DNA of 64,000 nt, taken from the NCBI GenBank assembly GCA_041650615.1, contig JBAZKU010000001.1, positions 524,854-588,853 of the forward strand, in the 5' to 3' direction. Positions within the stretch are counted from its first letter, which is position 1, and every line of letters starts with the position of its first letter. The stretch comes from Minisyncoccota bacterium (GTDB lineage: Bacteria > Patescibacteriota > Minisyncoccia > Phycocordibacterales > UBA9973). A program made the translations under genes and the position numbers. The notes under the pieces are model-generated. The model was given only the letters and a program-made list of their open reading frames with translations, searched no databases and was not told the origin of the DNA. This document shows positions 1 to 64,000 of this stretch, in pieces.

Positions 1-47
1 GGGTATAATATAAGTATATTTATTAATAAAATTAATGTTTAAAAACC

Positions 48-2408
48 ATGCATACATATAAAAAATTTTTAATAATTTCTATTTTAATAATTGGAACACT
101 GTTTGCATATAATGTTTTAGCGATAGCTCCTACGGTTGATGTTTACGCCGTTCAAACTTCCATTGGCTATGGTGAATCAACAATTGTAGGTTGGAGCGCG
201 ATCAATGCGACAGGGGGGTGTGTCGGTTTTGGGGGTGTATGGCCACCAAATACAGAAGGTCTTTCAGGAAATATGTCAACAGGTTCTTTAACTAGGTCAA
301 AAACTTATACCATTCGTTGCGCTGATGACCTTGGAAATCTTGTTACAGATTCAGTAACGGTCAATGTCGCTCCCGCTCCAAGTTTGATTGTGTCTCTTTC
401 CGCCAGTCCGACTTCCGTGACTTCCGGCAATTCTTCCACTCTCACTTGGTCTTCTGCCGGGTTCACAGATTGTGTTGCCAGCGGGGATTGGTCCGGGGCC
501 AAAACTACTTCTGGCAGTGAATCAACAGGCAATTTAACTTCAGCCAAAACTTATACCATTGGTTGTTATATAGCAGATGCTTGTCTCCCGTCATTAGGAA
601 ATACTTCATTATGGACAGATAATCATCCCCCATCAACTAATTTGGGTATGTCTAGTGTATGGTGTGCAAGCAAAACCAGCAAAACAGCTTGCGATGGAGC
701 AAGAGCAAGTCCCGGTGGGACGGACCCCGTCCAATATGTTTGCGAATGGACGCCTGCATCTGTTTCAGTTTCTAAAACAGCAACGGTTAGCGTTAATACT
801 CCTCCCCCTACTCCTACCGGTTTTGAAATTATCCCAGGTTGCGAAAGAATTGATGTAAAATGGAATGCGTCAGCAGGAGCGACAAGTTATCAACTGTATC
901 GTGATGGAACTATAAGATACAATGGTTCTAATTTAGAATATCCCGATACTAGCGTTGGCACTACGACGCACACTTATTATGTTACTGCTACAAGTTCTTC
1001 CGGTGTTGTTTCTGCTCCATCTATCACTCATGCCACCGCTGCGCGTCCTCTTTCTTCCCCTTTATGTCTTACCCCGTCTTTGAATCTTTTAGCAGACCCG
1101 CTTGTTGTGGCGAAAAATAATCCTGACCAAAGTTCCGAGGTTGCTGCGTATAAAACTAATGTTCAAATGGGGACAGTTAATTTCTCAAAAAATGTTCCGC
1201 CAACTTCTGGTTTGACAGTAAATATTCCTCCTGACCCCTCAACAGAATCAGCAAGTGTGGCAAAGGGGAACCTTACGGTAGGCGCGGGAACTGCCACAGC
1301 AGCAAGGTATCAAATAACAGTAACCGGAACCGGAACTGGAACAAATTATAATTCAGTTTCTGACTCAGTAAGCGTGCCTGTTGACGTGGTGTCCGGGACT
1401 CTAACTGCTACTTCTTGTGTAATTGCCAGTGGCGCATCCACTTGTAATTCAACAATTACTTGGTCTACGCAAAATCCTCAAGGAATTGTAGCAGTCACCA
1501 GCGATACTAATAGTACTGGAGGTTCTGCTCCGAATACTGTCGTAGCTGTTGGAAATCCAGGCAGTCAATCAATTCCCATTTTTTACCCAAGTAGAAAACT
1601 TTATCTTTACAATTACGGCCTTCGTCTTAATCAGGTTGATGTAGCTCCTACTGCTACTTGCGCATCTGGCACTTCTTGGAATGGAACTATTTGTTCGCCA
1701 ATCGCTTCAGCGCCGACTATTACTTCTCCAACTGCCAGCTGTATTTCTACCACCTCTGCCCTCTTAGGAGCAACCATGACTTCAACCGGGGGTTCAAATA
1801 TCACCGCTTACGGAATTTGTTATGTTAAAGACAACCCTTCCATTCTTCCTTCTTTAGGCAATAGCACTTGTCAAACTACTACTGGCTCTTGGAATGCCGG
1901 CTTTACTTTTGCTTACAACATCGGCAGTCTGTCCGCTGGCTCCACTTATTATTTTAGAGGTTATGCCTCCAATAGTGTGGGAACTTCTTATACTCCGCAG
2001 TATTCATATTCATCTTTTAATTGCTCTGCGCCGCCTACTCCTACTGGCCTTACCGCCACCCCGGCAGCTTGCGGAACGGGCAGAATTGATTTGTCTTGGA
2101 CCGCATCATCCGGAGCTGCAAGTTATAAGGTCAAGCAAGATGGCACTATTTTAAGTACTGATTTTACAGCGACATCTACCGCTATTTCCGGTCTTGCCAA
2201 TGGGTCAAGCCATACCTTTAGCGTTGCCGCAAAAGGTTCCTCCGGTGTTGTTTCCGCTTTTTCATCTAATGTCTCGGCTACCGCTCCACCAGCCTGCAGT
2301 GGCGGAACAGTATCAGGAACTCTTACCCCAAGTCCTTATTCTTGCGAGATTCCTGTCGGTTCCAGTGGTTGTTATGTGGATATAAATTGGAATACAATAT
2401 TCCCTTAA
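48..2408 (+). CDS. Secreted/surface Ser-Thr-rich protein with fibronectin-III-like domains; paralog of the next gene
   Basis: N-terminal signal/anchor MHTYKKFLIISILIIGTLFAYNVLA. Two FN3-like segments (PPTPTGFEI...SYQLYRDGT; PPTPTGLTA...SYKVKQDGT). Shares an SGDWSG...KTYTIxC module and a 95-aa SPTA...GICYV..NPS...TYYF.GYA.NSVGTSYT module with ORF 2439-4586. Confidence 0.6.
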   Translation: MHTYKKFLIISILIIGTLFAYNVLAIAPTVDVYAVQTSIGYGESTIVGWSAINATGGCVGFGGVWPPNTEGLSGNMSTGSLTRSKTYTIRCADDLGNLVTDSVTVNVAPAPSLIVSLSASPTSVTSGNSSTLTWSSAGFTDCVASGDWSGAKTTSGSESTGNLTSAKTYTIGCYIADACLPSLGNTSLWTDNHPPSTNLGMSSVWCASKTSKTACDGARASPGGTDPVQYVCEWTPASVSVSKTATVSVNTPPPTPTGFEIIPGCERIDVKWNASAGATSYQLYRDGTIRYNGSNLEYPDTSVGTTTHTYYVTATSSSGVVSAPSITHATAARPLSSPLCLTPSLNLLADPLVVAKNNPDQSSEVAAYKTNVQMGTVNFSKNVPPTSGLTVNIPPDPSTESASVAKGNLTVGAGTATAARYQITVTGTGTGTNYNSVSDSVSVPVDVVSGTLTATSCVIASGASTCNSTITWSTQNPQGIVAVTSDTNSTGGSAPNTVVAVGNPGSQSIPIFYPSRKLYLYNYGLRLNQVDVAPTATCASGTSWNGTICSPIASAPTITSPTASCISTTSALLGATMTSTGGSNITAYGICYVKDNPSILPSLGNSTCQTTTGSWNAGFTFAYNIGSLSAGSTYYFRGYASNSVGTSYTPQYSYSSFNCSAPPTPTGLTATPAACGTGRIDLSWTASSGAASYKVKQDGTILSTDFTATSTAISGLANGSSHTFSVAAKGSSGVVSAFSSNVSATAPPACSGGTVSGTLTPSPYSCEIPVGSSGCYVDINWNTIFP

Positions 2409-2438
2409 AAAATATTATTAAAAATAACCAATAAAAAA

Positions 2439-4586
2439 ATGAAAAATACATATAAAAAATTTTTAATAATATTTGTTCTAATAGTAGGAGTATTGTTCAC
2501 TTATAATGTTGTTTCAGCTCAACCTGTTGCAAGTATTTCAGCCAGTCCGACAACTGTGGTTTCTGGTGGGTCATCTACTATTACCTGGTCATCCACCGGT
2601 ACGACAGGCTGTACCGCAAGCGGTGATTGGTCAGGATATAAATTTTACCAAGGTAGTCAATCAACCGGTGCTTTAACTTCAACAAAAACTTATACAATTC
2701 AGTGTGATGATGTCGGAGTTGATTTTAGCAATATAGCATCAGTAACAGTTACGGTTACCCCCTCAGTTACCCCTCCATCTATCTCTTCTCCAACTGCTTC
2801 CAGTATTACTACTAGTTCTGCCACTTTGGGAGCAAATATAACTTCAAACGGAGGGGCAAGTAGTGTAACCCACGGTTTTTGTTTATCAAACAATCCTAGT
2901 TCAGTCCTAAGCAGTTGTACGACCGATAGCACTCCTGTAAATACCGGTTCCATTACCAAAAATTATACCGGCCTTGCTTCCGGCACCACTTACTATTATG
3001 AAGGTTATGCTAGAAATAGCGCTGGAACTTCCTATACTTCAATGACTTCTTTTACCACAAGTTCATCTACAACTGCTCCTTCTATCTCTTCTCCAACTGC
3101 TACTGCTATTACTGCTACTTCCGCTTTCTTAGGAGCAAATATCACTTCCAATGGAGGAGGAAGTATTTCAGACCACGGTATTTGTTATGTCGCCAATGAT
3201 CCATCCTTTGTTCCTATGTTGGGCAGAAGCAATACTACTTGCTCGCATCTTGGCGCTTTTTCAACTGGCGCTTTTTCATCTTCCTATTCCGGTCTTTCCC
3301 CTAATACCACTTATTACTTCACAGGTTATGCCACCAATAGTGTCGGGACTTCTTACACTACAACTGCTCATTTTACCACTTTAACTAATGCTATAAATGG
3401 TGTCTGTTCGTCTCCGGCTACTCATTACACTTGTACTTCTTCGGGGGCAAGCACCAACAAAGTAAGCGGCGCCACTTCTTGGACCTGGACTTGTCCTGGG
3501 TCTAATGGGGGAACTAATGCATCATGTACAGAAGCTAAAGGCACTTCTGCGGTTACCAGTTCTTACCCTGTTGCCAATACTAATGTTGCCAATGGAAATT
3601 CGGGAGGGCAATCAGTTTTTATCCCATATAGCTCTAGAGCATTTTATCTTTATAATTCTAGTTCTGTTCCTCCCCTTGATGGAATTACTGTGACATCTTA
3701 TTGTGCCAGTGGTAGCCAATGGAATAGCAGTAGTGGTACCTGCGCAGCAACTATTAATGGTAGTTGTTCTCCGACTCATTATAATTGTACCTCTCCAGCC
3801 GCAAGTACTAATGAAGTAAGCGGCGCCACTTCTTGGACTTGGACTTGTCCCGGATCAAATGGAGGAGCGAGCGCTTCTTGTTCGGAAGATAAAACTCTTC
3901 CTGATTTAACGGCGGGAGATATTACTCCAACCATAACTTCTGTGGGAACTGCGCTTATTTTTTCTTCAACCATTTCAAACATAGGCAATGCGTCTACGGG
4001 CACTCCTTTCAGCAACTTCTTTCAAGTGGCAACTGCGGCAAATGGCGGTGGCATAGTCAGCGATCTTGCTCCTAAGTCAATGGCGACCTTAACTTCAAAT
4101 ACATCAAACACTGCCACTTCTCCTTCATATACTTTCACATCCATCGGAACATACTCAGTGAGAGCTTGCGCGGATAAAACTTCATCAGCGGGTGGAGGTA
4201 TTATTGATGAATTAAACGAAGGCAACAACTGTTCTGGCGCTTGGGCAACTATAACAGTGGTAAATGCTGATACTCCGATTGATGGTTCCTGCGCATCAAA
4301 TCATTACTTCTGTTCGTCTCCGGGAGCGGCTATTGATAGAGTAGACGGCGCCTCTTCTTGGACTTGGACTTGTCCCGGGTCTCACGGCGGGAGCGATACA
4401 TCCTGTTCAGAAATAAAGATGCTGGACAACGGTTCTTGCGCAACGACACATTATAATTGTTCCGTAGGTACGAGCGTCAATAATGTGGAAAATTCCACTT
4501 CCTGGACATGGCAATGTAATGGTCTTGTAACGAATGCATCTTGTTCGGAGTCAAAAACCAAGAAGCCCGGATATAAAGAAAATTAA
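2439..4586 (+). CDS. Secreted/surface protein with tandem 95-aa repeats and four Cys-rich modules (paralog of 48-2408)
   Basis: Signal peptide MKNTYKKFLIIFVLIVGVLFTYNVVSA. Tandem repeat about nt 2760-3060 and 3060-3355. Four modules C-x-S-x-THY-x-C...SGATSWTWTCPGSNGG..ASC at about nt 3401, 3759, 4279 and 4428. Confidence 0.6.
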   Translation: MKNTYKKFLIIFVLIVGVLFTYNVVSAQPVASISASPTTVVSGGSSTITWSSTGTTGCTASGDWSGYKFYQGSQSTGALTSTKTYTIQCDDVGVDFSNIASVTVTVTPSVTPPSISSPTASSITTSSATLGANITSNGGASSVTHGFCLSNNPSSVLSSCTTDSTPVNTGSITKNYTGLASGTTYYYEGYARNSAGTSYTSMTSFTTSSSTTAPSISSPTATAITATSAFLGANITSNGGGSISDHGICYVANDPSFVPMLGRSNTTCSHLGAFSTGAFSSSYSGLSPNTTYYFTGYATNSVGTSYTTTAHFTTLTNAINGVCSSPATHYTCTSSGASTNKVSGATSWTWTCPGSNGGTNASCTEAKGTSAVTSSYPVANTNVANGNSGGQSVFIPYSSRAFYLYNSSSVPPLDGITVTSYCASGSQWNSSSGTCAATINGSCSPTHYNCTSPAASTNEVSGATSWTWTCPGSNGGASASCSEDKTLPDLTAGDITPTITSVGTALIFSSTISNIGNASTGTPFSNFFQVATAANGGGIVSDLAPKSMATLTSNTSNTATSPSYTFTSIGTYSVRACADKTSSAGGGIIDELNEGNNCSGAWATITVVNADTPIDGSCASNHYFCSSPGAAIDRVDGASSWTWTCPGSHGGSDTSCSEIKMLDNGSCATTHYNCSVGTSVNNVENSTSWTWQCNGLVTNASCSESKTKKPGYKEN

Positions 4587-4607
4587 CATATTAAAAATAA
4601 TATTTAT

Positions 4608-4637
4608 CAAAAAATCTCCCAATTGGGAGATTTTTTG
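4608..4637 (+). terminator. Rho-independent terminator after the surface-protein gene pair
   Basis: Perfect palindrome ATCTCCCAATTGGGAGAT (4614-4631) followed by a TTTTTTG run. Confidence 0.6.
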
Positions 4638-4644
4638 ATATAAT
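4636..4644 (+). promoter_or_regulatory. Extended -10 box TGaTATAAT, 6 nt upstream of the pilB ATG (leaderless-type promoter)
   Basis: TGATATAAT at 4636-4644; ATG at 4651. Confidence 0.45.
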
Positions 4645-4650
4645 AAACTA

Positions 4651-6402
4651 ATGCAAATCAATAAGGAGCAATTGAAAAAAGTTATTTTAGACTCGGGAAT
4701 TGTTTCGCGTTCCGAACTTGACGAGGCAGTTAAAAAAGCAGAGGCAAAAAAACAAAAACTCGGCGATATTTTGTTGTCGGATGGTAAAATATCTGAAGCT
4801 GATTTAAAACGAATGGAAGCTTTTGTTTTAGAAATACCTTTTGTTAATTTAATTAATAAAAAAATTGATCCTTCCGTTCTTTCTCTTGTTCCGGAACCGA
4901 TTGCCAGAAATCATAACATTATTGCTTATAAAAAAAGCGAGACAGGTTTGGAGGTGGCCATGCTGGATGTTGACGATTTGCCGATAATAGATTTCATCAA
5001 AAAACGGGCGGGCGGAAAAATTCTACCCCGACTTACCGATACCGATTCAATAAAATCGGCGTTGGTGCAGTATAGAAAAAGTTTGCAGGCCGATTTTGAC
5101 AACATTATTCAAAAAGAATCCTTGTCTCTGAAAACCGATAAAGATTCAAAAGAGCTGGAGAAAACGGAAAAAGAACTGAAAGACTTGGCTGAAGATTTAC
5201 CGGTAATTAAAATCGTTGATTCCTTGATTTCTCACGCCATCTTGCAAAATGCTTCCGATGTTCATATTGAACCGGGAGAAAATGAATTGATTGTAAGATA
5301 CAGAATAGACGGTATGTTGCATGATGCTATGATTTTGGATAAAAACACAGCGCCGGGCATTATTACTCGCATAAAAGTGCTGGCCAATTTGAAGCTTGAT
5401 GAAAAAAGATTGCCTCAAGACGGCAGATTTAAAATAGATCAAAATGGAGACAAAGTTTCCTTTCGTGTTTCCACTTTGCCGACTTTTTACGGCGAAAAAG
5501 CGGTAATCAGAATTTTAAAAGAAGGCTCACAGGGTTTTTCTTTGGAAATGCTTGGTTTTCATGGGGAAGGATTGGAAAGGATTCACGATTCCTTAAAGCA
5601 AAAAATTGGAATGATTCTTGCTACCGGACCTACCGGAAGTGGAAAAACGACCACTCTTTACACCATGCTTGAAATTTTAAATAAGCCGGAAGTGAATATT
5701 TCCACCGTAGAGGACCCGATTGAATATCAAATGACCAGAATAAATCAAACTCAAGTAAAACCGGAGATAGGGCTTACTTTCGCAAACGGACTTCGTTCTC
5801 TTCTTCGCCAAGACCCGGATATAGTGATGGTTGGAGAAATTCGCGACGGGGAGACGGCCGGATTGGCTATTAATGCCTCGCTTACCGGGCATCTTGTTTT
5901 GTCTACTATCCACACCAATTCCGCCGCGGGAGCAATTCCAAGATTGATGGATATGGGAGTTTTGCCGTTTCTAATAATTTCAACCGTTAAAACAATTATT
6001 GCCCAGAGGCTGGTGCGAAGACTTACCCCAAGCAAAGAAAAATATTTTTTATCAGCGGATGAACTGAAGAATTTGGCAAAGCTTATTGATTTGGACCGCA
6101 TGCTTTTGATATTAAAAAATGAAAAACTTATAGGACCGGGAGATACGTGGGGAAAAGTTCCTTTTTATAAGCCGGTGGGGAACAGCGAATCGCCGGACGG
6201 GTATTCGGACCGTATTGGAATTCATGAAGTGTTGAAAGTGACGTCTTCCATCAAAGAATTGATTATTCGGGGAAGTTCTCAGGATGAAATAGAAGCGCAG
6301 GCGAAAAAAGAAGGGATGATAACGATTCTGGAAGATGGAGTCTTTCAGTCGGTTTTAGGGAATACGAGCTTAGAAGAAGTGTTTAGAGTGGTTTCCGAGT
6401 AG
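4651..6402 (+). CDS. pilB: Type IV pilus assembly ATPase PilB (GspE family)
   Basis: GspE-N domain at the N-terminus. Walker A GPTGSGKTTTLYTML, Asp box IVMVGEIRD, His box HLVLSTIHTNSAAGAIPRL. Confidence 0.9.
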   Translation: MQINKEQLKKVILDSGIVSRSELDEAVKKAEAKKQKLGDILLSDGKISEADLKRMEAFVLEIPFVNLINKKIDPSVLSLVPEPIARNHNIIAYKKSETGLEVAMLDVDDLPIIDFIKKRAGGKILPRLTDTDSIKSALVQYRKSLQADFDNIIQKESLSLKTDKDSKELEKTEKELKDLAEDLPVIKIVDSLISHAILQNASDVHIEPGENELIVRYRIDGMLHDAMILDKNTAPGIITRIKVLANLKLDEKRLPQDGRFKIDQNGDKVSFRVSTLPTFYGEKAVIRILKEGSQGFSLEMLGFHGEGLERIHDSLKQKIGMILATGPTGSGKTTTLYTMLEILNKPEVNISTVEDPIEYQMTRINQTQVKPEIGLTFANGLRSLLRQDPDIVMVGEIRDGETAGLAINASLTGHLVLSTIHTNSAAGAIPRLMDMGVLPFLIISTVKTIIAQRLVRRLTPSKEKYFLSADELKNLAKLIDLDRMLLILKNEKLIGPGDTWGKVPFYKPVGNSESPDGYSDRIGIHEVLKVTSSIKELIIRGSSQDEIEAQAKKEGMITILEDGVFQSVLGNTSLEEVFRVVSE

Positions 6403-6429
6403 TTTCTTAAAAACAATAAATAAAACATT

Positions 6430-7647
6430 ATGCTTTTTTTATACAAAGCAAAACTAAAGAGCGGAGAAATTATAGAAGGAACGATGGAATCAGCAGACCG
6501 CTTTTCTCTTTCCCGCGAATTGAAATCTCGCGGGAATATTCCTATATCCATAAAAGAGAAAAAAAAGAGTTCTCTTGACCCTTCAAAAATATTCGGGTAT
6601 TTCTTTTCAAGAGTGAAAATTGGAGAACAAATTATTTTTACCAAAAACTTGAGCGGGATGCTTAAAGCCGGACTTTCTCTCTTTAGAGCCTTATCTGTTT
6701 TAAAAAAACAGACAAAAAATGCCGCTCTTGATAAGATTTTAACGTCACTTTCCGATGAAATAAATGCCGGGGGGACGCTTTCTTCCGGAATGGCAAAATT
6801 TCCGGATGTTTTTTCAAAACTTTTTGTTTCAATGACGCGCGCCGGAGAGGAATCCGGCAATCTCTCCGGCGCGCTTTCCGAAATAGGTATGAATTTGGAA
6901 AAAGCGCATTCTTTGACTAAAAAAATAAAAGGAGCACTTGTTTATCCGGGAGTAATTCTTTCCGCTATGATTTTAATAGGTATTTTAATGTTTGCTTTTG
7001 TCGTGCCGACACTGGCTAGCACATTTAAAGAACTTGGAGTGGAATTACCCACTTCAACCAAATTTATAATTGCCTTAGGAAATTTCTTTTCTCAATATTT
7101 AATTTTATCTCTTGTTTTAATAATAGGATCCGTGGTTGGAATAATTTCTTTCTTGCGCGCCTCTTTTATAAAAAAATATGTTGATTTTGTAATTATAAAA
7201 CTCCCTGTTATCGGCGATATGTCCAAGGAATTGAATACTGCTCGTACCGCGCGCACTATGTCTTCTTTATTATTGTCAGGCGTATCTATAATTAGGGCGA
7301 TTGAAATAACAGAAGATGTAGTACAGAATGTCTATTATAAAAAAGTTCTGAATCAGGCAAAAGAAGAAATAGAAAAGGGGGCTCCGTTCTCCAAAGCTTT
7401 TGAAGAGAGTCCGGATCTTTATCCAGTGATGATGACAGAGATGGTTCAGGTGGGGGAAGAGACTGGGAATCTGTCGGATATGTTGCTTCAAGTCGCTTCT
7501 TTTTATGAAGGAGAGGTAGAAAATAAAACAAAAAATCTTTCCACCATTATTGAACCGGTTTTAATGATTATTATCGGCGCCGCCGTCGGTTTCTTCGCCA
7601 TTTCCATGATTACCCCTTTGTACTCGGTGATGGATAATATAGAATAA
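6430..7647 (+). CDS. pilC: Type IV pilus inner-membrane platform protein PilC (GspF family)
   Basis: Two T2SS-F repeats (LKAGLSLFRAL...; IIRAIEITEDVVQN...). Three transmembrane segments, about 400 aa. Sits directly downstream of pilB. Confidence 0.85.
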   Translation: MLFLYKAKLKSGEIIEGTMESADRFSLSRELKSRGNIPISIKEKKKSSLDPSKIFGYFFSRVKIGEQIIFTKNLSGMLKAGLSLFRALSVLKKQTKNAALDKILTSLSDEINAGGTLSSGMAKFPDVFSKLFVSMTRAGEESGNLSGALSEIGMNLEKAHSLTKKIKGALVYPGVILSAMILIGILMFAFVVPTLASTFKELGVELPTSTKFIIALGNFFSQYLILSLVLIIGSVVGIISFLRASFIKKYVDFVIIKLPVIGDMSKELNTARTARTMSSLLLSGVSIIRAIEITEDVVQNVYYKKVLNQAKEEIEKGAPFSKAFEESPDLYPVMMTEMVQVGEETGNLSDMLLQVASFYEGEVENKTKNLSTIIEPVLMIIIGAAVGFFAISMITPLYSVMDNIE

Positions 7648-7722
7648 AACTTGACTTTTTCTTTTAAAAGTGTATTGTTAACAACAAAGACAATCATTGT
7701 TATTTAAAAAAGGAAGGAAATT

Positions 7723-8304
7723 ATGGAAACTGCGCTCTCTCCCATTCTACGGTTGAAAGAACCCTCTTACCAAGGGAAACCATATCATATTATTGCCAAT
7801 AAACTTTTTTCCAAAAAGATGGCAATTATTCTTAAACCAACCGAGAAAAGATTTAATGTTAAAAACGATCTTTCCGAACTTTTGTCAGTGAAAGGGAAAG
7901 ACAGAAAAATTGATCGGATTGATCCTAATTTTATCGACTGGTTTGGAAATGTTACGATTAACGGACGCAAAGAAGAAACTGTGTCATTCTTGTATGAGTT
8001 TTTAAAGGATTTGTCTCATAAAGAGATAATATCGATAAGTAAAGAATATCGAGTATATAAAAAATTCAACATATTCGATGCAGTTTTATTGATCCAAAAG
8101 ATTATTGATATCAACGAAATCTGGATTCCAAACGCGACAAGAATTGCTATCCTTTTGGAAGAACAACACAATAATCTGGAGTGCAAACTGGAAGTATTTT
8201 GTGTTACTGGCGGAAAAATCAGAGTTCGTGTATACGAAACTAATCCCGCTATCAGGTACAGTGTTGGTGGATTTATTGTTTTTGGTAAAAGAGACGAGAT
8301 TTAA
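7723..8304 (+). CDS. Hypothetical protein (193 aa) downstream of pilC
   Basis: Intact ORF with an upstream AGGAAGGA Shine-Dalgarno sequence. No recognisable motif. Confidence 0.4.
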   Translation: METALSPILRLKEPSYQGKPYHIIANKLFSKKMAIILKPTEKRFNVKNDLSELLSVKGKDRKIDRIDPNFIDWFGNVTINGRKEETVSFLYEFLKDLSHKEIISISKEYRVYKKFNIFDAVLLIQKIIDINEIWIPNATRIAILLEEQHNNLECKLEVFCVTGGKIRVRVYETNPAIRYSVGGFIVFGKRDEI

Positions 8305-8344
8305 ATTTGGGCCCTTTGATATTTTTTCTATATCTTGGGGCCTT

Positions 8345-9805
8345 TTAATTTTTCACTTCCTGCCAAGAAAGTATTTGGTAGTTGTCGGAAGTTAAAGGAA
8401 AACTCGGAGGGGGAGCGTAAAGCAGATTGGCATCATAGGCTATGTTTCTGGTAGTGTATCCGGTTCCATCAGTATAAGCAAATCCATATCGGTCGTGAGA
8501 GGCAATCATTCCATAAAGAGAAATAGTAGAACGGTTTTCGTATTCACAACTACTTCCCCCATAATAAAATCTCCCCACATTGTCGTTTTGCGCTATTAGG
8601 GCGGCGTCTATTTTTAAATCATTGTCGCTAATCATCCCAACTTGAATTCCTCCCTGTCCGATTAATCCCAGGGAGTCTGTGCCATTATAGTTGGTATAAA
8701 GAATATCATTATTTACTATGATATTTTTAAATTTTGTTGTATCGGTCGGCACTGGTAAATCAGCGGCAGTAATGGTTAAACGAGCATTATTTATTTGACC
8801 GTCAATTACCAGATGGTCTTCCATAAAAATTATCCCATTTAACGGGAAAGGATAATTGCCTTGGAGAGTTTCTGTGCCAACGCTCCAACTTACGCTAGTT
8901 CCCCAGCAATCTCCCAAATCCGCCCAAGAATTTATTTTATATAAATCAAAAGTATTATTGGTTTTTAAAACTATATGGTATCCGACATATCCACTTCCGG
9001 CAGCATCTCTATAGAATCCATTTTCCGAATCTGCGTCATCTTTTAAAGTTGCCAAATCCGTTGTAAAACCTGAAAAATCGATTGTCGGCTGGCTTATTAA
9101 ACGTCCGGCTTGAAATACATCCGGGCGGGAAGGAATAGAACTCGGATTTGCTTCGGCTGCTTGGTAACTTTCGTCAATCCCGGTTGCCGGAGGAACTCTC
9201 ACGTGGGTATGCACCCCGATTTCATTTTCACCATAATGGTCGGGGTCATTGTAAGTTGTTACTCCGCTGGTAATTATATTATGAGCAAGCCCGTCAAAAC
9301 GAATACCTCCATTTGAATGAATAGGCCCGAAAATTTCTGTGCCTTGTCCAAATCGCATATTGGCATGTCCGGCAAAAGCAAATTTGGCAATTGATGGTTT
9401 TGCCACCCTGCTTTCTATTTTTCGCAAAATTGAAGGGTCTGCTAAAGTGGAACCGGTAGATTTTATTTTAACCAGAGTTGAACCCATTGAAGGGGCGGTA
9501 ATTTCAAGAGAAAATTGTCCGACAGTAGTTCCATTTTTGTCTTTTAAGAGATGTACATAAGGTCCATCCACTTCAGTGCCGTCTTTATAATCTGATGGAG
9601 CATGAGCCAAATGCCAGCGATAATAATCTATCCCAGCTTCAGCTATTTGAAATGATTGTTCTCTGTTAAAAGTTTCCCGTCCGCTTTTTATGGATATGGC
9701 TGCCCAACCCGCAAGCGCGGTAATAATACAAATAGATACTGCGCCGAAAATCACCACGTAAATTAGAAGTATTCCCTTATTCTTTTGAATATTTTTCCTT
9801 TTCAT
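8345..9805 (-). CDS. Membrane-anchored protein with PilX-like N-terminus; last gene of the minor-pilin operon
   Basis: N-terminal transmembrane segment ILLIYVVIFGAVSICIITALAGWAAIS followed by ...FQIAEAGIDYY (resembles PilX_N). Co-oriented with two prepilin genes. Confidence 0.45.
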   Translation of the reverse strand: MKRKNIQKNKGILLIYVVIFGAVSICIITALAGWAAISIKSGRETFNREQSFQIAEAGIDYYRWHLAHAPSDYKDGTEVDGPYVHLLKDKNGTTVGQFSLEITAPSMGSTLVKIKSTGSTLADPSILRKIESRVAKPSIAKFAFAGHANMRFGQGTEIFGPIHSNGGIRFDGLAHNIITSGVTTYNDPDHYGENEIGVHTHVRVPPATGIDESYQAAEANPSSIPSRPDVFQAGRLISQPTIDFSGFTTDLATLKDDADSENGFYRDAAGSGYVGYHIVLKTNNTFDLYKINSWADLGDCWGTSVSWSVGTETLQGNYPFPLNGIIFMEDHLVIDGQINNARLTITAADLPVPTDTTKFKNIIVNNDILYTNYNGTDSLGLIGQGGIQVGMISDNDLKIDAALIAQNDNVGRFYYGGSSCEYENRSTISLYGMIASHDRYGFAYTDGTGYTTRNIAYDANLLYAPPPSFPLTSDNYQILSWQEVKN

Positions 9806-9809
9806 CTCA

Positions 9810-10430
9810 TTATAAATTATCTTTCAGGTTTCTTATTGAAACTTGAGTAGTCATTGTTAAAGGCGAAGGCGGTTTATTAATATCTTTATCCAGAACGACC
9901 GTTATCTTTACTAGACGAACAGCCGGTATGCTGACTGGAGAAGGGAGAGATGAAGTAGTTCCATCATAATTTTCGTCATAATAGTCAAAAATAACGGTGT
10001 TGGTAATGTAAGGAATAAAAGTTGTTATAACTTCATTGGAAGGGTTATAGGAAAGCGGGCTGCCTGTCGGTTTTATTATTCCTTTTTTTATGGAACCATT
10101 ATCAAGAAAATATCTTACTTTCTCTCTCAATCCGTCATTATCTATATCCGAATAAATTGAGAAAGTTGTAGTATTTGCTTGGTCAATAGTATAGGCTCCG
10201 GTGTCGGCAGGCCCTGCTGTGCGTATTTCCGCTGTGATTGTTTTAAAGGCTGTCCTCGTAGCATCAACATCTTCCAGTCCGTTTGAGATAAATGTATTGT
10301 AATTAAAAATATTTTTTACAAAGAGAGTTATTGCCATTAATATCATTATAAAAATAGACATAGCAAAAAGAATTTCAATAAGAGTAAACCCGCATATTAA
10401 CTTTTTTTTGTTTTCTTTATCCATATCCAT
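9810..10430 (-). CDS. Prepilin-type N-terminal cleavage/methylation domain protein (type IV pilin/pseudopilin)
   Basis: Class III signal KKKLICG|FTLIEILFAMSIFIMIL. Confidence 0.8.
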   Translation of the reverse strand: MDMDKENKKKLICGFTLIEILFAMSIFIMILMAITLFVKNIFNYNTFISNGLEDVDATRTAFKTITAEIRTAGPADTGAYTIDQANTTTFSIYSDIDNDGLREKVRYFLDNGSIKKGIIKPTGSPLSYNPSNEVITTFIPYITNTVIFDYYDENYDGTTSSLPSPVSIPAVRLVKITVVLDKDINKPPSPLTMTTQVSIRNLKDNL

Positions 10431-10434
10431 TTTA

Positions 10435-11400
10435 TTAAGGCACTAAGACTATATTTTTTTGCTGCCACCCAGGAGAAGAGGATGTAATATCAATAGAATT
10501 TATTGATGCTTGGTAGCCTGTTTTGGTGACAGTCAAAGTATAATTTCCTGTTTCAAGTCCATTCCAAAAAACTTGACCTGGAGTTTCACATAAATCAGTA
10601 GAAGTTATTTTAGTTTGGTCAAAATCGGATTTTTGCAAGTGAACAGATGCTCCATCTATTGCCGTACCCGAAGAATCTCTTACGGAAACCAAGAGCGCCC
10701 TATTTAAATGTTCTACGGCAATAAATTGGATTGATTTGTTTTCATTAGGATCAATGGAAAGCGGACTGATTGGTATTGTCCCGGCTATATCATAAGCGCT
10801 TTCTGATGGTGAAATTGAATATAAATCCCATTCAAGATCTGTTATGTTTTTAAGTCCAGTGTCATTTGTGGTAAAAGTTTGAGAATATTTTAAGACCGAA
10901 GGTGTACCTATTAATTTTGCTCCCGATAGAGTGAAAGGAATACTTGGCAAGGCGACACAAGAATTGTCTATACTTGAAACATCAAGCGAGCTTAAGAGGT
11001 CAATAGAAAAACTTACTTGAGTAACCTGTTGCATTACAACGGTTGCGTCTAATTTGACCGGATTCGGACCGGCCACTCCGTCGGACGGATATGTTTGATC
11101 TTGGGAATATCCCACCTTGGTTGCAGTAATATTATAAGCATTTGTGCCTGGAACAGCGTCAATTATTTTCAGCCATCCATCGTTATCCGTTACTTCATCT
11201 ATTATTGTGTCTGGGTCTGTTTGGGTATTTACAATGTGAACAGAAGCTCCCGGAACCGGAATTCCCGCAGAATTGAAGACTCTGATGAATAATGCCCCGT
11301 TGGTGGAAGTGCTTTCAAGGGCATGCGGAGCAATCAGGGTGGTAAAGTTTAATATTGAAGAATACTTGCAATTTGAGCAAGAAATATCAAGATCCGCCAT
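10435..11400 (-). CDS. Protein with two carboxypeptidase-regulatory-like (CarbopepD_reg/PEGA-like) beta-sandwich domains, inside the pilin operon
   Basis: Segments RVFNSAGIPVPGASVHIVNTQ...GWLKI and SVRDSSGTAIDGASVHLQKS...GNYTLTVTKTGYQ. The first in-frame ATG (MADLDIS) is at 11400; the longer called ORF begins at a TTG. Confidence 0.4.
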   Translation of the reverse strand: MADLDISCSNCKYSSILNFTTLIAPHALESTSTNGALFIRVFNSAGIPVPGASVHIVNTQTDPDTIIDEVTDNDGWLKIIDAVPGTNAYNITATKVGYSQDQTYPSDGVAGPNPVKLDATVVMQQVTQVSFSIDLLSSLDVSSIDNSCVALPSIPFTLSGAKLIGTPSVLKYSQTFTTNDTGLKNITDLEWDLYSISPSESAYDIAGTIPISPLSIDPNENKSIQFIAVEHLNRALLVSVRDSSGTAIDGASVHLQKSDFDQTKITSTDLCETPGQVFWNGLETGNYTLTVTKTGYQASINSIDITSSSPGWQQKNIVLVP

Positions 11401-11804
11401 TTTATAATCAGCAGGAGACAATCATTTGGAATTCCGTCGATTGTTCCATCAAACGGGTCGTCAATGCTTCTAATTGAGGTCACAATAGTAAAAGAATAAT
11501 TATCTCGTAGAACATTTTCAGTTCTTGTGATTTTCCCCGCCGGCAATCCTCCTATAATACCCACATCTTGATAAGGCAAATTGCGGATAATTTCAAATTT
11601 TTCATTGGCTATGGCGGTAGCGGCAATTTTTGCCCGCGATACTGAAACACTATTCATTAACACGCCAAAAGATTGATAAGCGGCTAAGGCTACCAGAATA
11701 AAAACTGCGGTACCAACCAATATTTCAATCAAAGTAAACCCGCGCACTAGAGACTTTATTTTTAGTGTGTGGGTAAACCCTTTTTGATGAAAATTAAAAT
11801 TCAT
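11349..11804 (-). CDS. Prepilin-type pilin (type IV pilin/pseudopilin), first gene of the minus-strand operon
   Basis: Class III signal SLVRG|FTLIEILVGTAVFILVALAAYQSF. Confidence 0.8.
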   Translation of the reverse strand: MNFNFHQKGFTHTLKIKSLVRGFTLIEILVGTAVFILVALAAYQSFGVLMNSVSVSRAKIAATAIANEKFEIIRNLPYQDVGIIGGLPAGKITRTENVLRDNYSFTIVTSIRSIDDPFDGTIDGIPNDCLLLIIKWRILIFLAQIASILQY

Positions 11805-11846
11805 AACCAGTTATATTTTAGCAAATTATGATATACTTTACTATAT

Positions 11847-12611
11847 ATGACCAAAAGAAAAATAGTCATAGGCAATTGGAAAATGAATCCGCTTTCTTTT
11901 AAGGAGGCGGAAAAATTGTTTACCGACATTGCCAAATCTGTTTCTAGTATTAAAAAAACGGAAATTGTGGTTTGCCCTCCGGTTTTGTATTTGGAAAAGT
12001 TGAAAAAATTTTCCAGGAAAATATCTTTAGGCGCACAGAATGCTTTTTGGGGAGATACGGGCGCCCATACCGGAGAAATTTCAGCTGAAATGCTTTACAA
12101 TATTGGCGTTAGATATGTTATTTTAGGTCATTCGGAAAGACGGGTGGCAGGAGAAAGCAATAGTGACGTAAACAAAAAAGTAAAGGCATCAATTGGGGCA
12201 GGGCTTTACCCCATACTCTGTGTGGGAGAAAATATACGAGATGAAAATCACGAATATTTGAATTTTGTAAAAAATCAAACGGAGGAATGTTTAAAAGGAA
12301 TTTCCAAAAATTCTATTTCAAAAGTGATTATTGCTTATGAACCGGTTTGGGCCATAGGCAAAGGGGCCTTCCCCGCAACACCGGAAGAATTTCGTGAGAT
12401 GAATATTTTTATTAAGAAAATTTTGAGCGATAAATTCGGAGTAAAAGAAGCTTCAAAAATTAAAATAATTTATGGCGGGTCTGTAGACGAAAAAAATGCC
12501 GAGGGTTTTATTAAAGAAGGCCAAGCCGACGGTTTTCTCCCAGGGAGGGCTTCTTTAAATTCAAAAAAGTTTTCACAAATTATAAAAATATGCGAAGCAT
12601 CAAGCAAATAA
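11847..12611 (+). CDS. tpiA: Triosephosphate isomerase
   Basis: IGNWKMN and AYEPVWAIGKG motifs; 254 aa. Confidence 0.9.
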   Translation: MTKRKIVIGNWKMNPLSFKEAEKLFTDIAKSVSSIKKTEIVVCPPVLYLEKLKKFSRKISLGAQNAFWGDTGAHTGEISAEMLYNIGVRYVILGHSERRVAGESNSDVNKKVKASIGAGLYPILCVGENIRDENHEYLNFVKNQTEECLKGISKNSISKVIIAYEPVWAIGKGAFPATPEEFREMNIFIKKILSDKFGVKEASKIKIIYGGSVDEKNAEGFIKEGQADGFLPGRASLNSKKFSQIIKICEASSK

Positions 12612-13672
12612 AAAATTTAAGAGGGAAAACCGTGCTGGTCAGGGTGGATTTCAATGTTCCTATAAAAAACGGCAAAGTGGAAGATGATTTTAGAATTAAA
12701 AAAGCAATACCCTCAATAAAGTTTTTAATTAAAAAGGGGGCAAAAGTGATTTTAATCACACATTTAGGCAAAGATGGTAGGGAAAACCTTGAGCCGATAA
12801 TTAAGTGCTTCTTTAAAATTTCAAAGTGCACGAAATCACAAGTCAGTTTTTTTGATAACATAAGAAAATTTAACGGCGAAACGGAAAACAGCCTATCTTT
12901 TACAAAAAAACTTTCAACCCTGGGCGATATTTATGTGAATGAGGCTTTTTCGGTTTCTCACCGCATGCACGCTTCAGTGGTTGGCCTGCCAAAATTTTTA
13001 CCTAGCTATGCCGGTTTTCAATTTGAAGAAGAAGTAAAAAATTTATCCCACACTTTAAAAAAAGTAAAGCATCCATTCCTTTTTATTCTAGGCGGGGCCA
13101 AATTTTCCACGAAAATGCCTGTGATTCAAAAATATTTAAAATTGGCGGATTATGTTTTTATAGGGGGAGCCTTGGCGAATGATCTTTTAAAGGCAAAAGG
13201 GTATGAAATAGGAAAATCTCTGGTAGATGATACGGATTTTAATTTTAGAAAGATTCTTCAAAACAAAAAATTAATTTTACCGGAGGATGTTTTAGTTAGA
13301 AATGACACATTTCCCGCACGTGCTGGATTTGTGTCATTAAAAAAAGTGAATGAAGTAAAAAAAGATGAAGTTATTTTGGATATTGGGAATGAAACAGTAA
13401 AAAACTTGGCTCAATTAATTAAAAAATCAAAACTTGTCCTTTGGAATGGACCATTAGGTAAATATGAATCTGGCGGGGAGGAAGCCACTAAAAAAATACT
13501 GAAATTAGTAGCAAGGGCAAAAACGGAGAGTATTATTGGTGGAGGAGATATTGTATCTATTGTGTCTAAGTTGAAAATGGAAAAGAAATTTACCTTTGTT
13601 TCTACAGGCGGCGGAGCCACTTTAGATTTCCTTATCAATGGGACCTTGCCGGGCATTAAAGCGCTGAAATAA
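12590..13672 (+). CDS. pgk: Phosphoglycerate kinase
   Basis: N-terminus LRGKTVLVRVDFNVPIKNGKV.DDFRIKKAIPSI...ILITHLG. Follows tpiA. Confidence 0.85.
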   Translation: MRSIKQIKNLRGKTVLVRVDFNVPIKNGKVEDDFRIKKAIPSIKFLIKKGAKVILITHLGKDGRENLEPIIKCFFKISKCTKSQVSFFDNIRKFNGETENSLSFTKKLSTLGDIYVNEAFSVSHRMHASVVGLPKFLPSYAGFQFEEEVKNLSHTLKKVKHPFLFILGGAKFSTKMPVIQKYLKLADYVFIGGALANDLLKAKGYEIGKSLVDDTDFNFRKILQNKKLILPEDVLVRNDTFPARAGFVSLKKVNEVKKDEVILDIGNETVKNLAQLIKKSKLVLWNGPLGKYESGGEEATKKILKLVARAKTESIIGGGDIVSIVSKLKMEKKFTFVSTGGGATLDFLINGTLPGIKALK

Positions 13673-14048
13673 TTTTCTCTTTTATTTCTTTTGCTTGTCC
13701 TTCTTTATATTCTTTGGTTGGGAAATTGCGGAAATTATCACCAAGATGTCTAGGGATTAAATGAATATGGAAATGTGGTATTTCTTTACCCACTACGGAT
13801 TCCTGCACATAATCGCATTTAAGCGAATTTTTAAGCACGAGCATCATTTTTTTTGTTAGTTTGAATATTTCGGAAATCAATTCATCGTCTGCTTCTTGCA
13901 TCCAAATAATATGTTTTCTGGGGATTATTATCAGATGTCCATCTGAAACCGGTTTAATATCAAGAAATGCCAAAAAATCCTTATTTTCATAAACTTTATC
14001 ACACGGAATTTCTCCTTTTGAAATTTTACAAAAAATGCAATTTTCCAT
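13656..14048 (-). CDS. HIT-family (histidine triad) nucleotide hydrolase
   Basis: Histidine triad IPHFHIHLIPR; 130 aa. Confidence 0.8.
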   Translation of the reverse strand: MENCIFCKISKGEIPCDKVYENKDFLAFLDIKPVSDGHLIIIPRKHIIWMQEADDELISEIFKLTKKMMLVLKNSLKCDYVQESVVGKEIPHFHIHLIPRHLGDNFRNFPTKEYKEGQAKEIKEKIISAL

Positions 14049-14084
14049 TCTGATATTATATCAAACTATGCTAAAATTTGCTCT

Positions 14085-15788
14085 ATGCAACGATATTCTG
14101 AACTATTAAGGACAATTCTGGAAAAAAGAGGCATAAAAACCGGCGCTGAAGCCGAGATTTTTTTGAATCCGGATTATGAACGAGACTTACATGATCCATT
14201 TGAAATGAAGGATATGGAAAAAGCTTGCGTAAAGCTTTTTGAGACGATAGAAAACAAAGAAAAAACGGTTATTTATGCCGATTATGACTGTGATGGCATT
14301 CCCGGAGCAGTCATTTTAAAAGATTTATTTAAAAAAATAGGTTATACAAATTATGAAGTTTATATTCCAGGAAGAAATGATGAAGGTTATGGATTGAATC
14401 TTTCTGCTATCAAACAATTTACTGAAAAAAGGGTAAAACTTTTAATAACTGTTGATCTTGGCATTACAGCCGTTTCTGAAGTGGCGCAAGCGGAAATTGA
14501 TGGAATTGAGGTAATTATTACGGATCACCATTTACCAAAACAGAAAGTTCAGGATATAAAAAATAATTTTTTACATCCTGGACTTTCTTTACCTCACGCT
14601 TATGCCATTTTAAATCCGAAAGTGGATGCTTATCCTGAAAAAATGTTATGTGGATCTGGAGTAGTATTCAAATTAGTGCAAGGATTTATAAAAAAATACG
14701 GCGAATTTTACAAAATAAATATTGGTTGGGAAAAATGGTTGCTTGATATGGCTGGTTTAGCTACGCTTTCCGACCTAGTGCCTCTTTTAGGGGAGAACAG
14801 AGCTATCGCGTATTTTGGGATGAAGGTTTTAAGAAAATCTTCCCGTCCTGGTTTACAAAAACTTCTCGCTAAAATGAACATTGATCAAAAATATTTAACC
14901 GAAGACGATATCGGTTTTATGGTAGTGCCTAGACTAAATGCTGCCTCACGAATGGATAATCCCATGAAAGCGTATGAACTTCTTTCCACTGAAGATGAAA
15001 CAAAAGCGGGAGTTATTGCGAATCATTTGTCAAAAATAAATGACGACAGAAAGATAATAGTTGCTAATATTATGAAAGATGTAAATAAAAAATTTGGCAA
15101 AAGTCCTTTGCGGGAAATAAAAGAAGTCATCGTAATAGGCAATCCATTGTGGAGAGTAGGAGTATTGGGACTTGTAGCCGCTAAAATATCAGATGAATAT
15201 AAAAAACCGGTTTTTGTTTGGGGTAAAGATGAAAATGATCTTATAAAAGGTTCCTGCCGTTCCGATGGATCGGTATCTCTTGTTGAGCTTATGACTGAAA
15301 CCCGCGAATTTTTTATGGAATTCGGTGGACACGAATTTGCCGGTGGATTTACCGTGCATAGCGAGAAAATTCATTTCTTGGAAGAAGCTCTTTCTGTTTC
15401 TTACTACAAAGTAAAGCGCGATAAAATAGAATCGGAAATAATTTATGATATTAAATCCGATTTGGGTGCGGTAAATATGAAAAATTGGCGCGAGATAGAA
15501 AAACTTGCTCCTTTTGGACTGGCTAATCCAAAACCGATTTTTCTTTTTGAGGATGTGAAAGTGGAGAATATTAAAAAATTTGGCAAAAATGGTTCAGGAG
15601 AACATTTAGAGATTACCTTTTCCGATAAAAGTGAAAATAAAATCAAAGCAATTTCTTTTTTCTCCAATAATGAATCTTTTAAAACCTCTTTGTCTGAAGG
15701 CATAAAAGTAAATCTTCTGGCCACCTTTGATTTATCCAGGTTCAGAGGCAGGGAAGAGCTAAGACTGCGAATAATTGATATACTATAA
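14085..15788 (+). CDS. recJ: Single-stranded-DNA-specific exonuclease RecJ
   Basis: DHH motifs DYDCDGI and ITDHH; DHHA1 region with GGHEFAGG. Confidence 0.88.
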   Translation: MQRYSELLRTILEKRGIKTGAEAEIFLNPDYERDLHDPFEMKDMEKACVKLFETIENKEKTVIYADYDCDGIPGAVILKDLFKKIGYTNYEVYIPGRNDEGYGLNLSAIKQFTEKRVKLLITVDLGITAVSEVAQAEIDGIEVIITDHHLPKQKVQDIKNNFLHPGLSLPHAYAILNPKVDAYPEKMLCGSGVVFKLVQGFIKKYGEFYKINIGWEKWLLDMAGLATLSDLVPLLGENRAIAYFGMKVLRKSSRPGLQKLLAKMNIDQKYLTEDDIGFMVVPRLNAASRMDNPMKAYELLSTEDETKAGVIANHLSKINDDRKIIVANIMKDVNKKFGKSPLREIKEVIVIGNPLWRVGVLGLVAAKISDEYKKPVFVWGKDENDLIKGSCRSDGSVSLVELMTETREFFMEFGGHEFAGGFTVHSEKIHFLEEALSVSYYKVKRDKIESEIIYDIKSDLGAVNMKNWREIEKLAPFGLANPKPIFLFEDVKVENIKKFGKNGSGEHLEITFSDKSENKIKAISFFSNNESFKTSLSEGIKVNLLATFDLSRFRGREELRLRIIDIL

Positions 15789-15790
15789 AA

Positions 15791-16273
15791 ATGAAAAAAG
15801 ATAAAATTACAATTTATACAGATGGGGCGGCCAGAGGGAACCCTGGACCGGCTGGTTGGAGTGCTATTTTAATTGACGAGAAAAAAATTTTTGAAATTGG
15901 CGGAGCCTCTAAACATGCAACAAATAATCAAATGGAACTTACAGCTCCTATTGAAGCGTTAAAATATTTACAAAAGACTTGCGTTAGGCAAGACCTAGCG
16001 CAAACGGTGGAGATTTTTTCCGATTCAAAATATGTAATTTTAGGAATTACCGAATGGATTTTTAATTGGCAGAAAAATAACTGGAGAAATGCCGCCAAAA
16101 AACCGGTTTTAAATAAAGAGCTTTGGCAAGAGCTTTATAACCTTTCGGAACAGTTTAAAATCAAATGGACTTATGTCGAAGGGCACAGCGGATATAAATA
16201 TAACGAACGCGCGGACGAAATTGCCACCAATTTCGCGGACGGGAATAAAATAAAACTTAAAAAAGAAAAATAA
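15791..16273 (+). CDS. rnhA: Ribonuclease HI
   Basis: IYTDGAARGNPGPAGW...NNQMEL...EGHSGYKYNERADEIA. Confidence 0.9.
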   Translation: MKKDKITIYTDGAARGNPGPAGWSAILIDEKKIFEIGGASKHATNNQMELTAPIEALKYLQKTCVRQDLAQTVEIFSDSKYVILGITEWIFNWQKNNWRNAAKKPVLNKELWQELYNLSEQFKIKWTYVEGHSGYKYNERADEIATNFADGNKIKLKKEK

Positions 16274-16296
16274 TTTTTTATAATCTTAATTTTTAA

Positions 16297-17769
16297 ATGC
16301 AAGATAAAATTTTTTATGCATCCTGTTTTGGTTTTGTGTTCGGAGTGCTTTTGCGCTCTTTTCTTTTTTTAAATTTACATTTTATTATTTTCTTGGCGAT
16401 AGTTTCTTTGGCATTATTCCTATTTTTCACTTTTATCACAAGAAATAAATGGGGGATTTTAATTTCCATTTTTGTTATAGCGTCTTCTTTCGGAATTTTT
16501 AGATTTCATATAGTTGACGTTCCCGCATCTTATGTTTTTGAATCAAAGGTTGGCCAGAAAATTTCTTTTTCCGGAATCATTATTGATGAGCCGGACATCA
16601 GGGAAAATAATCAAAAATTGACCATAAAAAAAGAAAAAACAAAAATTCTGGTAACCATGAATCCGGATGAAAATTTCAGTTACGGGGATGAAATAAAGCT
16701 TGAAGGAATTTTGGAAAAACCGGAAAATTTTATGACAGACCAAGGCATAGAATTTGATTATGTAAATTATTTACGTAAGGATGGAATATTTTACGTAATG
16801 AGATATCCTGAAATTGAAGTTATTTCGCGCGGAAACGGAAATACGATAAAAAGCGCGCTGTTTTATGCAAAAGAAAAATTTTTAGACAAAATGAATTTAG
16901 CCATCAGAGAGCCGGAATCATTATTGATGAGCGGTCTAATTTTGGGAGAGAAATCCTCTTTTAACGAGTCTTTAAAGCAAAGTTTTGTGGATACGGGCAC
17001 AATCCATATTGTTGCTCTTTCCGGATACAACGTGACAATCGTTGCCGAATGGATAATGAAAATTTTTTCCTCTTTTCCGAAAAATATAGGAATCGGAGCC
17101 GGAATAATATCTATTTTGCTCTTTGTTTTAATGACCGGCGGGTCTTCTACGGCAGTGCGGGCGGGGATAATGGCCACTCTTGCCTTGTTCGCTCGCCTTA
17201 TTGGGAGAAATTATGATGTAACGCGGGCACTAATTTTGGCTGGGGTATTTATGATTTTAATAAACCCTTTTGTTCTTGCTTTTGATGTTTCTTTTCAACT
17301 GTCTTTTATGGCGACGGTAGCCGTTATATTTTTTACACCCAAAATTGAAAAATATTTTTTGTGGATTACTCCTCGTTTCCAGTTGCGAGACATTGTTTCG
17401 GTCACTTGCGCCTGTTATATTTTTGTTTTGCCCTTTATTCTTTACAAGATGGGGAATCTTTCATTGGTGGCGTTGCCTGCTAATATTTTAATTTTGCCTT
17501 TTATTCCAATCACTATGGTATTTGGTTTTTTGACCGGTTTTGCCGGACTTATTTGGTATGTTTTTTCGGTTCCTTTGGGTTTTATTTCATATCTGATGCT
17601 TCATTACGAACTGGCTGTCATAAATTTTTTCTCCAATATTCCATTTGCCGCTTTGTCCGTACCTAATTTTCCTTTTATTCTCACACTCCTAATTTATGCC
17701 TATTTTATTTACAGACTTTTTGGCAAAAGCATTAGAAATTTTTTTCAACGTTCTCCCAATTTAGATTAG
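16297..17769 (+). CDS. comEC: ComEC/Rec2 DNA-uptake channel (N-terminal OB/DUF4131 plus competence transmembrane domain only, no MBL domain)
   Basis: Competence-domain signature HIVALSGYNVTIVA plus a polytopic membrane region. Confidence 0.8.
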   Translation: MQDKIFYASCFGFVFGVLLRSFLFLNLHFIIFLAIVSLALFLFFTFITRNKWGILISIFVIASSFGIFRFHIVDVPASYVFESKVGQKISFSGIIIDEPDIRENNQKLTIKKEKTKILVTMNPDENFSYGDEIKLEGILEKPENFMTDQGIEFDYVNYLRKDGIFYVMRYPEIEVISRGNGNTIKSALFYAKEKFLDKMNLAIREPESLLMSGLILGEKSSFNESLKQSFVDTGTIHIVALSGYNVTIVAEWIMKIFSSFPKNIGIGAGIISILLFVLMTGGSSTAVRAGIMATLALFARLIGRNYDVTRALILAGVFMILINPFVLAFDVSFQLSFMATVAVIFFTPKIEKYFLWITPRFQLRDIVSVTCACYIFVLPFILYKMGNLSLVALPANILILPFIPITMVFGFLTGFAGLIWYVFSVPLGFISYLMLHYELAVINFFSNIPFAALSVPNFPFILTLLIYAYFIYRLFGKSIRNFFQRSPNLD

Positions 17770-18313
17770 TGAAAAAATCTTCTATATATTGTTTTTTACC
17801 ACTTGGTTGGTAGTCAGTGATGTAAGCATGTTCCCACATATCTAAAGCTAAAATAGGTGTGCAATCTTGAAGTTGTCCCAAATGTTGTTCGTCAATCCAT
17901 GCATTTAGTAGTTTCTTTTCTTTCCTATCAAAATAAAGTATTACCCAACCAATTCCTCTGATTGTTGCTATGGCTTTAAATAACTGAAGCCATTTTTCGT
18001 ATGATCCCCATTCTGAAATAATAGCTTCTTTTAATTTACTATCTTCCGTCAGAATCTTTGCGCTGCCTGATAATGAATTGAAATAAACTTCATGATTTCG
18101 CATGCCATTGTACTCAAAACCAAATCTCCTTTGTAGCCCGCTTAAGACAGCCATATTTGTCTCAGCATTTTCCGATAATTCGTTGATTTTTTCAAGAACG
18201 AGGTTTGTATGACTTACATATCCAGCATAGAGCTTTAAATGTTCTTCTACATTTTTCTTAGAGATATCTTTTAATTCACCTATGTTAAATTTTATCTCTT
18301 CAAATTTTTTCAT
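17732..18313 (-). CDS. sodA: Fe/Mn superoxide dismutase
   Basis: N-terminal H..KH..Y region and C-terminal DMWEHAY metal-ligand motif; 193 aa. Its 3' end overlaps the comEC 3' end. Confidence 0.8.
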   Translation of the reverse strand: MKKFEEIKFNIGELKDISKKNVEEHLKLYAGYVSHTNLVLEKINELSENAETNMAVLSGLQRRFGFEYNGMRNHEVYFNSLSGSAKILTEDSKLKEAIISEWGSYEKWLQLFKAIATIRGIGWVILYFDRKEKKLLNAWIDEQHLGQLQDCTPILALDMWEHAYITDYQPSGKKQYIEDFFTNLNWENVEKNF

Positions 18314-18373
18314 AATTTTATTTATTCTAAATTAGATTTATAATAGAGAGATTAATCGTGCTACTATTATAAC

Positions 18374-19243
18374 ATGTTTGAAAACTATAAAAAATATTGG
18401 CTGCCTTTCTTTATATTTTTGCTTTTAGTGGCAAATATTTTTATTTTTTATCTTGATTGGCAGAATTCTCACAGAGGTCTCACTTTTGCCATGCTGGATG
18501 TCGGGCAAGGAGATGCTCTTTTTATTGAATCACCTACGGGAACGCAAATACTGATTGATGGAGGACCGCCGAAAAAAATCCTAAGCCAGCTTTCCAGAAT
18601 AATGTCTCCTTTTGATAGAAATATTGACGCTTTTGTTATTACCAATCCCGATGCGGACCACATTGCCGGATTTTTAGATGTTTTGAAGATTTATAAAGTA
18701 GATAAAATTTTTGAATCAGGCACATTAACTGATTCAAAAACATACCAAAACTTAAAAGATAAAATAAAAGAAGATAATATCCCGAACATTCTGGCAAAAA
18801 GGGGAATGAGATTGGATATCGGCGGTGGAGCAGTGATTGATATTTTATTTCCTGACCGTGACGTGTCATCTTGGGCGACAAATGATGGATCGGTTGTAGC
18901 GAAGCTCACTTACGGCGATATTTCCATAATGCTCACAGGAGACGCGACAAGCAAAACAGAGCAAATAATTTTAAAAGGAAATTCAATAACACAACTTAAT
19001 AGTGATATTTTAAAAGTAGGGCATCATGGTTCGCGCACTTCTTCCTCTTTGGAGTTTGTGAAAGCTGTTTCTCCAGCCTATGCGCTTATTTCGGATGGTA
19101 AAGATAATAAATACGGACATCCGCACCAAGACACATTAAATACTCTCGCTTCGTTTGGCGCAAAAATTTTCAGAACTGATCTTTCGGGTACCATTGTTAT
19201 GAAATCTGACGGTATCGTTCCGTCGTTTTATTTCCAAAAGTAA
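18374..19243 (+). CDS. Membrane-anchored metallo-beta-lactamase-fold protein, ComEC C-terminal-domain type (separately encoded)
   Basis: N-terminal transmembrane segment, then FAMLDVGQGDALFIESPTGTQILIDGGP and the ITNPDADHIAGF...VGHHGS metal motifs. Confidence 0.75.
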   Translation: MFENYKKYWLPFFIFLLLVANIFIFYLDWQNSHRGLTFAMLDVGQGDALFIESPTGTQILIDGGPPKKILSQLSRIMSPFDRNIDAFVITNPDADHIAGFLDVLKIYKVDKIFESGTLTDSKTYQNLKDKIKEDNIPNILAKRGMRLDIGGGAVIDILFPDRDVSSWATNDGSVVAKLTYGDISIMLTGDATSKTEQIILKGNSITQLNSDILKVGHHGSRTSSSLEFVKAVSPAYALISDGKDNKYGHPHQDTLNTLASFGAKIFRTDLSGTIVMKSDGIVPSFYFQK

Positions 19244-19261
19244 TAGTGATACAATTAAACT

Positions 19262-20449
19262 ATGAAAGACAAACAAATAGAAAAGTTAATAAAAGCCGAA
19301 GAAAAAAGGCAAAAAAATATTATCAATTTAATTCCTTCAGAAAATTATGTTTCTAAAGACGTTTTGACAGCTCTTGGTTCTATCTTTGACAATAAATATG
19401 CCGAAGGATATCCACATGCAAGATATTATGGAGGTCAAGTGAATACGGATAAATTAGAAATTCTCTGTCAAGAACGCGCCTTAAAACTTTTTAAATTAAA
19501 ACCTGATGAATGGCATGTAAATGTTCAGCCTCTGTCCGGCTCGCCTGCAAATTTGGCCGTATATCTGGCACTTGCCCCCAAGGGAAGTAAAATTATGGGG
19601 CTGCCTCTTTCTTCAGGGGGACACCTTACTCATGGTCAGAAAGTTTCCATTACAGGCAAAGTTTGGGAACAATTACCTATTGCCATAGATTTTAAAACCG
19701 AACTAATTGATTATGTAAAGATGAAAGAAGATGCTATGCGAGAAAAACCCACAGTCATTATTGTTGGTTTTACCGCTTATCCTCGTTTTGTTAATTTCAA
19801 AAAATGTCGTGAAATTGCGGGTAGCTGTGGAGCTTTTTTGATGGTAGACATGTCGCACTTCGCAGGACTGGTGGCCGGAGGAGTTTATCCTTCGCCGTTT
19901 GAATATGCCGATGTGGTTACCACCACTACTCATAAAACTTTAAGAGGAGCTCGCAGCGCTATGATTTTTGTGAGAAAAGATAAAAAAATAGCCGATAAAA
20001 ATATTTCAAGCTTGATTGATAAAGCAATTTTCCCTGGGTTACAAGGAGGTCCGCATATGGGTCAAATTGCCGCTATGGCAATTATGCTTAAAGAAGATAA
20101 TACTCCGGCATTTAAAAAATATGCCAAACAAATTGTGAAAAATGCAAAAGTTTTTGCCGATGAATTGAAAAAACTTGGTTGGAGAATTATTTCCGGCGGT
20201 ACCGATTCTCACCTTATTTTAATGGATACTTGGATGAACGGAAAAGGAATTCCTGGCAAAGAAGCAGAAGCCAAACTTGAAAAAGCAGGCATTATTTGTA
20301 ATAAGAATACTATTCCAGGAGAAACTCGTTCTCCTTTTGACCCTAGTGGGATACGCATGGGTACTCCTGCGGAAACTACCCGGGGCGGGAAAGAAAAAGA
20401 TTTTATACAGATTGCAAGAAAGATAGATAAAGTTTTGAGGGGGAAATAA
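19262..20449 (+). CDS. glyA: Serine hydroxymethyltransferase
   Basis: LIPSENYVS...AEGYP and TTTTHKTLRG motifs. Confidence 0.92.
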   Translation: MKDKQIEKLIKAEEKRQKNIINLIPSENYVSKDVLTALGSIFDNKYAEGYPHARYYGGQVNTDKLEILCQERALKLFKLKPDEWHVNVQPLSGSPANLAVYLALAPKGSKIMGLPLSSGGHLTHGQKVSITGKVWEQLPIAIDFKTELIDYVKMKEDAMREKPTVIIVGFTAYPRFVNFKKCREIAGSCGAFLMVDMSHFAGLVAGGVYPSPFEYADVVTTTTHKTLRGARSAMIFVRKDKKIADKNISSLIDKAIFPGLQGGPHMGQIAAMAIMLKEDNTPAFKKYAKQIVKNAKVFADELKKLGWRIISGGTDSHLILMDTWMNGKGIPGKEAEAKLEKAGIICNKNTIPGETRSPFDPSGIRMGTPAETTRGGKEKDFIQIARKIDKVLRGK

Positions 20450-20493
20450 TGTATTAGTTTTCAATTTAAGCTTTTTTCTGCTATATTTTCTAT

Positions 20494-21186
20494 ATGGCAA
20501 GAAAGGGAAAAATAATAGTCATAGATGGAACAGATGGAAGCGGGAAGACTACCCAGACAAATTTGCTTATAAAACACTTTCGTAAAGACGGATACAAAGT
20601 AAAGTTCATCCATTTTCCGCGCTACGAAGACAATTTTTTTGGAAAATTCATAGCGCATTGCCTTTCGGAACAATATTATAATTGGGTGAATATTCATCCG
20701 AAAATCGCTTCCGTTGTTTATGCGGCGGACAGATGGGAATCTAAAGAACAAATTCAAAGCTGGATACGAAAAGGATACATTGTGATTATGGATCGCTACA
20801 TTTCCTCAAACCAAATACATCAGGGAGGAAAAATCGCGAATGTAAAAAAACGTAAGGCATTTATCAAATGGCTCGCCGAAATGGAATATAAAGTTTTTAA
20901 AATTCCAGCACCGGATTTGACCATATATTTATCTTTGCCTATTGAAATGGTTTTAAAATTGATAAAAGACCGCAATTATAAAGGCGCCCGCGCGTATTTA
21001 GGCAGTAAAAAAGATGTGCATGAGAAAGACAAAAACTTTTTGAAAAATTCTATAAAAAGCGCTCTTTGGTTAGTTAAAACGCAAAAAAATTGGATAAAAA
21101 TTGAATGTATGGAAAAAGGGAAACTAAAAAGTTTCCCCGCTATCCATGAAGAAATTTATGAAAAAGTTAAAAAGATTATTAGATAA
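20494..21186 (+). CDS. tmk: Thymidylate kinase
   Basis: P-loop VIDGTDGSGKTTQ and DRY motif IVIMDRYISS. Confidence 0.8.
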   Translation: MARKGKIIVIDGTDGSGKTTQTNLLIKHFRKDGYKVKFIHFPRYEDNFFGKFIAHCLSEQYYNWVNIHPKIASVVYAADRWESKEQIQSWIRKGYIVIMDRYISSNQIHQGGKIANVKKRKAFIKWLAEMEYKVFKIPAPDLTIYLSLPIEMVLKLIKDRNYKGARAYLGSKKDVHEKDKNFLKNSIKSALWLVKTQKNWIKIECMEKGKLKSFPAIHEEIYEKVKKIIR

Positions 21187-21200
21187 TTAATTAAAATTAT

Positions 21201-21533
21201 ATGGAACTAAAAGAATATCAAAAGAAAGCATTAACAACAGCTATTCACCCAGAGAAATATAAGGTTATTTATCCTGCTTTAGGGCTTGGAAATGAGTCTG
21301 GAGAAGTAATGGGTAAAATTAAAAAATGGTTACGTGGAGACGACGGTGAAGGCATAATGAGCAAGGAGCGTAAAGAAGCATTAAAAGGAGAACTAGGAGA
21401 TGTTTTGTGGTATTTGGCAGTATTATCTCATGATTTAGATCTTTCTCTTGAGGATATAGCTAAATATAATTTAGATAAATTACAATCGAGAAAAAAAAGA
21501 GGAATATTGAAAGGAGATGGAGATAAAAGATAA
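21201..21533 (+). CDS. MazG-like nucleotide pyrophosphohydrolase (small, single domain)
   Basis: ELGDVLWYLAVLS and an EY..KA..T N-terminal helix; 110 aa. Confidence 0.7.
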   Translation: MELKEYQKKALTTAIHPEKYKVIYPALGLGNESGEVMGKIKKWLRGDDGEGIMSKERKEALKGELGDVLWYLAVLSHDLDLSLEDIAKYNLDKLQSRKKRGILKGDGDKR

Positions 21534-23331
21534 TTCAATGAAAGAGAAAATAGAAAATTTAATAAGAGAAACTCTTAAAAATCTCAAAGTAGAGGCTGGA
21601 GATATTATTCTTGAACATCCGGAAGATTTTAAAAATGGGGATTATTCTACGAATGTAGTTTTTGCTATAGTTTCTAATTTTACACCTATTGATGTTGAAA
21701 AAAAGAAAAGATTATTTGATGGAGGTTTAGTTGGTGAAAGAAGTGGAAATCTTAAAGAGCTCGCAGAAAAAATTGTTAAAGAATTAAACAAAAATTTACT
21801 TGAAGAAATTTTAAAAATTGAAGTTGCTGGGGCTGGCTTTGTAAACTTTTATTTAACACAAGAATTTTTTGTCAATTCCGTAAAAGAAATTTTAGAAAAT
21901 AAAAATTTTGGACAAAACAATCTTTTTGTAAATAAAAAAATAATGGTTGAATATACCCAGCCGAACCCATTTAAGCCTTTTCATATCGGGCATTTAATGA
22001 GCAATGCCATAGGCGAATCTATTTCGCGAATCATTGAATTTTCCGGAGCGAAAACAATTCGCGCCAATTATCAGGGCGACGTAGGTCCGCATGTAGCCAA
22101 AGCCATTTATCAAATGCTAAAAAATAAAAATGATACAAGTTCTGCCATGTCAGAAAATATGTCATTGACTGAAAAAGCCAGTTATATAGGACAGTCTTAT
22201 GCGGAAGGCAATGATGTTTATGAAAAAGATGAAAAAATTAAAAAAGAAATTGATGAAATAAACAAAAAAGTTTACGATAGGAGCGATAAAAAAATAAATG
22301 AAATTTATGATTGGGGAAAAAGAATCACCCTTGAAGCTTTTGAAGAAATTTATAAGACACTTGGTACGAATTTTAATTATTATTTTTTTGAAAGTCTGGT
22401 AGCTCCAACAGGCCAAAAAATTGTAGAGGAGAAGTTAGGTAAAGTTTTTGAAAAATCGGACAAGGCTATTGTATTTAAGGCCGAAAAATATGATCCAAAG
22501 CTTCATACTCGGGTTTTTATCACTTCGCAAGGGTTGCCTACTTATGAAACCAAAGAACTCGGACTCACCAAAACAAAATTTGAAAAAGAAAGTTTGGATA
22601 TGTCGGTAGTGGTTACGGCCAATGAACAAGAGGATTATATGAAAGTAGTGAAAAAAGCGCTTGAAATAATGAATCCTGAGATTGCTTCCAAGATGAAACA
22701 TATTGTTCATGGGATGATGCGCCTGGCTTCTGGCAAGATGTCTTCCAGGAAGGGCAATGTGATTACCGGAGAATCTTTGATTTCAGAGGCGTGTGATGAA
22801 ATTCTGGAAAAAATAAAAGACAGGGACTTTACAGAGGAAGAAAAAAGGCAAATTAGTAAAGATGTCGGAGTTTCAGCCTTAAAATATTCCATTCTAAAAC
22901 AAAATATTGGCGGAAATATTATTTATGATTTTGGAAAATCCATTTCTTTTGAAGGGGATTCCGGGCCATATTTGCAATATTCCTATGCTCGTGCCAATTC
23001 TGTTTTGGAAAAGGCAAAAGCAGAAAATATCTTGCCGGGCTTTTTATTGGATGATAAAAAATCCGAGATTCTTCCATTAGGAGACATAGAAAAATTATTA
23101 TACAGATTTCCAGAAGTTGTTTTAAGGTCAGCAGAAGAATTTGAACCGCATCATATTGTAAATTATTTAATAGATATCGCTCGCGCCTTTAACACTTATT
23201 ATGGGAACACAAAAATTATAGACAAAGACGATCCAATGTCGCCTTACAAAATAGCTCTCACCTTGGCTTTCTCTATGGTTATGAAAAATGGACTATATCT
23301 TCTAGGTATAAAAGCCCCAGGAAGGATGTAA
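21517..23331 (+). CDS. argS: Arginyl-tRNA synthetase (start probably ATG at 21538)
   Basis: PNPFKPFHIGHLMSNAIGESISRI HIGH region. C-terminal DALR-type segment ALKYSILKQNIGGNIIYDF. Confidence 0.88.
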   Translation: MEIKDNSMKEKIENLIRETLKNLKVEAGDIILEHPEDFKNGDYSTNVVFAIVSNFTPIDVEKKKRLFDGGLVGERSGNLKELAEKIVKELNKNLLEEILKIEVAGAGFVNFYLTQEFFVNSVKEILENKNFGQNNLFVNKKIMVEYTQPNPFKPFHIGHLMSNAIGESISRIIEFSGAKTIRANYQGDVGPHVAKAIYQMLKNKNDTSSAMSENMSLTEKASYIGQSYAEGNDVYEKDEKIKKEIDEINKKVYDRSDKKINEIYDWGKRITLEAFEEIYKTLGTNFNYYFFESLVAPTGQKIVEEKLGKVFEKSDKAIVFKAEKYDPKLHTRVFITSQGLPTYETKELGLTKTKFEKESLDMSVVVTANEQEDYMKVVKKALEIMNPEIASKMKHIVHGMMRLASGKMSSRKGNVITGESLISEACDEILEKIKDRDFTEEEKRQISKDVGVSALKYSILKQNIGGNIIYDFGKSISFEGDSGPYLQYSYARANSVLEKAKAENILPGFLLDDKKSEILPLGDIEKLLYRFPEVVLRSAEEFEPHHIVNYLIDIARAFNTYYGNTKIIDKDDPMSPYKIALTLAFSMVMKNGLYLLGIKAPGRM

Positions 23332-23364
23332 AAATCCATATTTTATGCTAAAATCAGCTAATAT

Positions 23365-26300
23365 ATGGCTGAAAATGAATTAAGTAATCCCATGCGAAAC
23401 AACGGTTCACAAAGTGAACCTGTTTCTGACGGGACAGGGAAATCGGAATCCGCGCTTCGAGAAGAAGCCGTTTTAAAATTTTGGAAAGAAAATAATGTAT
23501 TTCAGAAATCTTTAGAAAAAAAATCACCGAGAGGAGAATTTATTTTTTATGAAGGTCCGCCGACGGCTAATGGCAAACCGGGGATTCACCACCTTGAAGC
23601 GCGAGCATTTAAGGATGCTATTCCGAGGTATAAAACAATGCGAGGATTTCATGTGCGTCGCAAGGGCGGGTGGGATACCCATGGTTTGCCCGTTGAACTT
23701 CAAGTGGAGAAAAAATTGAACCTAGATTCAAAAATTGCCATTGAAAAATATGGTATTGCAAAATTTAATCAGCAATGCAAAGAAAGTGTTTGGGAATATG
23801 TTGACCTTTGGGGTAAATTTACCGAACGCATCGGTTATTGGGTAGACCAAGAAAATCCATATGTGACTTATCATAATAATTACATTGAATCTGTTTGGAA
23901 TATTTTAAAAAAAGTTAGTGCTCAAAATTTGCTTTATAAAGATTATAAAGTTGTGCCTTGGTGTCCGCGTTGTGGAACAGTTCTTTCCTCACATGAGCTT
24001 GCACAAGGATATGAAACCATAAAAGACTTGTCAGTGTACGTAAAATTCAAAATAAAAGAACAAGAAAACATTTTTATTCTTGCTTGGACCACTACACCGT
24101 GGACACTACCAGGCAACGTAGCGCTTGCTGTAGGCAAAAATATTGATTATGTAAAAATAAAAAAAGAAAATGAATTTTTGATATTAGCAGAAGAAAGACT
24201 TTCCGTTATAGACGGTGAATATGAAGTTATTGAAGAATTAAAAGGCAAAGATTTAATTGGTTTGGAATACGAACCGCTTTATCCATTTTTACAAAACACT
24301 ATTTCCGGAAAAGAAAAAGATAAAATGAATAAAGCCTATAAAATTTATAGTGCGAATTTTGTGACCACCGAAGATGGCACAGGGATAGTTCACACTGCCG
24401 TGATGTACGGACAGGACGACTTTGTGCTTGGTAATAAAGTAGGTCTGCCGAAACATCATCTCGTTGGCTTGGATGGAAAATTTTTAGCCGGTACAGGATT
24501 TTTGGAAGGCAGATTTGTACGGGATGAAGATGTGGCCGTGGATATTATAAAAGATTTGGCTCAAAAAGGACTTCTACTGAAAAAAGAAAAATATGAACAC
24601 TCCTATCCTCATTGCTGGCGTTGTCATACCGCCCTCATTTACTATGCTCGTGATTCTTGGTATATCAAAATGTCCGACTCGAAAATCAAACAGAAAATGA
24701 TTGAAGAAAATAAAGATATTAATTGGGAACCGGCACATATTCGTGATGGACGCTTCGGCGAGTGGTTGAAAGACATTAAAGATTGGGCAATATCGCGCGA
24801 ACGTTATTGGGGAAGTCCGCTTCCGGTTTGGATTTGTGAAACTTGTAAAAAGATTGAGGTTGTTGGAAGTTCGGAAGAATTGAAAGAAAAAGCAAAAAAA
24901 TCCGGGAATAAGTATTTTATAATGAGACATGGGGAAGCGGAGAATAATCTTGAAAGTGATACTGATTATAAAAATCTTAATCTCAACGCTAAATTAACAG
25001 AAAGAGGAATAGAAGAAATATTAACAAGTTGTAAAAATTTTAAAGAAAAAATTGATATAATTATTTCCTCGCCACTTGAACGAGCAAAAGAAACCACTAA
25101 AATAGTTTGTGGGCAGGTTGGTTTTCCATTTGAAAAAATCATTTACAATCAAAAAATTCAAGAATGGGAAGTTAGCTCCATTTTTAAAGGAAAGGAAAAA
25201 GCTATTTTTAAAAAATATTATGACGAAGATTATCTAGATAAACCAGATGAAGCTTTACCTGATGGAGAGAGTTTTGCGGAGGTAATTAAAAGAGTCGGTC
25301 AATTTATTTATGAGCTGGAAGTACAATATTCTAATAAAAATATTTTGATTGTCGGCCACGAAGGAGTAACTAATGCCTTAACTTTTGTAATAAAAGGATT
25401 GTCGTTAGATAGCTTATCAAAATTAAATAATCCATTTACTCCTATAAAAAATGCTGAAATAAGAGAATTTGATTTTATTCCGCTTCCGCATAATGAAAAC
25501 TATGAATTAGATTTGCACAGGCCTTACATTGATGAAATTCCGCTCGTTTGCGAATGCGGAGGAAAAATGACGCGTACCAAAGAAGTTATGGATGTATGGC
25601 TTGATTCCGGCGCTATGCCTTTTGCGCAGGACCATTACCCCTTTGACTTTGCTCGGGGTAAACCTTTTGAAAATAAAAAATTATCATATCCGGCTGACTT
25701 TATCTGCGAAGCGATAGACCAGACACGCGGGTGGTTTTACACTTTGCATGCGGTGGGAATTTTAATGGGAAAAGGGAAGGCATATAAAAATGTAATTTGT
25801 TTGGGACACTTGCTTGATGCCAAAGGGAAGAAAATGTCCAAATCCCTCGGGAATATTGTAGATCCGTGGGAGATGGTAGAGAAATATGGCGCGGATACAC
25901 TGCGTCTTTGGATGTATTCAATAAACCAGCCTGGGGAATCAAAGAATTTTGATGAAAAAACAGTTTTGGAACTTCATAGGCAGGTTTTTGGCTTGCTTTA
26001 TAATGTTTTGGCTTTTTATGAATTATATAGAAATAAAAATTTAGAAAATAATAATAGACCAAAATCAGATAATATTCTGGATATTTGGATTTTGGCCAAA
26101 TTAGATGAATTGATAGAATTAATAACAAAAAGTCTTGATAAATATAAGCTACTTGAGCCAACAAGAGCTATTCGCGATTTTATCGGCGACCTTTCTACTT
26201 GGTATTTGCGTCGTTCACGAGACAGAATTAAAGAAGGTAATATTGAAGCCAAGCAAACTTTATATTTTGTGTTGAAAAATCTGGCGAAATTAATGGCTCC

Positions 26301-26910
26301 ATTTGCCCCGCTTGCCGCCGAGGATATTTGGTTGAAATTAAAAAATAAAGATGATGCAGAAAGTGTGCATTTAACAAGTTGGCCTGTTAAAAAGTTTAAA
26401 ATTTTCTCTTTCAGTAAAACTAGGGTTTTAGAAAGCATGGAAACAGTCCGAAAAATAGTTACTCTTGGTCTTGAAGCCCGCCAGAAGGCAGGAATTAAAG
26501 TTCGTCAGCCGTTGAACCGATTGGAAATTGTAGCTGGGAGACTATTAAATGATTATCTTGAAATAATAAAAGATGAATTGAATGTTAAAAATGTTGATTA
26601 TTTATTAAAAATAAAAATAGGTTTATATAAAGTAACTCTTGATACGAAAATTACTCCCGAATTAAAACGAGAAGGAAATTATCGCGAACTAGCCAGAGCT
26701 ATTCAAGATATGCGCAAGAAAATGGGGCTTACCCCGAGTGATATTGTTTCTCTGGTTGTTGAAACAGATGAAGAAGGTAAAAAATTAATTCAAAAATTTG
26801 AAGTTGAAATAAAGAAAACTATTCTTGTGTCAAAAATAGAATTTAAACAAAACAATGGCGAGGAAATCAAAATAGATGAGCTAGTTTTTAAAATATTTAT
26901 TCAAAAATGA
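23365..26910 (+). CDS. ileS: Isoleucyl-tRNA synthetase with an inserted histidine-phosphatase-like domain of about 210 aa
   Basis: FYEGPPTANGKPGIHHLEARAFKD, editing/CP1 region, KMSKS at KMSKSLGN, C-terminal tRNA-binding region. Residues about 505-715 contain RHGE, SSPLERAKET and VGHEG motifs. Confidence 0.88.
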   Translation: MAENELSNPMRNNGSQSEPVSDGTGKSESALREEAVLKFWKENNVFQKSLEKKSPRGEFIFYEGPPTANGKPGIHHLEARAFKDAIPRYKTMRGFHVRRKGGWDTHGLPVELQVEKKLNLDSKIAIEKYGIAKFNQQCKESVWEYVDLWGKFTERIGYWVDQENPYVTYHNNYIESVWNILKKVSAQNLLYKDYKVVPWCPRCGTVLSSHELAQGYETIKDLSVYVKFKIKEQENIFILAWTTTPWTLPGNVALAVGKNIDYVKIKKENEFLILAEERLSVIDGEYEVIEELKGKDLIGLEYEPLYPFLQNTISGKEKDKMNKAYKIYSANFVTTEDGTGIVHTAVMYGQDDFVLGNKVGLPKHHLVGLDGKFLAGTGFLEGRFVRDEDVAVDIIKDLAQKGLLLKKEKYEHSYPHCWRCHTALIYYARDSWYIKMSDSKIKQKMIEENKDINWEPAHIRDGRFGEWLKDIKDWAISRERYWGSPLPVWICETCKKIEVVGSSEELKEKAKKSGNKYFIMRHGEAENNLESDTDYKNLNLNAKLTERGIEEILTSCKNFKEKIDIIISSPLERAKETTKIVCGQVGFPFEKIIYNQKIQEWEVSSIFKGKEKAIFKKYYDEDYLDKPDEALPDGESFAEVIKRVGQFIYELEVQYSNKNILIVGHEGVTNALTFVIKGLSLDSLSKLNNPFTPIKNAEIREFDFIPLPHNENYELDLHRPYIDEIPLVCECGGKMTRTKEVMDVWLDSGAMPFAQDHYPFDFARGKPFENKKLSYPADFICEAIDQTRGWFYTLHAVGILMGKGKAYKNVICLGHLLDAKGKKMSKSLGNIVDPWEMVEKYGADTLRLWMYSINQPGESKNFDEKTVLELHRQVFGLLYNVLAFYELYRNKNLENNNRPKSDNILDIWILAKLDELIELITKSLDKYKLLEPTRAIRDFIGDLSTWYLRRSRDRIKEGNIEAKQTLYFVLKNLAKLMAPFAPLAAEDIWLKLKNKDDAESVHLTSWPVKKFKIFSFSKTRVLESMETVRKIVTLGLEARQKAGIKVRQPLNRLEIVAGRLLNDYLEIIKDELNVKNVDYLLKIKIGLYKVTLDTKITPELKREGNYRELARAIQDMRKKMGLTPSDIVSLVVETDEEGKKLIQKFEVEIKKTILVSKIEFKQNNGEEIKIDELVFKIFIQK

Positions 26911-27587
26911 ACGTAGAAAATAAAAAATTGGTAATCTTTGACTTTGACGGAGTGTTGGCCAATACCTTGGAATTTTCTTTTAAAATTCATAAAGACATAA
27001 ACGGAAATTTAACTTGGGAAAAGTTTCAAAAATTTGCTATGGGAGATTTCCATGAAGAAATGAGAAGATCCGTTGAAAAAGAATCTCATATTATTCCTAA
27101 AAATTTCTATGAACTTTATGAGAAAAACCTTAATGAGATAGGGATTAATGAGGTCCTGCGAGCCACTGTTTCCGAACTCAGGAACAATCATAAGCTTGCT
27201 ATTGTTTCTTCTACCAGTAGTTCTTACATTTCTAATTTTTTAGAAAAAGAAAAAATACTTAGTTATTTTAATGACATTCTTGGGCAGGATGTGCATACCA
27301 GTAAAATAGTAAAAATAAATACTTTACTTGAGAGATACAAAATAATACCGAATTATGCTGTTTTTATTACTGATTCCCTAGGAGATATTCTTGAAGGAAA
27401 TGAATGCAAAATCAAATCCATAGGTGTTACCTGGGGAATCCACGGAAAAGAAACGCTTAAAAAAGGCAACCCATCGGCAATCATCGATGACCCAAGAGAT
27501 TTATTAGAAACAATTCAGAATGTGTTAAAATTAGATTCTAATGCATCACATTTATCACACGGAAGGAATAATATTGGGGAGCAATAA
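26907..27587 (+). CDS. HAD-superfamily hydrolase
   Basis: Motif I LVIFDFDGVLANT; D-rich motif ITDSLGD. Confidence 0.7.
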   Translation: MNVENKKLVIFDFDGVLANTLEFSFKIHKDINGNLTWEKFQKFAMGDFHEEMRRSVEKESHIIPKNFYELYEKNLNEIGINEVLRATVSELRNNHKLAIVSSTSSSYISNFLEKEKILSYFNDILGQDVHTSKIVKINTLLERYKIIPNYAVFITDSLGDILEGNECKIKSIGVTWGIHGKETLKKGNPSAIIDDPRDLLETIQNVLKLDSNASHLSHGRNNIGEQ

Positions 27588-28119
27588 TTTCGGGGAAACC
27601 GGAAAATATTATGCCATTTTTACTCGCGATTTGGGGATGATTTATGCTTCTGCACAAGGGGTGCGCAAAATGTCTTCAAAACTACGTTTTGTTTTGCAGG
27701 ATTTTGCCTACCTCAAAATTGACCTGGTAAAAGGAAAAGATTTTTGGCGAGTAACAAATGCATCAAAAACAAATAAACTTGAAAATTTATCCAAATTGGA
27801 AATTTTTGAAGTTTTTATAAATATTTCAAAATTATTAAAACGCTTGCTGGCCGGAGAAGACCCAAATAAAGATTTATTTGTTGATTTGATAAATGGATTA
27901 TCGGTTTTAGAGAAATCCAAAACAAAAGATGAATTACGCAATATTGAAGCTGTTATTGTTTTACGTACTCTTAATAATTTGGGATATATAGGAGGCAATG
28001 AAGTGTTGCAAGACTTCATCAAGTCGCCATTTGAGGAAGATATAATCTTTAAAGTTTCGGAGAGCAGGGTAAAAATATTGCATCAAATAAACAAAGCCCT
28101 CAAAGAGACACATTTGTAA
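27541..28119 (+). CDS. recO: DNA repair protein RecO (short form)
   Basis: N-terminal OB domain EGIILGSNNFGETGKYYAIFTRDLGMIYASAQGVRKMSSKL matches the RecO_N pattern. Confidence 0.65.
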   Translation: MHHIYHTEGIILGSNNFGETGKYYAIFTRDLGMIYASAQGVRKMSSKLRFVLQDFAYLKIDLVKGKDFWRVTNASKTNKLENLSKLEIFEVFINISKLLKRLLAGEDPNKDLFVDLINGLSVLEKSKTKDELRNIEAVIVLRTLNNLGYIGGNEVLQDFIKSPFEEDIIFKVSESRVKILHQINKALKETHL

Positions 28120-28161
28120 AATAGCTTATCCTGTAAGAGATTTTTAAAATCTCGTTCGGGA

Positions 28162-28170
28162 TGGTATAAT
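28162..28170 (+). promoter_or_regulatory. Extended -10 box TGgTATAAT, 6 nt upstream of the ATG at 28177
   Basis: TGGTATAAT at 28162-28170; ATG at 28177. Confidence 0.5.
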
Positions 28171-28176
28171 AATTTA

Positions 28177-30108
28177 ATGCCACTTCACGATAGAGATAAA
28201 TTAAATAGATTAGAAGAGCTAAAAAGCAAGCTCTTTAATAAAGATTACCAAACAAAAATCGAACATCGCGACAGCTTCCCGCATTTCCAAAAAAGGGAAG
28301 TAATGGACTCTTGGATAAAAAAAGAAAATACTGAACCAAACTTAGGAGAAAAATTTTTTATGAAAACGTCCATGTTTAAGAAATTTTTTATATTTTCCAT
28401 AGTTTTTTTTATTTTAGCAATAGGCTATGCTGCTTATACATTTTTTGCCAATAGCAATAGTGTTTCCAACGACAATATCGATATTTCCGTACTCAGTAAT
28501 GCTTTCACTGCCGGCGGAGAGGATTATTCTCTTTTACTGGAAATAACAAATAAAAACAATTCTCCCCTTGAACTTGCTGATCTCATAATAGAATATCCGA
28601 ATGGTTCACAAGAGAGTTCCCAGGGAGACAGCGATCATTTGCGTCTATCTTTAGGGACAATTCCAGCCGGAGGAATAAAAAATGAGAATGTAAATATAAT
28701 ACTTTTTGGCGAACAGGGAAGTACGAGTGAAATAAAAATTTCCCTTGAGTATAGAGTAGAAGGTTCAAACGCTATTTTTGTAAAAGAAAAAACTTATAAT
28801 GTTTCTATAAATTCCACGCCCATAAATCTTTCAATTGACGCTCCCACTGAAGCAACTTCCAATCAAAATATCAATCTTGGCGTAAAGGCTACTTTAAACT
28901 CTACTAAATCTGCCTCTAATATGCTTCTGAAAGTTGATTACCCAATTGGTTTTCAATTTGTGAAAGCAACACCTGCGCCGTCCTTGGGTAATAATATTTG
29001 GAATCTAGGAGATCTTGCACCTGGCATGGAACGCAGTATTTCCATTTCTGGTAAAATGATTGATGTTTTTGATGGAGAACAGAAAGTTTTTAGAGCGTGG
29101 AGCGGATCCCAATCTCCTACAGACAAATCTTTGATCGGAGTTGTTTTTAATTCTCTAGAACATATTGTTATGATAACGAAGCCCTCAATTAATGCAGAGC
29201 TTCTCGTAAATGGTGTTTTGGATACAAAGTATGTTATAGACACCAAGACTCCGATTCAAGGACAAATACAGTGGACAAATAATCTGGAAACAAAAATAAA
29301 TAATTTGAAAATTGTGGCAAAGATTTCCGGCAATGCGGTTAATCGGGGGACAATATCAGGAGGACAAGGTTTCTACAGTTCGTCGCAAGATATGATAACT
29401 TGGGATAAGAATTCTCAAAGCCAATTTGCGGAAATAAATCCAGGAGATTCTGGATCCGTATCTTTTTCTCTTTCCTCTCTTTCTCTTTTTTCTGCCGCTG
29501 GCGGGATTATATCTTCCCCTTCTATTAATATAGATGTTTCTATTACAGGTGAACAGGCGCAAAGCAGTGGTAGTATTACGGAATTAAGCAATGAAAGTTC
29601 CAAAGTTATAAAAGTTATTTCCGATATTGGACTTTCAAATAAGGTGCTTTATAGTTCAGGGGTATTTACAAATAGCGGGCCAATACCTCCCAAAGTGGAA
29701 CAGAAAACAACTTATACTATTGTTTGGTCCCTTTCCAATACTGCAAATAATATTTCAAAAGCCAAAGTAGTTTCTACCCTTCCGCCCTGGGTGCGATTTA
29801 TCGGGTCATTTTCCCCAACAACAGAAGATTTAACTTTTAATGATTCCACAAAAGAAATAGTTTGGAATATCGGAGGAATTCCAGCAGGTACCGGCATTAC
29901 CGGAGCGGACAGAGAGGTTTCTTTTCAAATAGAGCTTACTCCTTCGCTTTCCCAGGTTGGCACTATGCCTGTTCTCGTAAACGATACAACTTTGACCGGA
30001 TACGATGATTTTGCTAATGTGGATGTGAGAGTAAATAAAGCATCACTTAATACCAGATTGCTAAATGATCCTAGTTTCCCAGCCAGTGGAGATAGAGTGG
30101 TAGAATAA
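28177..30108 (+). CDS. Membrane-anchored surface protein with DUF11/CARDB-like conserved repeat domains
   Basis: Cytoplasmic N-terminus of about 65 aa, transmembrane segment FFIFSIVFFILAIGYAAYTFF, then repeat domains (KVDYPIGFQFVKATPAPSLGNNIWNLGDLAPGMERSISISG; VVSTLPPWVRFIGSFSPTTEDLTFNDSTKEIVWNIGGIPAGTG). Confidence 0.55.
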   Translation: MPLHDRDKLNRLEELKSKLFNKDYQTKIEHRDSFPHFQKREVMDSWIKKENTEPNLGEKFFMKTSMFKKFFIFSIVFFILAIGYAAYTFFANSNSVSNDNIDISVLSNAFTAGGEDYSLLLEITNKNNSPLELADLIIEYPNGSQESSQGDSDHLRLSLGTIPAGGIKNENVNIILFGEQGSTSEIKISLEYRVEGSNAIFVKEKTYNVSINSTPINLSIDAPTEATSNQNINLGVKATLNSTKSASNMLLKVDYPIGFQFVKATPAPSLGNNIWNLGDLAPGMERSISISGKMIDVFDGEQKVFRAWSGSQSPTDKSLIGVVFNSLEHIVMITKPSINAELLVNGVLDTKYVIDTKTPIQGQIQWTNNLETKINNLKIVAKISGNAVNRGTISGGQGFYSSSQDMITWDKNSQSQFAEINPGDSGSVSFSLSSLSLFSAAGGIISSPSINIDVSITGEQAQSSGSITELSNESSKVIKVISDIGLSNKVLYSSGVFTNSGPIPPKVEQKTTYTIVWSLSNTANNISKAKVVSTLPPWVRFIGSFSPTTEDLTFNDSTKEIVWNIGGIPAGTGITGADREVSFQIELTPSLSQVGTMPVLVNDTTLTGYDDFANVDVRVNKASLNTRLLNDPSFPASGDRVVE

Positions 30109-30118
30109 TAAAATTTTT

Positions 30119-31447
30119 ATGGAAAAAAAGAATGAAAATTTGATGGAAAAAATAATTTCGCTTTGTAAAAGACGAGGGTTTGTTTTTCCAGGCTCTGAAA
30201 TTTATGGAGGACTCGGCGGTACTTATGATTGGGGACATTTCGGAGTAGCTCTAAAAAATAATATTAAACAAAGTTGGTGGAAAAAGTTTGTGGACAACAG
30301 ACGCGACATGTATGGTATTGATGCGGCAATTTTAATGCGTCAAGAAGTTTGGCAAGCTTCTGGACATGTGGCAGGTTTTGCGGACCCAATGGTGGAATGC
30401 GAGAAATGCAAAAAAAAATTTCGGGCAGATCAAATTGAAATTAAAAACAAATGTATAGAATGTGGAGGTAAATTAGGCGAAACAAAGCAATTTAATATGA
30501 TGTTTCAGACAAAAGTTGGGGCATCGGAAGACTCTTCTGCCGTATCATATTTGCGTCCGGAAACAGCTCAAGGGATGTTTGTAAATTTCAAGAATACCGT
30601 GGATGCTTTTCATCCGAAATTGCCTTTCGGTATGGCGCAAATTGGCAAAGCTTTTAGAAATGAAATAACTCCCAGGGATTTTGTCTTTAGAGTTCGTGAA
30701 TTTGAGCAAATGGAAATAGAATATTTTATCAGAAAAGAAGATTGGGAAAAATATTTTGAATATTGGAAAGGCGAGATGCTTGAATGGATGGAAGAAGTGG
30801 GGATTGATATGTCAAAAGTGCATGAGCTTGAAGTTCCGGATGGAGATCGCGCTCATTATTCCAAAAGGACAATAGATTTTGAATTTGATTATCCTTTTGG
30901 GAAAAAAGAACTTTTCGGTCTTGCCTATAGGACAGATTTTGATTTAAAAAGTCACAAACTTGACTATATTGATGAGGAAAAAAGTGAAAAAACAATTCCG
31001 CATGTTATAGAACCGACTTTTGGAGTGGACAGAGCGGTACTAGCCTTATTGTTATCTTCTTATTCTGAGGACCCCGAAGGAAAGCAAGAAGCTTCCGACG
31101 GGGCAGGCGAGAGAGAACCAAGAGTTTATCTCAAGTTTAAACCTAATATTGCTCCGATTATCTGTGCGGTCTCTCCATTGCTTAAAAATAAGCCAGAACT
31201 TGTTGAATATGCGAACACAAAAGTATTTGCTCCTCTTAAGGCGGAATTTGGCCGAGTAATTTGGGACGACAATGGTAACATTGGCAAGCGTTATCGCCGA
31301 CAAGACGAAATCGGTACGCCATTTTGTATTGTAGTTGATTTTGATACTTTAACTGATGATACTGTTACCGTCCGCGATAGAGATACGGGAGAACAGGAAA
31401 GAATTAAAGTGGAAAATCTGAAAGATTATATTAAAGAAAAAATATAA
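30119..31447 (+). CDS. glyQS: Glycyl-tRNA synthetase (alpha2 dimeric type)
   Basis: RRGFVFPGSEIYGGLGGTYDWGHFG and class II motifs; 442 aa. Confidence 0.88.
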   Translation: MEKKNENLMEKIISLCKRRGFVFPGSEIYGGLGGTYDWGHFGVALKNNIKQSWWKKFVDNRRDMYGIDAAILMRQEVWQASGHVAGFADPMVECEKCKKKFRADQIEIKNKCIECGGKLGETKQFNMMFQTKVGASEDSSAVSYLRPETAQGMFVNFKNTVDAFHPKLPFGMAQIGKAFRNEITPRDFVFRVREFEQMEIEYFIRKEDWEKYFEYWKGEMLEWMEEVGIDMSKVHELEVPDGDRAHYSKRTIDFEFDYPFGKKELFGLAYRTDFDLKSHKLDYIDEEKSEKTIPHVIEPTFGVDRAVLALLLSSYSEDPEGKQEASDGAGEREPRVYLKFKPNIAPIICAVSPLLKNKPELVEYANTKVFAPLKAEFGRVIWDDNGNIGKRYRRQDEIGTPFCIVVDFDTLTDDTVTVRDRDTGEQERIKVENLKDYIKEKI

Positions 31448-31519
31448 ATGAATCCCGTTAGAAATCCAATAATGGGAAAGTAGTGTAAAAAATTATTAAT
31501 TATTTTAATTTCTAACGAG

Positions 31520-32788
31520 ATGAAGTTTAAGAAAACTATTTTTAAAAATGGCCTGCGAGTAATAACCGTGCCGATGAAAGATAATCCGACGGTGACTGTT
31601 TTGGTATTGGTGGAAGCAGGGTCAAAGTATGAAGCAAAAAAGATAAACGGCATATCTCATTTTTTGGAACATATGTGTTTTAAGGGAACAATCAAGAGAC
31701 CAAAAGCGATAGATATTTCAAAAGAATTGGACGCTCTCGGTTCTGAGTATAATGCTTTTACGACTCAGGAATATACTGGATATTATGCAAAATCCGACGC
31801 CAAGCATTTTAAGCAGATTTTTGACGTGGTTTCGGATATTTATTTAAACTCAACTTTTCCGGAAGCTGAAATGCAAAAAGAAAAAGGTGTTATCGTTGAA
31901 GAAATAAATATGTATGAAGATATGCCCAATCAACATGTTCAGGATTTAATAATGCAGCTTCTCTATGGCAACCAGCCAGCAGGATGGAATATTGCCGGTC
32001 CCAAAAAAAATATTTTAAATATGAAACGCGATGATTTTATAGAATATAAAAAGGCTCATTATTTGCCGGAGGCAACAACAATAGTAGTGGCGGGGAAAGT
32101 CGGCGAAAAGGAAATAATAAAGGAAACAAAAAAAGTTTTTGAAAGAATTCCACGTGGTAAAAAAGCGCAAAAGTTGAAAGTAAAAGAAATACAAACAAGA
32201 CCTGAGGCCTTGATTAGTTTTAAGAGAACAGATCAAACGCATTTCGTTTTAGGCATGCGCAGCTATAATTTATTTGATAAAAAAAATGCAGCGCTTTCTG
32301 TACTGGCCGGAATTCTGGGAGGGGGAATGAGTTCGTGGCTTTTTCAGAAATTGCGCGAAGAACTAGGCGTTTGTTATTATGTGCGTGCCCATAATGATAT
32401 TTATACCGACCATGGTTTCCTTCAAATTTCTGCTGGAATAGACAATAAGAGAGTAGACGAAGTTTTAAAAGTGGTGCTTCTGGAATGCAGAAAATTAAAA
32501 GAAAAAGAGATTTCCGAAGAAGAACTGAATAAAGTAAAAGAATTTTTGATAGGCAATATGAGGCTTTCTCTTGAATCAACGGATGAAATTGCAAGCTTTT
32601 ATGGGTTACAAGAGCTTTTAAAACATAAAATAGAAGAAGCCGAGAAAAGGGCCAGTGAAATCAGGAAAGTTACAAGAAGCCAGATTAAATCTTTAGCGAA
32701 TCATATTTTTAAAAATGATAAGCTCAATTTAGCCCTTATCGGACCTTTTAAAAGCAGATCCAGGTTCTTAAAGATATTGAAGTTCTAG
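31520..32788 (+). CDS. M16-family (pitrilysin/insulinase) zinc peptidase
   Basis: Inverted zincin motif HFLEHMCFKGT. Confidence 0.85.
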   Translation: MKFKKTIFKNGLRVITVPMKDNPTVTVLVLVEAGSKYEAKKINGISHFLEHMCFKGTIKRPKAIDISKELDALGSEYNAFTTQEYTGYYAKSDAKHFKQIFDVVSDIYLNSTFPEAEMQKEKGVIVEEINMYEDMPNQHVQDLIMQLLYGNQPAGWNIAGPKKNILNMKRDDFIEYKKAHYLPEATTIVVAGKVGEKEIIKETKKVFERIPRGKKAQKLKVKEIQTRPEALISFKRTDQTHFVLGMRSYNLFDKKNAALSVLAGILGGGMSSWLFQKLREELGVCYYVRAHNDIYTDHGFLQISAGIDNKRVDEVLKVVLLECRKLKEKEISEEELNKVKEFLIGNMRLSLESTDEIASFYGLQELLKHKIEEAEKRASEIRKVTRSQIKSLANHIFKNDKLNLALIGPFKSRSRFLKILKF

Positions 32789-32808
32789 ATATTTTAAATT
32801 AGGTATTT

Positions 32809-33894
32809 TTGTGGTATTATACCCGTATGGTTGAGAAGAATAATATTACCTCTTTTTCAATAAGTACCGGTACCATAATCCGATTCTTTCTTGTCGCGCT
32901 CGGACTTTTTTTAATTTGGTATTTGCGAGATTTATTTCTTGTTCTTTTGACTGCTATTATCTTAGCTTCTTTTGTGGAAGCAGCCGTCCCTCATTTTAAA
33001 AAGATAAAAATTAACAGAATTTTTGCAGTGGTTATAGTTTATATTTCCACAATTCTTATGCTGGCTCTTTTATTTTATCTTTTTGTGCCACTTTTAATAA
33101 CGGAAGTTTATAATTTTTCCGTTTTCTTGTCTTCTTATGTTCCAAATTCTCCAATTTTAAATTACTTCACCAATGATGCATTTTCCGGAGCGAAAGATAT
33201 TATCAATAATCTTTCACATAGTTTGTCTCTTACTACTCTTATTTCTACTTCCAATGCCTTTATTAGTAATCTTTCTGCAGGGTTTTTCCAAGTATTTTCT
33301 GTAGCTTTCGGAGGCATTTTTAATTTGGTGCTGATTGTTCTTATTTCTTTTTATCTTTCAATTCAAGAAAGAGGAATAGAGAAATTTTTAAGAATTATTT
33401 TACCTTTAGAATATGAAGAATACGCGGTTGATTTATGGGGACGTTCACGCCGAAAAATTGCGTTATGGATGAAGGGACAATTGCTTTTAGTTGTTTTAAT
33501 CACCATTTTGACTTATTTGATGCTTTCTCTTTTGGGAATTCAATATGCTCTTCTTCTGTCCATTATCGCTGGTTTAATGGAACTTGTGCCTTACGGTATT
33601 TTGGTTGCGCTCGTTCCGGCTGTTTACTTTTCTTTTCTTTCTGGGGGAATTCCAAGTGCGCTGATGGTTGCCGGAGCTTATACTATTCTTCATGAATTTG
33701 AAGTTTTTCTTTTTTCTCCTTTGATTATAAAAAGCGTAGTAGGTCTTTCCCCGTTGGTGGTAATTCTTGCGGCGACAATAGGATTTGAATTGGGCGGATT
33801 TTGGGGGTTAATTCTCGCCATTCCGGTGGCTGTTTTTGTAATGGAATTACTGGATGATCTCGAAAAAAAGAAAGTTTCTTCCAGAAATAAATAA
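32809..33894 (+). CDS. AI-2E (PerM/UPF0118) family transporter; true start probably ATG at 32827
   Basis: Eight-TM pattern and AI-2E-like C-terminal region. The called start is TTG. TGGTATTAT at 32812-32820 precedes the ATG at 32827. Confidence 0.6.
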   Translation: MWYYTRMVEKNNITSFSISTGTIIRFFLVALGLFLIWYLRDLFLVLLTAIILASFVEAAVPHFKKIKINRIFAVVIVYISTILMLALLFYLFVPLLITEVYNFSVFLSSYVPNSPILNYFTNDAFSGAKDIINNLSHSLSLTTLISTSNAFISNLSAGFFQVFSVAFGGIFNLVLIVLISFYLSIQERGIEKFLRIILPLEYEEYAVDLWGRSRRKIALWMKGQLLLVVLITILTYLMLSLLGIQYALLLSIIAGLMELVPYGILVALVPAVYFSFLSGGIPSALMVAGAYTILHEFEVFLFSPLIIKSVVGLSPLVVILAATIGFELGGFWGLILAIPVAVFVMELLDDLEKKKVSSRNK

Positions 33895-33912
33895 TGAATC
33901 TCGTTAGAAATT

Positions 33913-35361
33913 ATGATGAAAAAAAATAGCTTTTACATTACGACAACCCTGCCTTATGTAAATGCGCCTCTTCATATGGGGCATGCGCTTGAACTTGTGC
34001 GAGCGGATACGATTGCTCGGTATAAAAAACTTATCGGGTACGATGTTTATTTCAATACCGGAACAGATGAACACGGTATTAAAGTATACGAAAAAGCCAA
34101 AGAAAAAAAATTAAAAGTTCAAGATTTTGTTGACCAAGGTTTTGAAACATTTAAAAATCAGCTAAAAATGTTCGGCATTACAGGAGAAGCGCATTTCGTT
34201 CGCACCACAGACAAACATCACGAGAGTACAGCGCAAGAGTTTTGGAAAAGAGTGAAAAATAACGGCTTTATTTATAAAAAAAATTATGAGGCGAAATATT
34301 GTACGGGGTGTGAGAGTGAGAAAACAGATTCTGATTTAAATGAATGCGGAGAGTGCCTGCTTCATCCGGGGCTGGAATTAAAAATAATAAATGAAGAAAA
34401 TTACTTTTTTAAATACTCGTCCTTTGGCAAACAGCTTTTAGATTTATACGAAAAGAATCCGGATTTTGTTGTTCCGGAATTCAGACTAAATGAAATAAAA
34501 AATTTTGTTCAGGGCGGTTTGCAGGATTTTTCGATTTCCAGATTAAAAGAAAAAATGCCGTGGGGAATACCTGTTCCCGGGGATGATACTCAAGTGATGT
34601 ATGTTTGGTTTGACGCGTTAACCAATTATATTTCTACTCTTGGCTGGCCCGAAAATACTGAACAGTTTGAAAAATATTGGATAAATGGCAATCCTACGCA
34701 GTATTGCGGAAAAGACAATACTCGTTTTCAAGGGGCAATGTGGCAAGCAATGCTTATGGCTGCGGGGTTACCCCCCTCGCATCAAATAGTAGTTGATGGT
34801 TTTATTACGGGTGAAGGTGGGATAAGAATGTCTAAAACTCTTGGTAATGTGGTTGATCCGAGGGATATTGTGAATGAATATGGGACTGATGCATTGAGAT
34901 ATTTTTTACTTCGCGAAGTTTCTTCCTTTGAAGACAGTCCTTTTACCATGGAACGATTCAAGGATGCATATAATTCGGGGCTGGCAAATGGGTTAGGGAA
35001 TTTATCTTCAAGAATTTTAACTCTTTCGGGAAAATATTTGGAGAAATACCCGGAAATTTCTGAAAATCTAATTTCACAGGAATTTTTTGATTATTTGGAA
35101 AAATTTGATATTCAAAAAGCGACTGAATATATTTGGCACAAAATAAGTGAACTCGATAAGTCTATTCAAGAAACAGAGCCGTTTAAAGTTGTAAAAGTAG
35201 ATAAAATAAAAGGAGAAAAAATAATTTCTAATATGGTTGTTCAATTATATGAAATAGCCAAAATGTTAAAGCCAATAATGCCTGAAACTTCAGAAAAAAT
35301 AAAAAAATTAATCAAAGAAAACAAAAAACCGGAAAAGCCACTGTTTTTAAGGAAAGAATAA
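33913..35361 (+). CDS. metG: Methionyl-tRNA synthetase
   Basis: TTLPYVNAPLHMGHALE and KMSKTLGN. Confidence 0.9.
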   Translation: MMKKNSFYITTTLPYVNAPLHMGHALELVRADTIARYKKLIGYDVYFNTGTDEHGIKVYEKAKEKKLKVQDFVDQGFETFKNQLKMFGITGEAHFVRTTDKHHESTAQEFWKRVKNNGFIYKKNYEAKYCTGCESEKTDSDLNECGECLLHPGLELKIINEENYFFKYSSFGKQLLDLYEKNPDFVVPEFRLNEIKNFVQGGLQDFSISRLKEKMPWGIPVPGDDTQVMYVWFDALTNYISTLGWPENTEQFEKYWINGNPTQYCGKDNTRFQGAMWQAMLMAAGLPPSHQIVVDGFITGEGGIRMSKTLGNVVDPRDIVNEYGTDALRYFLLREVSSFEDSPFTMERFKDAYNSGLANGLGNLSSRILTLSGKYLEKYPEISENLISQEFFDYLEKFDIQKATEYIWHKISELDKSIQETEPFKVVKVDKIKGEKIISNMVVQLYEIAKMLKPIMPETSEKIKKLIKENKKPEKPLFLRKE

Positions 35362-35362
35362 A

Positions 35363-36181
35363 ATGATTCCTAAATATATTGATATCCATGCGCATGTGAA
35401 TTTTAAAGCCTTTGAAGAAGACCATGAGGCTGTTATTCGAAGGGCCCTGGATAACAATACTTGGTTTTTTAATGTCGGTACCCAGGTTGATACTTCTCGT
35501 GCTGCTGTAAAAATGGCAAATAGATATCAAGAGGGTGTTTTTGCTGTCGTTGGTTTGCATCCGATACACACAGACGTTTCATATCATGATAAAAAAGAAT
35601 TGGGTGAAGGAGGAAAAGAATTTGCTTCCCGCGGTGAGATTTTTGATAAAAATATTTACAGAGAATTTTTAAAAGATCCGAAGGTTGTAGCCATAGGCGA
35701 GTGTGGTCTGGACTATTATCACATGAACGGAGAATCGCTGAAAAAACAAAGGAAAGCATTCATTGAACAAATAGAACTGGCAAATGAAGTTAAAAAGCCC
35801 TTAATGTTGCATATAAGAGATGCATACAAAGATTCGTTGGAAATTTTAAAAAAATATGCAAAAGTAAAAGGCGTAGTCCATTTTTTTGTTGGGAATACGA
35901 AAGAAGCAAAAGGCTTTCTTGATTTTGGATTTATGCTTTCTTTTACCGGTGTTTTAACTTTTACTCATGATTATGACGAAGTGGTGAAAAATACTCCGCT
36001 TAATATGATATTAACCGACACGGATTCGCCTTATGTGGCGCCAATTCCATATCGTGGAAAACGCAACGAGCCCGTATATGTAAAAGAAGTGGTAAAAAAA
36101 ATTGCCGAAATTAAAAACTTGCCCGAAACGGAAGTCGCGAAGGCCATTATAGCGAACGCCAAAAGACTTTTTGACATTTAA
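35363..36181 (+). CDS. tatD: TatD-family metal-dependent DNase
   Basis: YIDIHAHVNF, GECGLDYY, LHIRDA, DTDSPY. Confidence 0.85.
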   Translation: MIPKYIDIHAHVNFKAFEEDHEAVIRRALDNNTWFFNVGTQVDTSRAAVKMANRYQEGVFAVVGLHPIHTDVSYHDKKELGEGGKEFASRGEIFDKNIYREFLKDPKVVAIGECGLDYYHMNGESLKKQRKAFIEQIELANEVKKPLMLHIRDAYKDSLEILKKYAKVKGVVHFFVGNTKEAKGFLDFGFMLSFTGVLTFTHDYDEVVKNTPLNMILTDTDSPYVAPIPYRGKRNEPVYVKEVVKKIAEIKNLPETEVAKAIIANAKRLFDI

Positions 36182-36209
36182 GAACAAAATTGCTAACATA
36201 CTTAAGTCT

Positions 36210-36270
36210 CACTTGTTCCGACCCTGAAGTCGGAACACAAACCCTCGCCGACGGTGGGGTGAAGGTCCGA
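36210..36270 (+). ncRNA. GC-rich structured element upstream of rpsF (possible ribosomal-protein leader or regulatory hairpin)
   Basis: Perfect 8-bp stem GTTCCGAC/GTCGGAAC (36215-36236) plus CCCTCGCCGACGGTGGGGTGAAGGTCCG. About 60% GC in an approximately 30% GC context. Confidence 0.3.
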
Positions 36271-36307
36271 AATGAGATTTATTAAGAAATAATTATTAAT
36301 TAGGCAA

Positions 36308-36796
36308 ATGGAGAGTAATAACGAAAATATAGAAACAAATTCCCGCGTATATGAACTCGGTTATCTTTTAGTACCCACTTTATCTCTAGAAAATATGCCA
36401 ATTTCTTACGGTAATCTGAAAGATCTTATTATTAGCTTGGGAGGGGAAATAATTTCGGATGAAATACCGAAAACAATAAATTTAGCTTATACAATAGCTA
36501 AAGTCACCCAAAATGTACGAAATAAGTTTGATATGGCATATTTCGGTTGGGTTAAATTTGAAATAAATCCGGAAAAAGTTTTAGAATTGAAAAAGAAACT
36601 TAATATTGACCCAAACTTCATTAGATTTTTAATCCTGAAAACAGTAAGAGAGAATACTATTGCCGCTAAAAGATTTATACATAAGGATTCCAGAAGAAAA
36701 ATGCCGACTGTAAAAAAAGAAGGAGAAAATGAAACATCTCTGCCTATTGATAAAGAAGAAATAGATAAAGAAATAGATGCTATGGTCGCAGTATAA
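36308..36796 (+). CDS. rpsF: 30S ribosomal protein S6 (with acidic C-terminal tail)
   Basis: YELGYLLVP...LAYTIAK S6-like core. Lies in the conserved rpsF-ssb-rpsR arrangement. Confidence 0.75.
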   Translation: MESNNENIETNSRVYELGYLLVPTLSLENMPISYGNLKDLIISLGGEIISDEIPKTINLAYTIAKVTQNVRNKFDMAYFGWVKFEINPEKVLELKKKLNIDPNFIRFLILKTVRENTIAAKRFIHKDSRRKMPTVKKEGENETSLPIDKEEIDKEIDAMVAV

Positions 36797-36830
36797 ATTA
36801 ATTATATTATAAATTTAATAAATAAAAATT

Positions 36831-37292
36831 ATGTATTTAAATAAAGCAATTGTAATAGGAAATTTAACTCGCGACCCGGAAATCCGTTCTCTTCCTTCAG
36901 GGATAAAAGTTTGTTCATTTTCTCTTGCCACTAATCGTGTTTGGAAAGATAAAAATGGCGCGCGCCAAGAATCCACAGATTATCATAATATTGTAGTTTT
37001 TGGACGCCAGGCAGAAACAATCGCCCAATATATGAAAAAAGGAAGTTCTTTATTGGTCGAAGGCAGAATGCAGACAAGAAGCTGGGAGGATAAAACAAGC
37101 GGAGAAAAAAAATACCGCACAGAAATAGTAGCAGATCGTACTCAATTTGGTCCGAAGAGCGGAAGCGGAAATACAAGCGGAACATCTCAAAGCGCGGAAT
37201 CCGGTAAGACGTCAGGTAAAAAAGATTCTGAAACAATTGACACCATAGAATATCCGGAAGAAGATATTAATCCCGAAGATATACCATTTTAA
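36831..37292 (+). CDS. ssb: Single-stranded DNA-binding protein
   Basis: OB-fold LNKAIVIGNLTRDPEIR...ESTDYHNIVVFGRQAE and C-terminal acidic tip EDIPF. Confidence 0.9.
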   Translation: MYLNKAIVIGNLTRDPEIRSLPSGIKVCSFSLATNRVWKDKNGARQESTDYHNIVVFGRQAETIAQYMKKGSSLLVEGRMQTRSWEDKTSGEKKYRTEIVADRTQFGPKSGSGNTSGTSQSAESGKTSGKKDSETIDTIEYPEEDINPEDIPF

Positions 37293-37306
37293 AAATAAAT
37301 AAATTT

Positions 37307-37507
37307 ATGAAACAAGATTATTTTTCAGCCAATAATATAAAATATATAGACTATAAGGATGTTGAAATCTTAAAAAAGTTTTTGAATCCTAACGGTAAAA
37401 TAGTAAACCATAAACGCACCGGCGTAACAACTAAGAATCAACGCCAACTCGCTAGCGCTGTCAAAAATGCGCGGTTTTTAGGCTTGCTTCCCTTTATTGC
37501 CAAGTAA
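37307..37507 (+). CDS. rpsR: 30S ribosomal protein S18
   Basis: IKYIDYKDVEILKKFLNPNGKI...RTGVTTKNQRQLASAVKNARFLGLLPF. Confidence 0.9.
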   Translation: MKQDYFSANNIKYIDYKDVEILKKFLNPNGKIVNHKRTGVTTKNQRQLASAVKNARFLGLLPFIAK

Positions 37508-37557
37508 ATTTAAATTATAAATAAACCTCATCACCAGGTGATGGGGCAAAAGAAAAC

Positions 37558-38133
37558 ATGCTTCAATATAACGAAATTAGAGAAAAAAAAATCATTATAT
37601 ATGATGATGAACCTTGCGAGGTGATAGATTCTCATGTTGCAAGAACCCAACAGAGAAAACCGCAAAATCAAGTGAAATTAAAAAGTTTAATTTCCGGTAA
37701 AACGATTGCGGCCACTTTTCATGTTTCCGATTCCGCCGATGAGGCAGATATAGAAAAAAGAGAAATAAAATTTCTTTATCATAATAGAGGTGAGTATTGG
37801 TTTTGCCCTCCAGAAGACCCCAAAAATAGATTTAAATTGGATACATCTCTCATTGGTGATGCGGGTAAATTCTTTAAAGAAAACGGAATAGTCACTGCTT
37901 TAGTTTGGAGTAATGAAGAGGATGAAGAAAAAATCATAAAAATAACCTTGCCTATTAAAATGGAATTTAAAGTAAAAGAGGCGCCTCCGGCTGTGCGAGG
38001 GGATACTTCTAAAAGTGGTAATAAAATAATTACGCTGGAAAATGGTTCAACTATAAACGCTCCGATGTTTATAGAAGAAGGAGACATCATTCGCCTAAAT
38101 ACTGAAACAGGGGAATATGTAGAGAGGGTGTAA
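37558..38133 (+). CDS. efp: Elongation factor P
   Basis: 191 aa with the three-domain EF-P pattern; the KPG-type loop region reads RKPQNQVKLKSL. Confidence 0.85.
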   Translation: MLQYNEIREKKIIIYDDEPCEVIDSHVARTQQRKPQNQVKLKSLISGKTIAATFHVSDSADEADIEKREIKFLYHNRGEYWFCPPEDPKNRFKLDTSLIGDAGKFFKENGIVTALVWSNEEDEEKIIKITLPIKMEFKVKEAPPAVRGDTSKSGNKIITLENGSTINAPMFIEEGDIIRLNTETGEYVERV

Positions 38134-38239
38134 AATAAAAAATCCAAAATAGCTGCTTTTTCACGGCTCGCACTCGAACCTGAATGTGGTTCACGAACCT
38201 AATATTGCGTATGCCGAAAAAAGCACTATTTTTGATTTT

Positions 38240-39319
38240 TTATGCTTCTTCCGAAAACTTTTTTCGAATCTCTTTCAATATCTGTTCGGATATTTTTTTA
38301 TTTTCTTTTAAGAAGGTGCGAGTAGAATCATAACCCACTCCCAATTTTACTTTTTCCCCGCCTCGCGTCGGCGAGCTTTCGCGAGTCGAGGCGGGCTTTG
38401 CTTCCCCGCTAGGTAGGTAGAAATACGAGTTTCCGGTTTTTTCTACAATTTTAAATTTCTCACCCAAAGCGATAATCTCGCCTTCTTTGGAAATTCCCTC
38501 GTTGTAAATAATATCAAATTCTGTTTGCTTAAACGGCGCAGCCACTTTATTTTTTACTACTTTGACGCGAGTGCGACTCCCGACGATATCTTCTCCCTTT
38601 TTAATTTGGGCGATTTTTCTGATATCCAGTCGGACAGAAGTGTAAAATTTCAAAGCTTTTCCTCCGGGAGTAGTTTCGGGATTGCCGAACATAACTCCGA
38701 TTTGCATTCTGATTTGATTTATGAAAATAACCGCTGTCTTGCTTTTGGCCACAATGGCGGTAAGCTTGCGAAGCGCTTGAGACATCAATCTCGCTTGTTT
38801 TCCTACATGATATGCTCCCATGTCTCCCTCTATTTCGTCTTTAGGCGTAAGAGCGGCTACAGAATCAACCACAATTACATCAATTTTTCCTGTTCGCACC
38901 AAACTTTCAACGATTTCAAGCGCCTGTTCGCCGGTATCTGGTTGAGAAATAAGGAGATTGTCAATATTCACTCCAAGCTTTTTTGTATAATCCGGATCCA
39001 TGGCGTGTTCGGCATCTATATAAGCGCAGACCCCTCCAAGTTTTTGCGCTTCAGCCACTATGTGCAAAGAAAGGGTCGTTTTGCCCGAAGACTCAGGTCC
39101 GAATATTTCAACGATTCTTCCGCGCGGTATCCCGCCAACGCCCAAAGCCATATCAAGTCCTATAGACCCTGTCGGTATCGTATTAATGTCCACCTTTGGC
39201 GAGTCGCCGAATTTCATTATTGATCCTTCTCCAAACTTTGCCTGAATTGCCTTTACAGCATCATCCAGCATTGATACCCCTACAGTTTTATCCTCTTTTT
39301 TCTCTTTTTTCTTTACCAT
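38240..39319 (-). CDS. recA: Recombinase RecA
   Basis: [20 protein letters not shown] Walker A; L1/L2 loops; 359 aa. Confidence 0.95.
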
Positions 39320-39666
39320 AATTGATATATTAATTGATAATTTTTTTCATCGCTATTCCCAAATTCATCTTTCGCTTTTATATTGATTATATTATAACCC
39401 GAAAGCAAAGCAATTGTCTCATTGAAATTTCCTTTTTGGTCTATTGAAATTACGCGTCCATTTAAAGTTAAATCAACGGCATTTCTGGCATTTCCTGTTA
39501 TTTTTACAATATTATCCGCAACTTTTGTTCCGTCTATTATATTTACCTCTTTTATTTTTACGCCAAAAATCAAATCTTTGGATATAAAAAAAGCATAGAT
39601 AGCAATAAAAAGCAGAAAAGTGGAAAAAGAAACTATTTTAAATATTTTTTTTGCATTAATATCCAT
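39313..39666 (-). CDS. Small membrane-anchored hypothetical protein between ftsK and recA
   Basis: N-terminal transmembrane segment [18 protein letters not shown]; 117 aa. Confidence 0.4.
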
Positions 39667-41897
39667 TACATTACATTTTCTCCATTTTCGTTGCGAGTGA
39701 TTTTCTCCAATACTTCCCGAGGCTTTGCGCCATCGCCTGCGCTTATTACTCCGCGTTCTTCCAATTTATCCATCAGCCGTGCAGCCCGAGCATAACCCAA
39801 TTTTAATTTCCTTTGAAGATATGAAGTTGAAGCTTTGCCGGCTTCCACTACGCACAATCTTGCCTCCTCATACATTTCATCGTCATTTTCTTCGTCTTCG
39901 TCCAAAGTGCTCTCAAAAATACTTTTATCTGCCGATACGGAACCTGTGGTTAGTGATATTTCATCCGACACTTCGTCTTTATATTCATCTATCAAGTATT
40001 TTACAACTTTTTTAACTTCGGATTCCGATATAAATGCACTTTGCAAACGTTCCGGCTGAGCATCCCCGGAGGAATACAGCATATCTCCAGCGCCCAAAAG
40101 TTTTTCCGCCCCACCAGTATCCAATATGGTGCGCGAATCCACTTGAGAAGAAACCTTCAAAGCAATACGGGCCGGAATATTAGCTTTTATTAAGCCGGTA
40201 ATAATATTTACTTCCGGACGTTGAGTAGACAAGATTAAATGTATGCCGACAGCTCTGGACATTTGTGCTAAGCGAACTATAGCAGATTCTAGTTCTCTCG
40301 GATAAGCGGACATAATATCTGCCAATTCATCTATGATAATAATTATGTATGGTAAACGGTCGGCATCAACTTCTGTCTCAATCCCTTCGCTATTCGTCTT
40401 AGTTTTCTTTGGATTTTTGCCAAATACGTTAGCGTGATAAGATTCTATGTCCCGTACAGATTCCGTTTCCAGTATGTCATAACGACGATCCATTTCTTTA
40501 GCTGCCCATTTAAGAGCTAAAATTGTCTTTTTGGCATCAGTTATAACAGGAGTAAGTAAATGGGGAATATTATTGTAAAGAGTAAGCTCTACGCGTTTTG
40601 GATCAATTAATATAAGTTTTAAATCATCTGGACCATTTCTATATAAAAGGGAAGTAATCATAGAATGTATTGTCACTGATTTTCCGGAGCCGGTCGTTCC
40701 TGCTACCAAGCAATGTGGCATCTTCGCCAAATTGCCGAATAATGCTTTGCCTGAAATTTCTCGGCCGAGCGCCATAGTGAGAGGTTTTGAAGAATTTTGG
40801 AATTTACTATCCGAAAGAAGCGTGGCCAATCCCACTATTGATTTTGATTTATTTGGAATTTCAATGCCAACGAGAGATTTGCCCGGGATTGGAGCTTCTA
40901 TTCTAATCGGATGCGCTGCCAGGGAAAGAGCCAGGTCATTTTGAAGTCCGACGATGCGTGAAAGTTTTACTCCTTCGGCTGGTTTCAATGCATAACGTGT
41001 TACCGTCGGTCCGACAGTAATTTCATCCATCTCTACTTCAATACCGAAATTTGCCAGAGTACGTTTGATAATATTTGCATTGGCTTTAATATCTCCCGTA
41101 TTCGGTTTGCCTTGATCTTCTTCCAAAAGTGAAAGCGGGGGAGGGACATAGGTGGAAATTAATCCGCCCTTTCTTTTTTTAATTGGGATATCTTCCTCTT
41201 CCTCTTCTTCTTCCTTATTTTTTTTATTTAGACCGAGAGACCCTAGAGCCTTTTTAACTTTTTCCTTCGTGTTTTCCTCCTTTTCTTCGGGCATAGATTT
41301 TTCCACTTCCCTTATTTCATTTTCATTCAAAGTATCCTGGGTATTATCAAGGGTTTTCTTTCTTCTGATAATGTTCCAAATATTTTTAAAAAATGGAGCG
41401 AGATTTGGTTTTGCATCAAACATTACAAGAATAGAAATTATTAAAATCGCGCCGAGAAAAATTAAACTTGCATAAACATCAAAAAGATACACCAGTGGTG
41501 TTGATAAAATTCTTCCTAAAAATCCGCCGGTGTGTTCTTGTGAAATTGCATCTATCATCCCGAGACCGGAAAGCAAAAACATTGTTGCGCTTATTGCGCG
41601 CGTCCATCCGATGTTCGGAGTTTCTGATTTTATAAATGATGATCCGAGCAATATAAAAAGAAGAGGAAGAAGAATATATCCGACGCCAAAAAAATAATTC
41701 AAAAACTCATAAGTATTTCTTCCTGCCACTCCTCCCATGTCAAACATAGACATGGACATCAAAAGAAACAAAGCTAACACAAAAAAAAGAATTGCCCAAA
41801 TGGTATGCTTGGTTTCAGTTTTTAACCTGTTTATAGAAGAGTTGTTTTTGGAAAACTTTTGCCTGTCTTTCTTTGCCATATGCAAGTATTTTAGCAT
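39666..41897 (-). CDS. ftsK: DNA translocase FtsK/SpoIIIE
   Basis: N-terminal transmembrane segments, Walker A VAGTTGSGKSV, C-terminal winged-helix gamma domain SYLQRKLKLGYARAARLMD. Confidence 0.9.
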   Translation of the reverse strand: MLKYLHMAKKDRQKFSKNNSSINRLKTETKHTIWAILFFVLALFLLMSMSMFDMGGVAGRNTYEFLNYFFGVGYILLPLLFILLGSSFIKSETPNIGWTRAISATMFLLSGLGMIDAISQEHTGGFLGRILSTPLVYLFDVYASLIFLGAILIISILVMFDAKPNLAPFFKNIWNIIRRKKTLDNTQDTLNENEIREVEKSMPEEKEENTKEKVKKALGSLGLNKKNKEEEEEEEDIPIKKRKGGLISTYVPPPLSLLEEDQGKPNTGDIKANANIIKRTLANFGIEVEMDEITVGPTVTRYALKPAEGVKLSRIVGLQNDLALSLAAHPIRIEAPIPGKSLVGIEIPNKSKSIVGLATLLSDSKFQNSSKPLTMALGREISGKALFGNLAKMPHCLVAGTTGSGKSVTIHSMITSLLYRNGPDDLKLILIDPKRVELTLYNNIPHLLTPVITDAKKTILALKWAAKEMDRRYDILETESVRDIESYHANVFGKNPKKTKTNSEGIETEVDADRLPYIIIIIDELADIMSAYPRELESAIVRLAQMSRAVGIHLILSTQRPEVNIITGLIKANIPARIALKVSSQVDSRTILDTGGAEKLLGAGDMLYSSGDAQPERLQSAFISESEVKKVVKYLIDEYKDEVSDEISLTTGSVSADKSIFESTLDEDEENDDEMYEEARLCVVEAGKASTSYLQRKLKLGYARAARLMDKLEERGVISAGDGAKPREVLEKITRNENGENVM

Positions 41898-42175
41898 AAA
41901 TTACTCATATCAAAAAGCAGATTAGTATTTTATACTGCACGGATATTTTCTTACTAAAAAATTCCTCGTGCTCGCGCTGTCGCGCTCCCAAGGCAGTCTA
42001 AAACACTTCTGCTTTTTGATTTTAGAAAAGTGGGCAAGAGTTTTTAGCAAGACTTGCGCAGGCCGACTGGGCCGAGCATAGCAAATTTTCAGCAGAAAAT
42101 TATGGGTGTCTTGATAAAAATTGCTTACCTACTTTTCTCTTTTTAAGACTTGCTTTTTTTCTTGTCCTATATATA

Positions 42176-43042
42176 ATGGACAACATGTTAGGAGAGGATA
42201 ACAACCTAAAAGACACCTCAAAAGACTCTATAAAAGACCCTGAACAAAAGTCCTTGAGTTCGTACGGGGCAGGCACTCTAAATGTGGCAAATGTTTTACC
42301 CTATAATAAAATAAGTAAACTCATTACTGCTCTGTACATGGTAACGGACACGATGGAAAAAGAAGAACCAATACGTCTAAAGTTAAGGACACTTGGAGTG
42401 GAAATTATATCAGACATAAATTCTTTACCAAAAGGGACATTTGGTAACCTTAATGAAAAAATTACCACAATTCTGTCCTTTTTAAATATTGCTTTTGATA
42501 TTGGAATGATATCAGAAATGAATTGCAATATTTTAAAGAAAGAGTTTACGGAGTTGAAACGATCTATACAAGAGTTTACAACCCAAAACCATCTTTGGTT
42601 TGAAGAATTCATTCTTCATTCCTCCGAGAACGAAAGTCCAACTTTTAACAAACAAACGAAGATTCAACCCCCAATAAATAATATGTCTGTTAATAAAAGA
42701 CAAAGTACTAGAATTGGTGTTCAAAAGGGAGGTACTTTGTTAAAAGCTTTGTCTAATAGAGTTTCCATTATGTCTGATAAAAATAATCCCGTCTCATATG
42801 CTCCACCGGGACGAAATCATTTGGGATTTGAATTATTAAAACAACAAAGAAGAGAATCTATTTTAAAAATCATAAAAAATAAACCCGAAGGAATAAGTAT
42901 AAAGGACATTGTGTCTGCTATCCGTAATTTTGGCGAAGAGATAGGAGAAAAAACTTTACAAAGAGAACTTGTTTCCATGGTAAAGGACAATGTCCTTAAA
43001 AAGACTGGGGAGAAGAGATGGAGTCAGTATTTCATAAATTAG
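42176..43042 (+). CDS. Hypothetical protein with C-terminal winged-helix DNA-binding-like domain
   Basis: C-terminal ILKIIKNKPEGISIKDIVSAI...IGEKTLQRELVSMVKDNVLKK resembles a winged HTH. The N-terminal roughly 200 aa have no recognisable motif. Confidence 0.4.
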   Translation: MDNMLGEDNNLKDTSKDSIKDPEQKSLSSYGAGTLNVANVLPYNKISKLITALYMVTDTMEKEEPIRLKLRTLGVEIISDINSLPKGTFGNLNEKITTILSFLNIAFDIGMISEMNCNILKKEFTELKRSIQEFTTQNHLWFEEFILHSSENESPTFNKQTKIQPPINNMSVNKRQSTRIGVQKGGTLLKALSNRVSIMSDKNNPVSYAPPGRNHLGFELLKQQRRESILKIIKNKPEGISIKDIVSAIRNFGEEIGEKTLQRELVSMVKDNVLKKTGEKRWSQYFIN

Positions 43043-43178
43043 GTTCTAGTGGCTAGATTCTAGCTTCTAACCCATTGCTTCCTATCAAAAATTATGTAAT
43101 AATAGGCTTATGGGTTACCTCTTAATTTTGCTTTCCAGAACCTAGCTAATAGGGCCTAGAACCCAATTTTTGAGTTAT

Positions 43179-43311
43179 CTCCCACACTTACTTTACTGTT
43201 ATTCTGCTTTTTCAAAACATGTGTAAATTAGCTTTATTTTTAGCCCTTGAATTGTATTCTCATCAATACTCCTTGGCAGAATAAAAAGCTACAGTAAAGT
43301 AAGTGTGGGAG
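43179..43311. repeat. Inverted-repeat element (hairpin or MITE-like) in a long non-coding region
   Basis: Perfect 21-bp arms CTCCCACACTTACTTTACTGT (43179-43199) and ACAGTAAAGTAAGTGTGGGAG (43291-43311), extended by TATTCTGC/GCAGAATA (43200-43207 and 43276-43283), around a 68-nt loop. Confidence 0.6.
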
Positions 43312-43736
43312 TTATCCACATAATATATTGCCCTATCTAAAGGTTATATATTATAATGTTTGGGTGTTTACGGATCACGCATCTTATGTGTGTTCTGTAT
43401 TCGCAAATTGTATTTGTTTTCGTTCACGATTTCGTCGAAAAAATCTTGAAAGAGAACAAGCCCGACAAAGGTCAAAAATTTGTTCGGGTAAATCCATACA
43501 CTTAAAGGTAAGTGTGCGGATAAATGAAAGGTCATTGAAAACTAAATAATCCCGTTAAAAATTTTTTCAAAAATTTTGGCTCGGGATGTTTTCAGTGCAT
43601 TAGTTTAAATCTGTTCATTATTAAATTTATTTGTCGCATTATTAAATTTATAAGTTATAGGCAAATAAAAAAAATAATGATAGAAAAAATACGCTTTTAG
43701 TTTTGTCGAAACTAATTAATGGCGTAAAAAAAAATT

Positions 43737-45689
43737 ATGAGTAAATTATTAAAATCAAAAATTCTTCTTGCCCTTATGGTTGTTGCAGTAGTAGCAATAG
43801 TAGGAGTTTCTTCTACTCTCGCTTATACACATACAATAACCTTAAGACAAGGTTCATCCGGTGCTCAGGTTGCTTCACTTCAATCAGCGCTAGGGGTTAC
43901 TGCAGATGGCCAATTTGGTCCAATAACTAAAGCAGCTGTAGTATCTTTCCAGTCAGCTCACGGTCTCGTAGCCGATGGAGTTGTAGGTGCTATGACTGGC
44001 GCAGCATTGTCAGGCACAGTTAGTGGTTCTTACCCAGCAGGTTGTACTTCAACCGCAGGATATAGTTCAACAACTGGTCTTCCATGCAACAGCACTTCAT
44101 CTTTACCAGCAGGTTGTACTTCAACAGTAGGATACAGTCCAACAACTGGCGTAGCATGTTCAACAGTAGTTACAGGTCTTCCAGCAGGTTGTACTTCAAC
44201 CGCAGGATATAGTCCAACAACTGGTGAATCATGTTCAGGAACAACAACGGTTGTAAACGCAAGCGGTGAAGGTTCAATCACAGTAACTTATGATGCTGTT
44301 CCAGCAGATAACTTAGCTATTTACAGAGGGGAAAATAAGGCAGCCATGGCCTTGAAGATCAAGGCTACGGGTTCTGACATGAAAGTTACTCGTCTTTGGT
44401 TAGACATTAACACACGCATTTGGTTGTCCGCAGACTCTGTGTCCCTATTAGATGGGTCAACGGTTATCGCAACCCTTCCGCTTTCAGCTTCAACAGTTGA
44501 AGAAGTTACGGTAGGTTCTGCTTGGAGACTTCAATTCAACAGTTTGAATTTTGTGGTTCCGGTTGGAACGACAAAAGTGTTAACAGTAAATGTTAGCCGT
44601 CCAACAGCTACAGCAGCTGACTCAAGTGTTACTATTGCTACTACCAGTACCGTAAGAGCAGTTGACGCAGCCGGTATTTCAGACACATACACTCTTACAG
44701 GTCGTACTTGGAATATGGCATCCGCAGCCGCTGCTGTTGGTACATTAACAAATACTTTAAATGCCAATTCTCCAGTAGCTCAATCAGTTTCTGGTCTTAG
44801 CACTACAGCTGGTACCTTGACTGACGTTAAGTTAATGGATTTTGACCTTAAAGCAACAACCGGAGCAGTAAATGTTACAGCTATTGCTGGTACTATCACT
44901 ACTTCCGGCTCATGTACAGCAGCGCAATGTATTTCTTCCCTTGAACTTCGCGATGGAGCAACAGTTCTTGATTCCGTAACCGGGGCTGGCACATTTAGCT
45001 TCACTGAACAAGATATTGATGTTCCTAAAGATGGAACAAAGACATTGTCTATTTGGGCTAAAGTAAACCATATTGCTGCTAGTTATGTAGTAGCGGGCGA
45101 TTCAATTTATGCAATTGTAAACAGTGTTACAGGCACAAGCGGTCCTTCATATACTGCTGCTAATAACACAATTGCAGTTACAGGATATGCACAACACCTA
45201 TTCCGATATGCTCCTACCATCGCATTTGTATCAGCTACAGCAACTCCAGAGGATCAGAGTACTTCTACCACTCTTAATACGGGAGGTAACTATACTCTTG
45301 CCTTCTCTGTTACTGCTCCTTCTGGTAGCGATATCTTTGTTAATACCCCTGCATTCATTGTTGGTCAAGCTAATGTTCCTACAAAAACTACATTCGGTGT
45401 AGGAGGAACTATTGTGGTATCAACAGCTGTATCAGGAGCAACATTAAAGGGCGCTGGCAATACTGCTACCTGGGATAAAATTCCTGCAGGCCAGTCTAGG
45501 ACATTTACCCTTTCAGCACACATTCCACATGGTGGAAATGCTGGTTATGTTGGTATAAAGATAAATACTGCCGCTACTGCCGGTATTGCTTGGTCTTCAG
45601 ATGTAGATGAAGATGGTTCTACGGATATCCTACAGGTTTGGGGTGTTGATGACCTCAAGACTGGTTTGGTATACGTAACAGCAAACTAG
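43737..45689 (+). CDS. Secreted cell-surface protein: peptidoglycan-binding domain, CTSTxGYSxTTGxxC tandem repeats, large beta-rich C-terminal region (S-layer-like candidate)
   Basis: Signal peptide; PG_binding_1-like LRQGSSGAQVASLQSALGVTADGQFGPITKAAVVSFQ; three or four repeats of LPAGCTSTAGYSPTTG..C (nt about 44035-44250). Confidence 0.55.
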   Translation: MSKLLKSKILLALMVVAVVAIVGVSSTLAYTHTITLRQGSSGAQVASLQSALGVTADGQFGPITKAAVVSFQSAHGLVADGVVGAMTGAALSGTVSGSYPAGCTSTAGYSSTTGLPCNSTSSLPAGCTSTVGYSPTTGVACSTVVTGLPAGCTSTAGYSPTTGESCSGTTTVVNASGEGSITVTYDAVPADNLAIYRGENKAAMALKIKATGSDMKVTRLWLDINTRIWLSADSVSLLDGSTVIATLPLSASTVEEVTVGSAWRLQFNSLNFVVPVGTTKVLTVNVSRPTATAADSSVTIATTSTVRAVDAAGISDTYTLTGRTWNMASAAAAVGTLTNTLNANSPVAQSVSGLSTTAGTLTDVKLMDFDLKATTGAVNVTAIAGTITTSGSCTAAQCISSLELRDGATVLDSVTGAGTFSFTEQDIDVPKDGTKTLSIWAKVNHIAASYVVAGDSIYAIVNSVTGTSGPSYTAANNTIAVTGYAQHLFRYAPTIAFVSATATPEDQSTSTTLNTGGNYTLAFSVTAPSGSDIFVNTPAFIVGQANVPTKTTFGVGGTIVVSTAVSGATLKGAGNTATWDKIPAGQSRTFTLSAHIPHGGNAGYVGIKINTAATAGIAWSSDVDEDGSTDILQVWGVDDLKTGLVYVTAN

Positions 45690-45737
45690 TTAGAAATAAC
45701 GATAACTTTGGTTTATACGCCTTAAAATGTATAACAA

Positions 45738-45770
45738 AAAACCACCCCGACGGGGGTGGTTTTTTGTTTT
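45738..45770 (+). terminator. Rho-independent terminator
   Basis: CCACCCC-GACG-GGGGTGG (45742-45759) followed by TTTTTTGTTTT. Confidence 0.8.
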
Positions 45771-47816
45771 GCTTTCATCGTGTATAATAAATATGTGACC
45801 AAAAATATAAATAAAATATTAAAATATGGCAGTTATTTTTTAGTTTTTTCTTTACCTCTTTTTTATATTAAGAATACCTTTTTCCCCTATACCAGTCCCA
45901 AAACTTTTTTATTTTATGGTATCGTAGAGATTCTAACAGCTTTCTGGATTTATGCTCTTATTACGGACTCTTCATATAGATTAAATAAAAAAACTTTATT
46001 ATGTTTTCTACCATTAACGTGTTTTATCATTTGGATGACAATTGCTGGAATTTTAGCGGTCAGTCCAATGCTTTCATTTTGGTCATCAATCAGCAGAGGA
46101 ACCGGATTATTGACCTTATTTCATTGTTTTGTCTTTTCTCTAATAATTTCTTCTTTGATAAAACGCGATGGAGTGAATTATTTATACAAATTAATGCACT
46201 GGTTTATCAATAGCGGTTTCGTTTTAGCGCTTTCCATATGGTTTGGGATTGAGGGGTTTAATATTTTAAAAGATGACGGAGGGGGCGGACTAATGGGGAA
46301 TTCTTCTTTTACTGCAACTTATTTGATTTTTATTCTTGCCTTTGGATTTTTTCTTTTTACCTCTAAATCTATTAGTAATAATAGAAATAAATGGTGGCTG
46401 GGAATCAAACTTACAGCAATACTTCTATCCCCAATTTTTATAAATATCTCTGGTTTATTTACCAACCGTGGAATTTTAGGTAGCGCTCGGGGAGCAATAT
46501 CGGGAATAGCAGTAGGCTTAGTTGCAGCTTCCGTGTTTTATTTATTATTTTCACAGAAAAAAAATATTCGTATTTTAGCTATAGCATTAATAATTATCGG
46601 CTCTATAGTTTTTTCTGTCGGATGGGGACAATTATTTAATCCAAATACTTCATTACATAAATCATTTGTTGAAATTGCCAGCGGAACCCGCTTTATTTTT
46701 GCCGATATTGCGCAGGAATCAATGGAGAAACATCCTTGGTTTGGTTATGGTCCGGAAAATTATATGATTGCTTTTCAAGAGAACCTAGATACAAAAATGT
46801 TTCTTCCCGAATACAATTATGAGATTTGGTCAGATCGAGCGCATAATATTTATTATGATACAGGGGTATCCGGAGGCTATCCTGCCATTGTTTTTTATGC
46901 GCTATTTATTATTTCTATAATGTATGGTCTTTACAAATTACATAATAAAGGAATATTTAATCGCATAGGAATTGCTATCCTAGGCGGTCTGGTAATTGGC
47001 TATGTCTTCCAAAATTTATTTGTATTTGATTCCCTAGTTTCAATTATGACCTTATTTGTTCTAGCTGGAATTGTTTTTACTTACCAAGATAGTTTAGCTA
47101 AAGGAGAATTTGTTTCAAAACCTATTAGTTTGTTTATTAAAAATACTGTTGGTTTAATGTTGTTAATAGTTTGTTCCATATCTTTGGTATTTTTTGTATT
47201 CAGGCCAGGGAAAAAGATTTTTGATTATTATAGAATTGCCGAAATGCCGATTGATATTCGCGCGAGCCATTATAACGATTTATTAAAGGGATCTTCCATA
47301 GGAGAACAGTGGGATTTTAGCGACATAGCCGATAACACATATAAACTTTACAATTCCGATATTACCAGAATAAAAAACGATAAAAGTATATTGCCTTATG
47401 CAGTAAATGATATAAAAGCATTGCTTCAATATGCTGAAAAAATTGCAGAGAGAAATAAATTTAATACTAGATTAAATATCAGCGTAGTTTCCCTATATAA
47501 TATCCTTAATTATTTGAGCGATAATCCATATGATCCAGTCTTAGAGGATCACTTAGTTAAAATTTTTAACGATACTAAAATTATTTCACCTAAAAACTTG
47601 GAAATTTATTGGGCTATGGCTCAAGTTTATATGTGGAAAATGGACTATACTGAAGTAATAGATACCTATCAAAAAGCTATTGCTATTGATCCCAGTGTTC
47701 CTTTTTCCCATAATATTTTAATTATATTTGCTCAAAATATAGGGAACAAAAAGCTATATAATGAATCTTTATTAAAAGCCAAACAAGATATCCCAAATTT
47801 TTCTTTTTCTCAGTAA
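45756..47816 (+). CDS. O-antigen-ligase-like (Wzy_C) polytopic membrane protein with C-terminal TPR-like region; true start probably downstream (for example GTG 45795)
   Basis: About 12 transmembrane segments; NRGILGSARGAISGIAVGL ligase-family loop; TPR-like C-terminus. The called start lies inside the upstream terminator hairpin. Confidence 0.55.
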   Translation: MVFCFAFIVYNKYVTKNINKILKYGSYFLVFSLPLFYIKNTFFPYTSPKTFLFYGIVEILTAFWIYALITDSSYRLNKKTLLCFLPLTCFIIWMTIAGILAVSPMLSFWSSISRGTGLLTLFHCFVFSLIISSLIKRDGVNYLYKLMHWFINSGFVLALSIWFGIEGFNILKDDGGGGLMGNSSFTATYLIFILAFGFFLFTSKSISNNRNKWWLGIKLTAILLSPIFINISGLFTNRGILGSARGAISGIAVGLVAASVFYLLFSQKKNIRILAIALIIIGSIVFSVGWGQLFNPNTSLHKSFVEIASGTRFIFADIAQESMEKHPWFGYGPENYMIAFQENLDTKMFLPEYNYEIWSDRAHNIYYDTGVSGGYPAIVFYALFIISIMYGLYKLHNKGIFNRIGIAILGGLVIGYVFQNLFVFDSLVSIMTLFVLAGIVFTYQDSLAKGEFVSKPISLFIKNTVGLMLLIVCSISLVFFVFRPGKKIFDYYRIAEMPIDIRASHYNDLLKGSSIGEQWDFSDIADNTYKLYNSDITRIKNDKSILPYAVNDIKALLQYAEKIAERNKFNTRLNISVVSLYNILNYLSDNPYDPVLEDHLVKIFNDTKIISPKNLEIYWAMAQVYMWKMDYTEVIDTYQKAIAIDPSVPFSHNILIIFAQNIGNKKLYNESLLKAKQDIPNFSFSQ

Positions 47817-47834
47817 ATATTTGTAATTAAACCG

Positions 47835-49907
47835 ATGACAAAAATACTAAAAATATGCTTATGGATGCTTGCTTTTACTCCGCTTATTGCAGATAATTCA
47901 CTTTTTTACTCTTCCAGCACCACAGAGAGCATCTTTTTAAGAGGGCTCTTGTTTTTATTGAGTATTCTCTTTGTGTTTAACTTTTTTTATACGAAAAAGT
48001 TTAGAGATAACATAGTTGAAAAAACAAAGATAGCTGTAAAAAATCCATTATTTATTTCTATCTCGGTTTTTGTTTTTATGTTTATAATAAGTACTATTTT
48101 TGCCATTGACAAGTATAGTGCTTTTTGGGGAACCATAGAAAGAGCGGAAGGATTAACCGGAATCATATATTTCTTTTCTTTTTTTATTTTCAGCTTGCTT
48201 ATTTTTGAAAGAAAAGATTGGCTTTGGTTTTTCAAATTGAGTTTATTGACAACCTTGGCACTTATATTTAAGGAATTTGTGCAGTTTTTGGGCGGAATGA
48301 ACAGGCCGGATTCCTTTTTAGGCAATCCCACCTTTTTAGCTGGTTACTTGCTTTTTCCAATATTTTGCTCCCTGATTGTTTTTAGTGAAGTAAAAAATAA
48401 TTTTTGGAAGTATCTTTCTATAGGAATATTTTTATTGTCTATTTTAGGAGTTTTTATTACAGAAACTAGGGGAACAATAGTTGGGTTTATTTTGGGGATT
48501 ATTTCTGTGTTGATTTATGGAGTTTTAAAAGGGAAAGATGTTTTCTATAAAAGATTAAATTTACACAAACTATCAATTATTATCTTGTGTTTAATTATTG
48601 TCTTTTCCGCTGTTTTTATTTTAACTAGAAAAAGTGAAATATGGCAAAAAGTTCCCGGATTGGGAAGAATTACTGTCATAAGCAATGAAGATTCTTCAAC
48701 CCAAACGAGATTAATTATGACAAAATTAAGTATAGATGCCGTTAATCCAATGCAAAATGGCTTGAAGAAAACTTTGATAGGCTGGGGACCGGAAAATTTC
48801 GATCTTGCTTATGCAAAATATTTTAATCCCGAACAATTCAAGTACGAAATCGGGTGGTTTGATCGAGCACACAATAAAATTTTTGATGTACTGGTTATGA
48901 ATGGTATTTTAGGACTTATGGCCTATCTTACTGTTTGGTTTTTACTGTTTAGTTTTGTTTTAAAGAAAAAAGGTTTCTCTTTAACTAATACGGGGTTACT
49001 TTTATTTGGAGTTTCTCTTTTTGTGCATCTTTTATTCGTTTTTGACCAAATAACGACATATCTTTACTTCTTTGCCATATTGTCTTTCATATTATCTTCA
49101 ATGCTTTCTGATAATCCCGAGAAAGGAGACAAGGAGTATAAAAATAAATATGATATTAACAAGAGAAAAAGTGTTTTTATAGGCATATTTTTTTCATTCC
49201 TGGCATTGTTCTTATCTTTTATTTTTTTCAAAAATGATTTACCGGCTTATATTCAATTAAAGAGTTACGCTTCTTTAAGAGAAAAAAGTGAAGTAAAAAC
49301 CATGTTAAGTAAAATTAATTCTGTATTTGAACCGCTCACAACAGCTCAAGCGAAGATCAGATATGATTTTTTATCTTTTGTTTCAAAAAATTATAATGCG
49401 AAAAGCGAATCAATCGTAAAATTATCCGACATTTCATTTCTTAAGGCGGAAGAGTATGCTGGTAAAAGGCCATTTGATTTGCAATTTTTAAACCTTTTGG
49501 GTTTGACTTATACCACTCAAGGCAAAAATTTAAATAATTCTGAGCTTCTTAAAAAAGGTGAAGAATATTTCAAAAAAATTCTTTTGTTTTCGCCTAATAA
49601 GCTGGATTTTAATTATGGTTTGGCTTTAAATTGGCTATATCAGAAAAAATTCAATGATTCTTTTAATCTTTTTGAAAAAATTTTTAACACCGCCCCGGAA
49701 TATTTTTCTCAAAAAGATGCAGGGCCTGAAGGAGCTTACATTCTTTTTTTACAGCATTTTTATGAAATCAAAGACGAGAATAATTTTATTAAAACCGCTA
49801 AACGACTAAAAGAGAATAATTATTCTGATTCATCTGTACTTGACCAAATTATCAATCTAATACAAAAAAATAACTTTTGGCCTTATGTTAATTTTATTCA
49901 ACAATAG
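47835..49907 (+). CDS. O-antigen-ligase-like (Wzy_C) membrane protein with C-terminal TPR region (paralog of 45756-47816)
   Basis: ITETRGTIVGFILGI motif typical of the O-antigen ligase family; TPR-like C-terminus. Confidence 0.6.
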   Translation: MTKILKICLWMLAFTPLIADNSLFYSSSTTESIFLRGLLFLLSILFVFNFFYTKKFRDNIVEKTKIAVKNPLFISISVFVFMFIISTIFAIDKYSAFWGTIERAEGLTGIIYFFSFFIFSLLIFERKDWLWFFKLSLLTTLALIFKEFVQFLGGMNRPDSFLGNPTFLAGYLLFPIFCSLIVFSEVKNNFWKYLSIGIFLLSILGVFITETRGTIVGFILGIISVLIYGVLKGKDVFYKRLNLHKLSIIILCLIIVFSAVFILTRKSEIWQKVPGLGRITVISNEDSSTQTRLIMTKLSIDAVNPMQNGLKKTLIGWGPENFDLAYAKYFNPEQFKYEIGWFDRAHNKIFDVLVMNGILGLMAYLTVWFLLFSFVLKKKGFSLTNTGLLLFGVSLFVHLLFVFDQITTYLYFFAILSFILSSMLSDNPEKGDKEYKNKYDINKRKSVFIGIFFSFLALFLSFIFFKNDLPAYIQLKSYASLREKSEVKTMLSKINSVFEPLTTAQAKIRYDFLSFVSKNYNAKSESIVKLSDISFLKAEEYAGKRPFDLQFLNLLGLTYTTQGKNLNNSELLKKGEEYFKKILLFSPNKLDFNYGLALNWLYQKKFNDSFNLFEKIFNTAPEYFSQKDAGPEGAYILFLQHFYEIKDENNFIKTAKRLKENNYSDSSVLDQIINLIQKNNFWPYVNFIQQ

Positions 49908-49927
49908 GTTATTATAAAAATATATTT

Positions 49928-50815
49928 ATGAAAAAAATTATTGTTACAGGAGGAGCAGGATTTATTGGGTCACACCTGGTTGATGCGCTTGTTGAGGATG
50001 GATACGAAGTTCACATAGTTGATAATTTATCTGCTGGGAAAAAGGAAAATGTGAATTCTAAGGCAATTTTGCACATTGTGGATATAAGAGATAAAGAAAA
50101 ATTAATTCCAATCTTTAAAAATGCGGAATATGTTTTTCATGAAGCAGCTGTTCCCCAAGTGCAATATTCCATAGAAAATCCAATTGAGACCAATGAAATC
50201 AACGTCGGGGGCTTACTTAATGTTTTAGAAGCCTCAAGGTTAAATGGCGCTAAAAGGGTCATTTTTGCCTCTTCCTGCGCTATATATGGGAATCAAGATA
50301 AATTGCCGCTAATGGAAGAAATGATAGCCCAACCTTTATCTCCATACGCCACTCAAAAATATATAGGGGAAGCGTATATGAAATTATATTCGCAAATTTA
50401 TAAATTAGAAACTGTTTGCCTTCGTTATTTTAATGTTTACGGTTCGCGCCAATCTGTAAATGGGTCATATCCTTTAGTCATAGCAAAATTTTTAGACCTT
50501 AAAAAACAAAACAAACCGCTTCAAATAGTAGGCAGTGGCGATAATACTCGCGACTATGTTAGTGTCAAAGATGTAATTAAAGCTAATCTTTTAGCGATGA
50601 AAAATGATAAAGTCGGGAAAGGAGAAGTGATAAATATTGGCGCCGGGAAACAATATTCAGTCAATCAAATTGCAGAGCTGATAGGCGGTTCAATAGAGCA
50701 TATTCCTCCGCGTATTGAACCACAAAATTTTCAAGCAGATATAAATAAAGCAAAAAAACTTTTAAATTGGGAGCCGAAAATAAAATTGGAGGAGGGGATA
50801 AAAGAGTTAAAGTAA
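49928..50815 (+). CDS. NAD-dependent sugar-nucleotide epimerase/dehydratase (GalE-like SDR)
   Basis: IIVTGGAGFIGSHLVD Rossmann motif and YxxxK (YATQKYIGE). Confidence 0.8.
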   Translation: MKKIIVTGGAGFIGSHLVDALVEDGYEVHIVDNLSAGKKENVNSKAILHIVDIRDKEKLIPIFKNAEYVFHEAAVPQVQYSIENPIETNEINVGGLLNVLEASRLNGAKRVIFASSCAIYGNQDKLPLMEEMIAQPLSPYATQKYIGEAYMKLYSQIYKLETVCLRYFNVYGSRQSVNGSYPLVIAKFLDLKKQNKPLQIVGSGDNTRDYVSVKDVIKANLLAMKNDKVGKGEVINIGAGKQYSVNQIAELIGGSIEHIPPRIEPQNFQADINKAKKLLNWEPKIKLEEGIKELK

Positions 50816-50819
50816 AAAA

Positions 50820-51587
50820 CTAATCATCATTAAAATCACTGTCTTCCAGTTTATATAATTTCCAATATTTGCTGGTTATAGACATATTTTTAGTAAGAGG
50901 AGTAGTTCCTTTGTAGTCTTTTAAGGTCATTGGTTCCACTTTGCTTCCTCCGGCTATCGCATAATCATACATAGATATTTTTTTATCTCCGCAAATATGG
51001 ATTATCGGATGTTTGGGTTTTTCTTCTATAATATCTTTTAAACCTTTTGCCACTCCTTGAGCGAATAAATATGTGCCATAGCGGTCAGTAAAAGCCCTTG
51101 GATGTTCCCAAGGCATACTGGTAAAATTTGTTCTCACCGTTGTTACCATCATATCCTCACTGTTATATGTTTTGGCAATTTCTTCGGCAATATATTTAGT
51201 AAGGCCATAATAATGTTTCGGATAGGGAATACCATCTTCATCCTCCATAATTTCATCATCTATTCCGGGGAATATGCAAGCGGTATTCAAATAAATAAAA
51301 TGCTTCACTCCGCTTTTTTTTGAAACATCCAACATTCTTCTGGTGCCATTGACATTCATTTCATAAGCTTCCTCTTTTTTTTCTTCACACAGAGGGATGC
51401 TGGCTATAGCGGCCAAGTGTATTACGGTATTTATTTTATGGTTGGAAAAATAACTTAAAATACTTTTATCTTTTAAGATGTTCAATTCGGCACTACTGGG
51501 ATATTGAGCGTTTGGAAATATTTTTTTGCAAGCCTTTCCAAGTTTCCCAGACCCCCCGGTAAATAATATTTTTTCTTCCTCAATCAT
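50820..51587 (-). CDS. Short NAD(P)-dependent sugar-nucleotide reductase (RmlD/WbvR/FnlB-like)
   Basis: ILFTGGSGKLGKA and YGLTKYIAEE (YxxxK); 255 aa. Confidence 0.6.
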   Translation of the reverse strand: MIEEEKILFTGGSGKLGKACKKIFPNAQYPSSAELNILKDKSILSYFSNHKINTVIHLAAIASIPLCEEKKEEAYEMNVNGTRRMLDVSKKSGVKHFIYLNTACIFPGIDDEIMEDEDGIPYPKHYYGLTKYIAEEIAKTYNSEDMMVTTVRTNFTSMPWEHPRAFTDRYGTYLFAQGVAKGLKDIIEEKPKHPIIHICGDKKISMYDYAIAGGSKVEPMTLKDYKGTTPLTKNMSITSKYWKLYKLEDSDFNDD

Positions 51588-51595
51588 AATATTAA

Positions 51596-52585
51596 TTAAA
51601 TAAAATTTCCGTTTTTTAACATCTCCTTTATTTCTTTTTTGTTCATAAGAATATCATTTGATGAATATTCTTTAAATGGTACTTTCTTCAAATGTTTATA
51701 TTTCTTTTCCAAGCCGTCAATTTTAACCTGGGGCAAAATTACATAATAGTTTTTATCATACTGGTAAGTTGAGGGAGCCTCATTTTTGCCTATTAAACAT
51801 TCATGTATTTTTTCTCCCGGTCTGACCCCGATTTCTTTTATCGGTATTTTTTGATTAGCAACTTCTTTTATTAAAACTTCAGCTATATCTATAACTTTAC
51901 AGGCAGGCATTTTCATCACGAAAGTTTCTCCGCCAAAACTATTTTCAGTGGCTTTAAATAAAAGATGAATGGCTTCTTTTAGGGTTATATAGTACCTGGT
52001 CATTTCTCTATCAGTAATGAGTATCGTTTTTAGTCTATTTATTTGGTCTATAAAGAACGGAACTATACTACCATTGGTTCCCAAGACATTTCCACCGCGA
52101 ATGCAAACGAATTTTGTCTTAGGAGAATCAATGTTGGCATTAATCATCAATCTTTCCCCGACCGCTTTTGTCATTCCATAAAAATTGAACGGGTCAGCCG
52201 CTTTATCAGTAGAAACATCAATAACTTTTTTGACTTTATTTTCTTTGGCGGCATCTATTACATTTTGAGTTCCGATTATATTTGTTTTTACTGCTTCTTC
52301 TTGTTGTTCTTCGCAAATTGGAACATGTTTCAACGCGGCCAAATGAAAGATATAATCCACTCCAACTGAGGTTTTAACCAAATGTTTATAATCTCTAATA
52401 TCTCCAATTATATACTTTATTTTAGAATTATTAAAACTCCTTTGCATATTTACCTGTTGCAATTCGCTTCTTGAATAAATAATTATTTTTTTAGGTTTCT
52501 TTTCTAATAGTTGTCTGGTCAGTTCGTTTCCCCAAGATCCTGTTCCGCCGGTTATTAAAACAACCGAATTTTTAAAAATTGACAT
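51596..52585 (-). CDS. UDP-GlcNAc 4,6-dehydratase of the CapD/PseB/FnlA (WbvB) family
   Basis: VVLITGGTGSWGNEL and STDKAADPFNFYGMTKAVGERL. Confidence 0.75.
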   Translation of the reverse strand: MSIFKNSVVLITGGTGSWGNELTRQLLEKKPKKIIIYSRSELQQVNMQRSFNNSKIKYIIGDIRDYKHLVKTSVGVDYIFHLAALKHVPICEEQQEEAVKTNIIGTQNVIDAAKENKVKKVIDVSTDKAADPFNFYGMTKAVGERLMINANIDSPKTKFVCIRGGNVLGTNGSIVPFFIDQINRLKTILITDREMTRYYITLKEAIHLLFKATENSFGGETFVMKMPACKVIDIAEVLIKEVANQKIPIKEIGVRPGEKIHECLIGKNEAPSTYQYDKNYYVILPQVKIDGLEKKYKHLKKVPFKEYSSNDILMNKKEIKEMLKNGNFI

Positions 52586-52588
52586 ATT

Positions 52589-53665
52589 TTACTTGTTTAA
52601 TATTAGTTTAATAATTTTTTCCGATACATTCTTGTCGGAATAACCTTTCGGCTGTTCCCAACTAGTTTTTCTTTTCAGCATTATTCTAACACATTTTAGG
52701 ATTTTAGCACTGTTTAATCCGGATAAAATATTACTTCCACATTCTATTGTCTCCGGTCTTTCTGTAGTCGTTCTTATGGTTACGGTAGGAACCCTTAATA
52801 TACAGCATTCTTCTTGGACGGTTCCACTGTCGCTTATGGCGCATAAAGCATTTTTTTCCAATTTTACAAAGTCAAAAAACCCAAATGGTTTTGATAATTT
52901 TATTAATTTGCTCTTTGGCTTGATTCCAAATTTTTTCATTTTCTCCCTAGTTCTTGGATGCAGACTTACTATAATCGGCATTTTATATTTCCGAGCTACC
53001 AAATCAAGCCCCTTAAAAATTTCTTTTAATCTTTGCGGGTTATCAACATTCTCTGCCCTATGGGATGTCACTATAAAATAGTTTTTCTTTTTTAAGCTTA
53101 ATTTTTTTAATATTTTGCTATTATCTATTTCTTTTCTGAAATGAATTAAAACTTCATTGATGGGATTACCGGTAACGATTGTTTTTTTAGGGGAATGTCC
53201 CTCCTTCATTAAATTATTGTAACTGCCCGGAGTATAAGGGAGATTATATGAAGATATTGCATCTATTGTGTGCCTATTTTTTTCTTCCGGAACCGACAAA
53301 TCATGGCATCTGTTTCCGGCTTCCATATGATAGACAGGTATCATCATTTTTTCAGCGACGATTGAAGCCAAACCACTATTTGTATCTCCCAAAATCAATA
53401 CTTTATCAGGATTAATTTTTTTAAGAATTTTATAAGTTTCTCCGATTATTTTACTTAATTGCGGACCAATGGATGAATCAATTGCGTTCAGATAGAAATT
53501 CGGTTTTCTTAATTTTAGTTGTTCAAAGAAGATATCTTTTAAACTGGATGAATGGTTTTGCCCGGTATATATCATCGTATGTTCTGAATATTTATCCAAT
53601 TTTTTAATAATTAGGTTTAAACGAATTATTTCCGGTCTTGTTCCTAAAATAGTGGCTATTTTCAT
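52589..53665 (-). CDS. wecB: UDP-N-acetylglucosamine 2-epimerase (WecB/FnlC/WbvD type)
   Basis: KIATILGTRPEIIRL and the HxE...GDTNSG pattern. Confidence 0.8.
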   Translation of the reverse strand: MKIATILGTRPEIIRLNLIIKKLDKYSEHTMIYTGQNHSSSLKDIFFEQLKLRKPNFYLNAIDSSIGPQLSKIIGETYKILKKINPDKVLILGDTNSGLASIVAEKMMIPVYHMEAGNRCHDLSVPEEKNRHTIDAISSYNLPYTPGSYNNLMKEGHSPKKTIVTGNPINEVLIHFRKEIDNSKILKKLSLKKKNYFIVTSHRAENVDNPQRLKEIFKGLDLVARKYKMPIIVSLHPRTREKMKKFGIKPKSKLIKLSKPFGFFDFVKLEKNALCAISDSGTVQEECCILRVPTVTIRTTTERPETIECGSNILSGLNSAKILKCVRIMLKRKTSWEQPKGYSDKNVSEKIIKLILNK

Positions 53666-53772
53666 AATGTATTATCGTTATTTTCAATAGTAACTTTCAG
53701 TATACCACGATCTCTTTTTTTTACAATTTAATGATAAATTAGCTTATCAAAATTGTTTATTTAATTTAATAG

Positions 53773-54939
53773 TTGTATCATATCGGTATTATGAGAATAG
53801 CAATTTTAGATACTTACAATCCCGTTGTTGATTTTAAAGACGCCGGACAGATTATTGAAGGATTAAAAGATTTAGGCATTGATGCTTTTTTTATTTCTCT
53901 CAACAACCCCAATCTTGAGGCGCATAAACCTTCTTTCAAGGTTATATCGGGTAATTTAGTCGATATTAATTTCTGGAAAGAAGTAGACGTTGATATAGTT
54001 TTATTTATTTCGCGCTTAAGTCCACATTATACGGAAATTTTAAAAACCATTAAAAATAGTGGCAAAAAGGTTATTGTAAAAGCTGACAGCGATGGGACCA
54101 TAGGGTATCCATTATTGCCGAATTATTTAAGAATATTAAAAATAAATCGCAACCCGATTAGATGGGTATTAAGTAATATAAAATGGAGATTGCCGATAGG
54201 TTATTTCGTAAAAAGAAAATTAAAACAGATAGAGCTTGCTGATGCGGTAATTTTTGAAACTCCTGCAGCATTAAATAACGCAATAAATATTTTATATTTT
54301 TGGCATTATGATAATTTAATAAAAAAACTTTTTTTTATTCCGGATCCAGTTTCTGATGATATTATAAATATAGACTTAAACAGTAGTAAAAATAATACAA
54401 TAATTTCAATTGGCCGGTGGGAAGATGAAGGGTGTAAAAATACAATGGCTATGTTAAACGTGGTGAGAGATTTTTTAAAGATTCATAGGGAGTACCAATA
54501 TATCATTATTGGGTCAGGTAAAAATAAAGTTTTATCTTTTATAAAAACCCTACCATTGGAAATTAGCTCAAGAATAATTATAAAAGGTTCAATAAACCAT
54601 GGACAAATACCCCAACTCCTTTCAAAATCCAAAATATTTTTTGCGCCGTCTAATCTTGAGAGTTTTAACATTGCCGCAGCCGAAGCGCTTTGTATGGGAT
54701 GTTCTGTTGTTGGGACCCCTCTTGAAAATTTTAAATATTTAACAGCTAATGGATTTTCAGGATTAATTACAGAAGACTTTAAAGAGTCGTCTTTTTTCAA
54801 TGCCTTAATTAAAGATTCAAAAAAGTGGGAAGATAATCAATATAATCAATCTGAAATTGCTGATTTTTGGAGAAAAAAGTTAAATAGAAAAAGAGTAGCT
54901 CAAGAAATATTAAATGTTTGTAAAAAAATTAGTGAATAG
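53773..54939 (+). CDS. Glycosyltransferase (GT-B, family 4-like)
   Basis: C-terminal FFAPSNLESFNIAAAEALCMGCSVVGT E-x7-E motif. Confidence 0.6.
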   Translation: MYHIGIMRIAILDTYNPVVDFKDAGQIIEGLKDLGIDAFFISLNNPNLEAHKPSFKVISGNLVDINFWKEVDVDIVLFISRLSPHYTEILKTIKNSGKKVIVKADSDGTIGYPLLPNYLRILKINRNPIRWVLSNIKWRLPIGYFVKRKLKQIELADAVIFETPAALNNAINILYFWHYDNLIKKLFFIPDPVSDDIINIDLNSSKNNTIISIGRWEDEGCKNTMAMLNVVRDFLKIHREYQYIIIGSGKNKVLSFIKTLPLEISSRIIIKGSINHGQIPQLLSKSKIFFAPSNLESFNIAAAEALCMGCSVVGTPLENFKYLTANGFSGLITEDFKESSFFNALIKDSKKWEDNQYNQSEIADFWRKKLNRKRVAQEILNVCKKISE

Positions 54940-54946
54940 AAATTAT

Positions 54947-56236
54947 TTAATTATTCTCTAAAAATAAAGATTCGAAAATTACAGCATTTTTATTTGCGTC
55001 ATGATTTTCGAAAAAGATATTTTTTGCGTTTTTAGTTATAGTTTTTGAAAATTCTTTATCTGTTAGTAATTTTTTTATGGCTTTTTTTAATTTTTCAATG
55101 TTTTCTTCATCTACAACTTCGGCAAAATTGCCTTCTTTGGCGTATTTTGTCAAAAAAGCAGAAGCTGGGGCATGAATCAAAATAGGTTTCCCGGCTATCA
55201 TGTAATCATTTAATTTCCCGGGCGTGGCTGTATCAATAATTGCCTGGCTTTTTGTATGCCATGAAAGGGGAAGAAATAAAATATCAGCTTTGCTTTGAAT
55301 TTCCGGCATTTCTTTTGGAGAAGCCACTAAAATTTCAACTTTTTTTGATTCCACTATCCCTATTTTTTTAAGATAATCTTTAGGATTTGGAGAATAAATT
55401 TTAAGTTTTATGTCAATGTCATTGATTTCTTCAACAGCCTTAATTAAATTTTTTAGGCTTTCTAATTGTGGCCATGCAATACTGCCGGTAAAAACAATAT
55501 TATATGGTGATAATGGTCTATGGATTTGTTGATTGTTTTGTAATTTAATATACGGTTCCGGGAAAGTTGAATTATGAATAACAACTATTTTTTTTAATAT
55601 TTTTTCTCCATAATATTTTTTATAAAATTCTGCCGTTCCTTCATTAGTTACAATAATCTTTTGCGCGTCTTCAAATATTTTTGGTTCAAAAATACCGGCA
55701 ATCAATTTGCCGGGGAAGAGGAGGTTGTTTCCTTTATAAAGGTCAAAAAGAAAAATATGAAACGGTTTTCCTGTCAATTTGTGCAGAAGATATGTGCTTA
55801 TTATTGCTGGTCCATAGTCTGAAAAACCCACCATAATATCAATATTTTTTTCATATATTACTTTTTTTTGTCTTAAAATAGCGAAAATTTGTATCAATAT
55901 GATGAATGTTCCATTTAGCATTCGCATTAACGAAGAACGCTTAAGTATGGATTTTAGTCTGCCAATAAATTCTCTTCGCTTGCCATACTTGATATTTTCA
56001 CTTCCTTGTTCTCTGGCTTTTTCTTTGGTTATTTTTGGATTATCGTAAAAAATATACTCTCCTTCAAGCCATGTTCCAATTTTAGCTGAAATATTGTTAA
56101 TATTATAAAAACTTGTTAGGATACAGTAAGAGTTTGGGTCAGTGTCTCTCAGCAGATTATATAGATTTTGTGGTCCACCCAATAATGGTGGAGCGTAGAA
56201 GGATATAAAAAGAGTTTTTTTTAATTCATTATGCAT
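54947..56236 (-). CDS. Glycosyltransferase (GT-B fold)
   Basis: C-terminal ADILFLPL...KLNDYMIAGKPILIHAP pattern. Confidence 0.5.
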   Translation of the reverse strand: MHNELKKTLFISFYAPPLLGGPQNLYNLLRDTDPNSYCILTSFYNINNISAKIGTWLEGEYIFYDNPKITKEKAREQGSENIKYGKRREFIGRLKSILKRSSLMRMLNGTFIILIQIFAILRQKKVIYEKNIDIMVGFSDYGPAIISTYLLHKLTGKPFHIFLFDLYKGNNLLFPGKLIAGIFEPKIFEDAQKIIVTNEGTAEFYKKYYGEKILKKIVVIHNSTFPEPYIKLQNNQQIHRPLSPYNIVFTGSIAWPQLESLKNLIKAVEEINDIDIKLKIYSPNPKDYLKKIGIVESKKVEILVASPKEMPEIQSKADILFLPLSWHTKSQAIIDTATPGKLNDYMIAGKPILIHAPASAFLTKYAKEGNFAEVVDEENIEKLKKAIKKLLTDKEFSKTITKNAKNIFFENHDANKNAVIFESLFLENN

Positions 56237-57361
56237 AAAAAAATAAAAGTTGTTTTTGTAATAAATAATTTTTTGGTTGGTGGAGTTGAGCGACTCTTTT
56301 TTGATATTATTTCTTATTTTGATAAAGACAAATATGACATCAAAATAGTGACTGTATTTGGTTCCGGACCGCTGGAAAGTTCTTTTCGAACCCTGGGGAT
56401 ACCTATCTATTTTGCCGGTCCAATATGGTTTTTCTCTAAAAAATTACCCTTCATCTTTTACTGGCCGTTTATTGCTCCTCTCACTCTGATAAGGATAGTC
56501 TTTTTCTTTCTTAAGAGCAAGCCGGATATAGTGGTTTCCTCATTATTTCAAGCAGATATTTTTTGTATGGTTGCTTCTAAAATTATAGGAGTTAAAAAAA
56601 GAATTTTGGTTCAACTTGACGTCGCACATTTTGGAAAATTATTATTTTTTATAAAAAAGACATTTGCTTTGCCATTTTCTACTCACATTGTTTCCGGCTC
56701 GGAAACAATAAAAATTTTTCTAATTGAATATTTTAAAGTTAAAAGTGAAAAGATTACAAGAATTTATAATGGAATTAATTATGAACACTTTGAGAAAGGG
56801 AGGAAAACAGCACTGAATAATATTCCAGTTATTGGGATTATTGGCAGATTGGATAAAATAAAAGGACATATCTATGCGTTAGAAGCGCTAAAAATCCTTA
56901 AAGAGAAATACAATTTATCCCCTGTGGTTCTTTTGGCTGGAGATGGTGATTTGCGTGAAAGTTTGGGAAAATATACTGTGGAAAATGACCTCAATTCCGT
57001 TAAATTTTTAGGTAATGTTGATAATGTTCCGAATTTCCTATCTAAAGTTGATATTTTAATCATTCCTTCTTTGAGCGAAGGATTTGGGCTTGCAGTTCTT
57101 GAAGGTATGGTCTCGGGGAAAGTGATTGTTGCTTCTGATATAAGAGTTATGCATGAATTAATAAAAGATGGAGAAACTGGGCTTCTATTTAAATCAGAAA
57201 ATGCTGAATCATTGGCAAATATTCTTTTGAATGTTTTAAAAAATAAAGAAAAATGTGAAAAATTACAAAAAAGTGCTCTCTTATTTGCCGAGCAAAATAA
57301 AAAATTATTTGATACTCGTGAAGTATCTAATAATTATCAGAAATTAATAATTTCCAAGTAG
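56231..57361 (+). CDS. Glycosyltransferase family 4
   Basis: IIPSLSEGFGLAVLEGMVSGKVIVASD. Confidence 0.8.
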   Translation: MHKKIKVVFVINNFLVGGVERLFFDIISYFDKDKYDIKIVTVFGSGPLESSFRTLGIPIYFAGPIWFFSKKLPFIFYWPFIAPLTLIRIVFFFLKSKPDIVVSSLFQADIFCMVASKIIGVKKRILVQLDVAHFGKLLFFIKKTFALPFSTHIVSGSETIKIFLIEYFKVKSEKITRIYNGINYEHFEKGRKTALNNIPVIGIIGRLDKIKGHIYALEALKILKEKYNLSPVVLLAGDGDLRESLGKYTVENDLNSVKFLGNVDNVPNFLSKVDILIIPSLSEGFGLAVLEGMVSGKVIVASDIRVMHELIKDGETGLLFKSENAESLANILLNVLKNKEKCEKLQKSALLFAEQNKKLFDTREVSNNYQKLIISK

Positions 57362-57425
57362 TTTTTTAAAGGCTTTTATTATATTTAGATTTATTAATAA
57401 CTAAATAAGGAACTTTTTTCATCAA

Positions 57426-58448
57426 TTAATAAAATTTTATTCTTAAAATTTTTTTTATTTTTTTTAATTTTTCAATGATTATATTATCAGGGAATAAACA
57501 GAGTATTTTTTTAACAAGTGGAAAAATAAAATATTGTAATAAAATTTCTTTATATTTTTTATTTAAAAAATTATTAAAATTAATTGGATAAACAGCTGAT
57601 TTTTTATTTGCTTCTTTTATTTTTTTGAACCACTTTTTAGCAAGTAATAATTCTTTTATAGACAAATTGTTTTTTAGTGAAATTTTCTGATGTAAAATAT
57701 ATTCTTCATTAGAAAAGATAACCCCTAGAGTTTCTAAAAGTTTTTTTCTTATTGAAATTTGAAATTCTTGATCTTCGTCACTTTTTTTCTTTAGGATGTT
57801 TAGGTTTGTTCTGTATACCAAAAGTACATCTGCAATGACGGCAATTTTACCAATTCTAGAAATTCTAGACCATAATTCATAATCTTGGCAACGTATAAAT
57901 TTACTATTATATGATAGATTATTATCTAATAAAAATTTCCTTCTCATTATTGAAGCGCCATTAGCAATCGGATTATAGAAAATTAAACTAAAGGAACATT
58001 CATCGGGGGTTAAAGTGCATCGCCATATTTGACCATTACTAATAATTTTTATAGCTCCACTACTTAATACAATATCAGTATTTTTGTCCATGAATTTAAC
58101 TTGTTTTTCAAATCTATCTAACAAACTAATATCATCCCCATCCATTCTCGCAATGTATTCACCCGTTGCCAATTTTAACCCAATATTAGATGAGTTTGCT
58201 CTGTTTATATTTTGGGGATTCACAATCAATCTTATCCGTGGGTCAGTATAACTTTTAATAATATTCCTTGAATTATCAGTAGAACCATCATCAATTATTA
58301 TAAATTCAAAATCCCTAAACGTTTGATTTAAAATGCTATCAATCGCTAGTTTTAAATACTTTTCTTCGTTATAAACAGACATTAAAACAGAAATTTTAGG
58401 ATTATTTTTTATATTAATATTTTTTTGATGATTTTTTAGTTGGAACAT
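57426..58448 (-). CDS. Glycosyltransferase family 2
   Basis: ISVLMSVYNEEKYL...FEFIIIDDGSTDNS. Confidence 0.85.
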   Translation of the reverse strand: MFQLKNHQKNINIKNNPKISVLMSVYNEEKYLKLAIDSILNQTFRDFEFIIIDDGSTDNSRNIIKSYTDPRIRLIVNPQNINRANSSNIGLKLATGEYIARMDGDDISLLDRFEKQVKFMDKNTDIVLSSGAIKIISNGQIWRCTLTPDECSFSLIFYNPIANGASIMRRKFLLDNNLSYNSKFIRCQDYELWSRISRIGKIAVIADVLLVYRTNLNILKKKSDEDQEFQISIRKKLLETLGVIFSNEEYILHQKISLKNNLSIKELLLAKKWFKKIKEANKKSAVYPINFNNFLNKKYKEILLQYFIFPLVKKILCLFPDNIIIEKLKKIKKILRIKFY

Positions 58449-58534
58449 ATTTTTATTAAGTTTTTACTAATTTTATTTTGTCTGCTGGCTATTCTAAATA
58501 GTAATCTATTTTACAGGAGATACTAATAAAAGTT

Positions 58535-59647
58535 TTATAAATTATCATCATTAATTACATCTCGTAATTTGGAAATATATTTATCCATAGAAAAACATTT
58601 TTTTATCCTCTCTCGACCAGCTAAGCCCATTTTTTTTGCCAAACTTTTATTCTCAATTAATTTAATCATAGCATTAGCCATCATTGTGGTATCGTATTCA
58701 TCTACAAGCATACCCGTCTCATTATTTATTATTACATCTGGTATACCTCCATGATAAGTTGCTATAACTGGTAGTGCTGCCGCCGAAGCTTCTAATATTG
58801 CTACGGGTGTACCCTCACTATCGCCCGATTCTGCTATTATTGAGTGTTGCACAAAAGCTAACGAATTTTGCATATATTTTAATACTTCTTTTGGTTTTAA
58901 TATACCAGGGAAGATGATATTATTTTCTTTTTTTTGAGTCTTCACTATATTTTTACATGTATTTAACAATTCTCCATTTCCGCCAATTATTAATTTTGCC
59001 TCTGGGTATTTTTCTAATACCTGTATAAATGCCATAATAGTAAGATAAGGGGCTTTTTTATTTACAAAACGTCCAACACTAAAAAAAATATTATTATTAA
59101 AATCTGGACGATTGTTTAAAAAGGCATTACTTGGGCCATAACAATTTAATATTAATTTATTATTTGGGCAACCCAAACTTAATATTTTTTCTTGCATTTT
59201 TTTTGATACAACAAATATCGCTTTTGCTTTGTAAAAAAGCTCTTTGTATTTTTTAGAATAGTGTTCTAATACTAATTTTTCACTAGCATCAAATCCATGA
59301 AAATGAACAAACAAAGGAATATTCGCTTTTTCACACACAGGAAGCATCGCACACCCTCCTGGTCCATATTGTGCAAGCACTGCTTCAATTTTATTATTTT
59401 TTAATATTTTTACTAATGCTTTTTCTTGTGAAAATATGTTAAATTTCAAAATAGGTCTAAAAAAATTATTAATATGTCTTTTGTATTTATTTACAATTTC
59501 TTTACTATTAATCATATTAGGAAGCCAATCTGAATGAAGTACAATAGACGCTGGTAGAAGATCGACTTGTGCTTTTATAAATGTCTCAGAATAAGCATTA
59601 GGACTTAGCCAAGTAATGGCAATTTTTTTATTTTTTTGTGTTTTCAT
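58535..59647 (-). CDS. Glycosyltransferase family 4
   Basis: ESGDSEGTPVAILEASAAALPVIATYHGG. Confidence 0.8.
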   Translation of the reverse strand: MKTQKNKKIAITWLSPNAYSETFIKAQVDLLPASIVLHSDWLPNMINSKEIVNKYKRHINNFFRPILKFNIFSQEKALVKILKNNKIEAVLAQYGPGGCAMLPVCEKANIPLFVHFHGFDASEKLVLEHYSKKYKELFYKAKAIFVVSKKMQEKILSLGCPNNKLILNCYGPSNAFLNNRPDFNNNIFFSVGRFVNKKAPYLTIMAFIQVLEKYPEAKLIIGGNGELLNTCKNIVKTQKKENNIIFPGILKPKEVLKYMQNSLAFVQHSIIAESGDSEGTPVAILEASAAALPVIATYHGGIPDVIINNETGMLVDEYDTTMMANAMIKLIENKSLAKKMGLAGRERIKKCFSMDKYISKLRDVINDDNL

Positions 59648-59668
59648 ATTTTTATTATTAATATTTAT

Positions 59669-60919
59669 CTATTCTACTTGAAATAAGATATTTCCCCAGT
59701 CTTTGTTCCATTTTGATGTTTGTTCATTTTCATTAGAAATTTCAAAGTAAAGGCATTCATAAATAATATCGAATTCTTTGTTTCCTGTTACATAGTCACC
59801 TTTACCAATAGAAAGATTAAAATAATATTGACCAGGGGCCAAATTGTGATTTTTTAATATAAAACTAATAACACCTTCTTTGTTTGCTGTAAACTTTTTA
59901 TTATCAAAAAAAATTCCTACCCGTTTATTTTCAATAGTAGATATAGACCCAGAAACTCGACAATCTTTTGTTGAATAATTTGATTTATATTTTATCCATA
60001 TTTCCAGTGATTGATTTGTGTTGTAGGTATTATTTTTTTTAATATTTTTAAAACCGACGGATATTATTTCTATGTTATCATTTGGAAATTTTCGATGTTT
60101 TTGTACTATTTTTATTTCTGGTTCATTTGTATTTTTCCCCTTATTAATTACATATTGATTAATAACATTCTCTATATCTCCTGTATAGGTAATCGTTCCT
60201 TCTTTTAATAGAATTCCCCTTTTGCATAGTTGTTTAATTACATCCATATTATGACTTACGAAAAGAATAGTTCTACCTTCGTTTTTTGTTATATCATTCA
60301 TCTTCCCCAGACATTTCTTTTGAAATTCGGAATCGCCAACGGCAAGCACTTCATCAATTATTAGAATATCCGTATCCATATGGGCTGCCACGGAAAAGGC
60401 GAGACGGACATACATCCCGCTTGAATAAAACTTAACCGGTGTATCCAGGAATTTTTCTATATCGGCAAATTTTACTATTTCTTCAAACTTTCTGACAATA
60501 TCTTTTCTTTTCATCCCTAAAATAGCTCCATTTAAGAAAATATTTTCCCGGCCGGTAAGTTCCGGATGGAATCCGGTTCCTACTTCCAGCAAACTGCCCA
60601 CGGTTCCGTTTATTTTAATTTCTCCGGTAGTTGGCGGAGTAATTTGTGAAAGTATTTTTAACAGGGTAGATTTTCCGGCGCCATTGCGCCCAATAATTCC
60701 AATAACTTCTCCTTTCTCCACTGTGAAGTTTATATCTTTTAATGCCCAAAAAACTTCTTTTGTTTCCATTCCGATAATCTGTTTTGTTTTTGTTTTCAAA
60801 AAAGCGAATGGACTTTTAAAAATATTGGTTATGACATCCCGAAGAGTCACATATCCGCCCATTTCATGATTAATCTTATATTTTTTCCCTATTCCTTCTA
60901 TCTCTATAATTGGTTTCAT
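59669..60919 (-). CDS. wzt: Polysaccharide ABC exporter ATP-binding protein (Wzt/TagH type) with C-terminal carbohydrate-binding extension
   Basis: Walker A GIIGRNGAGKSTLLKIL, signature YSSGMYVRLAF, Walker B ILIIDE. A C-terminal beta-rich domain of about 150 aa follows. Confidence 0.85.
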   Translation of the reverse strand: MKPIIEIEGIGKKYKINHEMGGYVTLRDVITNIFKSPFAFLKTKTKQIIGMETKEVFWALKDINFTVEKGEVIGIIGRNGAGKSTLLKILSQITPPTTGEIKINGTVGSLLEVGTGFHPELTGRENIFLNGAILGMKRKDIVRKFEEIVKFADIEKFLDTPVKFYSSGMYVRLAFSVAAHMDTDILIIDEVLAVGDSEFQKKCLGKMNDITKNEGRTILFVSHNMDVIKQLCKRGILLKEGTITYTGDIENVINQYVINKGKNTNEPEIKIVQKHRKFPNDNIEIISVGFKNIKKNNTYNTNQSLEIWIKYKSNYSTKDCRVSGSISTIENKRVGIFFDNKKFTANKEGVISFILKNHNLAPGQYYFNLSIGKGDYVTGNKEFDIIYECLYFEISNENEQTSKWNKDWGNILFQVE

Positions 60920-60934
60920 ATTGGTATGTTTATC

Positions 60935-61762
60935 TTAAATAATATCCGCGAAATAACGTTCGGTTTTCTTAAACGCATAAATTCCTAACAACATTAAAAC
61001 AAAAGTAGCTACAAGAGAAATAGCAATAAGCAACCAATTTAATACCGTAGTTCCCAAAAGAGCGGCTCGAGCGCTTTGAATTACACCCATCATTGGGTTT
61101 AGAGCCAAAATCCAAGAATATTTGCCTACGATTCCAGCTGGATAAATAACAGGAGTAATAAACATTAATATTTGTATAAAAAATGGCAAAATATAACGCA
61201 CATCCCTGTATTTTACGTTGATTGAAGCAAGAAATAATCCGAGTCCAATGGATGCCATGAAAGTAATAATTAGAAGCAGGGGAATTATCAATAAACCTAT
61301 TAGGTGTGGCGCATAGCCATAGTAAATTATCATACCTACAAGAATAACTGAAGCGATAGCGAAATCTACGAACTTTGTCATTACTGAAGATAGAGGCAAT
61401 AGAAGTCGAGGAAAATAAACTTTAGTAATTATTGCTTGATTTACAATTAAAACGTTGCTGGTATCGGAAAGCGCTCCCGAAAAAAATTGCCAAAAAAGTA
61501 ATCCTGTATATACGAAAATAGGATAGGGAACACCATCAGAAGGTATTTTAAGCAATCCTCCAAAAAACACAGTAAAAACAATCATGGTGATAAAGGGTTG
61601 AAATACCGCCCAAAGAACTCCGATGGCAGTTTGTTTATAACGAACTTTCAAATCACGCCAGGTGAAAAAATACAAGAGTTCCCTATATTCCCAAATTTCT
61701 TTTAGGTCAGAAAAACTGAAGAATTTTTTTGGTTTTATGATAATGTTATGCGTGTTGCTCAT
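60935..61762 (-). CDS. wzm: ABC-2 type polysaccharide exporter permease (Wzm)
   Basis: Six transmembrane segments; 275 aa. Sits upstream of and adjacent to wzt. Confidence 0.8.
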   Translation of the reverse strand: MSNTHNIIIKPKKFFSFSDLKEIWEYRELLYFFTWRDLKVRYKQTAIGVLWAVFQPFITMIVFTVFFGGLLKIPSDGVPYPIFVYTGLLFWQFFSGALSDTSNVLIVNQAIITKVYFPRLLLPLSSVMTKFVDFAIASVILVGMIIYYGYAPHLIGLLIIPLLLIITFMASIGLGLFLASINVKYRDVRYILPFFIQILMFITPVIYPAGIVGKYSWILALNPMMGVIQSARAALLGTTVLNWLLIAISLVATFVLMLLGIYAFKKTERYFADII

Positions 61763-61767
61763 AATAT

Positions 61768-63087
61768 TTAATATGTAAAAATAATTTGGATTGTTCTTAT
61801 TATAATACCAAAATCAAGAAGGATATTTCTATTTTTAATATAAAATAAATCATACTCAAATTTTTCTTTTGAATCCATCACGCTTCTGGCATACCTGAAC
61901 ATTATTTGCGCCCAACCGGTTAATCCAGGCCTTATCATTTGCCTGAACAAATAATGAGGTATCTCTTTTTCCAAAATTTGAACGAATTCTGGTCTTTCTG
62001 GCCGCGGACCTACAAAAGAGATATCGCCCTTTAGAATATTAAAAAGTTGAGGCAATTCGTCTATATGAGTATTGCGTAGAAATTGCCCGGTGGCGGTAGT
62101 TCTAGGGTCATTTTTACTGCACCATTGGGCTCCATTTTTTTCGGCATCTATAAACATCGTTCTAAACTTGTATAGAATAAATTTTTTATTATTTTTGCCA
62201 ATACGGGTTTGTTTGTAAACTGCCGGACCTTTAGAACTGATTTTTATCAAAAAGACAACTACTAAAAGTAATGGCGAAAGCGCAATAATCCCAATAATTG
62301 CCAATAATTTGTCTATAATATTTTTTATATTGTCGTTGATATAATTTTTAGATTTTATTTCGTTTATAAACCACTCTTCTTTTATTTCATCCAATGGTAT
62401 TCGCAATAATAATTTCTCGTAAAAATCTGTCAGGGATATTATTTCAATATTTTTTGACACTAAATTATATGATTTTTTTAAAATTGTCGGGTCAGCAAAA
62501 GACTTATTATCAACAACTATCGTGGTGTACTCATTATAATTAATAGTATTTCCAACCAATTCCTCTTTACTGCATTTTCTTATTGAATAACCCAACTGAG
62601 GATGTTTTTCAATATGCTCAATTATAGAGTCGTTTAAAATCGAGGAAGATATTAAGAGTACTTTGTGATTATTGTATTTTTGTTTTAGAAACCAAGAGAA
62701 AAAATGCCTCCATAAATAATCAATAATTGTAAATACCGCTATAAAGATAAATAAATTTGTTTTTGGAGTTATGGAAAAAAAAGATCCGAAAATGTAAAAA
62801 ATACCGAGAGATAAGACAACGTTTATTAAAGCGCTAATTAAAAGCTTTTTTTTGTTTTCAATGGTTGAATTTATATTTGTGTACGAATATAAATCGATAA
62901 TATAAAAGGTCATTAGCCAAATTAACAGCAAAATCGTAAAAGGCAACAGGTGCATTTGAAATTTTTCCAATGTCTTTTCTCCGCCGTACCTTATTACCAG
63001 CATTATAAATAACGAAAGATAAAAGCCCAAAATATCTCCGAGCAACACCAAATGTATCTTGTGTTTGTTTATTATTTCCTTAAGCAT
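61768..63087 (-). CDS. Polyprenyl-phosphate hexose-1-phosphate transferase (WbaP/bacterial sugar transferase; priming glycosyltransferase)
   Basis: C-terminal YKFRTM...DELPQLFNILKGDISFVGPRPERPEF. Confidence 0.88.
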   Translation of the reverse strand: MLKEIINKHKIHLVLLGDILGFYLSLFIMLVIRYGGEKTLEKFQMHLLPFTILLLIWLMTFYIIDLYSYTNINSTIENKKKLLISALINVVLSLGIFYIFGSFFSITPKTNLFIFIAVFTIIDYLWRHFFSWFLKQKYNNHKVLLISSSILNDSIIEHIEKHPQLGYSIRKCSKEELVGNTINYNEYTTIVVDNKSFADPTILKKSYNLVSKNIEIISLTDFYEKLLLRIPLDEIKEEWFINEIKSKNYINDNIKNIIDKLLAIIGIIALSPLLLVVVFLIKISSKGPAVYKQTRIGKNNKKFILYKFRTMFIDAEKNGAQWCSKNDPRTTATGQFLRNTHIDELPQLFNILKGDISFVGPRPERPEFVQILEKEIPHYLFRQMIRPGLTGWAQIMFRYARSVMDSKEKFEYDLFYIKNRNILLDFGIIIRTIQIIFTY

Positions 63088-63167
63088 TTACTCCACATAA
63101 TATCTAATTTTTACCAATTAGTAAAGCTTGATTTACTCTGCGAGAGATAGTCCTTCGTAAACCTTAA

Positions 63168-63301
63168 CTTCCCCGGACACCTGGTGTCCGGGAAAGTTTT
63201 CCACATTTCCCCTTTTTATTATTTTATGAGATAATGGTTAAATTATATTTTATAATTTAACTTAGGTATCCATTTCCCCCAGACTAGGTTTGGGGGAAAT
63301 G
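63168..63301. repeat. Two GC-rich REP-like hairpins immediately upstream of the tyrosine transposase
   Basis: CTTCCCCGGACACCTGGTGTCCGGGAAAG (63168-63196) and CATTTCCCCCA-GACTAGGT-TGGGGGAAATG (63272-63301). Direct repeat CCA(CA)TTTCCCC at 63202 and 63270. Confidence 0.55.
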
Positions 63302-63314
63302 TTTTGTTAAACAA

Positions 63315-63995
63315 ATGGCGTATAGAAAAACCCCTCTTGTATTTGGAGAATATTTTCATGTTTACAACAGAGGTAATAGTAAACAAGAAATTTTTCTTGA
63401 TGATAATGACAAAAATCGTTTTGTGAAATTATTATATCTATCTAACTCAAAAAATGGGGTTAGTTTTCGTGACGATATTGTAGATAAAAAGATTGATGCT
63501 TGGGATTTTGAAAGGGGAGAACCCCTTGTATCTATTAGCGCATGGGTTTTAATGCCTAACCACTTTCATATTTATATGACTTCTTCCCCTAAGTCGGACT
63601 TAGGGGAAAACAAAAATAATATTTCTGAATTTATGAGAAAATTATTGACTGCTTATACAAAATATTTTAATACAAAACATAAAAGAGTAGGTAGTTTATA
63701 TGAAGGAAAATTTAAATCCATTCATATTGAAAATGACAATCAGGCAAAGTATCTTTTTTCCTATATACATCTTAACCCCATAAAACTTATTGATTCTAGT
63801 TGGAAAGAAAATGGAATTAGTAATACAAATTTAGCTTTAAAATATTTAAATACGTATAAATGGAGTAGTTATAACGATCATCGTGGAATTTTAAGAAAAG
63901 AAAGTAAAATTTTACAATTAAGTGATTTTCCAAATTATTTTTCTAACATTAAAGACTTTGATTCAGAAATTTTTTCTTGGTTGCAATATAAATAA
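63315..63995 (+). mobile_element. IS200/IS605-like Y1 (HUH) tyrosine transposase, REP-associated (RayT-like)
   Basis: HUH motif WVLMPNHFHIYM, catalytic-Tyr region FSYIHLNPIKL, N-terminal YFHVYNRGNSKQEIFLDDNDKNRFVKLL. Flanked upstream by REP-like hairpins. Confidence 0.75.
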
Positions 63996-64000
63996 TTTCC

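Follow-up and report, generated by a model that had tools for sequence, protein, structure and literature searches.

The locus described here lies on a 64-kb stretch of DNA (the window) from a small Paceibacteria (CPR) bacterium. Three minus-strand genes, A, B and C, encode pilins or pilin-like proteins and form an operon that is convergent in the window with pilB and pilC, which encode the ATPase and the platform protein. The genes and flanking elements are as follows.

10435-11804, minus strand: gene A, modular type IV pilin (456 aa when intact; in the window, ORFs 11349-11804 and 10435-11421)
9810-10430, minus strand: gene B, 206-aa prepilin
8345-9805, minus strand: gene C, 486-aa pilin-like protein
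4651-6402, plus strand: pilB, MshEN and T2SSE ATPase (Pfam E = 4e-122; NCBIfam PilB/GspE matches)
6430-7647, plus strand: pilC, T2SSF platform (Pfam E = 6e-56; NCBIfam PilC/GspF matches)
8310-8342, no strand assigned: hairpin, candidate bidirectional terminator (RNA fold -12.7 kcal/mol, z = -3.1 versus shuffles)
11805-11846, no strand assigned: 42-nt divergent intergenic region between gene A and tpiA (from ORF coordinates)

The hairpin is located between the convergent 3' ends of gene C and a 193-aa ORF. At the other end of the operon, the A-B-C promoter must lie within the 42-nt intergenic region or in the 5' end of tpiA; the sigma-70-like matches at 11869-11840 and 11853-11825 on the minus strand are weak and no better than chance. 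According to the ORF coordinates, the A/B and B/C spacers in the window are 4 nt each, without overlap, and in relatives the start and stop codons of B and C overlap by 4 nt. A motif scan of the 64-kb window detects G|FTLIE only twice, at 11724-11741 and 10374-10391, in agreement with the two prepilins of the original prediction. As also foreseen there, PilD, PilT and PilM/N/O are missing from the window, in that Peptidase_A24, PilT and PilM/N/O have no Pfam match among its called genes; neither the major pilin nor PilD is encoded within these 64 kb.

A single-base deletion splits gene A

The original prediction read the locus as a four-gene operon. The four minus-strand ORFs are all present, but the gene count is wrong: the 151-aa ORF (11349-11804) and the 328-aa ORF (10435-11421) are one gene, and the apparent four-ORF layout results from a single-base deletion particular to this assembly.

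11419-11423, minus strand: frameshift site, GAT-TG against GAT-TTG in relatives and sister assemblies (one T missing)

The T is absent between positions 11421 and 11420 of the window, within a 73-nt stretch that the two ORFs share in different frames. Restoration of this T abolishes the out-of-frame overlap and rebuilds the junction ...IPND-L-SPADYK..., which falls in the most conserved motif of the gene A family, whereas no homolog has an equivalent of the residues that the 151-aa ORF carries past the shift (CLLLIIKWRILIFLAQIASILQY). Once fused, the two pieces give a translation that can be aligned over its whole length with intact homologs of ~440 aa, the closest at 76% and 74% identity, and these homologs carry the same precomputed domains as restored A. 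A DNA alignment against three intact relatives shows a 1-nt gap at the frameshift site. Furthermore, gene A is unsplit and in a single frame in 83 of 83 related loci, and among 84 sequences only the window has its A-matching segments in two frames. Two sister assemblies (L084 and L085) align with the window across 19,805 bp and 15,195 bp, respectively, showing no mismatches and one gap, the missing T, and in ENA and Logan assemblies of the same organism gene A is one ORF encoding exactly the fused 456-aa protein.

The CarboxypepD_reg protein is thus the C-terminal module of the first prepilin, and the operon has three genes. Because the supposed 320-aa protein is a fragment of gene A, its lack of a pilin leader, which the original prediction had pointed out, is an artefact; the predicted overlaps of a few nucleotides between genes likewise reduce to the frameshift overlap, the real junctions being 4 nt apart.

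The deletion is most likely a consensus error and less likely a minority allele. A genuine allele carried by part of the population, and either inactivating the tip pilin A or switching it on and off, would leave its carriers with a truncated 151-aa pilin lacking the stalk. This reading, which we regard as improbable, draws on the deletion being the sole difference in 19.8 kb between the assemblies, on its position in a surface-structure gene, a class that is often variable, and on the rarity with which short-read assemblers create single-base deletions in a 3-nt run. However, a T3 run is much too short for classical slipped-strand phase variation, gene A is intact in two of the three assemblies compared for the source organism, and the gene is strongly conserved everywhere else. 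A true four-gene operon, with a leaderless 320-aa CarboxypepD_reg protein as a separate, PilY1-like non-pilin tip or adhesin subunit, is highly implausible: in the NCBI/JGI record, the 598-kb contig does have two annotated proteins here, MFA5095582.1 (151 aa) and MFA5095581.1 (321 aa), and the second-frame ORF has a TTG start directly after the in-frame stop, but the restored motif and the unmatched ORF tail stand against it, and the sister assemblies, together with homologs that are split at none of the 83 related loci, effectively refute such a separate protein.

Predicted folds and domains of the three pilins

Restored A starts with a class III leader, continues into a small pilin head and ends in a rigid stalk made of three Ig-like/CnaB-like domains; its parts are laid out as follows.

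11724-11741, minus strand: class III signal-peptide cleavage/methylation motif of A, VRG|FTLIE (motif scan)
11326-11804, minus strand, approximate (+12 residue offset): pilin module of A, comprising leader, alpha1 helix and four-stranded head
10438-11298, minus strand: three tandem beta-sandwich domains of A, at ~11005-11298, 10711-10992 and 10438-10698

The signal sequence of A reads VRG|FTLIEILVGTAVFILVALAAY; the 151-aa ORF scores 23.7 bits against PF07963 (N_methyl; cut-off 21.2), and gene A scores 17.4 against TIGR02532 (cut-off 16.3). The pilin module contains an invariant loop, DDPFDG-x7-D-x-SPADYK, and a CxxC motif. In the AlphaFold2 model of an A homolog (P0002, pLDDT 84), helix 13-63 and strands 83-146 form the lollipop fold, a long N-terminal helix on an antiparallel sheet, and are accompanied by three beta domains. 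The 328-aa ORF matches PF13620 (CarboxypepD_reg) at 57.3 bits (cut-off 32.3, E = 2.1e-15) in two stretches corresponding to the first and third beta-sandwich domains, and A matches PF17802 (SpaA prealbumin-like) at 31.7 bits. By comparison, CarbopepD_reg_2 (PF13715, 24.1 against 32.2) and PEGA (PF08308, 14.7 against 20.8) remain below threshold and overlap the PF13620 match, so that the CarbopepD_reg/PEGA assignment of the original prediction stands for PF13620 and falls for the other two families.

With N_methyl, two stretches of PF13620 and PF17802 in 456 residues, restored A is a modular pilin. The presence of a CarboxypepD_reg domain in a pilin operon, previously considered unusual, is not: IPR012902 with PF13620 is among the 15 commonest modular-pilin architectures, with CPR representatives included (Raynaud et al. 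2021), and the gene A family search returned 1760 database matches. The PilB/PilC-class modular pilins of Streptococcus sanguinis have the same build, a class III signal and a pilin module to which further domains are joined; they carry one functional module (such as vWA or a lectin), whereas A has three tandem Ig-like domains, and relatives of A of ~600 aa have four. The fold of these three domains is common to the stalks of Gram-positive sortase pili and MSCRAMMs, and the best Foldseek matches of A are the CnaB/Ig stalks of B. anthracis TIE (6fwv, E = 2.6e-13), PitA, SdrD (B-repeats), BcpA and SpaA, the E values against CnaB/Ig-like stalk domains ranging from 1e-13 to 1e-7. Unlike sortase-assembled pilins, A has no LPxTG anywhere in its 456 residues and no C-terminal anchor (C-terminus ...SSPGWQQKNIVLVP); it is held by its type IV pilin helix, and its assembly pathway therefore differs from theirs.

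Judged by its sequence, B is a conventional small prepilin. The motif scan places ICG|FTLIE at 10374-10391, within the signal sequence ICG|FTLIEILFAMSIFIMILMAI. B scores 20.4 bits against PF07963, slightly under the cut-off of 21.2, and 14.0 against TIGR02532 (cut-off 16.3). Its N-terminus matches ComGF, ComGE and GspI, and the B family profile aligns with solved pilins over the N-terminal helix only (E = 7e-4).

C carries a non-canonical leader, NKG|ILLIY. In its family, a K/R-rich N-terminus is followed by a Gly, by x-[IL]-[IL]-[IV]-Q/E and then by AEAGIDYY; the Gly at position -1 is found in every member of the diverse set and in at least 90% of the near set, and position +5 is occupied by Gln, Glu or Tyr, with Gln or Glu common. 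The AlphaFold2 model of C has a pLDDT of 65 overall, with 146 residues below 50. It contains helix 10-64 and strands 83-135 (pLDDT ~60-88 there) in the lollipop fold, then ~335 beta-rich residues after the four strands, and finally strand 477-484; the low-confidence parts (pLDDT <50) are residues 137-246 and 437-475. In window coordinates, the alpha1 helix and four strands correspond to ~9401-9805, the beta-rich insert to ~8381-9388 and the terminal strand to ~8354-8377, the insertion point being read from the order of secondary-structure elements in the model. The inserted domain is probably a beta-solenoid, and the C family has weak beta-helix matches to G8 and Bactofilin.

Among 350,542 PDB chains searched with Foldseek, the sole matches to C at E <= 1e-3 are the two chains of ComZ (6qvi A, 5.9e-7; 6qvi B, 2e-6), with a probability of 1.00 yet a global TM-score of only 0.20-0.22 for a model of pLDDT 65; the next matches are to Thermus PilA2. 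The profile of the C family (39 members) has no match at E <= 10 to any PDB sequence, ComZ included, and C itself has no significant Pfam match. PilX_N (PF14341), predicted for the start of the 486-aa protein, is not detected in the window C at E <= 1 and is weak in 3 of 31 diverse family members (best E = 0.019). The N-terminus is nevertheless pilin-like by eye and by model, and the predicted structure places C in the PilX/GspK/ComZ class of pilins, with a degenerate leader.

ComZ of Thermus thermophilus (PDB 6QVI) is a DNA-binding tip pilin, ComZ and PilA2 having been assayed by EMSA or ITC; ComZ and cyanobacterial PilX are pilins with an inserted beta-solenoid and non-canonical leaders and are proposed tip caps. 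In this class the solenoid sits between the penultimate and last strands of the pilin sheet, a placement with which the order of elements in the model of C is compatible. C resembles both in its large size (~490 aa), in the modelled succession of helix, four strands, insert and final strand, in its non-canonical leader and in its location directly after a small pilin in a minor-pilin cluster. It differs from ComZ in the lack of detectable sequence similarity and a TM-score of ~0.2, and DNA binding by C is putative. Moreover, the Thermus partners are PilA1-A4, as opposed to A and B here.

Conservation and putative function of A-B-C at the pilus tip

The order A-B-C is invariant across 79 Paceibacteria genomes, and B sits between A and C in all 75 genomes in which the three are seen. 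In the 64 of 79 related genomes with A, C and pilC all on the fetched DNA, pilC adjoins A-B-C, either convergently (40), in a co-directional pilB-pilC-A-B-C array (23) or in another arrangement (1), which bears out the predicted tie of the operon to the neighbouring pilB and pilC. A, B and C are conserved on a par with pilC, tpiA and pgk; median identities are 67% and 53% for C against 69% and 48% for pilC. In addition, comEC and recJ lie here within 2-6 kb of A-B-C, a linkage kept in many genomes that may be a coincidence, as housekeeping genes (tpiA, pgk, a HIT-family gene, recJ and rnhA) lie in between. A-B-C is an ordinary, widely conserved three-gene minor-pilin set, and conservation at this level suits a core part of the machine, or a conserved ligand, more than an adhesin specific to one host.

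Taken as a whole, the locus is likely, in our judgement, to encode the minor-pilin module of the Paceibacteria pilus, forming its tip/priming complex, with the four-ORF appearance caused by the 1-base deletion. A, B and C would be co-transcribed and work with the neighbouring PilB ATPase and PilC platform; like GspI-J-K and FimU-PilVWX, they would assemble on PilC by way of their membrane-embedded N-terminal helices and prime the polymerisation of a major pilin whose gene lies elsewhere. Their complex would finish at the distal tip of the fibre, since the bulky domains of A and C would fit nowhere else, and modular pilins with PF13620 have been argued to be tip-exposed (Raynaud et al. 2021). 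C would cap the fibre, and C and the A stalk would contact the ligand first. The tip or adhesin role suggested for the CarboxypepD_reg protein in the original prediction is therefore retained in part: the beta-sandwich domains are plausibly at the tip, but as a module of A and not as a separate component.

The likeliest ligand of such a complex would be extracellular DNA, passed on to ComEC, and a conserved surface glycan is possible. More tentatively, A-B-C may be the long-sought extracellular DNA receptor of Paceibacteria, in which a ComZ-like beta-solenoid cap, C, held by B and flanked by the Ig stalk of A, would take up environmental DNA at the pilus tip and feed it to the linked ComEC/RecJ machinery. 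If true, this would explain the housekeeping-like conservation of a surface complex in organisms unable to make nucleotides and would make the complex a monoderm version, found throughout the CPR, of the competence tip of Thermus and cyanobacteria.

It is conceivable to a similar, limited degree that the A-B-C tip serves chiefly as an adhesin for attachment to a host in an episymbiotic lifestyle, with the Ig-like/carbohydrate-binding-like domains of A binding host cell-wall glycans and with no role in DNA uptake. In modular pilins, PF13620 has been characterised as a carbohydrate-binding-like fold, A has adhesin stalks as its structural neighbours, and PilX1 and PilX2 of the Saccharibacteria, large-domain pilins without PilD signals, have been implicated in host binding and glycan recognition. 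However, CnaB-type domains usually act as stalks, not as binding modules, and C has a DNA-binding competence pilin as its sole structural relative. Host-specific adhesins and Saccharibacteria pilins also diverge fast (10-25% query coverage across Patescibacteria), whereas A, B and C are conserved like housekeeping enzymes across genera. PilX1 and PilX2 of TM7x resemble A-B-C as CPR minor pilins with big extra domains, no predicted PilD signal and a proposed tip location; their accessory folds are a beta-jelly-roll and a beta-propeller, and they are poorly conserved, by comparison with the high conservation of A-B-C within Paceibacteria.

Less credible is a short T2SS-like or Com-like pseudopilus that never forms a long fibre and acts as a piston for secretion or for DNA translocation through the wall. 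The ATPase and platform score nearly equally as GspE/GspF and as PilB/PilC, PilT was not found in the window, and N-terminal HMM matches point to the pseudopilins GspI and GspJ and to ComGE and ComGF. These NCBIfam matches, however, reflect the shared N-terminal helix only, covering 40-75 N-terminal residues far below the family cut-offs (gspJ, 29.4 against 64.85); CPR cells reportedly have pili and no outer membrane, and PilT may be encoded elsewhere in the ~0.6 Mb genome.

A priming/tip complex of the pilus is the most likely role of A-B-C. Like GspI-J-K, FimU-PilV-W-X and ComGD-GG, it is a small minor-pilin set next to ATPase and platform genes, and its last gene product, C, the largest subunit, lacks Glu5 and resembles GspK and PilX, for which a priming and tip-capping role would be expected. 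The canonical core sets, GspH-I-J-K and FimU-PilV-W-X, comprise four minor pilins against three here, which places A-B-C outside the core-set definition and counts against the tip/priming view. A-B-C further differs from the core sets in having no PilY1-like non-pilin adhesin and in that one subunit, A, bears a long Ig stalk.

Gene content of the pilin locus and the split of gene A

The features of the pilin locus are as follows.

11349–11804, minus strand: ORF of 151 aa, 5′ piece of gene A
10435–11421, minus strand: ORF of 328 aa with a TTG start, 3′ piece of gene A
9810–10430, minus strand: ORF of 206 aa (gene B)
8345–9805, minus strand: ORF of 486 aa (gene C)
4651–6402, plus strand: pilB, converging on the minus-strand ORFs
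6430–7647, plus strand: pilC, converging on the minus-strand ORFs
7723–8304, plus strand: ORF of 193 aa separating pilC from the 3′ end of gene C

The four minus-strand ORFs of the original prediction are present within 8345–11804, and the coordinates and strands bear out the predicted convergence of pilB and pilC (assembly ATPase and platform) on them. The two G/FTLIE motifs are real, and a motif scan found no others in the 64-kb window. Both prepilin calls made from them stand; the 151-aa ORF passes the N_methyl cut-off (23.7 versus 21.2 bits), and the 206-aa ORF falls just below it (20.4 bits). Of the predicted CarbopepD_reg/PEGA-like domains, CarboxypepD_reg (PF13620) is recovered in two stretches of the 328-aa ORF (57.3 versus 32.3 bits), together with a Pfam match to SpaA prealbumin-like, and CarbopepD_reg_2 and PEGA stay sub-threshold. 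The PilX_N-like start assigned to the 486-aa protein could not be upheld: Pfam gives no PilX_N match in the window protein and only weak ones in 3 of 31 diverse members, and the protein has no significant Pfam family. None of A, B and C reaches the family-model thresholds for GspH–K, PilV–X or ComGD–G. Consistent with the predicted absence of PilD, PilT and PilM/N/O, no Peptidase_A24, PilT or PilM/N/O family match occurs among the called genes (~1–62.5 kb), a statement that concerns the window and not the rest of the ~0.6-Mb genome.

The proposed four-gene operon with a separate leaderless component is not what the locus encodes, as the operon consists of three genes, A (10435–11804), B and C. 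The 151-aa and 328-aa ORFs share 73 nt in different frames and, joined at ...GIPND/LSPADYK..., yield a 456-aa protein whose junction spans ...GIPNDLSPADYK... and lies inside the most conserved motif of the family, DDPFDG-x7-D-x-SPADYK. The restored protein has 1760 matches at E ≤ 1e-3, the closest among the best 120 listed showing 76% and 74% identity, and aligns over its full length with intact ~440-aa proteins that bear both N_methyl and PF13620. In the DNA alignment, the window is one base short at the junction (GAT-TG), where three relatives carry the full codon. Two independent assemblies of this organism settle the question. The 147-kb contig ENA ERZ27247363 aligns with the window over 19,805 bp with 0 mismatches and exactly one gap, and the 26-kb contig Logan SRR8542065 is identical over 15,195 bp apart from the same single gap; in each case the gap marks the T that GATTTG has lost in the window, and gene A is one 456-aa ORF identical to our reconstruction. 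An exact-sequence look-up places the split gene only in the 598,563-bp NCBI/JGI contig, as MFA5095582.1 and MFA5095581.1, and the window alone among 84 sequences shows A matches in two frames (mid-match method). The intact gene in the sister assemblies and the single-frame gene in relatives therefore establish the three-gene operon.

The deletion is quite probably an artefact (a consensus error) rather than a minority allele. A frameshift as a family trait was rejected, with 0 of the 83 other loci having A-matching segments in two frames. A programmed frameshift was excluded and an alternative genetic code rejected, since the overlap comes down to a simple 1-nt gap in alignment with relatives and the sister assemblies carry the extra T. 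The ORFs 26907–27587 and 27541–28119, considered as a second frameshift of an error-prone assembly, are two distinct genes, HAD and RecO. The trait that had drawn interest to the locus is thus an assembly or annotation artefact: the deposited record breaks one conserved pilin gene into two entries, and a reader or pipeline that trusts these entries creates a leaderless pilus component that does not exist.

Conservation and gene neighbourhood

Source databases label the contig Candidatus Paceibacterota, and its closest relatives are Nomurabacteria. In a scan of one genome per species, 211 genomes encode a relative of A; the best 80 of the 211 loci were studied, representing 79 genomes after duplicate removal. 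A, B and C were all seen in 75 of these 79 genomes, always in the order A-B-C. The pilB-pilC pair adjoins the trio in the 64 genomes with A, C and pilC all on the fetched DNA, convergently as in the window in 40 and co-directionally (pilB-pilC-A-B-C) in 23. Spacers A/B and B/C are 4 nt each in the window, and in relatives there is a 4-nt overlap between the B stop and C start codons. The trio is conserved on par with PilC and glycolytic enzymes.

Median identity of proteins of the locus (near set, distant set)
A: 61%, 47%
B: 56%, 45%
C: 67%, 53%
PilC: 69%, 48%
TpiA: 62%, 46%

These data show that A-B-C is a tightly packed, three-gene minor-pilin module whose genetic linkage to pilB-pilC holds throughout a bacterial class. 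Paceibacteria keep this trio, with one Ig-like stalk and one ComZ-like member, invariant beside pilB-pilC and conserved like core metabolism. The genes tpiA, pgk, recJ and comEC often lie next in convergent and co-directional arrangements alike, a linkage to A-B-C that recurs in Paceibacteria. In the window, recJ (14085–15788), RNase H (15791–16273) and comEC (16297–17769), all on the plus strand, lie 2–6 kb from gene A.

In relatives, pilC and C are usually within ~60 nt of each other. All three assemblies of the organism include the 193-aa ORF that separates them here among their gene calls. Searches against Pfam, NCBIfam and PHROG, and by tblastn in 79 related genomes, found nothing similar to it, and it was dropped as a fourth component of the system on these grounds; it looks like a lineage-specific insertion. 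Between the convergent stops of C and this ORF, a GC-rich hairpin (8310–8342; –12.7 kcal/mol, z = –3.1) is a candidate bidirectional terminator and the sole notable element of the promoter and terminator scans, promoter-like sites being not above chance (18 versus 14.4 ± 4.4).

Protein features of A, B and C

Protein A was modelled through its intact homolog P0002 (40 aligned sequences, pLDDT 84). The model comprises an N-terminal helix of 50 residues and a small four-stranded head, followed by three consecutive beta-sandwich domains; distant Paceibacteria versions are about 600–650 aa, suggesting a fourth, and a C-terminal motif is not conserved in distant members. Foldseek against the PDB retrieves the CnaB/Ig-like stalks found in adhesins and sortase pilins of Gram-positive bacteria, with TIE (6fwv, E = 2.6e-13) at the top and PitA, SdrD, BcpA and SpaA also matched. 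The family profile finds nothing significant among PDB sequences. A shares this stalk with sortase pilins but is a type IV pilin without an LPxTG signal. Its design, a pilin module plus PF13620, is that of the modular pilins of Raynaud et al., who list IPR012902 with PF13620 among the 15 commonest architectures, CPR examples included, and argue that modular pilins need a tip position. In the pilin head, a loop R-x-x-D-D-P-F-D-G-x7-D-x-S-P-A-D-Y-K followed by C-x-x-C-K (residues ~112–147, window ~11350–11470, minus strand) is invariant and the most conserved stretch of A, yet its pLDDT is under 50; it may bind a metal or form a disulfide, and the assembly frameshift falls within it.

B is a conventional small prepilin; the profile of its family finds solved pilins through their N-terminal helix only. 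C, modelled with 39 sequences (pLDDT 65), shows a helix (10–64), four strands (83–135), ~335 beta-rich residues, partly of low confidence, and a last strand (477–484). Only two PDB chains reach E ≤ 1e-3 in Foldseek, both Thermus thermophilus ComZ (5.9e-7 and 2e-6); the next, non-significant matches are PilA2 of the same Thermus locus. The C family profile has 0 matches among PDB sequences at E ≤ 10. Taken together, the profile searches therefore leave the globular parts of A, B and C without a sequence-detectable solved relative. ComZ, a GspK-like pilin, has a non-canonical N-terminus and carries an inserted beta-solenoid between its penultimate and last strands; it binds the neighbouring pilin PilA2 and DNA, and has been proposed to cap the competence pilus. 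Cyanobacterial PilX proteins have a ComZ-like design and are proposed tip plugs. The N-terminus of the C family is K/R-rich, then G, x-[IL]-[IL]-[IV]-Q (sometimes E; Y in this organism) and AEAGIDYY, with the Gly at –1 shared by every member of the diverse set and by at least 90% of the near set; judged by its sequence, this leader is a degenerate class III signal. C is probably related to ComZ, and only probably, because the model is moderate, the TM-score low and a sequence-level link absent.

A candidate pilus-tip complex and other features of the window

Two of the A-B-C subunits are too bulky for the pilus shaft. By analogy with GspIJK, FimU-PilVWX and ComZ-PilA2, the three proteins would come together on the PilC platform through their N-terminal helices and start the polymerisation of a major pilin whose gene lies elsewhere. 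They would then stay at the tip, where C would form the cap and the stalk of A would point sideways or forward. We consider such a tip/priming complex likely. Its near-housekeeping conservation argues against a host-specific adhesin and favours either priming as a purely structural function or a ligand of universal occurrence; for the latter, DNA is the best candidate in view of the match to ComZ and the repeated linkage to comEC/recJ. That the trio is specifically a DNA receptor is, however, a tentative proposal. A conserved glycan is a possible ligand as well, given that PF13620 is a carbohydrate-binding-like fold and that tip pilins of Saccharibacteria have been linked to the binding of hosts and glycans; a role mainly as host or glycan adhesin is an equally tentative proposal.

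The trio fits existing categories, namely a modular pilin (A), a small minor pilin (B) and a ComZ/PilX/GspK-class tip pilin (C), and introduces no principle that modular pilins and ComZ/PilX-type tip pilins do not already embody. It has three members where canonical core minor-pilin sets have four, and the accessory domains described for Saccharibacteria tip pilins differ. In the literature we found no description of the Paceibacteria trio or of a ComZ-like protein in CPR, and A-B-C itself is new and uncharacterised. It offers a concrete, testable pilus-tip candidate for DNA scavenging or partner-cell contact in an uncultivated, nucleotide-auxotrophic lineage.

Directly 5′ of pilB, two plus-strand genes (48–2408 and 2439–4586) encode Ser/Thr/Cys-rich repeat proteins of 786 and 715 aa with N-terminal signal-anchors; a ...SWTWTCPGSNGG... 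module recurs in them, and they are weakly similar to fn3. Relatives carry large proteins without Pfam matches in this position, with patchy similarity, and these may be fast-evolving surface proteins tied to the pilus locus. Elsewhere, a 1181-aa class I tRNA synthetase of IleRS type (23365–26910, plus strand; tRNA-synt_1, Anticodon_1) has an unusual inserted domain, a histidine-phosphatase match (His_Phos_1, PF00300) between two tRNA-synt_1 matches. Whereas Saccharibacteria TM7x has a pilin beside recA, the recA neighbour here, located between recA and ftsK (39313–39666, minus strand), is a 117-aa membrane-anchored protein with a weak Glucodextran_B match and no prepilin motif. At ~45700–63100, a low-GC (0.28–0.33) polysaccharide cluster encodes two Wzy_C proteins of ~680 aa, several GT1/GT2/GT4 glycosyltransferases, a Wzm/Wzt-type ABC transporter, and sugar epimerases and dehydratases, a possible capacity for surface or pilin glycosylation.

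Follow-up and report, generated by a model that had tools for sequence, protein, structure and literature searches.

A type-2 isoleucyl-tRNA synthetase of Patescibacteria with a predicted histidine phosphatase nested at its zinc knuckle

INTRODUCTION

Few enzymes have been studied as thoroughly as the aminoacyl-tRNA synthetases, and each kind of accessory domain that they carry (for editing, tRNA binding, or signalling) has brought new biology to light. One principle is common to the CP1 editing domain of class Ia synthetases, the leucine-specific domain of LeuRS, and the module of the ileS_w_GNAT family: a functional domain is inserted in or appended to the Rossmann-fold catalytic domain. The closest described relatives of the protein reported here are the type-2 isoleucyl-tRNA synthetases (IleRS) of Priestia megaterium (IleRS2; PDB 8c8u, 8c8v, and 8c8w) and Thermus thermophilus (1ile). 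Some IleRS2 enzymes carry GxHH, a natural variant of the HIGH signature that confers mupirocin hyper-resistance (PMC10485003).

Characterised histidine phosphatases such as PspA (4ij5), PhoE (1h2e), glucosyl-3-phosphoglycerate phosphatase (GpgP; 6s2q), CobC (6e4b), and SixA (1ujc) are free-standing proteins. Two described systems join such a domain to a partner, namely, mycobacterial MutT1 (Nudix plus His_Phos; 3fjy and 9cxx) and the bifunctional RNase H/acid phosphatase (PRK07238, Rv2228c type), and both are end-to-end fusions. Here we describe an IleRS in which, in contrast to all of these, a histidine phosphatase domain is embedded in an aminoacyl-tRNA synthetase and nested within its partner's catalytic domain.

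RESULTS

The host protein is a type-2 IleRS

The window (the whole 64,000-nucleotide stretch of DNA that was analysed) encodes a 1,181-residue protein at 23365..26910 (this and all other features given here lie on the + strand); its NCBI entry, MFA5095595.1, matches our protein P0020 exactly. The ileS model TIGR00392 matches it in two stretches that flank the insert, with 869.7 bits for the whole protein (cutoff, 621.4), and the Pfam domains found are tRNA-synt_1, His_Phos_1, Anticodon_1, and DUF5915. The best PDB matches are the IleRS2 structures 8c8w and 1ile (E 7e-241), while the IleRS1 structures 1ffy and 8c9f match far more weakly. We took as type 2 an IleRS that lacks the C-terminal treble-clef zinc-binding domain and has IleRS2 structures as its nearest matches; the window protein has these nearest structures and carries DUF5915 (PF19302) at residues 1089 to 1181. 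It is collinear over its full length with the solved type-2 enzymes except for the insert, and it shares with them the DUF5915 C terminus, the CP1 editing domain, KMSKS, and, in IleRS2, the GxHH variant.

The signatures of a class Ia IleRS are all present. HIGH appears as the noncanonical GIHH (residues 73 to 76; 23581..23592), which aligns with GVHH in the mutant structure 8c8w. The CP1 editing domain (approximately residues 216 to 416; 24010..24612) matches the isolated editing-domain structures 1wk8 and 1wny, contains the motifs TTTPWT and GTGIVH...DD in its translation, and has a pLDDT of 80 to 92 in a full-length AF2 model. In alignment A1, both cysteines of the first zinc-knuckle pair, CETC (residues 491 to 494; 24835..24846), are invariant, as are C731 of the second pair, CECG (residues 729 to 732; 25549..25560), and all of KMSKS (K823 to S827; 25831..25845); C729 is kept in at least 90% of sequences. 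Anticodon-binding and type-2 C-terminal domains occupy 26080..26907 (Anticodon_1 at residues 906 to 1050, followed by DUF5915), and the statement in an earlier note on this DNA that KMSKS and the C-terminal domain are intact is borne out. The protein falls outside the MupA/MupB families (NF000257 and NF000258; 790 to 792 bits against a cutoff of 1900) and outside NF040702, ileS_w_GNAT (326.5 bits against 1999, with no GNAT Pfam match). Its intact motifs and the conserved argS-ileS-recO locus suggest that it would aminoacylate tRNA-Ile and edit.

A phosphatase domain replaces a short loop at the zinc knuckle

In the alignment to 8c8w, query residues 509 and 712 face chain residues 477 and 483, so that the insert, with conserved linkers, comprises about residues 510 to 711 (24892..25497). 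The window protein therefore has about 200 extra residues in place of the roughly 5-residue loop of the solved IleRS2 (8c8w 477 to 483); in an insert-less relative (locus L083) the loop at this site reads VEGWQEFEGNSP. The insert occupies the end of the zinc-knuckle hairpin, after the DWxISRxRxWG strand and before the WxDSG motif, and hence leaves the synthetase fold uninterrupted. Both its family (a phosphatase) and its site (zinc knuckle, DWxISR to WxDSG) set it apart from the other class Ia modules. The reading frame is unbroken across it, and the flanking sequence is collinear with solved IleRS structures.

The earlier note had proposed an in-frame histidine phosphatase between the two zinc-knuckle Cys pairs, and Pfam, TIGR00392, the 8c8w alignment, and the motifs agree. 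CETC, CECG, and SSPLERAKETTKI (residues 568 to 580) are exactly where it placed them. RHGE and IVGHEGVTNAL are present one residue further on, at 521 to 524 and 662 to 672 rather than 520 to 523 and 661 to 671, and the span it gave, 24880..25510, locates the domain with slightly wider bounds than ours.

The insert is apparently an intact branch-1 histidine phosphatase

A significant match to a histidine phosphatase model, which the earlier note had anticipated, was found: PF00300 (His_Phos_1) covers residues 518 to 690 (E 4.8e-26), scoring 92.1 bits on the whole protein and 96.9 bits on the insert alone with a gathering threshold of 21.7. The insert has the alpha/beta fold of the superfamily, and AF2 gives it as an independent globular domain, a check that the earlier note had proposed. 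In the full-length AF2 model the pTM is 0.48 and the pLDDT of the Rossmann core is below 50, values too poor to position the phosphatase pocket with respect to the synthetic and editing sites; we draw no geometric conclusion.

The core catalytic residues of branch 1 are conserved across the family. R521 and the predicted nucleophile H522 in RHGE (24925..24936), the second phosphate-binding arginine R573 in SSPLERAKET (25081..25083), and the second catalytic histidine H665 in IVGHEG (25357..25359) are each present in 145 of 145 aligned sequences. The predicted general acid/base, E600 (25162..25164), aligns with the catalytic Glu of Schizosaccharomyces pombe PGM and of CobC; its column holds Glu in 130/145 sequences, nearly all the others have a Glu shifted by one or two columns, and it is invariant in alignment A1. 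The full set of R521, H522, N528, R573, E600, and H665 (signature RHNREERH) is kept in 116 of 119 Paceibacteria inserts. Apparently, then, the insert is an independently folding, catalytically intact branch-1 histidine phosphatase, with its activity predicted from these residues.

The label "PGM-like" holds at the level of the superfamily only, since equivalog models fall far below their cutoffs. The insert scores 31 to 37 bits against 81.7 (TIGR01258) and 37 to 41 against 225 (NF038349) for dPGM, 64.6 to 69.3 against 162.9 for the alpha-ribazole phosphatase CobC (TIGR03162), 45.7 to 49.6 against 350 for the phosphoserine phosphatase PspA (NF045917), and 28.8 to 32.5 against 74.5 for SixA (TIGR00249). 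Its nearest characterised relatives are metabolic small-molecule phosphatases (PspA, GpgP, PhoE, and CobC), and it is 17 to 25% identical to the structures of these four and of SixA. The cap or lid (approximately residues 601 to 634), the usual determinant of specificity, is poorly conserved among inserts. The median pI of the inserts is 6.1, mildly acidic; the CP1 editing domain is just as acidic, so that this value is uninformative on RNA binding.

The embedded form is widespread and under purifying selection

The earlier note had raised the question whether the insert is lineage-wide, and in Patescibacteria/Paceibacteria it is. PF00300 is found in all 120 of the nearest IleRS relatives, at least 384 GTDB species representatives encode an IleRS with the insert, and the insert adjoins both the N- and the C-terminal part of IleS in 82/82 fetched loci. 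An insert-only word-indexed search gave 19 matches, as though the architecture were rare; that search retrieved neither the window's own protein nor any full-length relative, and full-length and exhaustive searches overturned its result. Among relatives the insert is about 46% identical and the IleRS core about 76%, with a dN/dS for the insert of about 0.13 to 0.25, indicating purifying selection.

These data also bear on whether the insert could have arisen by chimeric assembly or by misjoining within the contig. Its GC content (0.27 to 0.32) is somewhat below that of the flanking IleS core (0.38 to 0.44), as such an artefact might produce, but the identical in-frame layout in the 82 independently assembled loci and 120 relatives refutes it. 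Two long-read contigs carry the same in-frame architecture, the linkers are conserved, and the insert is under purifying selection; we give an artefact practically no credence. Around the insert, a search for insertion scars and flanking repeats returned only short, chance-level matches. A single exact 10-mer repeat there encodes conserved PLP peptides.

The architecture varies among relatives. Some proteins carry two to four phosphatase copies or copies at other surface loops, and one subclade has an added C-terminal HD phosphohydrolase domain. The IleRS catalytic core is of two apparently swapped types, GxHH and HxGH, and the insert follows the organism.

A free-standing form accompanies insert-less IleRS

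Gene order at ileS is conserved as argS-ileS-recO; argS, at 21517..23331 in the window, lies upstream of ileS in 55/82 loci. In sister lineages, the nearest free-standing homologue of the insert has its own gene, which immediately precedes an ileS without insert. Of 55 loci (52 from metagenomes, together with L083, L089, and L090), 15 have the order argS-His_Phos-ileS, the three named loci among them. The genes of the free-standing proteins P0010, P0011, and P0004 lie between argS and an ileS that lacks the insert, and their starts and stops are coupled or overlap. The metagenome loci that reach 41% identity and have sufficient context comprise 15 IleS-adjacent, 1 gapped, and 21 IleS-embedded cases and no others. 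This phosphatase clade is always linked to IleS, unlike PspA, PhoE, GpgP, CobC, and SixA.

The adjacent and embedded states are intermixed on a neighbor-joining tree. Between one adjacent locus (L096) and one embedded locus (L098), the phosphatases are 77% and the ArgS proteins 71% identical, and the IleS proteins only 46 to 48%. The phosphatase family is dedicated to IleRS, and its two states have interchanged more than once. More distant free-standing relatives occur in unrelated contexts, e.g., RuBisCO and glycosyltransferase clusters, and some adjoin NUDIX and HD_4 genes. We rejected a downstream HAD phosphatase gene (26907..27587 in the window) as a functional partner, as only 9/82 loci have it.

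A parallel family occurs in ValRS

Gracilibacteria/Peregrinibacteria encode a parallel family that combines ValRS with His_Phos. Among 119 relatives of one such ValRS, 70 have between one and four copies, for the most part in the homologous loop. Separate acquisitions apparently gave rise to the inserts of ValRS and of IleRS; comparison gave no support for a single origin. About 10 ValRS-embedded copies lack the acid/base Glu and the second His (RHNRSERN or RHNRAERN) and are still retained. No His_Phos gene was seen beside an insert-less ValRS in the two loci checked.

DISCUSSION

We regard it as somewhat better than an even bet that this protein is a bifunctional enzyme, a type-2 IleRS that displays a complete histidine phosphatase in its catalytic domain as a dedicated partner. 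By analogy with the chemistry of the superfamily, H522 would attack a phosphomonoester or terminal phosphoanhydride and become phosphorylated, giving a phospho-histidine intermediate, with the phosphoryl group held by R521, R573, N528, and H665; E600 would serve as acid/base and activate water, and phosphate would be released. Because the free-standing form also accompanies IleRS, the selected property may be co-expression or physical association with IleRS rather than a precise geometry, a suggestion we make with low certainty. Tandem copies and copies at other loops likewise argue against a coupled mechanism that depends on geometry, and the ValRS subclade without Glu and second His implies that selection may act in part on a non-catalytic role.

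As to substrate, our tentative suggestion is a species formed around aminoacylation, or interfering with it, that is either a phosphorylated nucleotide or a phosphorylated RNA 3' end. AMP, a 3'-phosphorylated adenine nucleotide, and a phosphorylated tRNA CCA end are candidates, and the phosphatase module would then assist the synthetase by housecleaning or repair. The C-terminal HD domain of one subclade and the NUDIX and HD_4 neighbours of free-standing relatives are weak hints of a nucleotide substrate. A literature search found no enzyme of the histidine phosphatase superfamily that acts on RNA ends. Against a dedicated partner stand the metabolic nature of the nearest characterised relatives and the low equivalog scores. 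The poorly conserved lid also tells against it, as do the two insert-less ValRS genes that have no His_Phos neighbour, and the mild acidity does not suggest RNA binding.

A more specific version of the dedicated-partner reading, which we consider rather unlikely, makes the phosphatase a third, previously unrecognised activity of editing class Ia synthetases, which would serve quality control or repair by stripping a blocking phosphate from a molecule that the synthetase needs. Toxic RelA/SpoT-homologue enzymes make 3'-phosphorylated or pyrophosphorylated tRNA CCA ends, and such ends could be the target; a kinase-inactivated synthetase could be another. IleRS, or ValRS in Gracilibacteria, would thereby stay functional under attack, and the swaps between GxHH (the antibiotic hyper-resistance type) and HxGH cores might be part of the same arms race.

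The domain might instead be a metabolic passenger, that is, a housekeeping small-molecule phosphatase (PhoE, PspA, or CobC-like) whose chemistry is unrelated to isoleucyl-tRNA synthesis and which was joined, by fusion or co-transcription, to an essential gene of high expression in the streamlined genomes of the candidate phyla radiation (CPR), the knuckle tip being a permissive loop. The nearest sequence and structure matches are indeed metabolic phosphatases, the lid is variable, distant free-standing relatives lie near RuBisCO and glycosyltransferase genes, and tandem and multi-site copies suggest that position is irrelevant. Closer homologues, however, are exclusively IleS-associated over about 37 loci with context, and this association persists in two physical states with repeated switching. 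In the L096/L098 pair the phosphatase is better conserved than the surrounding IleS (77% versus 47%), and the paralogous ValRS separately acquired the domain at the homologous loop. Chance predicts end-to-end fusions with various genes, not repeated nesting in two editing class Ia synthetases, and we judge a passenger improbable, if not negligibly so.

Less probable again is a protein phosphatase that guards the synthetase by removing an inhibitory phosphate from IleRS, e.g., from a serine of the KMSKS loop or close to it, or that dephosphorylates a partner protein in cis or in complex. HipA/HipT-type kinase toxins do phosphorylate GltX and TrpS, but no kinase gene was seen in the conserved neighbourhood, PADLOC defence models gave no matches, and the top structural matches of the insert are capped small-molecule enzymes, whereas SixA is capless. 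We likewise find it very unlikely that the fold is kept as a pseudo-enzyme, a structural, steric, or phosphate-ligand-binding appendage that, for example, binds a phosphorylated ligand or RNA phosphate or adds bulk near the active site. The degenerate ValRS copies and a copy number ranging from one to four would suit such a module; yet the retention of every catalytic residue in 116/119 IleRS-lineage inserts, and of the four core residues in all 145 sequences, is hard to explain without catalysis.

The earlier note had taken this architecture to be undescribed, and we found no description of it in the literature searched, which was that available without subscription. The papers on IleRS evolution that were consulted, PMC10485003 among them, do not mention a phosphatase insert. 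GenBank and UniProt have contained insert-bearing proteins since 2015, but under no other names than IleRS and "class I tRNA ligase family protein"; the NCBI pipeline gives the latter name to many, the window protein included, and leaves the predicted second activity unannotated.

An intact phosphatase nested in IleRS points to a hitherto unrecognised phosphoryl-transfer reaction linked to tRNA charging in one of the major bacterial branches, as yet uncultured, a reading that draws on the conservation of the insert in hundreds of CPR species, the neighbouring-gene form, and the separate acquisition by ValRS. The mosaic exchange of IleRS cores, with its mupirocin hyper-resistance motif, suggests that IleRS-targeting antibiotics shape CPR evolution.

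Results

The window ileS gene is a single ORF of 1181 aa on the + strand (23365..26910), identified as isoleucine-tRNA ligase by NCBIfam (TIGR00392, 869.7 bits versus a cutoff of 621.4, in two stretches). Pfam assigns tRNA-synt_1, Anticodon_1, and DUF5915, the last corresponding to the type 2 C terminus, and places His_Phos_1 at residues 518 to 690, amid two tRNA-synt_1 stretches (E = 4.8e-26, 92 bits versus a cutoff of 21.7). An earlier note had claimed that a histidine phosphatase domain splits the zinc knuckle of this enzyme; every motif that it listed was found, at most 1 residue from its reported position. When aligned to the solved Priestia megaterium IleRS2, query residues 509 and 712 fall opposite chain residues 477 and 483; therefore, approximately 200 residues (the insert; residues 510 to 711, window 24892..25497) take the place of a loop of approximately 5 residues in the P. 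megaterium enzyme. This loop is flanked by Cys pairs CETC (491-494) and CECG (729-732), and an insert-less relative (L083) carries the ancestral short knuckle exactly at this position.

The KMSKS motif is intact, as are CP1 (the editing domain) and the anticodon-binding domains. The class I HIGH signature takes the swapped GxHH form, as GIHH (23581-23592; residues 73-76); a natural GxHH variant has been shown experimentally to confer mupirocin hyper-resistance on IleRS2 (PMC10485003). GxHH is found in 115 of 145 aligned family members and HxGH in 20. The full-length AF2 model is poor (pLDDT 71, pTM 0.48, with the split Rossmann core below 50), but the insert (pLDDT 82-93) and CP1 are well modelled within it. 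An exact 10-nt direct repeat, TCCGCTTCCG, is located just upstream of the insert (24816-24825) and at its 3' end (25479-25488). Both copies encode conserved PLP peptides, and the repeat is probably due to chance or codon usage rather than an insertion scar.

The embedded architecture is real and lineage-wide. The window protein exactly matches GenBank MFA5095595.1 (Candidatus Paceibacterota, 598-kb contig), and PF00300 is present in all of the 120 best full-length relatives (65 to 77% identical; 1143-1335 aa), which are named as Paceibacterota, Nomurabacteria, Minisyncoccia, and Parcubacteria. A scan covering a single genome for each GTDB species, in which relatives of the insert were recognised by the linker motif KKSGN[KR]YF, found at least 384 genomes encoding one; their titles include Nomurabacteria, Zambryskibacteria, and Campbellbacteria, and the many "uncultured Candidatus Saccharibacteria" among them may be loose labels. 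The insert directly abuts both halves of IleS in one frame in 82 of 82 fetched loci, and the same order occurs on two error-prone long-read contigs. Together with the 120 relatives and the GTDB scan, these loci exclude the assembly chimera that the note had raised, leaving an artefact with essentially no probability. When the insert served as the query, 94 of the 150 best cluster representatives (50% identity clusters) proved to lie within a class I synthetase.

Some database entries need care. Two long contigs from sample ERZ1286166 (L001 and L002), on which every gene is broken into short ORFs, are consistent with a long-read assembly rich in frameshifts; as a result, protein databases contain fragments, such as P0001 and P0002, that resemble small IleRS/His_Phos proteins. 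Contigs that encode this CPR-type IleRS with His_Phos also appear under non-CPR names, as "Nitrospira sp." (MAG, L044) and "Burkholderiales bacterium" (P0098), most likely through bin contamination or mislabelling.

Free-standing homologues closest to the insert are not dispersed across genomes. On a 539-kb CPR contig (L083), the gene order is SmpB, ArgS, His_Phos, IleS, ORF, RecO, the same syntenic locus as window ileS; here (4420-9439) a 184-aa phosphatase is followed by a 960-aa IleS without the insert, which starts 2 nt past the phosphatase stop. L089 and L090 share this order; L090 has a 4-nt overlap between the phosphatase and the ArgS stop, with an IleS N terminus as the next gene. In sister CPR lineages, among loci L083, L089, L090, and L094-L127, a separate phosphatase gene of approximately 185 aa follows argS and precedes an ileS that lacks the insert, and their stops and starts are coupled or overlap. 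Across 55 loci (these first three and 52 from a metagenome scan with free-standing proteins), the phosphatase is directly upstream of IleS in 15, upstream with a gap of approximately 950 nt in 1 more, and embedded at the same knuckle site in 21; loci with no nearby IleS occur only among weak matches (≤40% identity).

In a rough neighbor-joining tree, the IleS-associated phosphatases form one clade apart from generic ones, with adjacent and embedded forms interleaved. L096 (adjacent) and L098 (embedded) are 77% identical in the phosphatase and 71% in ArgS but only 46 to 48% in IleS. The phosphatase thus accompanies IleRS constantly, and these sequences indicate that it has moved between the adjacent and the nested state on more than one occasion. 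More distant free-standing relatives lie next to an HD_4 (RelA/SpoT-type hydrolase) gene (L091 and L092; P0012), overlap a NUDIX gene beside tilS-ftsH (L088; P0017), or are found in unrelated gene contexts. The HD_4 and NUDIX neighbours hint at a nucleotide-related substrate for the wider phosphatase family.

At the argS-ileS-recO locus of Paceibacteria, we found two widely diverged types of catalytic core, GxHH/AxHH (the type of the window protein) and canonical HYGH, which are approximately 45 to 50% identical between types and 85 to 92% within a type. We compared window segments 23485-24804 and 25645-26064 with L006, L012, L013, L017, and L059; a sliding-window comparison placed the type-specific segments at approximately residues 41-480 and 761-900. 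The insert, anticodon-binding domain, and C terminus track organismal relatedness, unlike the catalytic core: L006 and the window are 80 to 91% identical in neighbour genes, 64% in the insert, and 71% in the C terminus but only 43 to 49% in the core, whereas L006 and L059 share cores that are 88 to 92% identical and inserts that are only 41% identical. This mosaic looks as though catalytic cores had been exchanged in situ while the phosphatase stayed in place.

A parallel exists in ValRS. Four His_Phos copies occur in one ValRS, P0186, and 70 of 119 of its relatives (P0289-P0406), named as Gracilibacteria and Peregrinibacteria and up to 1626 aa long, carry one to four; close relatives without the insert also exist. 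The main site, between DWCISR and WFSS, is the loop homologous to the IleRS site, and a few proteins carry a further copy in CP2. The acid/base Glu and second His are gone from approximately 10 copies, which are therefore probably inactive. Because the ValRS-embedded domains are at least as far from the IleRS-embedded ones as from free-standing ones, the two synthetases likely acquired His_Phos separately. In two loci (L146 and L147), no His_Phos gene adjoins an insert-less ValRS.

Distant IleRS proteins (P0195, P0220, and P0253) carry His_Phos after WLDSG, before the anticodon-binding domain, or after both Cys pairs. P0220 has three sites; P0195 (1419 aa) has one copy at each of the first two and recurs at identical length in six assemblies, once on a 1.06-Mb contig. 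A Paceibacteria subclade (P0093, P0114, P0119, and P0139; approximately 1330 aa) has an HD phosphohydrolase domain in its C-terminal ~200 residues (PF01966, 35 bits; weak similarity to YfbR/HDDC2), for three predicted catalytic modules in one synthetase. In P0202 (1066 aa; JGI "isoleucyl-tRNA synthetase"), an IS200-type Y1 transposase domain lies within CP1, the knuckle carries His_Phos, and GNAT follows approximately residue 916, although the gene call may be chimeric or truncated; a curated NCBIfam family, ileS_w_GNAT (NF040702), exists.

Downstream in the window, a HAD-family phosphatase gene (26907-27587), weakly similar to phosphoglycolate phosphatase and PpaX pyrophosphatase, has a 4-nt overlap with the ileS stop codon. 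We rejected it as a partner of the insert; it is present in only 9 of 82 related loci and is therefore probably not linked. A short RecO (192 aa; 27541-28119) overlaps its end by 47 nt and is followed by a conserved 643-aa ORF without an NCBIfam match (28177-30108); these two accompany ileS in 66 and 61 of the 82 loci, respectively. Across the 64-kb window, no Rfam family reached its gathering score, and no tRNA, rRNA, or riboswitch was detected. The 20-30 kb region has a GC content of approximately 0.27 to 0.44.

Discussion

The nested architecture, its fold, an intact catalytic set under purifying selection, an association with IleS that is exclusive and takes two forms, and the parallel in ValRS are established. 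By analogy with superfamily chemistry, H522 would form the phospho-histidine intermediate, R521, R573, N528, and H665 would bind the phosphoryl group, and E600 would act as acid/base; that the insert is instead a non-catalytic module seems very improbable. Since sister lineages manage with a separate gene product, the property selected may have been joint expression or a complex with IleRS and not exact placement, an interpretation that we hold with low certainty.

As a tentative candidate for the substrate, we suggest a phosphorylated nucleotide or an RNA-end species connected with aminoacylation, hinted at by the HD and NUDIX associations and by the MutT1 and RNase H/acid phosphatase precedents. 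However, in the literature searched an RNA end has no precedent as a substrate in the histidine phosphatase superfamily, the surface of the insert is acidic, and its lid is variable. The likeliest rival, a metabolic passenger, has a low probability, and a protein phosphatase guarding IleRS a still lower one.

The freely accessible full-text literature searched does not mention the insert, and it is absent from two recent large-scale studies of IleRS evolution, one of which annotated the domain architectures of 96,219 IleRS sequences. Sequences with the embedded phosphatase have been available in public databases since 2015, with no annotation other than IleRS or "class I tRNA ligase family protein." Both components belong to known families; their nested combination and the gene-neighbour alternative appear to be undescribed. 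The finding is richer than was visible in the window sequence alone and would surprise a specialist in aminoacyl-tRNA synthetases, and the function of the IleRS-embedded phosphatase is directly testable.

Follow-up and report, generated by a model that had tools for sequence, protein, structure and literature searches.

The window analysed here is a 64-kb segment of a Candidatus Paceibacterota (Patescibacteria/CPR) chromosome, and contigs of the same strain from Logan, JGI and ENA match it at 99.8-100% identity. Our subject is an intergenic island at 43043-43736, which separates a conserved gene for a winged-helix protein from the gene for a peptidoglycan-binding surface protein with a signal peptide. 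Genes for a type IV pilus ATPase and platform protein, ComEC, tRNA synthetases, RecJ, SSB, EF-P, RecA and FtsK lie upstream of the island, while the surface-protein gene is followed by two Wzy_C genes and then by genes for sugar-nucleotide enzymes. The features of the locus are as follows.

42176..43042, plus strand: upstream gene, encoding a 288-aa protein with a C-terminal winged helix (Pfam HTH_12/FUR-like matches)
43032..43173, no strand assigned: CTAG-rich imperfect inverted repeat, arms 43032-43068 and 43137-43173, 73% complementary
43075..43103, plus strand: P1, an extended -10 promoter-like motif, TTGCTT, 17 nt (ending TGT), AATAAT
43109..43118, plus strand: degenerate box copy in inverted orientation, TATGGGTTAC (cf. 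TGTGGATAAC), closely following P1
43172..43179, no strand assigned: left direct repeat GAGTTATC, resembling a target-site duplication in the comparison of empty and filled sites
43179..43311, no strand assigned: palindromic insertion element, 133 bp, non-coding
43179-43199 and 43291-43311, no strand assigned: stem 1 of the element, a 21-bp perfect inverted repeat
43200-43207 and 43276-43283, no strand assigned: stem 2 of the element, 8 bp
43284-43290 and 43208-43275, no strand assigned: 7-nt bulge and interior of the 133-bp element
43309-43316, plus strand: right direct repeat, overlapping the invariant box
43312-43320, plus strand: box TTATCCACA, invariant in 39 aligned relatives
43328..43357, plus strand: P2, a predicted sigma-70-type promoter, TTGCCC, 18 nt, TATAAT, about 40 nt downstream of the box
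43364..43736, plus strand: structured 5' leader of about 370 nt with seven stem-loops
43364-43404, plus strand: SL1, starting at the predicted P2 transcript start
43414-43459, plus strand: SL2, loop CGUCGAAA
43460-43489, plus strand: SL3, kept by compensatory changes in relatives
43492-43521, plus strand: SL4, the mini-hairpin
43493..43524, plus strand: mini-hairpin insertion, with the SL4 core at 43497-43516 and flanking pairs at 43492-43521
43533-43597, plus strand: SL5, leader helix
43610-43684, plus strand: SL6, leader helix
43690-43726, plus strand: SL7, loop GUCGAAA
43737..45689, plus strand: surface-protein gene, 650 aa, with a signal peptide and a PG_binding_1 domain

Relatives of the locus were retrieved through an alignment of the winged-helix protein family, for which 1057 homologues were found, and the sample comprised 80 syntenic loci. 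The winged-helix gene is syntenic with the island in all relatives. Its structure model shows a 4-helix bundle joined to a BlaI/Fur-like winged helix, with weak fold matches, and a PDB sequence search with the family found no relative. We propose that the 288-aa protein is a candidate regulator. As a side observation, contigs in metagenome assemblies frequently break at the large hairpin described below and at the variable surface gene.

The first-pass annotation had found no credible ORF in the island, and comparison with orthologous regions bears this out. The 73-, 49- and 55-aa ORFs are unconserved in 30-40 such regions, where ORF lengths vary from 1 to 81 codons and frames shift, and the only ORF inside the large hairpin, of 21 aa, is likewise without conservation; we therefore rejected a small-protein reading of all four. 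A tRNA/tmRNA scan found none. The Rfam scan that the annotation had recommended brought no family to threshold in the window or the island: Rfam 15 gave no matches at gathering thresholds across the whole window, the island drew only hairpin-driven matches to plant miRNAs and the like (14-34 bits against cut-offs of 42-195), and the minimal orthologue in L019 had no match.

The invariant box TTATCCACA agrees with the DnaA-box consensus at 9/9 positions. Related loci totalling 928 kb contain 109 copies of this 9-mer, where about 4 per strand would be expected, and the copies show a strong strand bias. An exact TATAAT follows the box by 37-51 nt at 33/62 sites other than close copies of the P2 promoter, and the sites that combine the two lie mostly before signal-peptide genes, with some before ftsK. 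Because this spacing recurs at other genes, the box appears to be a general promoter-upstream element in the lineage. Both the adjacent winged-helix protein and DnaA are candidates for reading it, and we consider GAGTTATCCACA and the TGTGGATAA...TTATCCACA pair to be candidate binding sites for either protein. A dif/Xer site was also considered, ftsK being adjacent, and was rejected, as on visual comparison the bases that follow the box depart from the dif consensus.

Downstream of the box, P2, with matches at 10/12 positions, outscores every other promoter-like site within 2 kb. Its TATAAT (43352-43357), which the annotation had picked out as a -10-like box, is essentially invariant in 39 relatives, and the TTG of the -35 hexamer (43328-43333) is nearly so. 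P2 is embedded in a 14-bp AT-rich palindrome (43320-43333 and 43342-43354) that spans the -35 and -10 elements and whose central 4 bp covary. This covarying spacer helix suggests either that transcripts from P1 run through P2 or that a hairpin forms in the DNA. Upstream, P1 takes the form TTGC[AT]T-N14-TG-N-nAAnAT, and lies between the upstream gene and the box in 37/37 relatives examined. The degenerate inverted box copy next to it also has counterparts, as relatives carry (G/A)TGGAT(A) 6-11 nt after the P1 -10 element, and in L046 and L054 the inverted copy abuts the box, forming a palindrome. On these sequence features, both promoters are probably active and the box is probably bound by protein.

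P1 is bracketed by the CTAG-rich repeat, whose quasi-palindromes had been reported in the first-pass annotation and are real. They form the sole CTAG cluster in the window, with 5/66 CTAGs in a genome that avoids the tetramer (about 207 expected), and their fold is modestly above chance (z = -2.2). The repeat is partly conserved, with its GGTTCTAG/CTAGAACC motifs recurring in L015, L028, L032 and L086, and it could serve the upstream gene as its terminator region.

From GAGTTATCCACA/GAGTTATCCACATAATATATTGC (43309) to the ATG (43737), the sequence is conserved at the nucleotide level in more than 50 related genomes. A profile search (nhmmer) detected the leader in at least 52 relatives, with E-values down to 1e-37, and the genomes that bear it encode winged-helix proteins 39-69% identical to that of the window. 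In every relative whose contig reaches the gene start, the leader precedes an orthologue starting MSKLLKSKFLLG and 640-1370 aa in length. Within the window the leader is single copy. The annotation had raised the possibility of an integration scar at the boundary of the glycan locus; this does not describe an island in which about 430 of the 690 bases are a promoter and a structured leader with such wide conservation.

The leader folds far better than chance (z = -9.55), and the covariation analysis of homologous regions that had been recommended showed strong covariation. In alignments of 39 and 37 sequences, 15 and 17 pairs respectively show double changes, the observed covariation score is reached by 0/500 shuffles, and 88% and 95% of alignment cells are paired compared to 33-54% when the structure is slid. 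Many of the pairs are U-G and would turn into mismatches if the opposite strand were transcribed, which identifies the plus strand as the RNA. Among the helices, SL3 had been noted before as a hairpin at 43461-43488 and is upheld by its compensatory changes. SL1 stands at the predicted transcript start, as do the 5' hairpins that stabilize mRNAs. GUCGAAA loops cap both SL2 and SL7, the motif is found again in shorter, paralogous leaders that belong to other genes for secreted proteins, and we regard the two loops as candidate protein-binding sites. Neither a terminator nor a helix sequestering the start codon is evident in the fold, and the A-rich stretch before the AUG is unpaired. The leader has the position of a cis-regulatory element, running from a predicted promoter to the same gene, and the covarying structure of one. 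We infer that it stabilizes the mRNA, regulates it through a bound protein, or both.

The large hairpin lies between P1 and the box. The 21-bp inverted repeat and its 8-bp extension had been described in the first-pass annotation and are confirmed: shuffled sequences gave 0 chance matches to the perfect repeat, and the region folds much better than shuffles (z = -6.9). The 8-bp extension forms in the predicted fold, and in a diverged copy its pairing is kept by a compensatory change from A-T to G-C. Over the whole stem, 11/29 pairs show double changes, and 98.9% of alignment cells are paired, compared to 39-52% in slid controls. In three species, the arms of this hairpin are 97-100% identical, the interior 60-75% and the neighbouring genes 60-70%, and among diverged copies the interior falls to about 40% identity. 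Two inner motifs, TATTCTGCTTTTTCA and GCAGAATAAAAAGC, are kept across the diverged copies; a pairing of TAGCTTTATTTTTAG with CAGAATAAAAAGCTA inside the element was rejected as a family feature. An intrinsic terminator was rejected as well, since no T run follows either arm on either strand and the terminator scan makes no call. An integron attC site was dismissed because the GTTATC flanks do not fit the RYYYAAC/GTTRRRY cores.

Comparison between relatives shows that the large hairpin is an insertion. About 40-46 relatives carry GAGTTATCCACATAAT uninterrupted, without the hairpin. The empty site reads GAGTTATCCACA, and where the element is present, 8 bp (GAGTTATC) are directly duplicated. The empty site of L006 and the filled site of L085 have the same upstream flank and differ by nothing but the element and an additional GAGTTATC. 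L024, which is empty, and L016, which is filled, give another such comparison. The boundary between the duplication and the terminal repeat is ambiguous, so that the duplication is either 4 bp (TTAT) or 8 bp (GAGTTATC), and under an equally valid parse the element is 133 bp long, has perfect terminal repeats and is flanked by duplicated TTAT. After insertion, the copy of the box on the promoter side is intact. Presence of the hairpin does not track phylogeny. The closest relatives of the window by the neighbouring protein, L007 (69%) and L005 (66%), are empty, as is L006, the closest relative of the hairpin-bearing L085/L087 (73%), while the window and L085/L087 share only 60% identity in that protein.

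Related elements occur elsewhere. Full-length diverged copies lie at other signal-peptide genes, beside the same box (L016:12366-12508, L051:9538-9678 and L086:4004-4148), and the interior of the L086 copy is inverted relative to the box. L040, L053 and L016 carry different, shorter members with the same kind of termini at the identical site, and in L086 the loop of SL7 is interrupted by a 107-nt palindrome insertion. The termini of the family can be written CCCNCACACYT...ARGTGTGNGGG, and hairpins with termini [CT]ACAC[CT]T...A[AG]GTGT[AG] and stems of at least 11 pairs number 19, against 1.55 expected. All 7 long members found adjoin a TTATCCACA-like box, which could reflect function rather than choice of target, and related hairpins are present in unrelated contexts too. 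No copy of the element turned up when viral contigs were scanned for the inner motifs.

The repeat family proposed in the first-pass annotation therefore stands in part. It has diverged relatives at other loci, but the 64-kb window holds one full copy (covariance model, E = 4e-28), compared to two full and two mini copies on the 8-kb L086 contig and two members on L016. In metagenomes, the exact 21-mer arm was found on four contigs from two related species, in every case at the orthologous locus and in the same internal orientation, and on these contigs the intergenic DNA is 82-90% identical to that of the window while the flanking genes are 70-77% identical. Since the exact arm is confined to the orthologous locus, there is no dispersed family of identical copies. 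The suggestion of a MITE-like miniature element fared better: with its empty and filled sites, 8-bp duplication, terminal repeats and diverged copies at other loci, the large hairpin behaves as a MITE/REP-like palindromic insertion that belongs to a family. An element of this kind gives the best account of the marks of insertion, of a distribution at odds with phylogeny, of members that vary in size and of the copy that is inverted. The near-invariant arms around a diverged interior fit selection on the stem at the level of the host as well as selection at the level of the element.

A second, smaller hairpin interrupts the leader. The mini-hairpin is real, and its stem, ACACTTA/TAAGTGT, is the same as the base of the large stem, as had been noted. 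It is flanked by an imperfect 8-nt direct repeat, CGGGTAAA (43485-43492) and CGGATAAA (43517-43524). L007, L011, L006 and L085 have no mini-hairpin at this place and carry a single GGGTAAA, so that the window has a 32-nt addition relative to them; in L010 the same position holds a comparable addition. CACACTTA occurs four times in 64 kb, against 0.92 expected, with 3/4 occurrences inside the island, and a near-identical mini-hairpin, CACACTTAAATGTAAGTGTG, is found in the leader of another gene (L086:4231-4252). Whether it belongs to the family, as had been suggested, is answered in part: its termini, its likeness to the L086 hairpin and its imperfect duplication speak for membership, whereas the element model gives it no significant score (17 bits, E = 4), the hairpin being too short. 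Membership is therefore likely but not proven, and from its sequence we take the mini-hairpin to be a likely short member or derivative of the large-hairpin family.

Together, these results make it probable, in our view, that the island serves as a conserved control region for the gene of the major cell-surface protein and that two palindromic elements have inserted into it in this lineage. The conserved scaffold would consist of P1, the invariant box GAGTTATCCACA, P2 and the plus-strand leader of about 370 nt up to the start codon. The 133-bp element would have inserted inside the box, and since the insertion duplicated 8 bp (GAGTTATC), an intact box would still stand beside P2. The mini-hairpin would have inserted between leader stem-loops 3 and 5. 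Both would have persisted because each folds back on itself and spares the elements beside it. The manner in which the elements would have moved is something we infer.

The alternative that we take most seriously, although we think it rather unlikely, is that the hairpin is a regulatory structure of the host. Placed between the box and its inverted half-copy, it would be a stem-loop in the RNA made from P1, a cruciform or a palindrome that binds protein, and it would have been recruited time and again to tune the expression of surface-protein genes. Arms that are nearly invariant in three species while the interior drifts would be expected of such a structure, as would the conserved inner motifs, and every long member lies directly upstream of the box. 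Some short hairpin is found at the same place in most relatives, P1 would transcribe the large hairpin, and the covarying P2-spacer helix suggests transcription through the region. Against this, the scaffold is complete in about 40/46 species although the hairpin is missing from them. A clean 8-bp duplication together with empty sites is what an insertion leaves behind, one copy faces the other way with respect to box and gene, and related hairpins turn up in unrelated contexts. The low copy number in the sequence at hand, the lack of a transposase among the ORFs scanned, the strict association with the box and the near-invariant arms nevertheless tell against a purely selfish element and leave a host function with substantial weight. 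It is improbable that P1 drives an independent small RNA gene in the hairpin region, whose transcript would be processed into a long, miRNA-like hairpin. A small RNA locus had been suggested in the first-pass annotation; against it stand the absence of a terminator after the hairpin and of any Rfam family beyond spurious plant-miRNA matches far below threshold, and P1 is conserved in species that have no hairpin, even though a conserved promoter-like motif upstream and a very stable fold are what such a gene would show. In diverged copies, most wobble pairs read as U-G when the element is taken in its own orientation (5 against 2 non-pairs), which also leans toward an RNA, but the count is too small for significance.

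We also considered that the inverted repeats flank an invertible switch controlling the downstream surface-protein and glycan locus, which is their position, and regard this as very improbable. The interior does hold a candidate minus-strand promoter-like site, although a weak one (CTGCCA, 17 nt, TACAAT), whose putative -35 is not kept in a poorly conserved interior. One copy, L086:4004-4148, has its interior inverted relative to its box, and one same-strain contig ends inside the element, yet 7/7 assemblies that span both arms (window, L001, L003, L004, L085, L087 and L088) show one orientation. No recombinase gene was found nearby, and an interior of 68-91 bp is very short for such a switch. 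We give hardly any credence to the idea of a replication origin, or of a site that titrates DnaA, at this position. It would account for an invariant box with a full match to the DnaA consensus and for the AT-rich palindromes nearby, but the island has one perfect box and one copy with one mismatch only, GC skew does not turn here, and the recurrence of the box at a fixed distance from TATAAT at many genes is the behaviour of a promoter element. The 32 window ORFs scanned include no dnaA or dnaN, and no transposase or recombinase either.

As an inserted palindrome, the large hairpin can be set beside known bacterial elements. MITE-like palindromes include Correia in Neisseria, ERIC/IRU in enterobacteria and bcr1 in the Bacillus cereus group. 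The element resembles Correia, ERIC and bcr1 in being non-coding and about 100-155 bp long, in its long terminal inverted repeats that fold into one hairpin, in its short flanking duplication, in its intergenic, promoter-proximal insertion and presence/absence polymorphism, and in having size variants that arise by internal deletion. It differs from them in its very low copy number in the sequence at hand, in an apparently strict tie to one promoter box of 9-12 nt, in outer terminal-repeat bases that mimic the target (TTAT-CTCCCACAC compared with TTAT-CCACA), and in its CPR host, where no partner transposase is known for it. Like the RAYT-mobilized REP/BIME sequences, the family consists of short extragenic palindromes of variable length with conserved feet, found both between genes and inside transcripts, and its mini-hairpins of 20-35 nt are of REP size. 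Unlike REP/BIME, it has no GTAG-type head, its copy number is far lower and its long members have an interior of 70-90 nt; the window contains no RAYT-like ORF. The arrangement of inverted repeats upstream of a surface-glycan locus recalls the invertible promoters of Bacteroides capsular polysaccharides, but here no second orientation, conserved internal promoter or nearby recombinase was found.

The leader is most like those of slpA genes in Lactobacillus and Thermus, where a long leader likewise lies between a strong promoter (here predicted) and the gene for an abundant surface protein, with a 5'-terminal stem-loop at the transcript start (again predicted here). Unlike slpA leaders, it has seven covarying stem-loops in about 370 nt and repeated GUCGAAA loops, its sequence is conserved in at least 50 species, and it has no Rfam family. 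A search of the literature available found nothing relevant on MITEs or structured RNAs in CPR bacteria, or on leaders of S-layer or surface-protein genes in Parcubacteria. The palindromic family and the leader are new, but of known kinds of element; what is unusual is the box-specific insertion and the breadth of the leader's conservation.

A broader reading, which we put forward tentatively and would not expect to hold in full, is that the Paceibacterota have an undescribed regulatory system for their envelope. It would combine a promoter box that is shared across the lineage, has the sequence of the DnaA box and is read by the adjacent winged-helix protein or by DnaA, a new class of leader of about 370 nt whose GUCGAAA loops bind protein, and a palindromic family that integrates site-specifically into the box through an 8-bp core common to its ends and the target. 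If this were true, the promoters of surface genes would be rewired between species by box-specific palindromic elements.

CPR/Patescibacteria are mostly uncultured, and to our knowledge almost nothing is known of their gene control. A promoter architecture of box, -35 and -10 that recurs at surface-protein genes offers a testable handle on it. The leader, with its strong covariation and its absence from Rfam, is a candidate for a new class of cis-regulatory RNA that serves the most conspicuous envelope protein of an episymbiont. The locus also gives evidence of movement, or of gain and loss, of small palindromic elements that land at one defined regulatory site, in genomes that are usually called nearly free of mobile DNA.

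The gene upstream of the control region (42176-43042) codes for a conserved 288-aa protein. In a structure model its N-terminal portion is predicted to be a four-helix bundle like Xcc0516 and the DGR protein Avd, and its C-terminal portion a winged helix like those of BlaI, Fur and PadR, with disordered linkers separating the two. A search of PDB sequences with the winged-helix protein did not find a relative.

About 20 of 80 contigs from relatives stop within about 1.2 kb downstream of this gene (breaks among loci L008-L082). The same-strain contigs are also interrupted here: L002 stops at 43213, L001 stops at 43726, and L004 begins at 43068. Among these contigs, one from JGI terminates within the hairpin, the 133-bp palindromic insertion at 43179-43311. 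Assemblies thus break preferentially at this locus, and the probable cause is the hairpin, the surface-protein gene, which varies between strains, or both. The surface-protein gene has internal repeats of about 85 bp that are 85% identical (43995-44078 and 44145-44225) and encode repeated PAGCTSTAGYSPTTG motifs. Elsewhere in the window, an isoleucyl-tRNA-synthetase-like ORF of 1181 aa (23365-26910) carries a His_Phos_1 (histidine-phosphatase) domain inserted at residues 518-690.

Palindromic elements are also found in relatives. In two of them, hairpins of the same family as the window element lie directly 5′ of a TATAAT that precedes the winged-helix gene itself (L005:5942-5996 and L052:5920-5983, the latter nested). 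The final hairpin of the leader has, in one related species, a palindromic element of 107 nt (CCCCACCCCACTTTGAA...TTCAAAGTGGAGTGGGG) inserted in its loop (L086:598-703). The region between the winged-helix gene and the hairpin includes five CTAG sites (43046-43160), the sole CTAG cluster within 64 kb, where CTAG occurs 66 times in total, although about 207 occurrences would be expected. In L015 and L028 the motif GGTTCTAG/CTAGAACC is found again downstream of the winged-helix gene, and in L032 and L086 it lies upstream of hairpin elements.

The remaining features of the control region and of the leaders are as follows.

Window 43075-43118: P1, an extended -10 promoter-like motif, with a degenerate copy of the box in inverted orientation downstream of it; conserved in relatives
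Window 43320-43354: 14-bp AT-rich palindrome covering the -35 and -10 of P2, the predicted sigma-70-type promoter
Window 43433-43440 and 43705-43712: hairpin loops containing GUCGAA(A/U), in stem-loops SL2 and SL7 of the leader
L016:12560-12575, L086:4205-4220 and L051:9740-9752: GUCGAA(A/U) loops of a second, shorter leader family

This second family (TGTATAATTATTGATACATTGGCGTGTCGAATACGC), which has these loops in common with SL2 and SL7, precedes other secreted-protein genes. The central 4 bp of the P2 palindrome covary (CG/UA/GC/AU; 39 species), and covariation within promoter DNA is contrary to expectation. P1 with its degenerate inverted box was present in all 37 relatives examined; the half-sites adjoin in L046 and L054, where they form a palindrome.

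The box itself, TTATCCACA, matches the DnaA-box consensus and occurs at 43312-43320 and at 61 further sites in loci L005-L086. Across the Paceibacterota loci its occurrence is strand-biased and about 20-fold above expectation, and in front of many signal-peptide genes, and also of ftsK, a TATAAT follows it 37-51 nt downstream. TTATCCACA is thus a promoter-upstream box in Paceibacterota.
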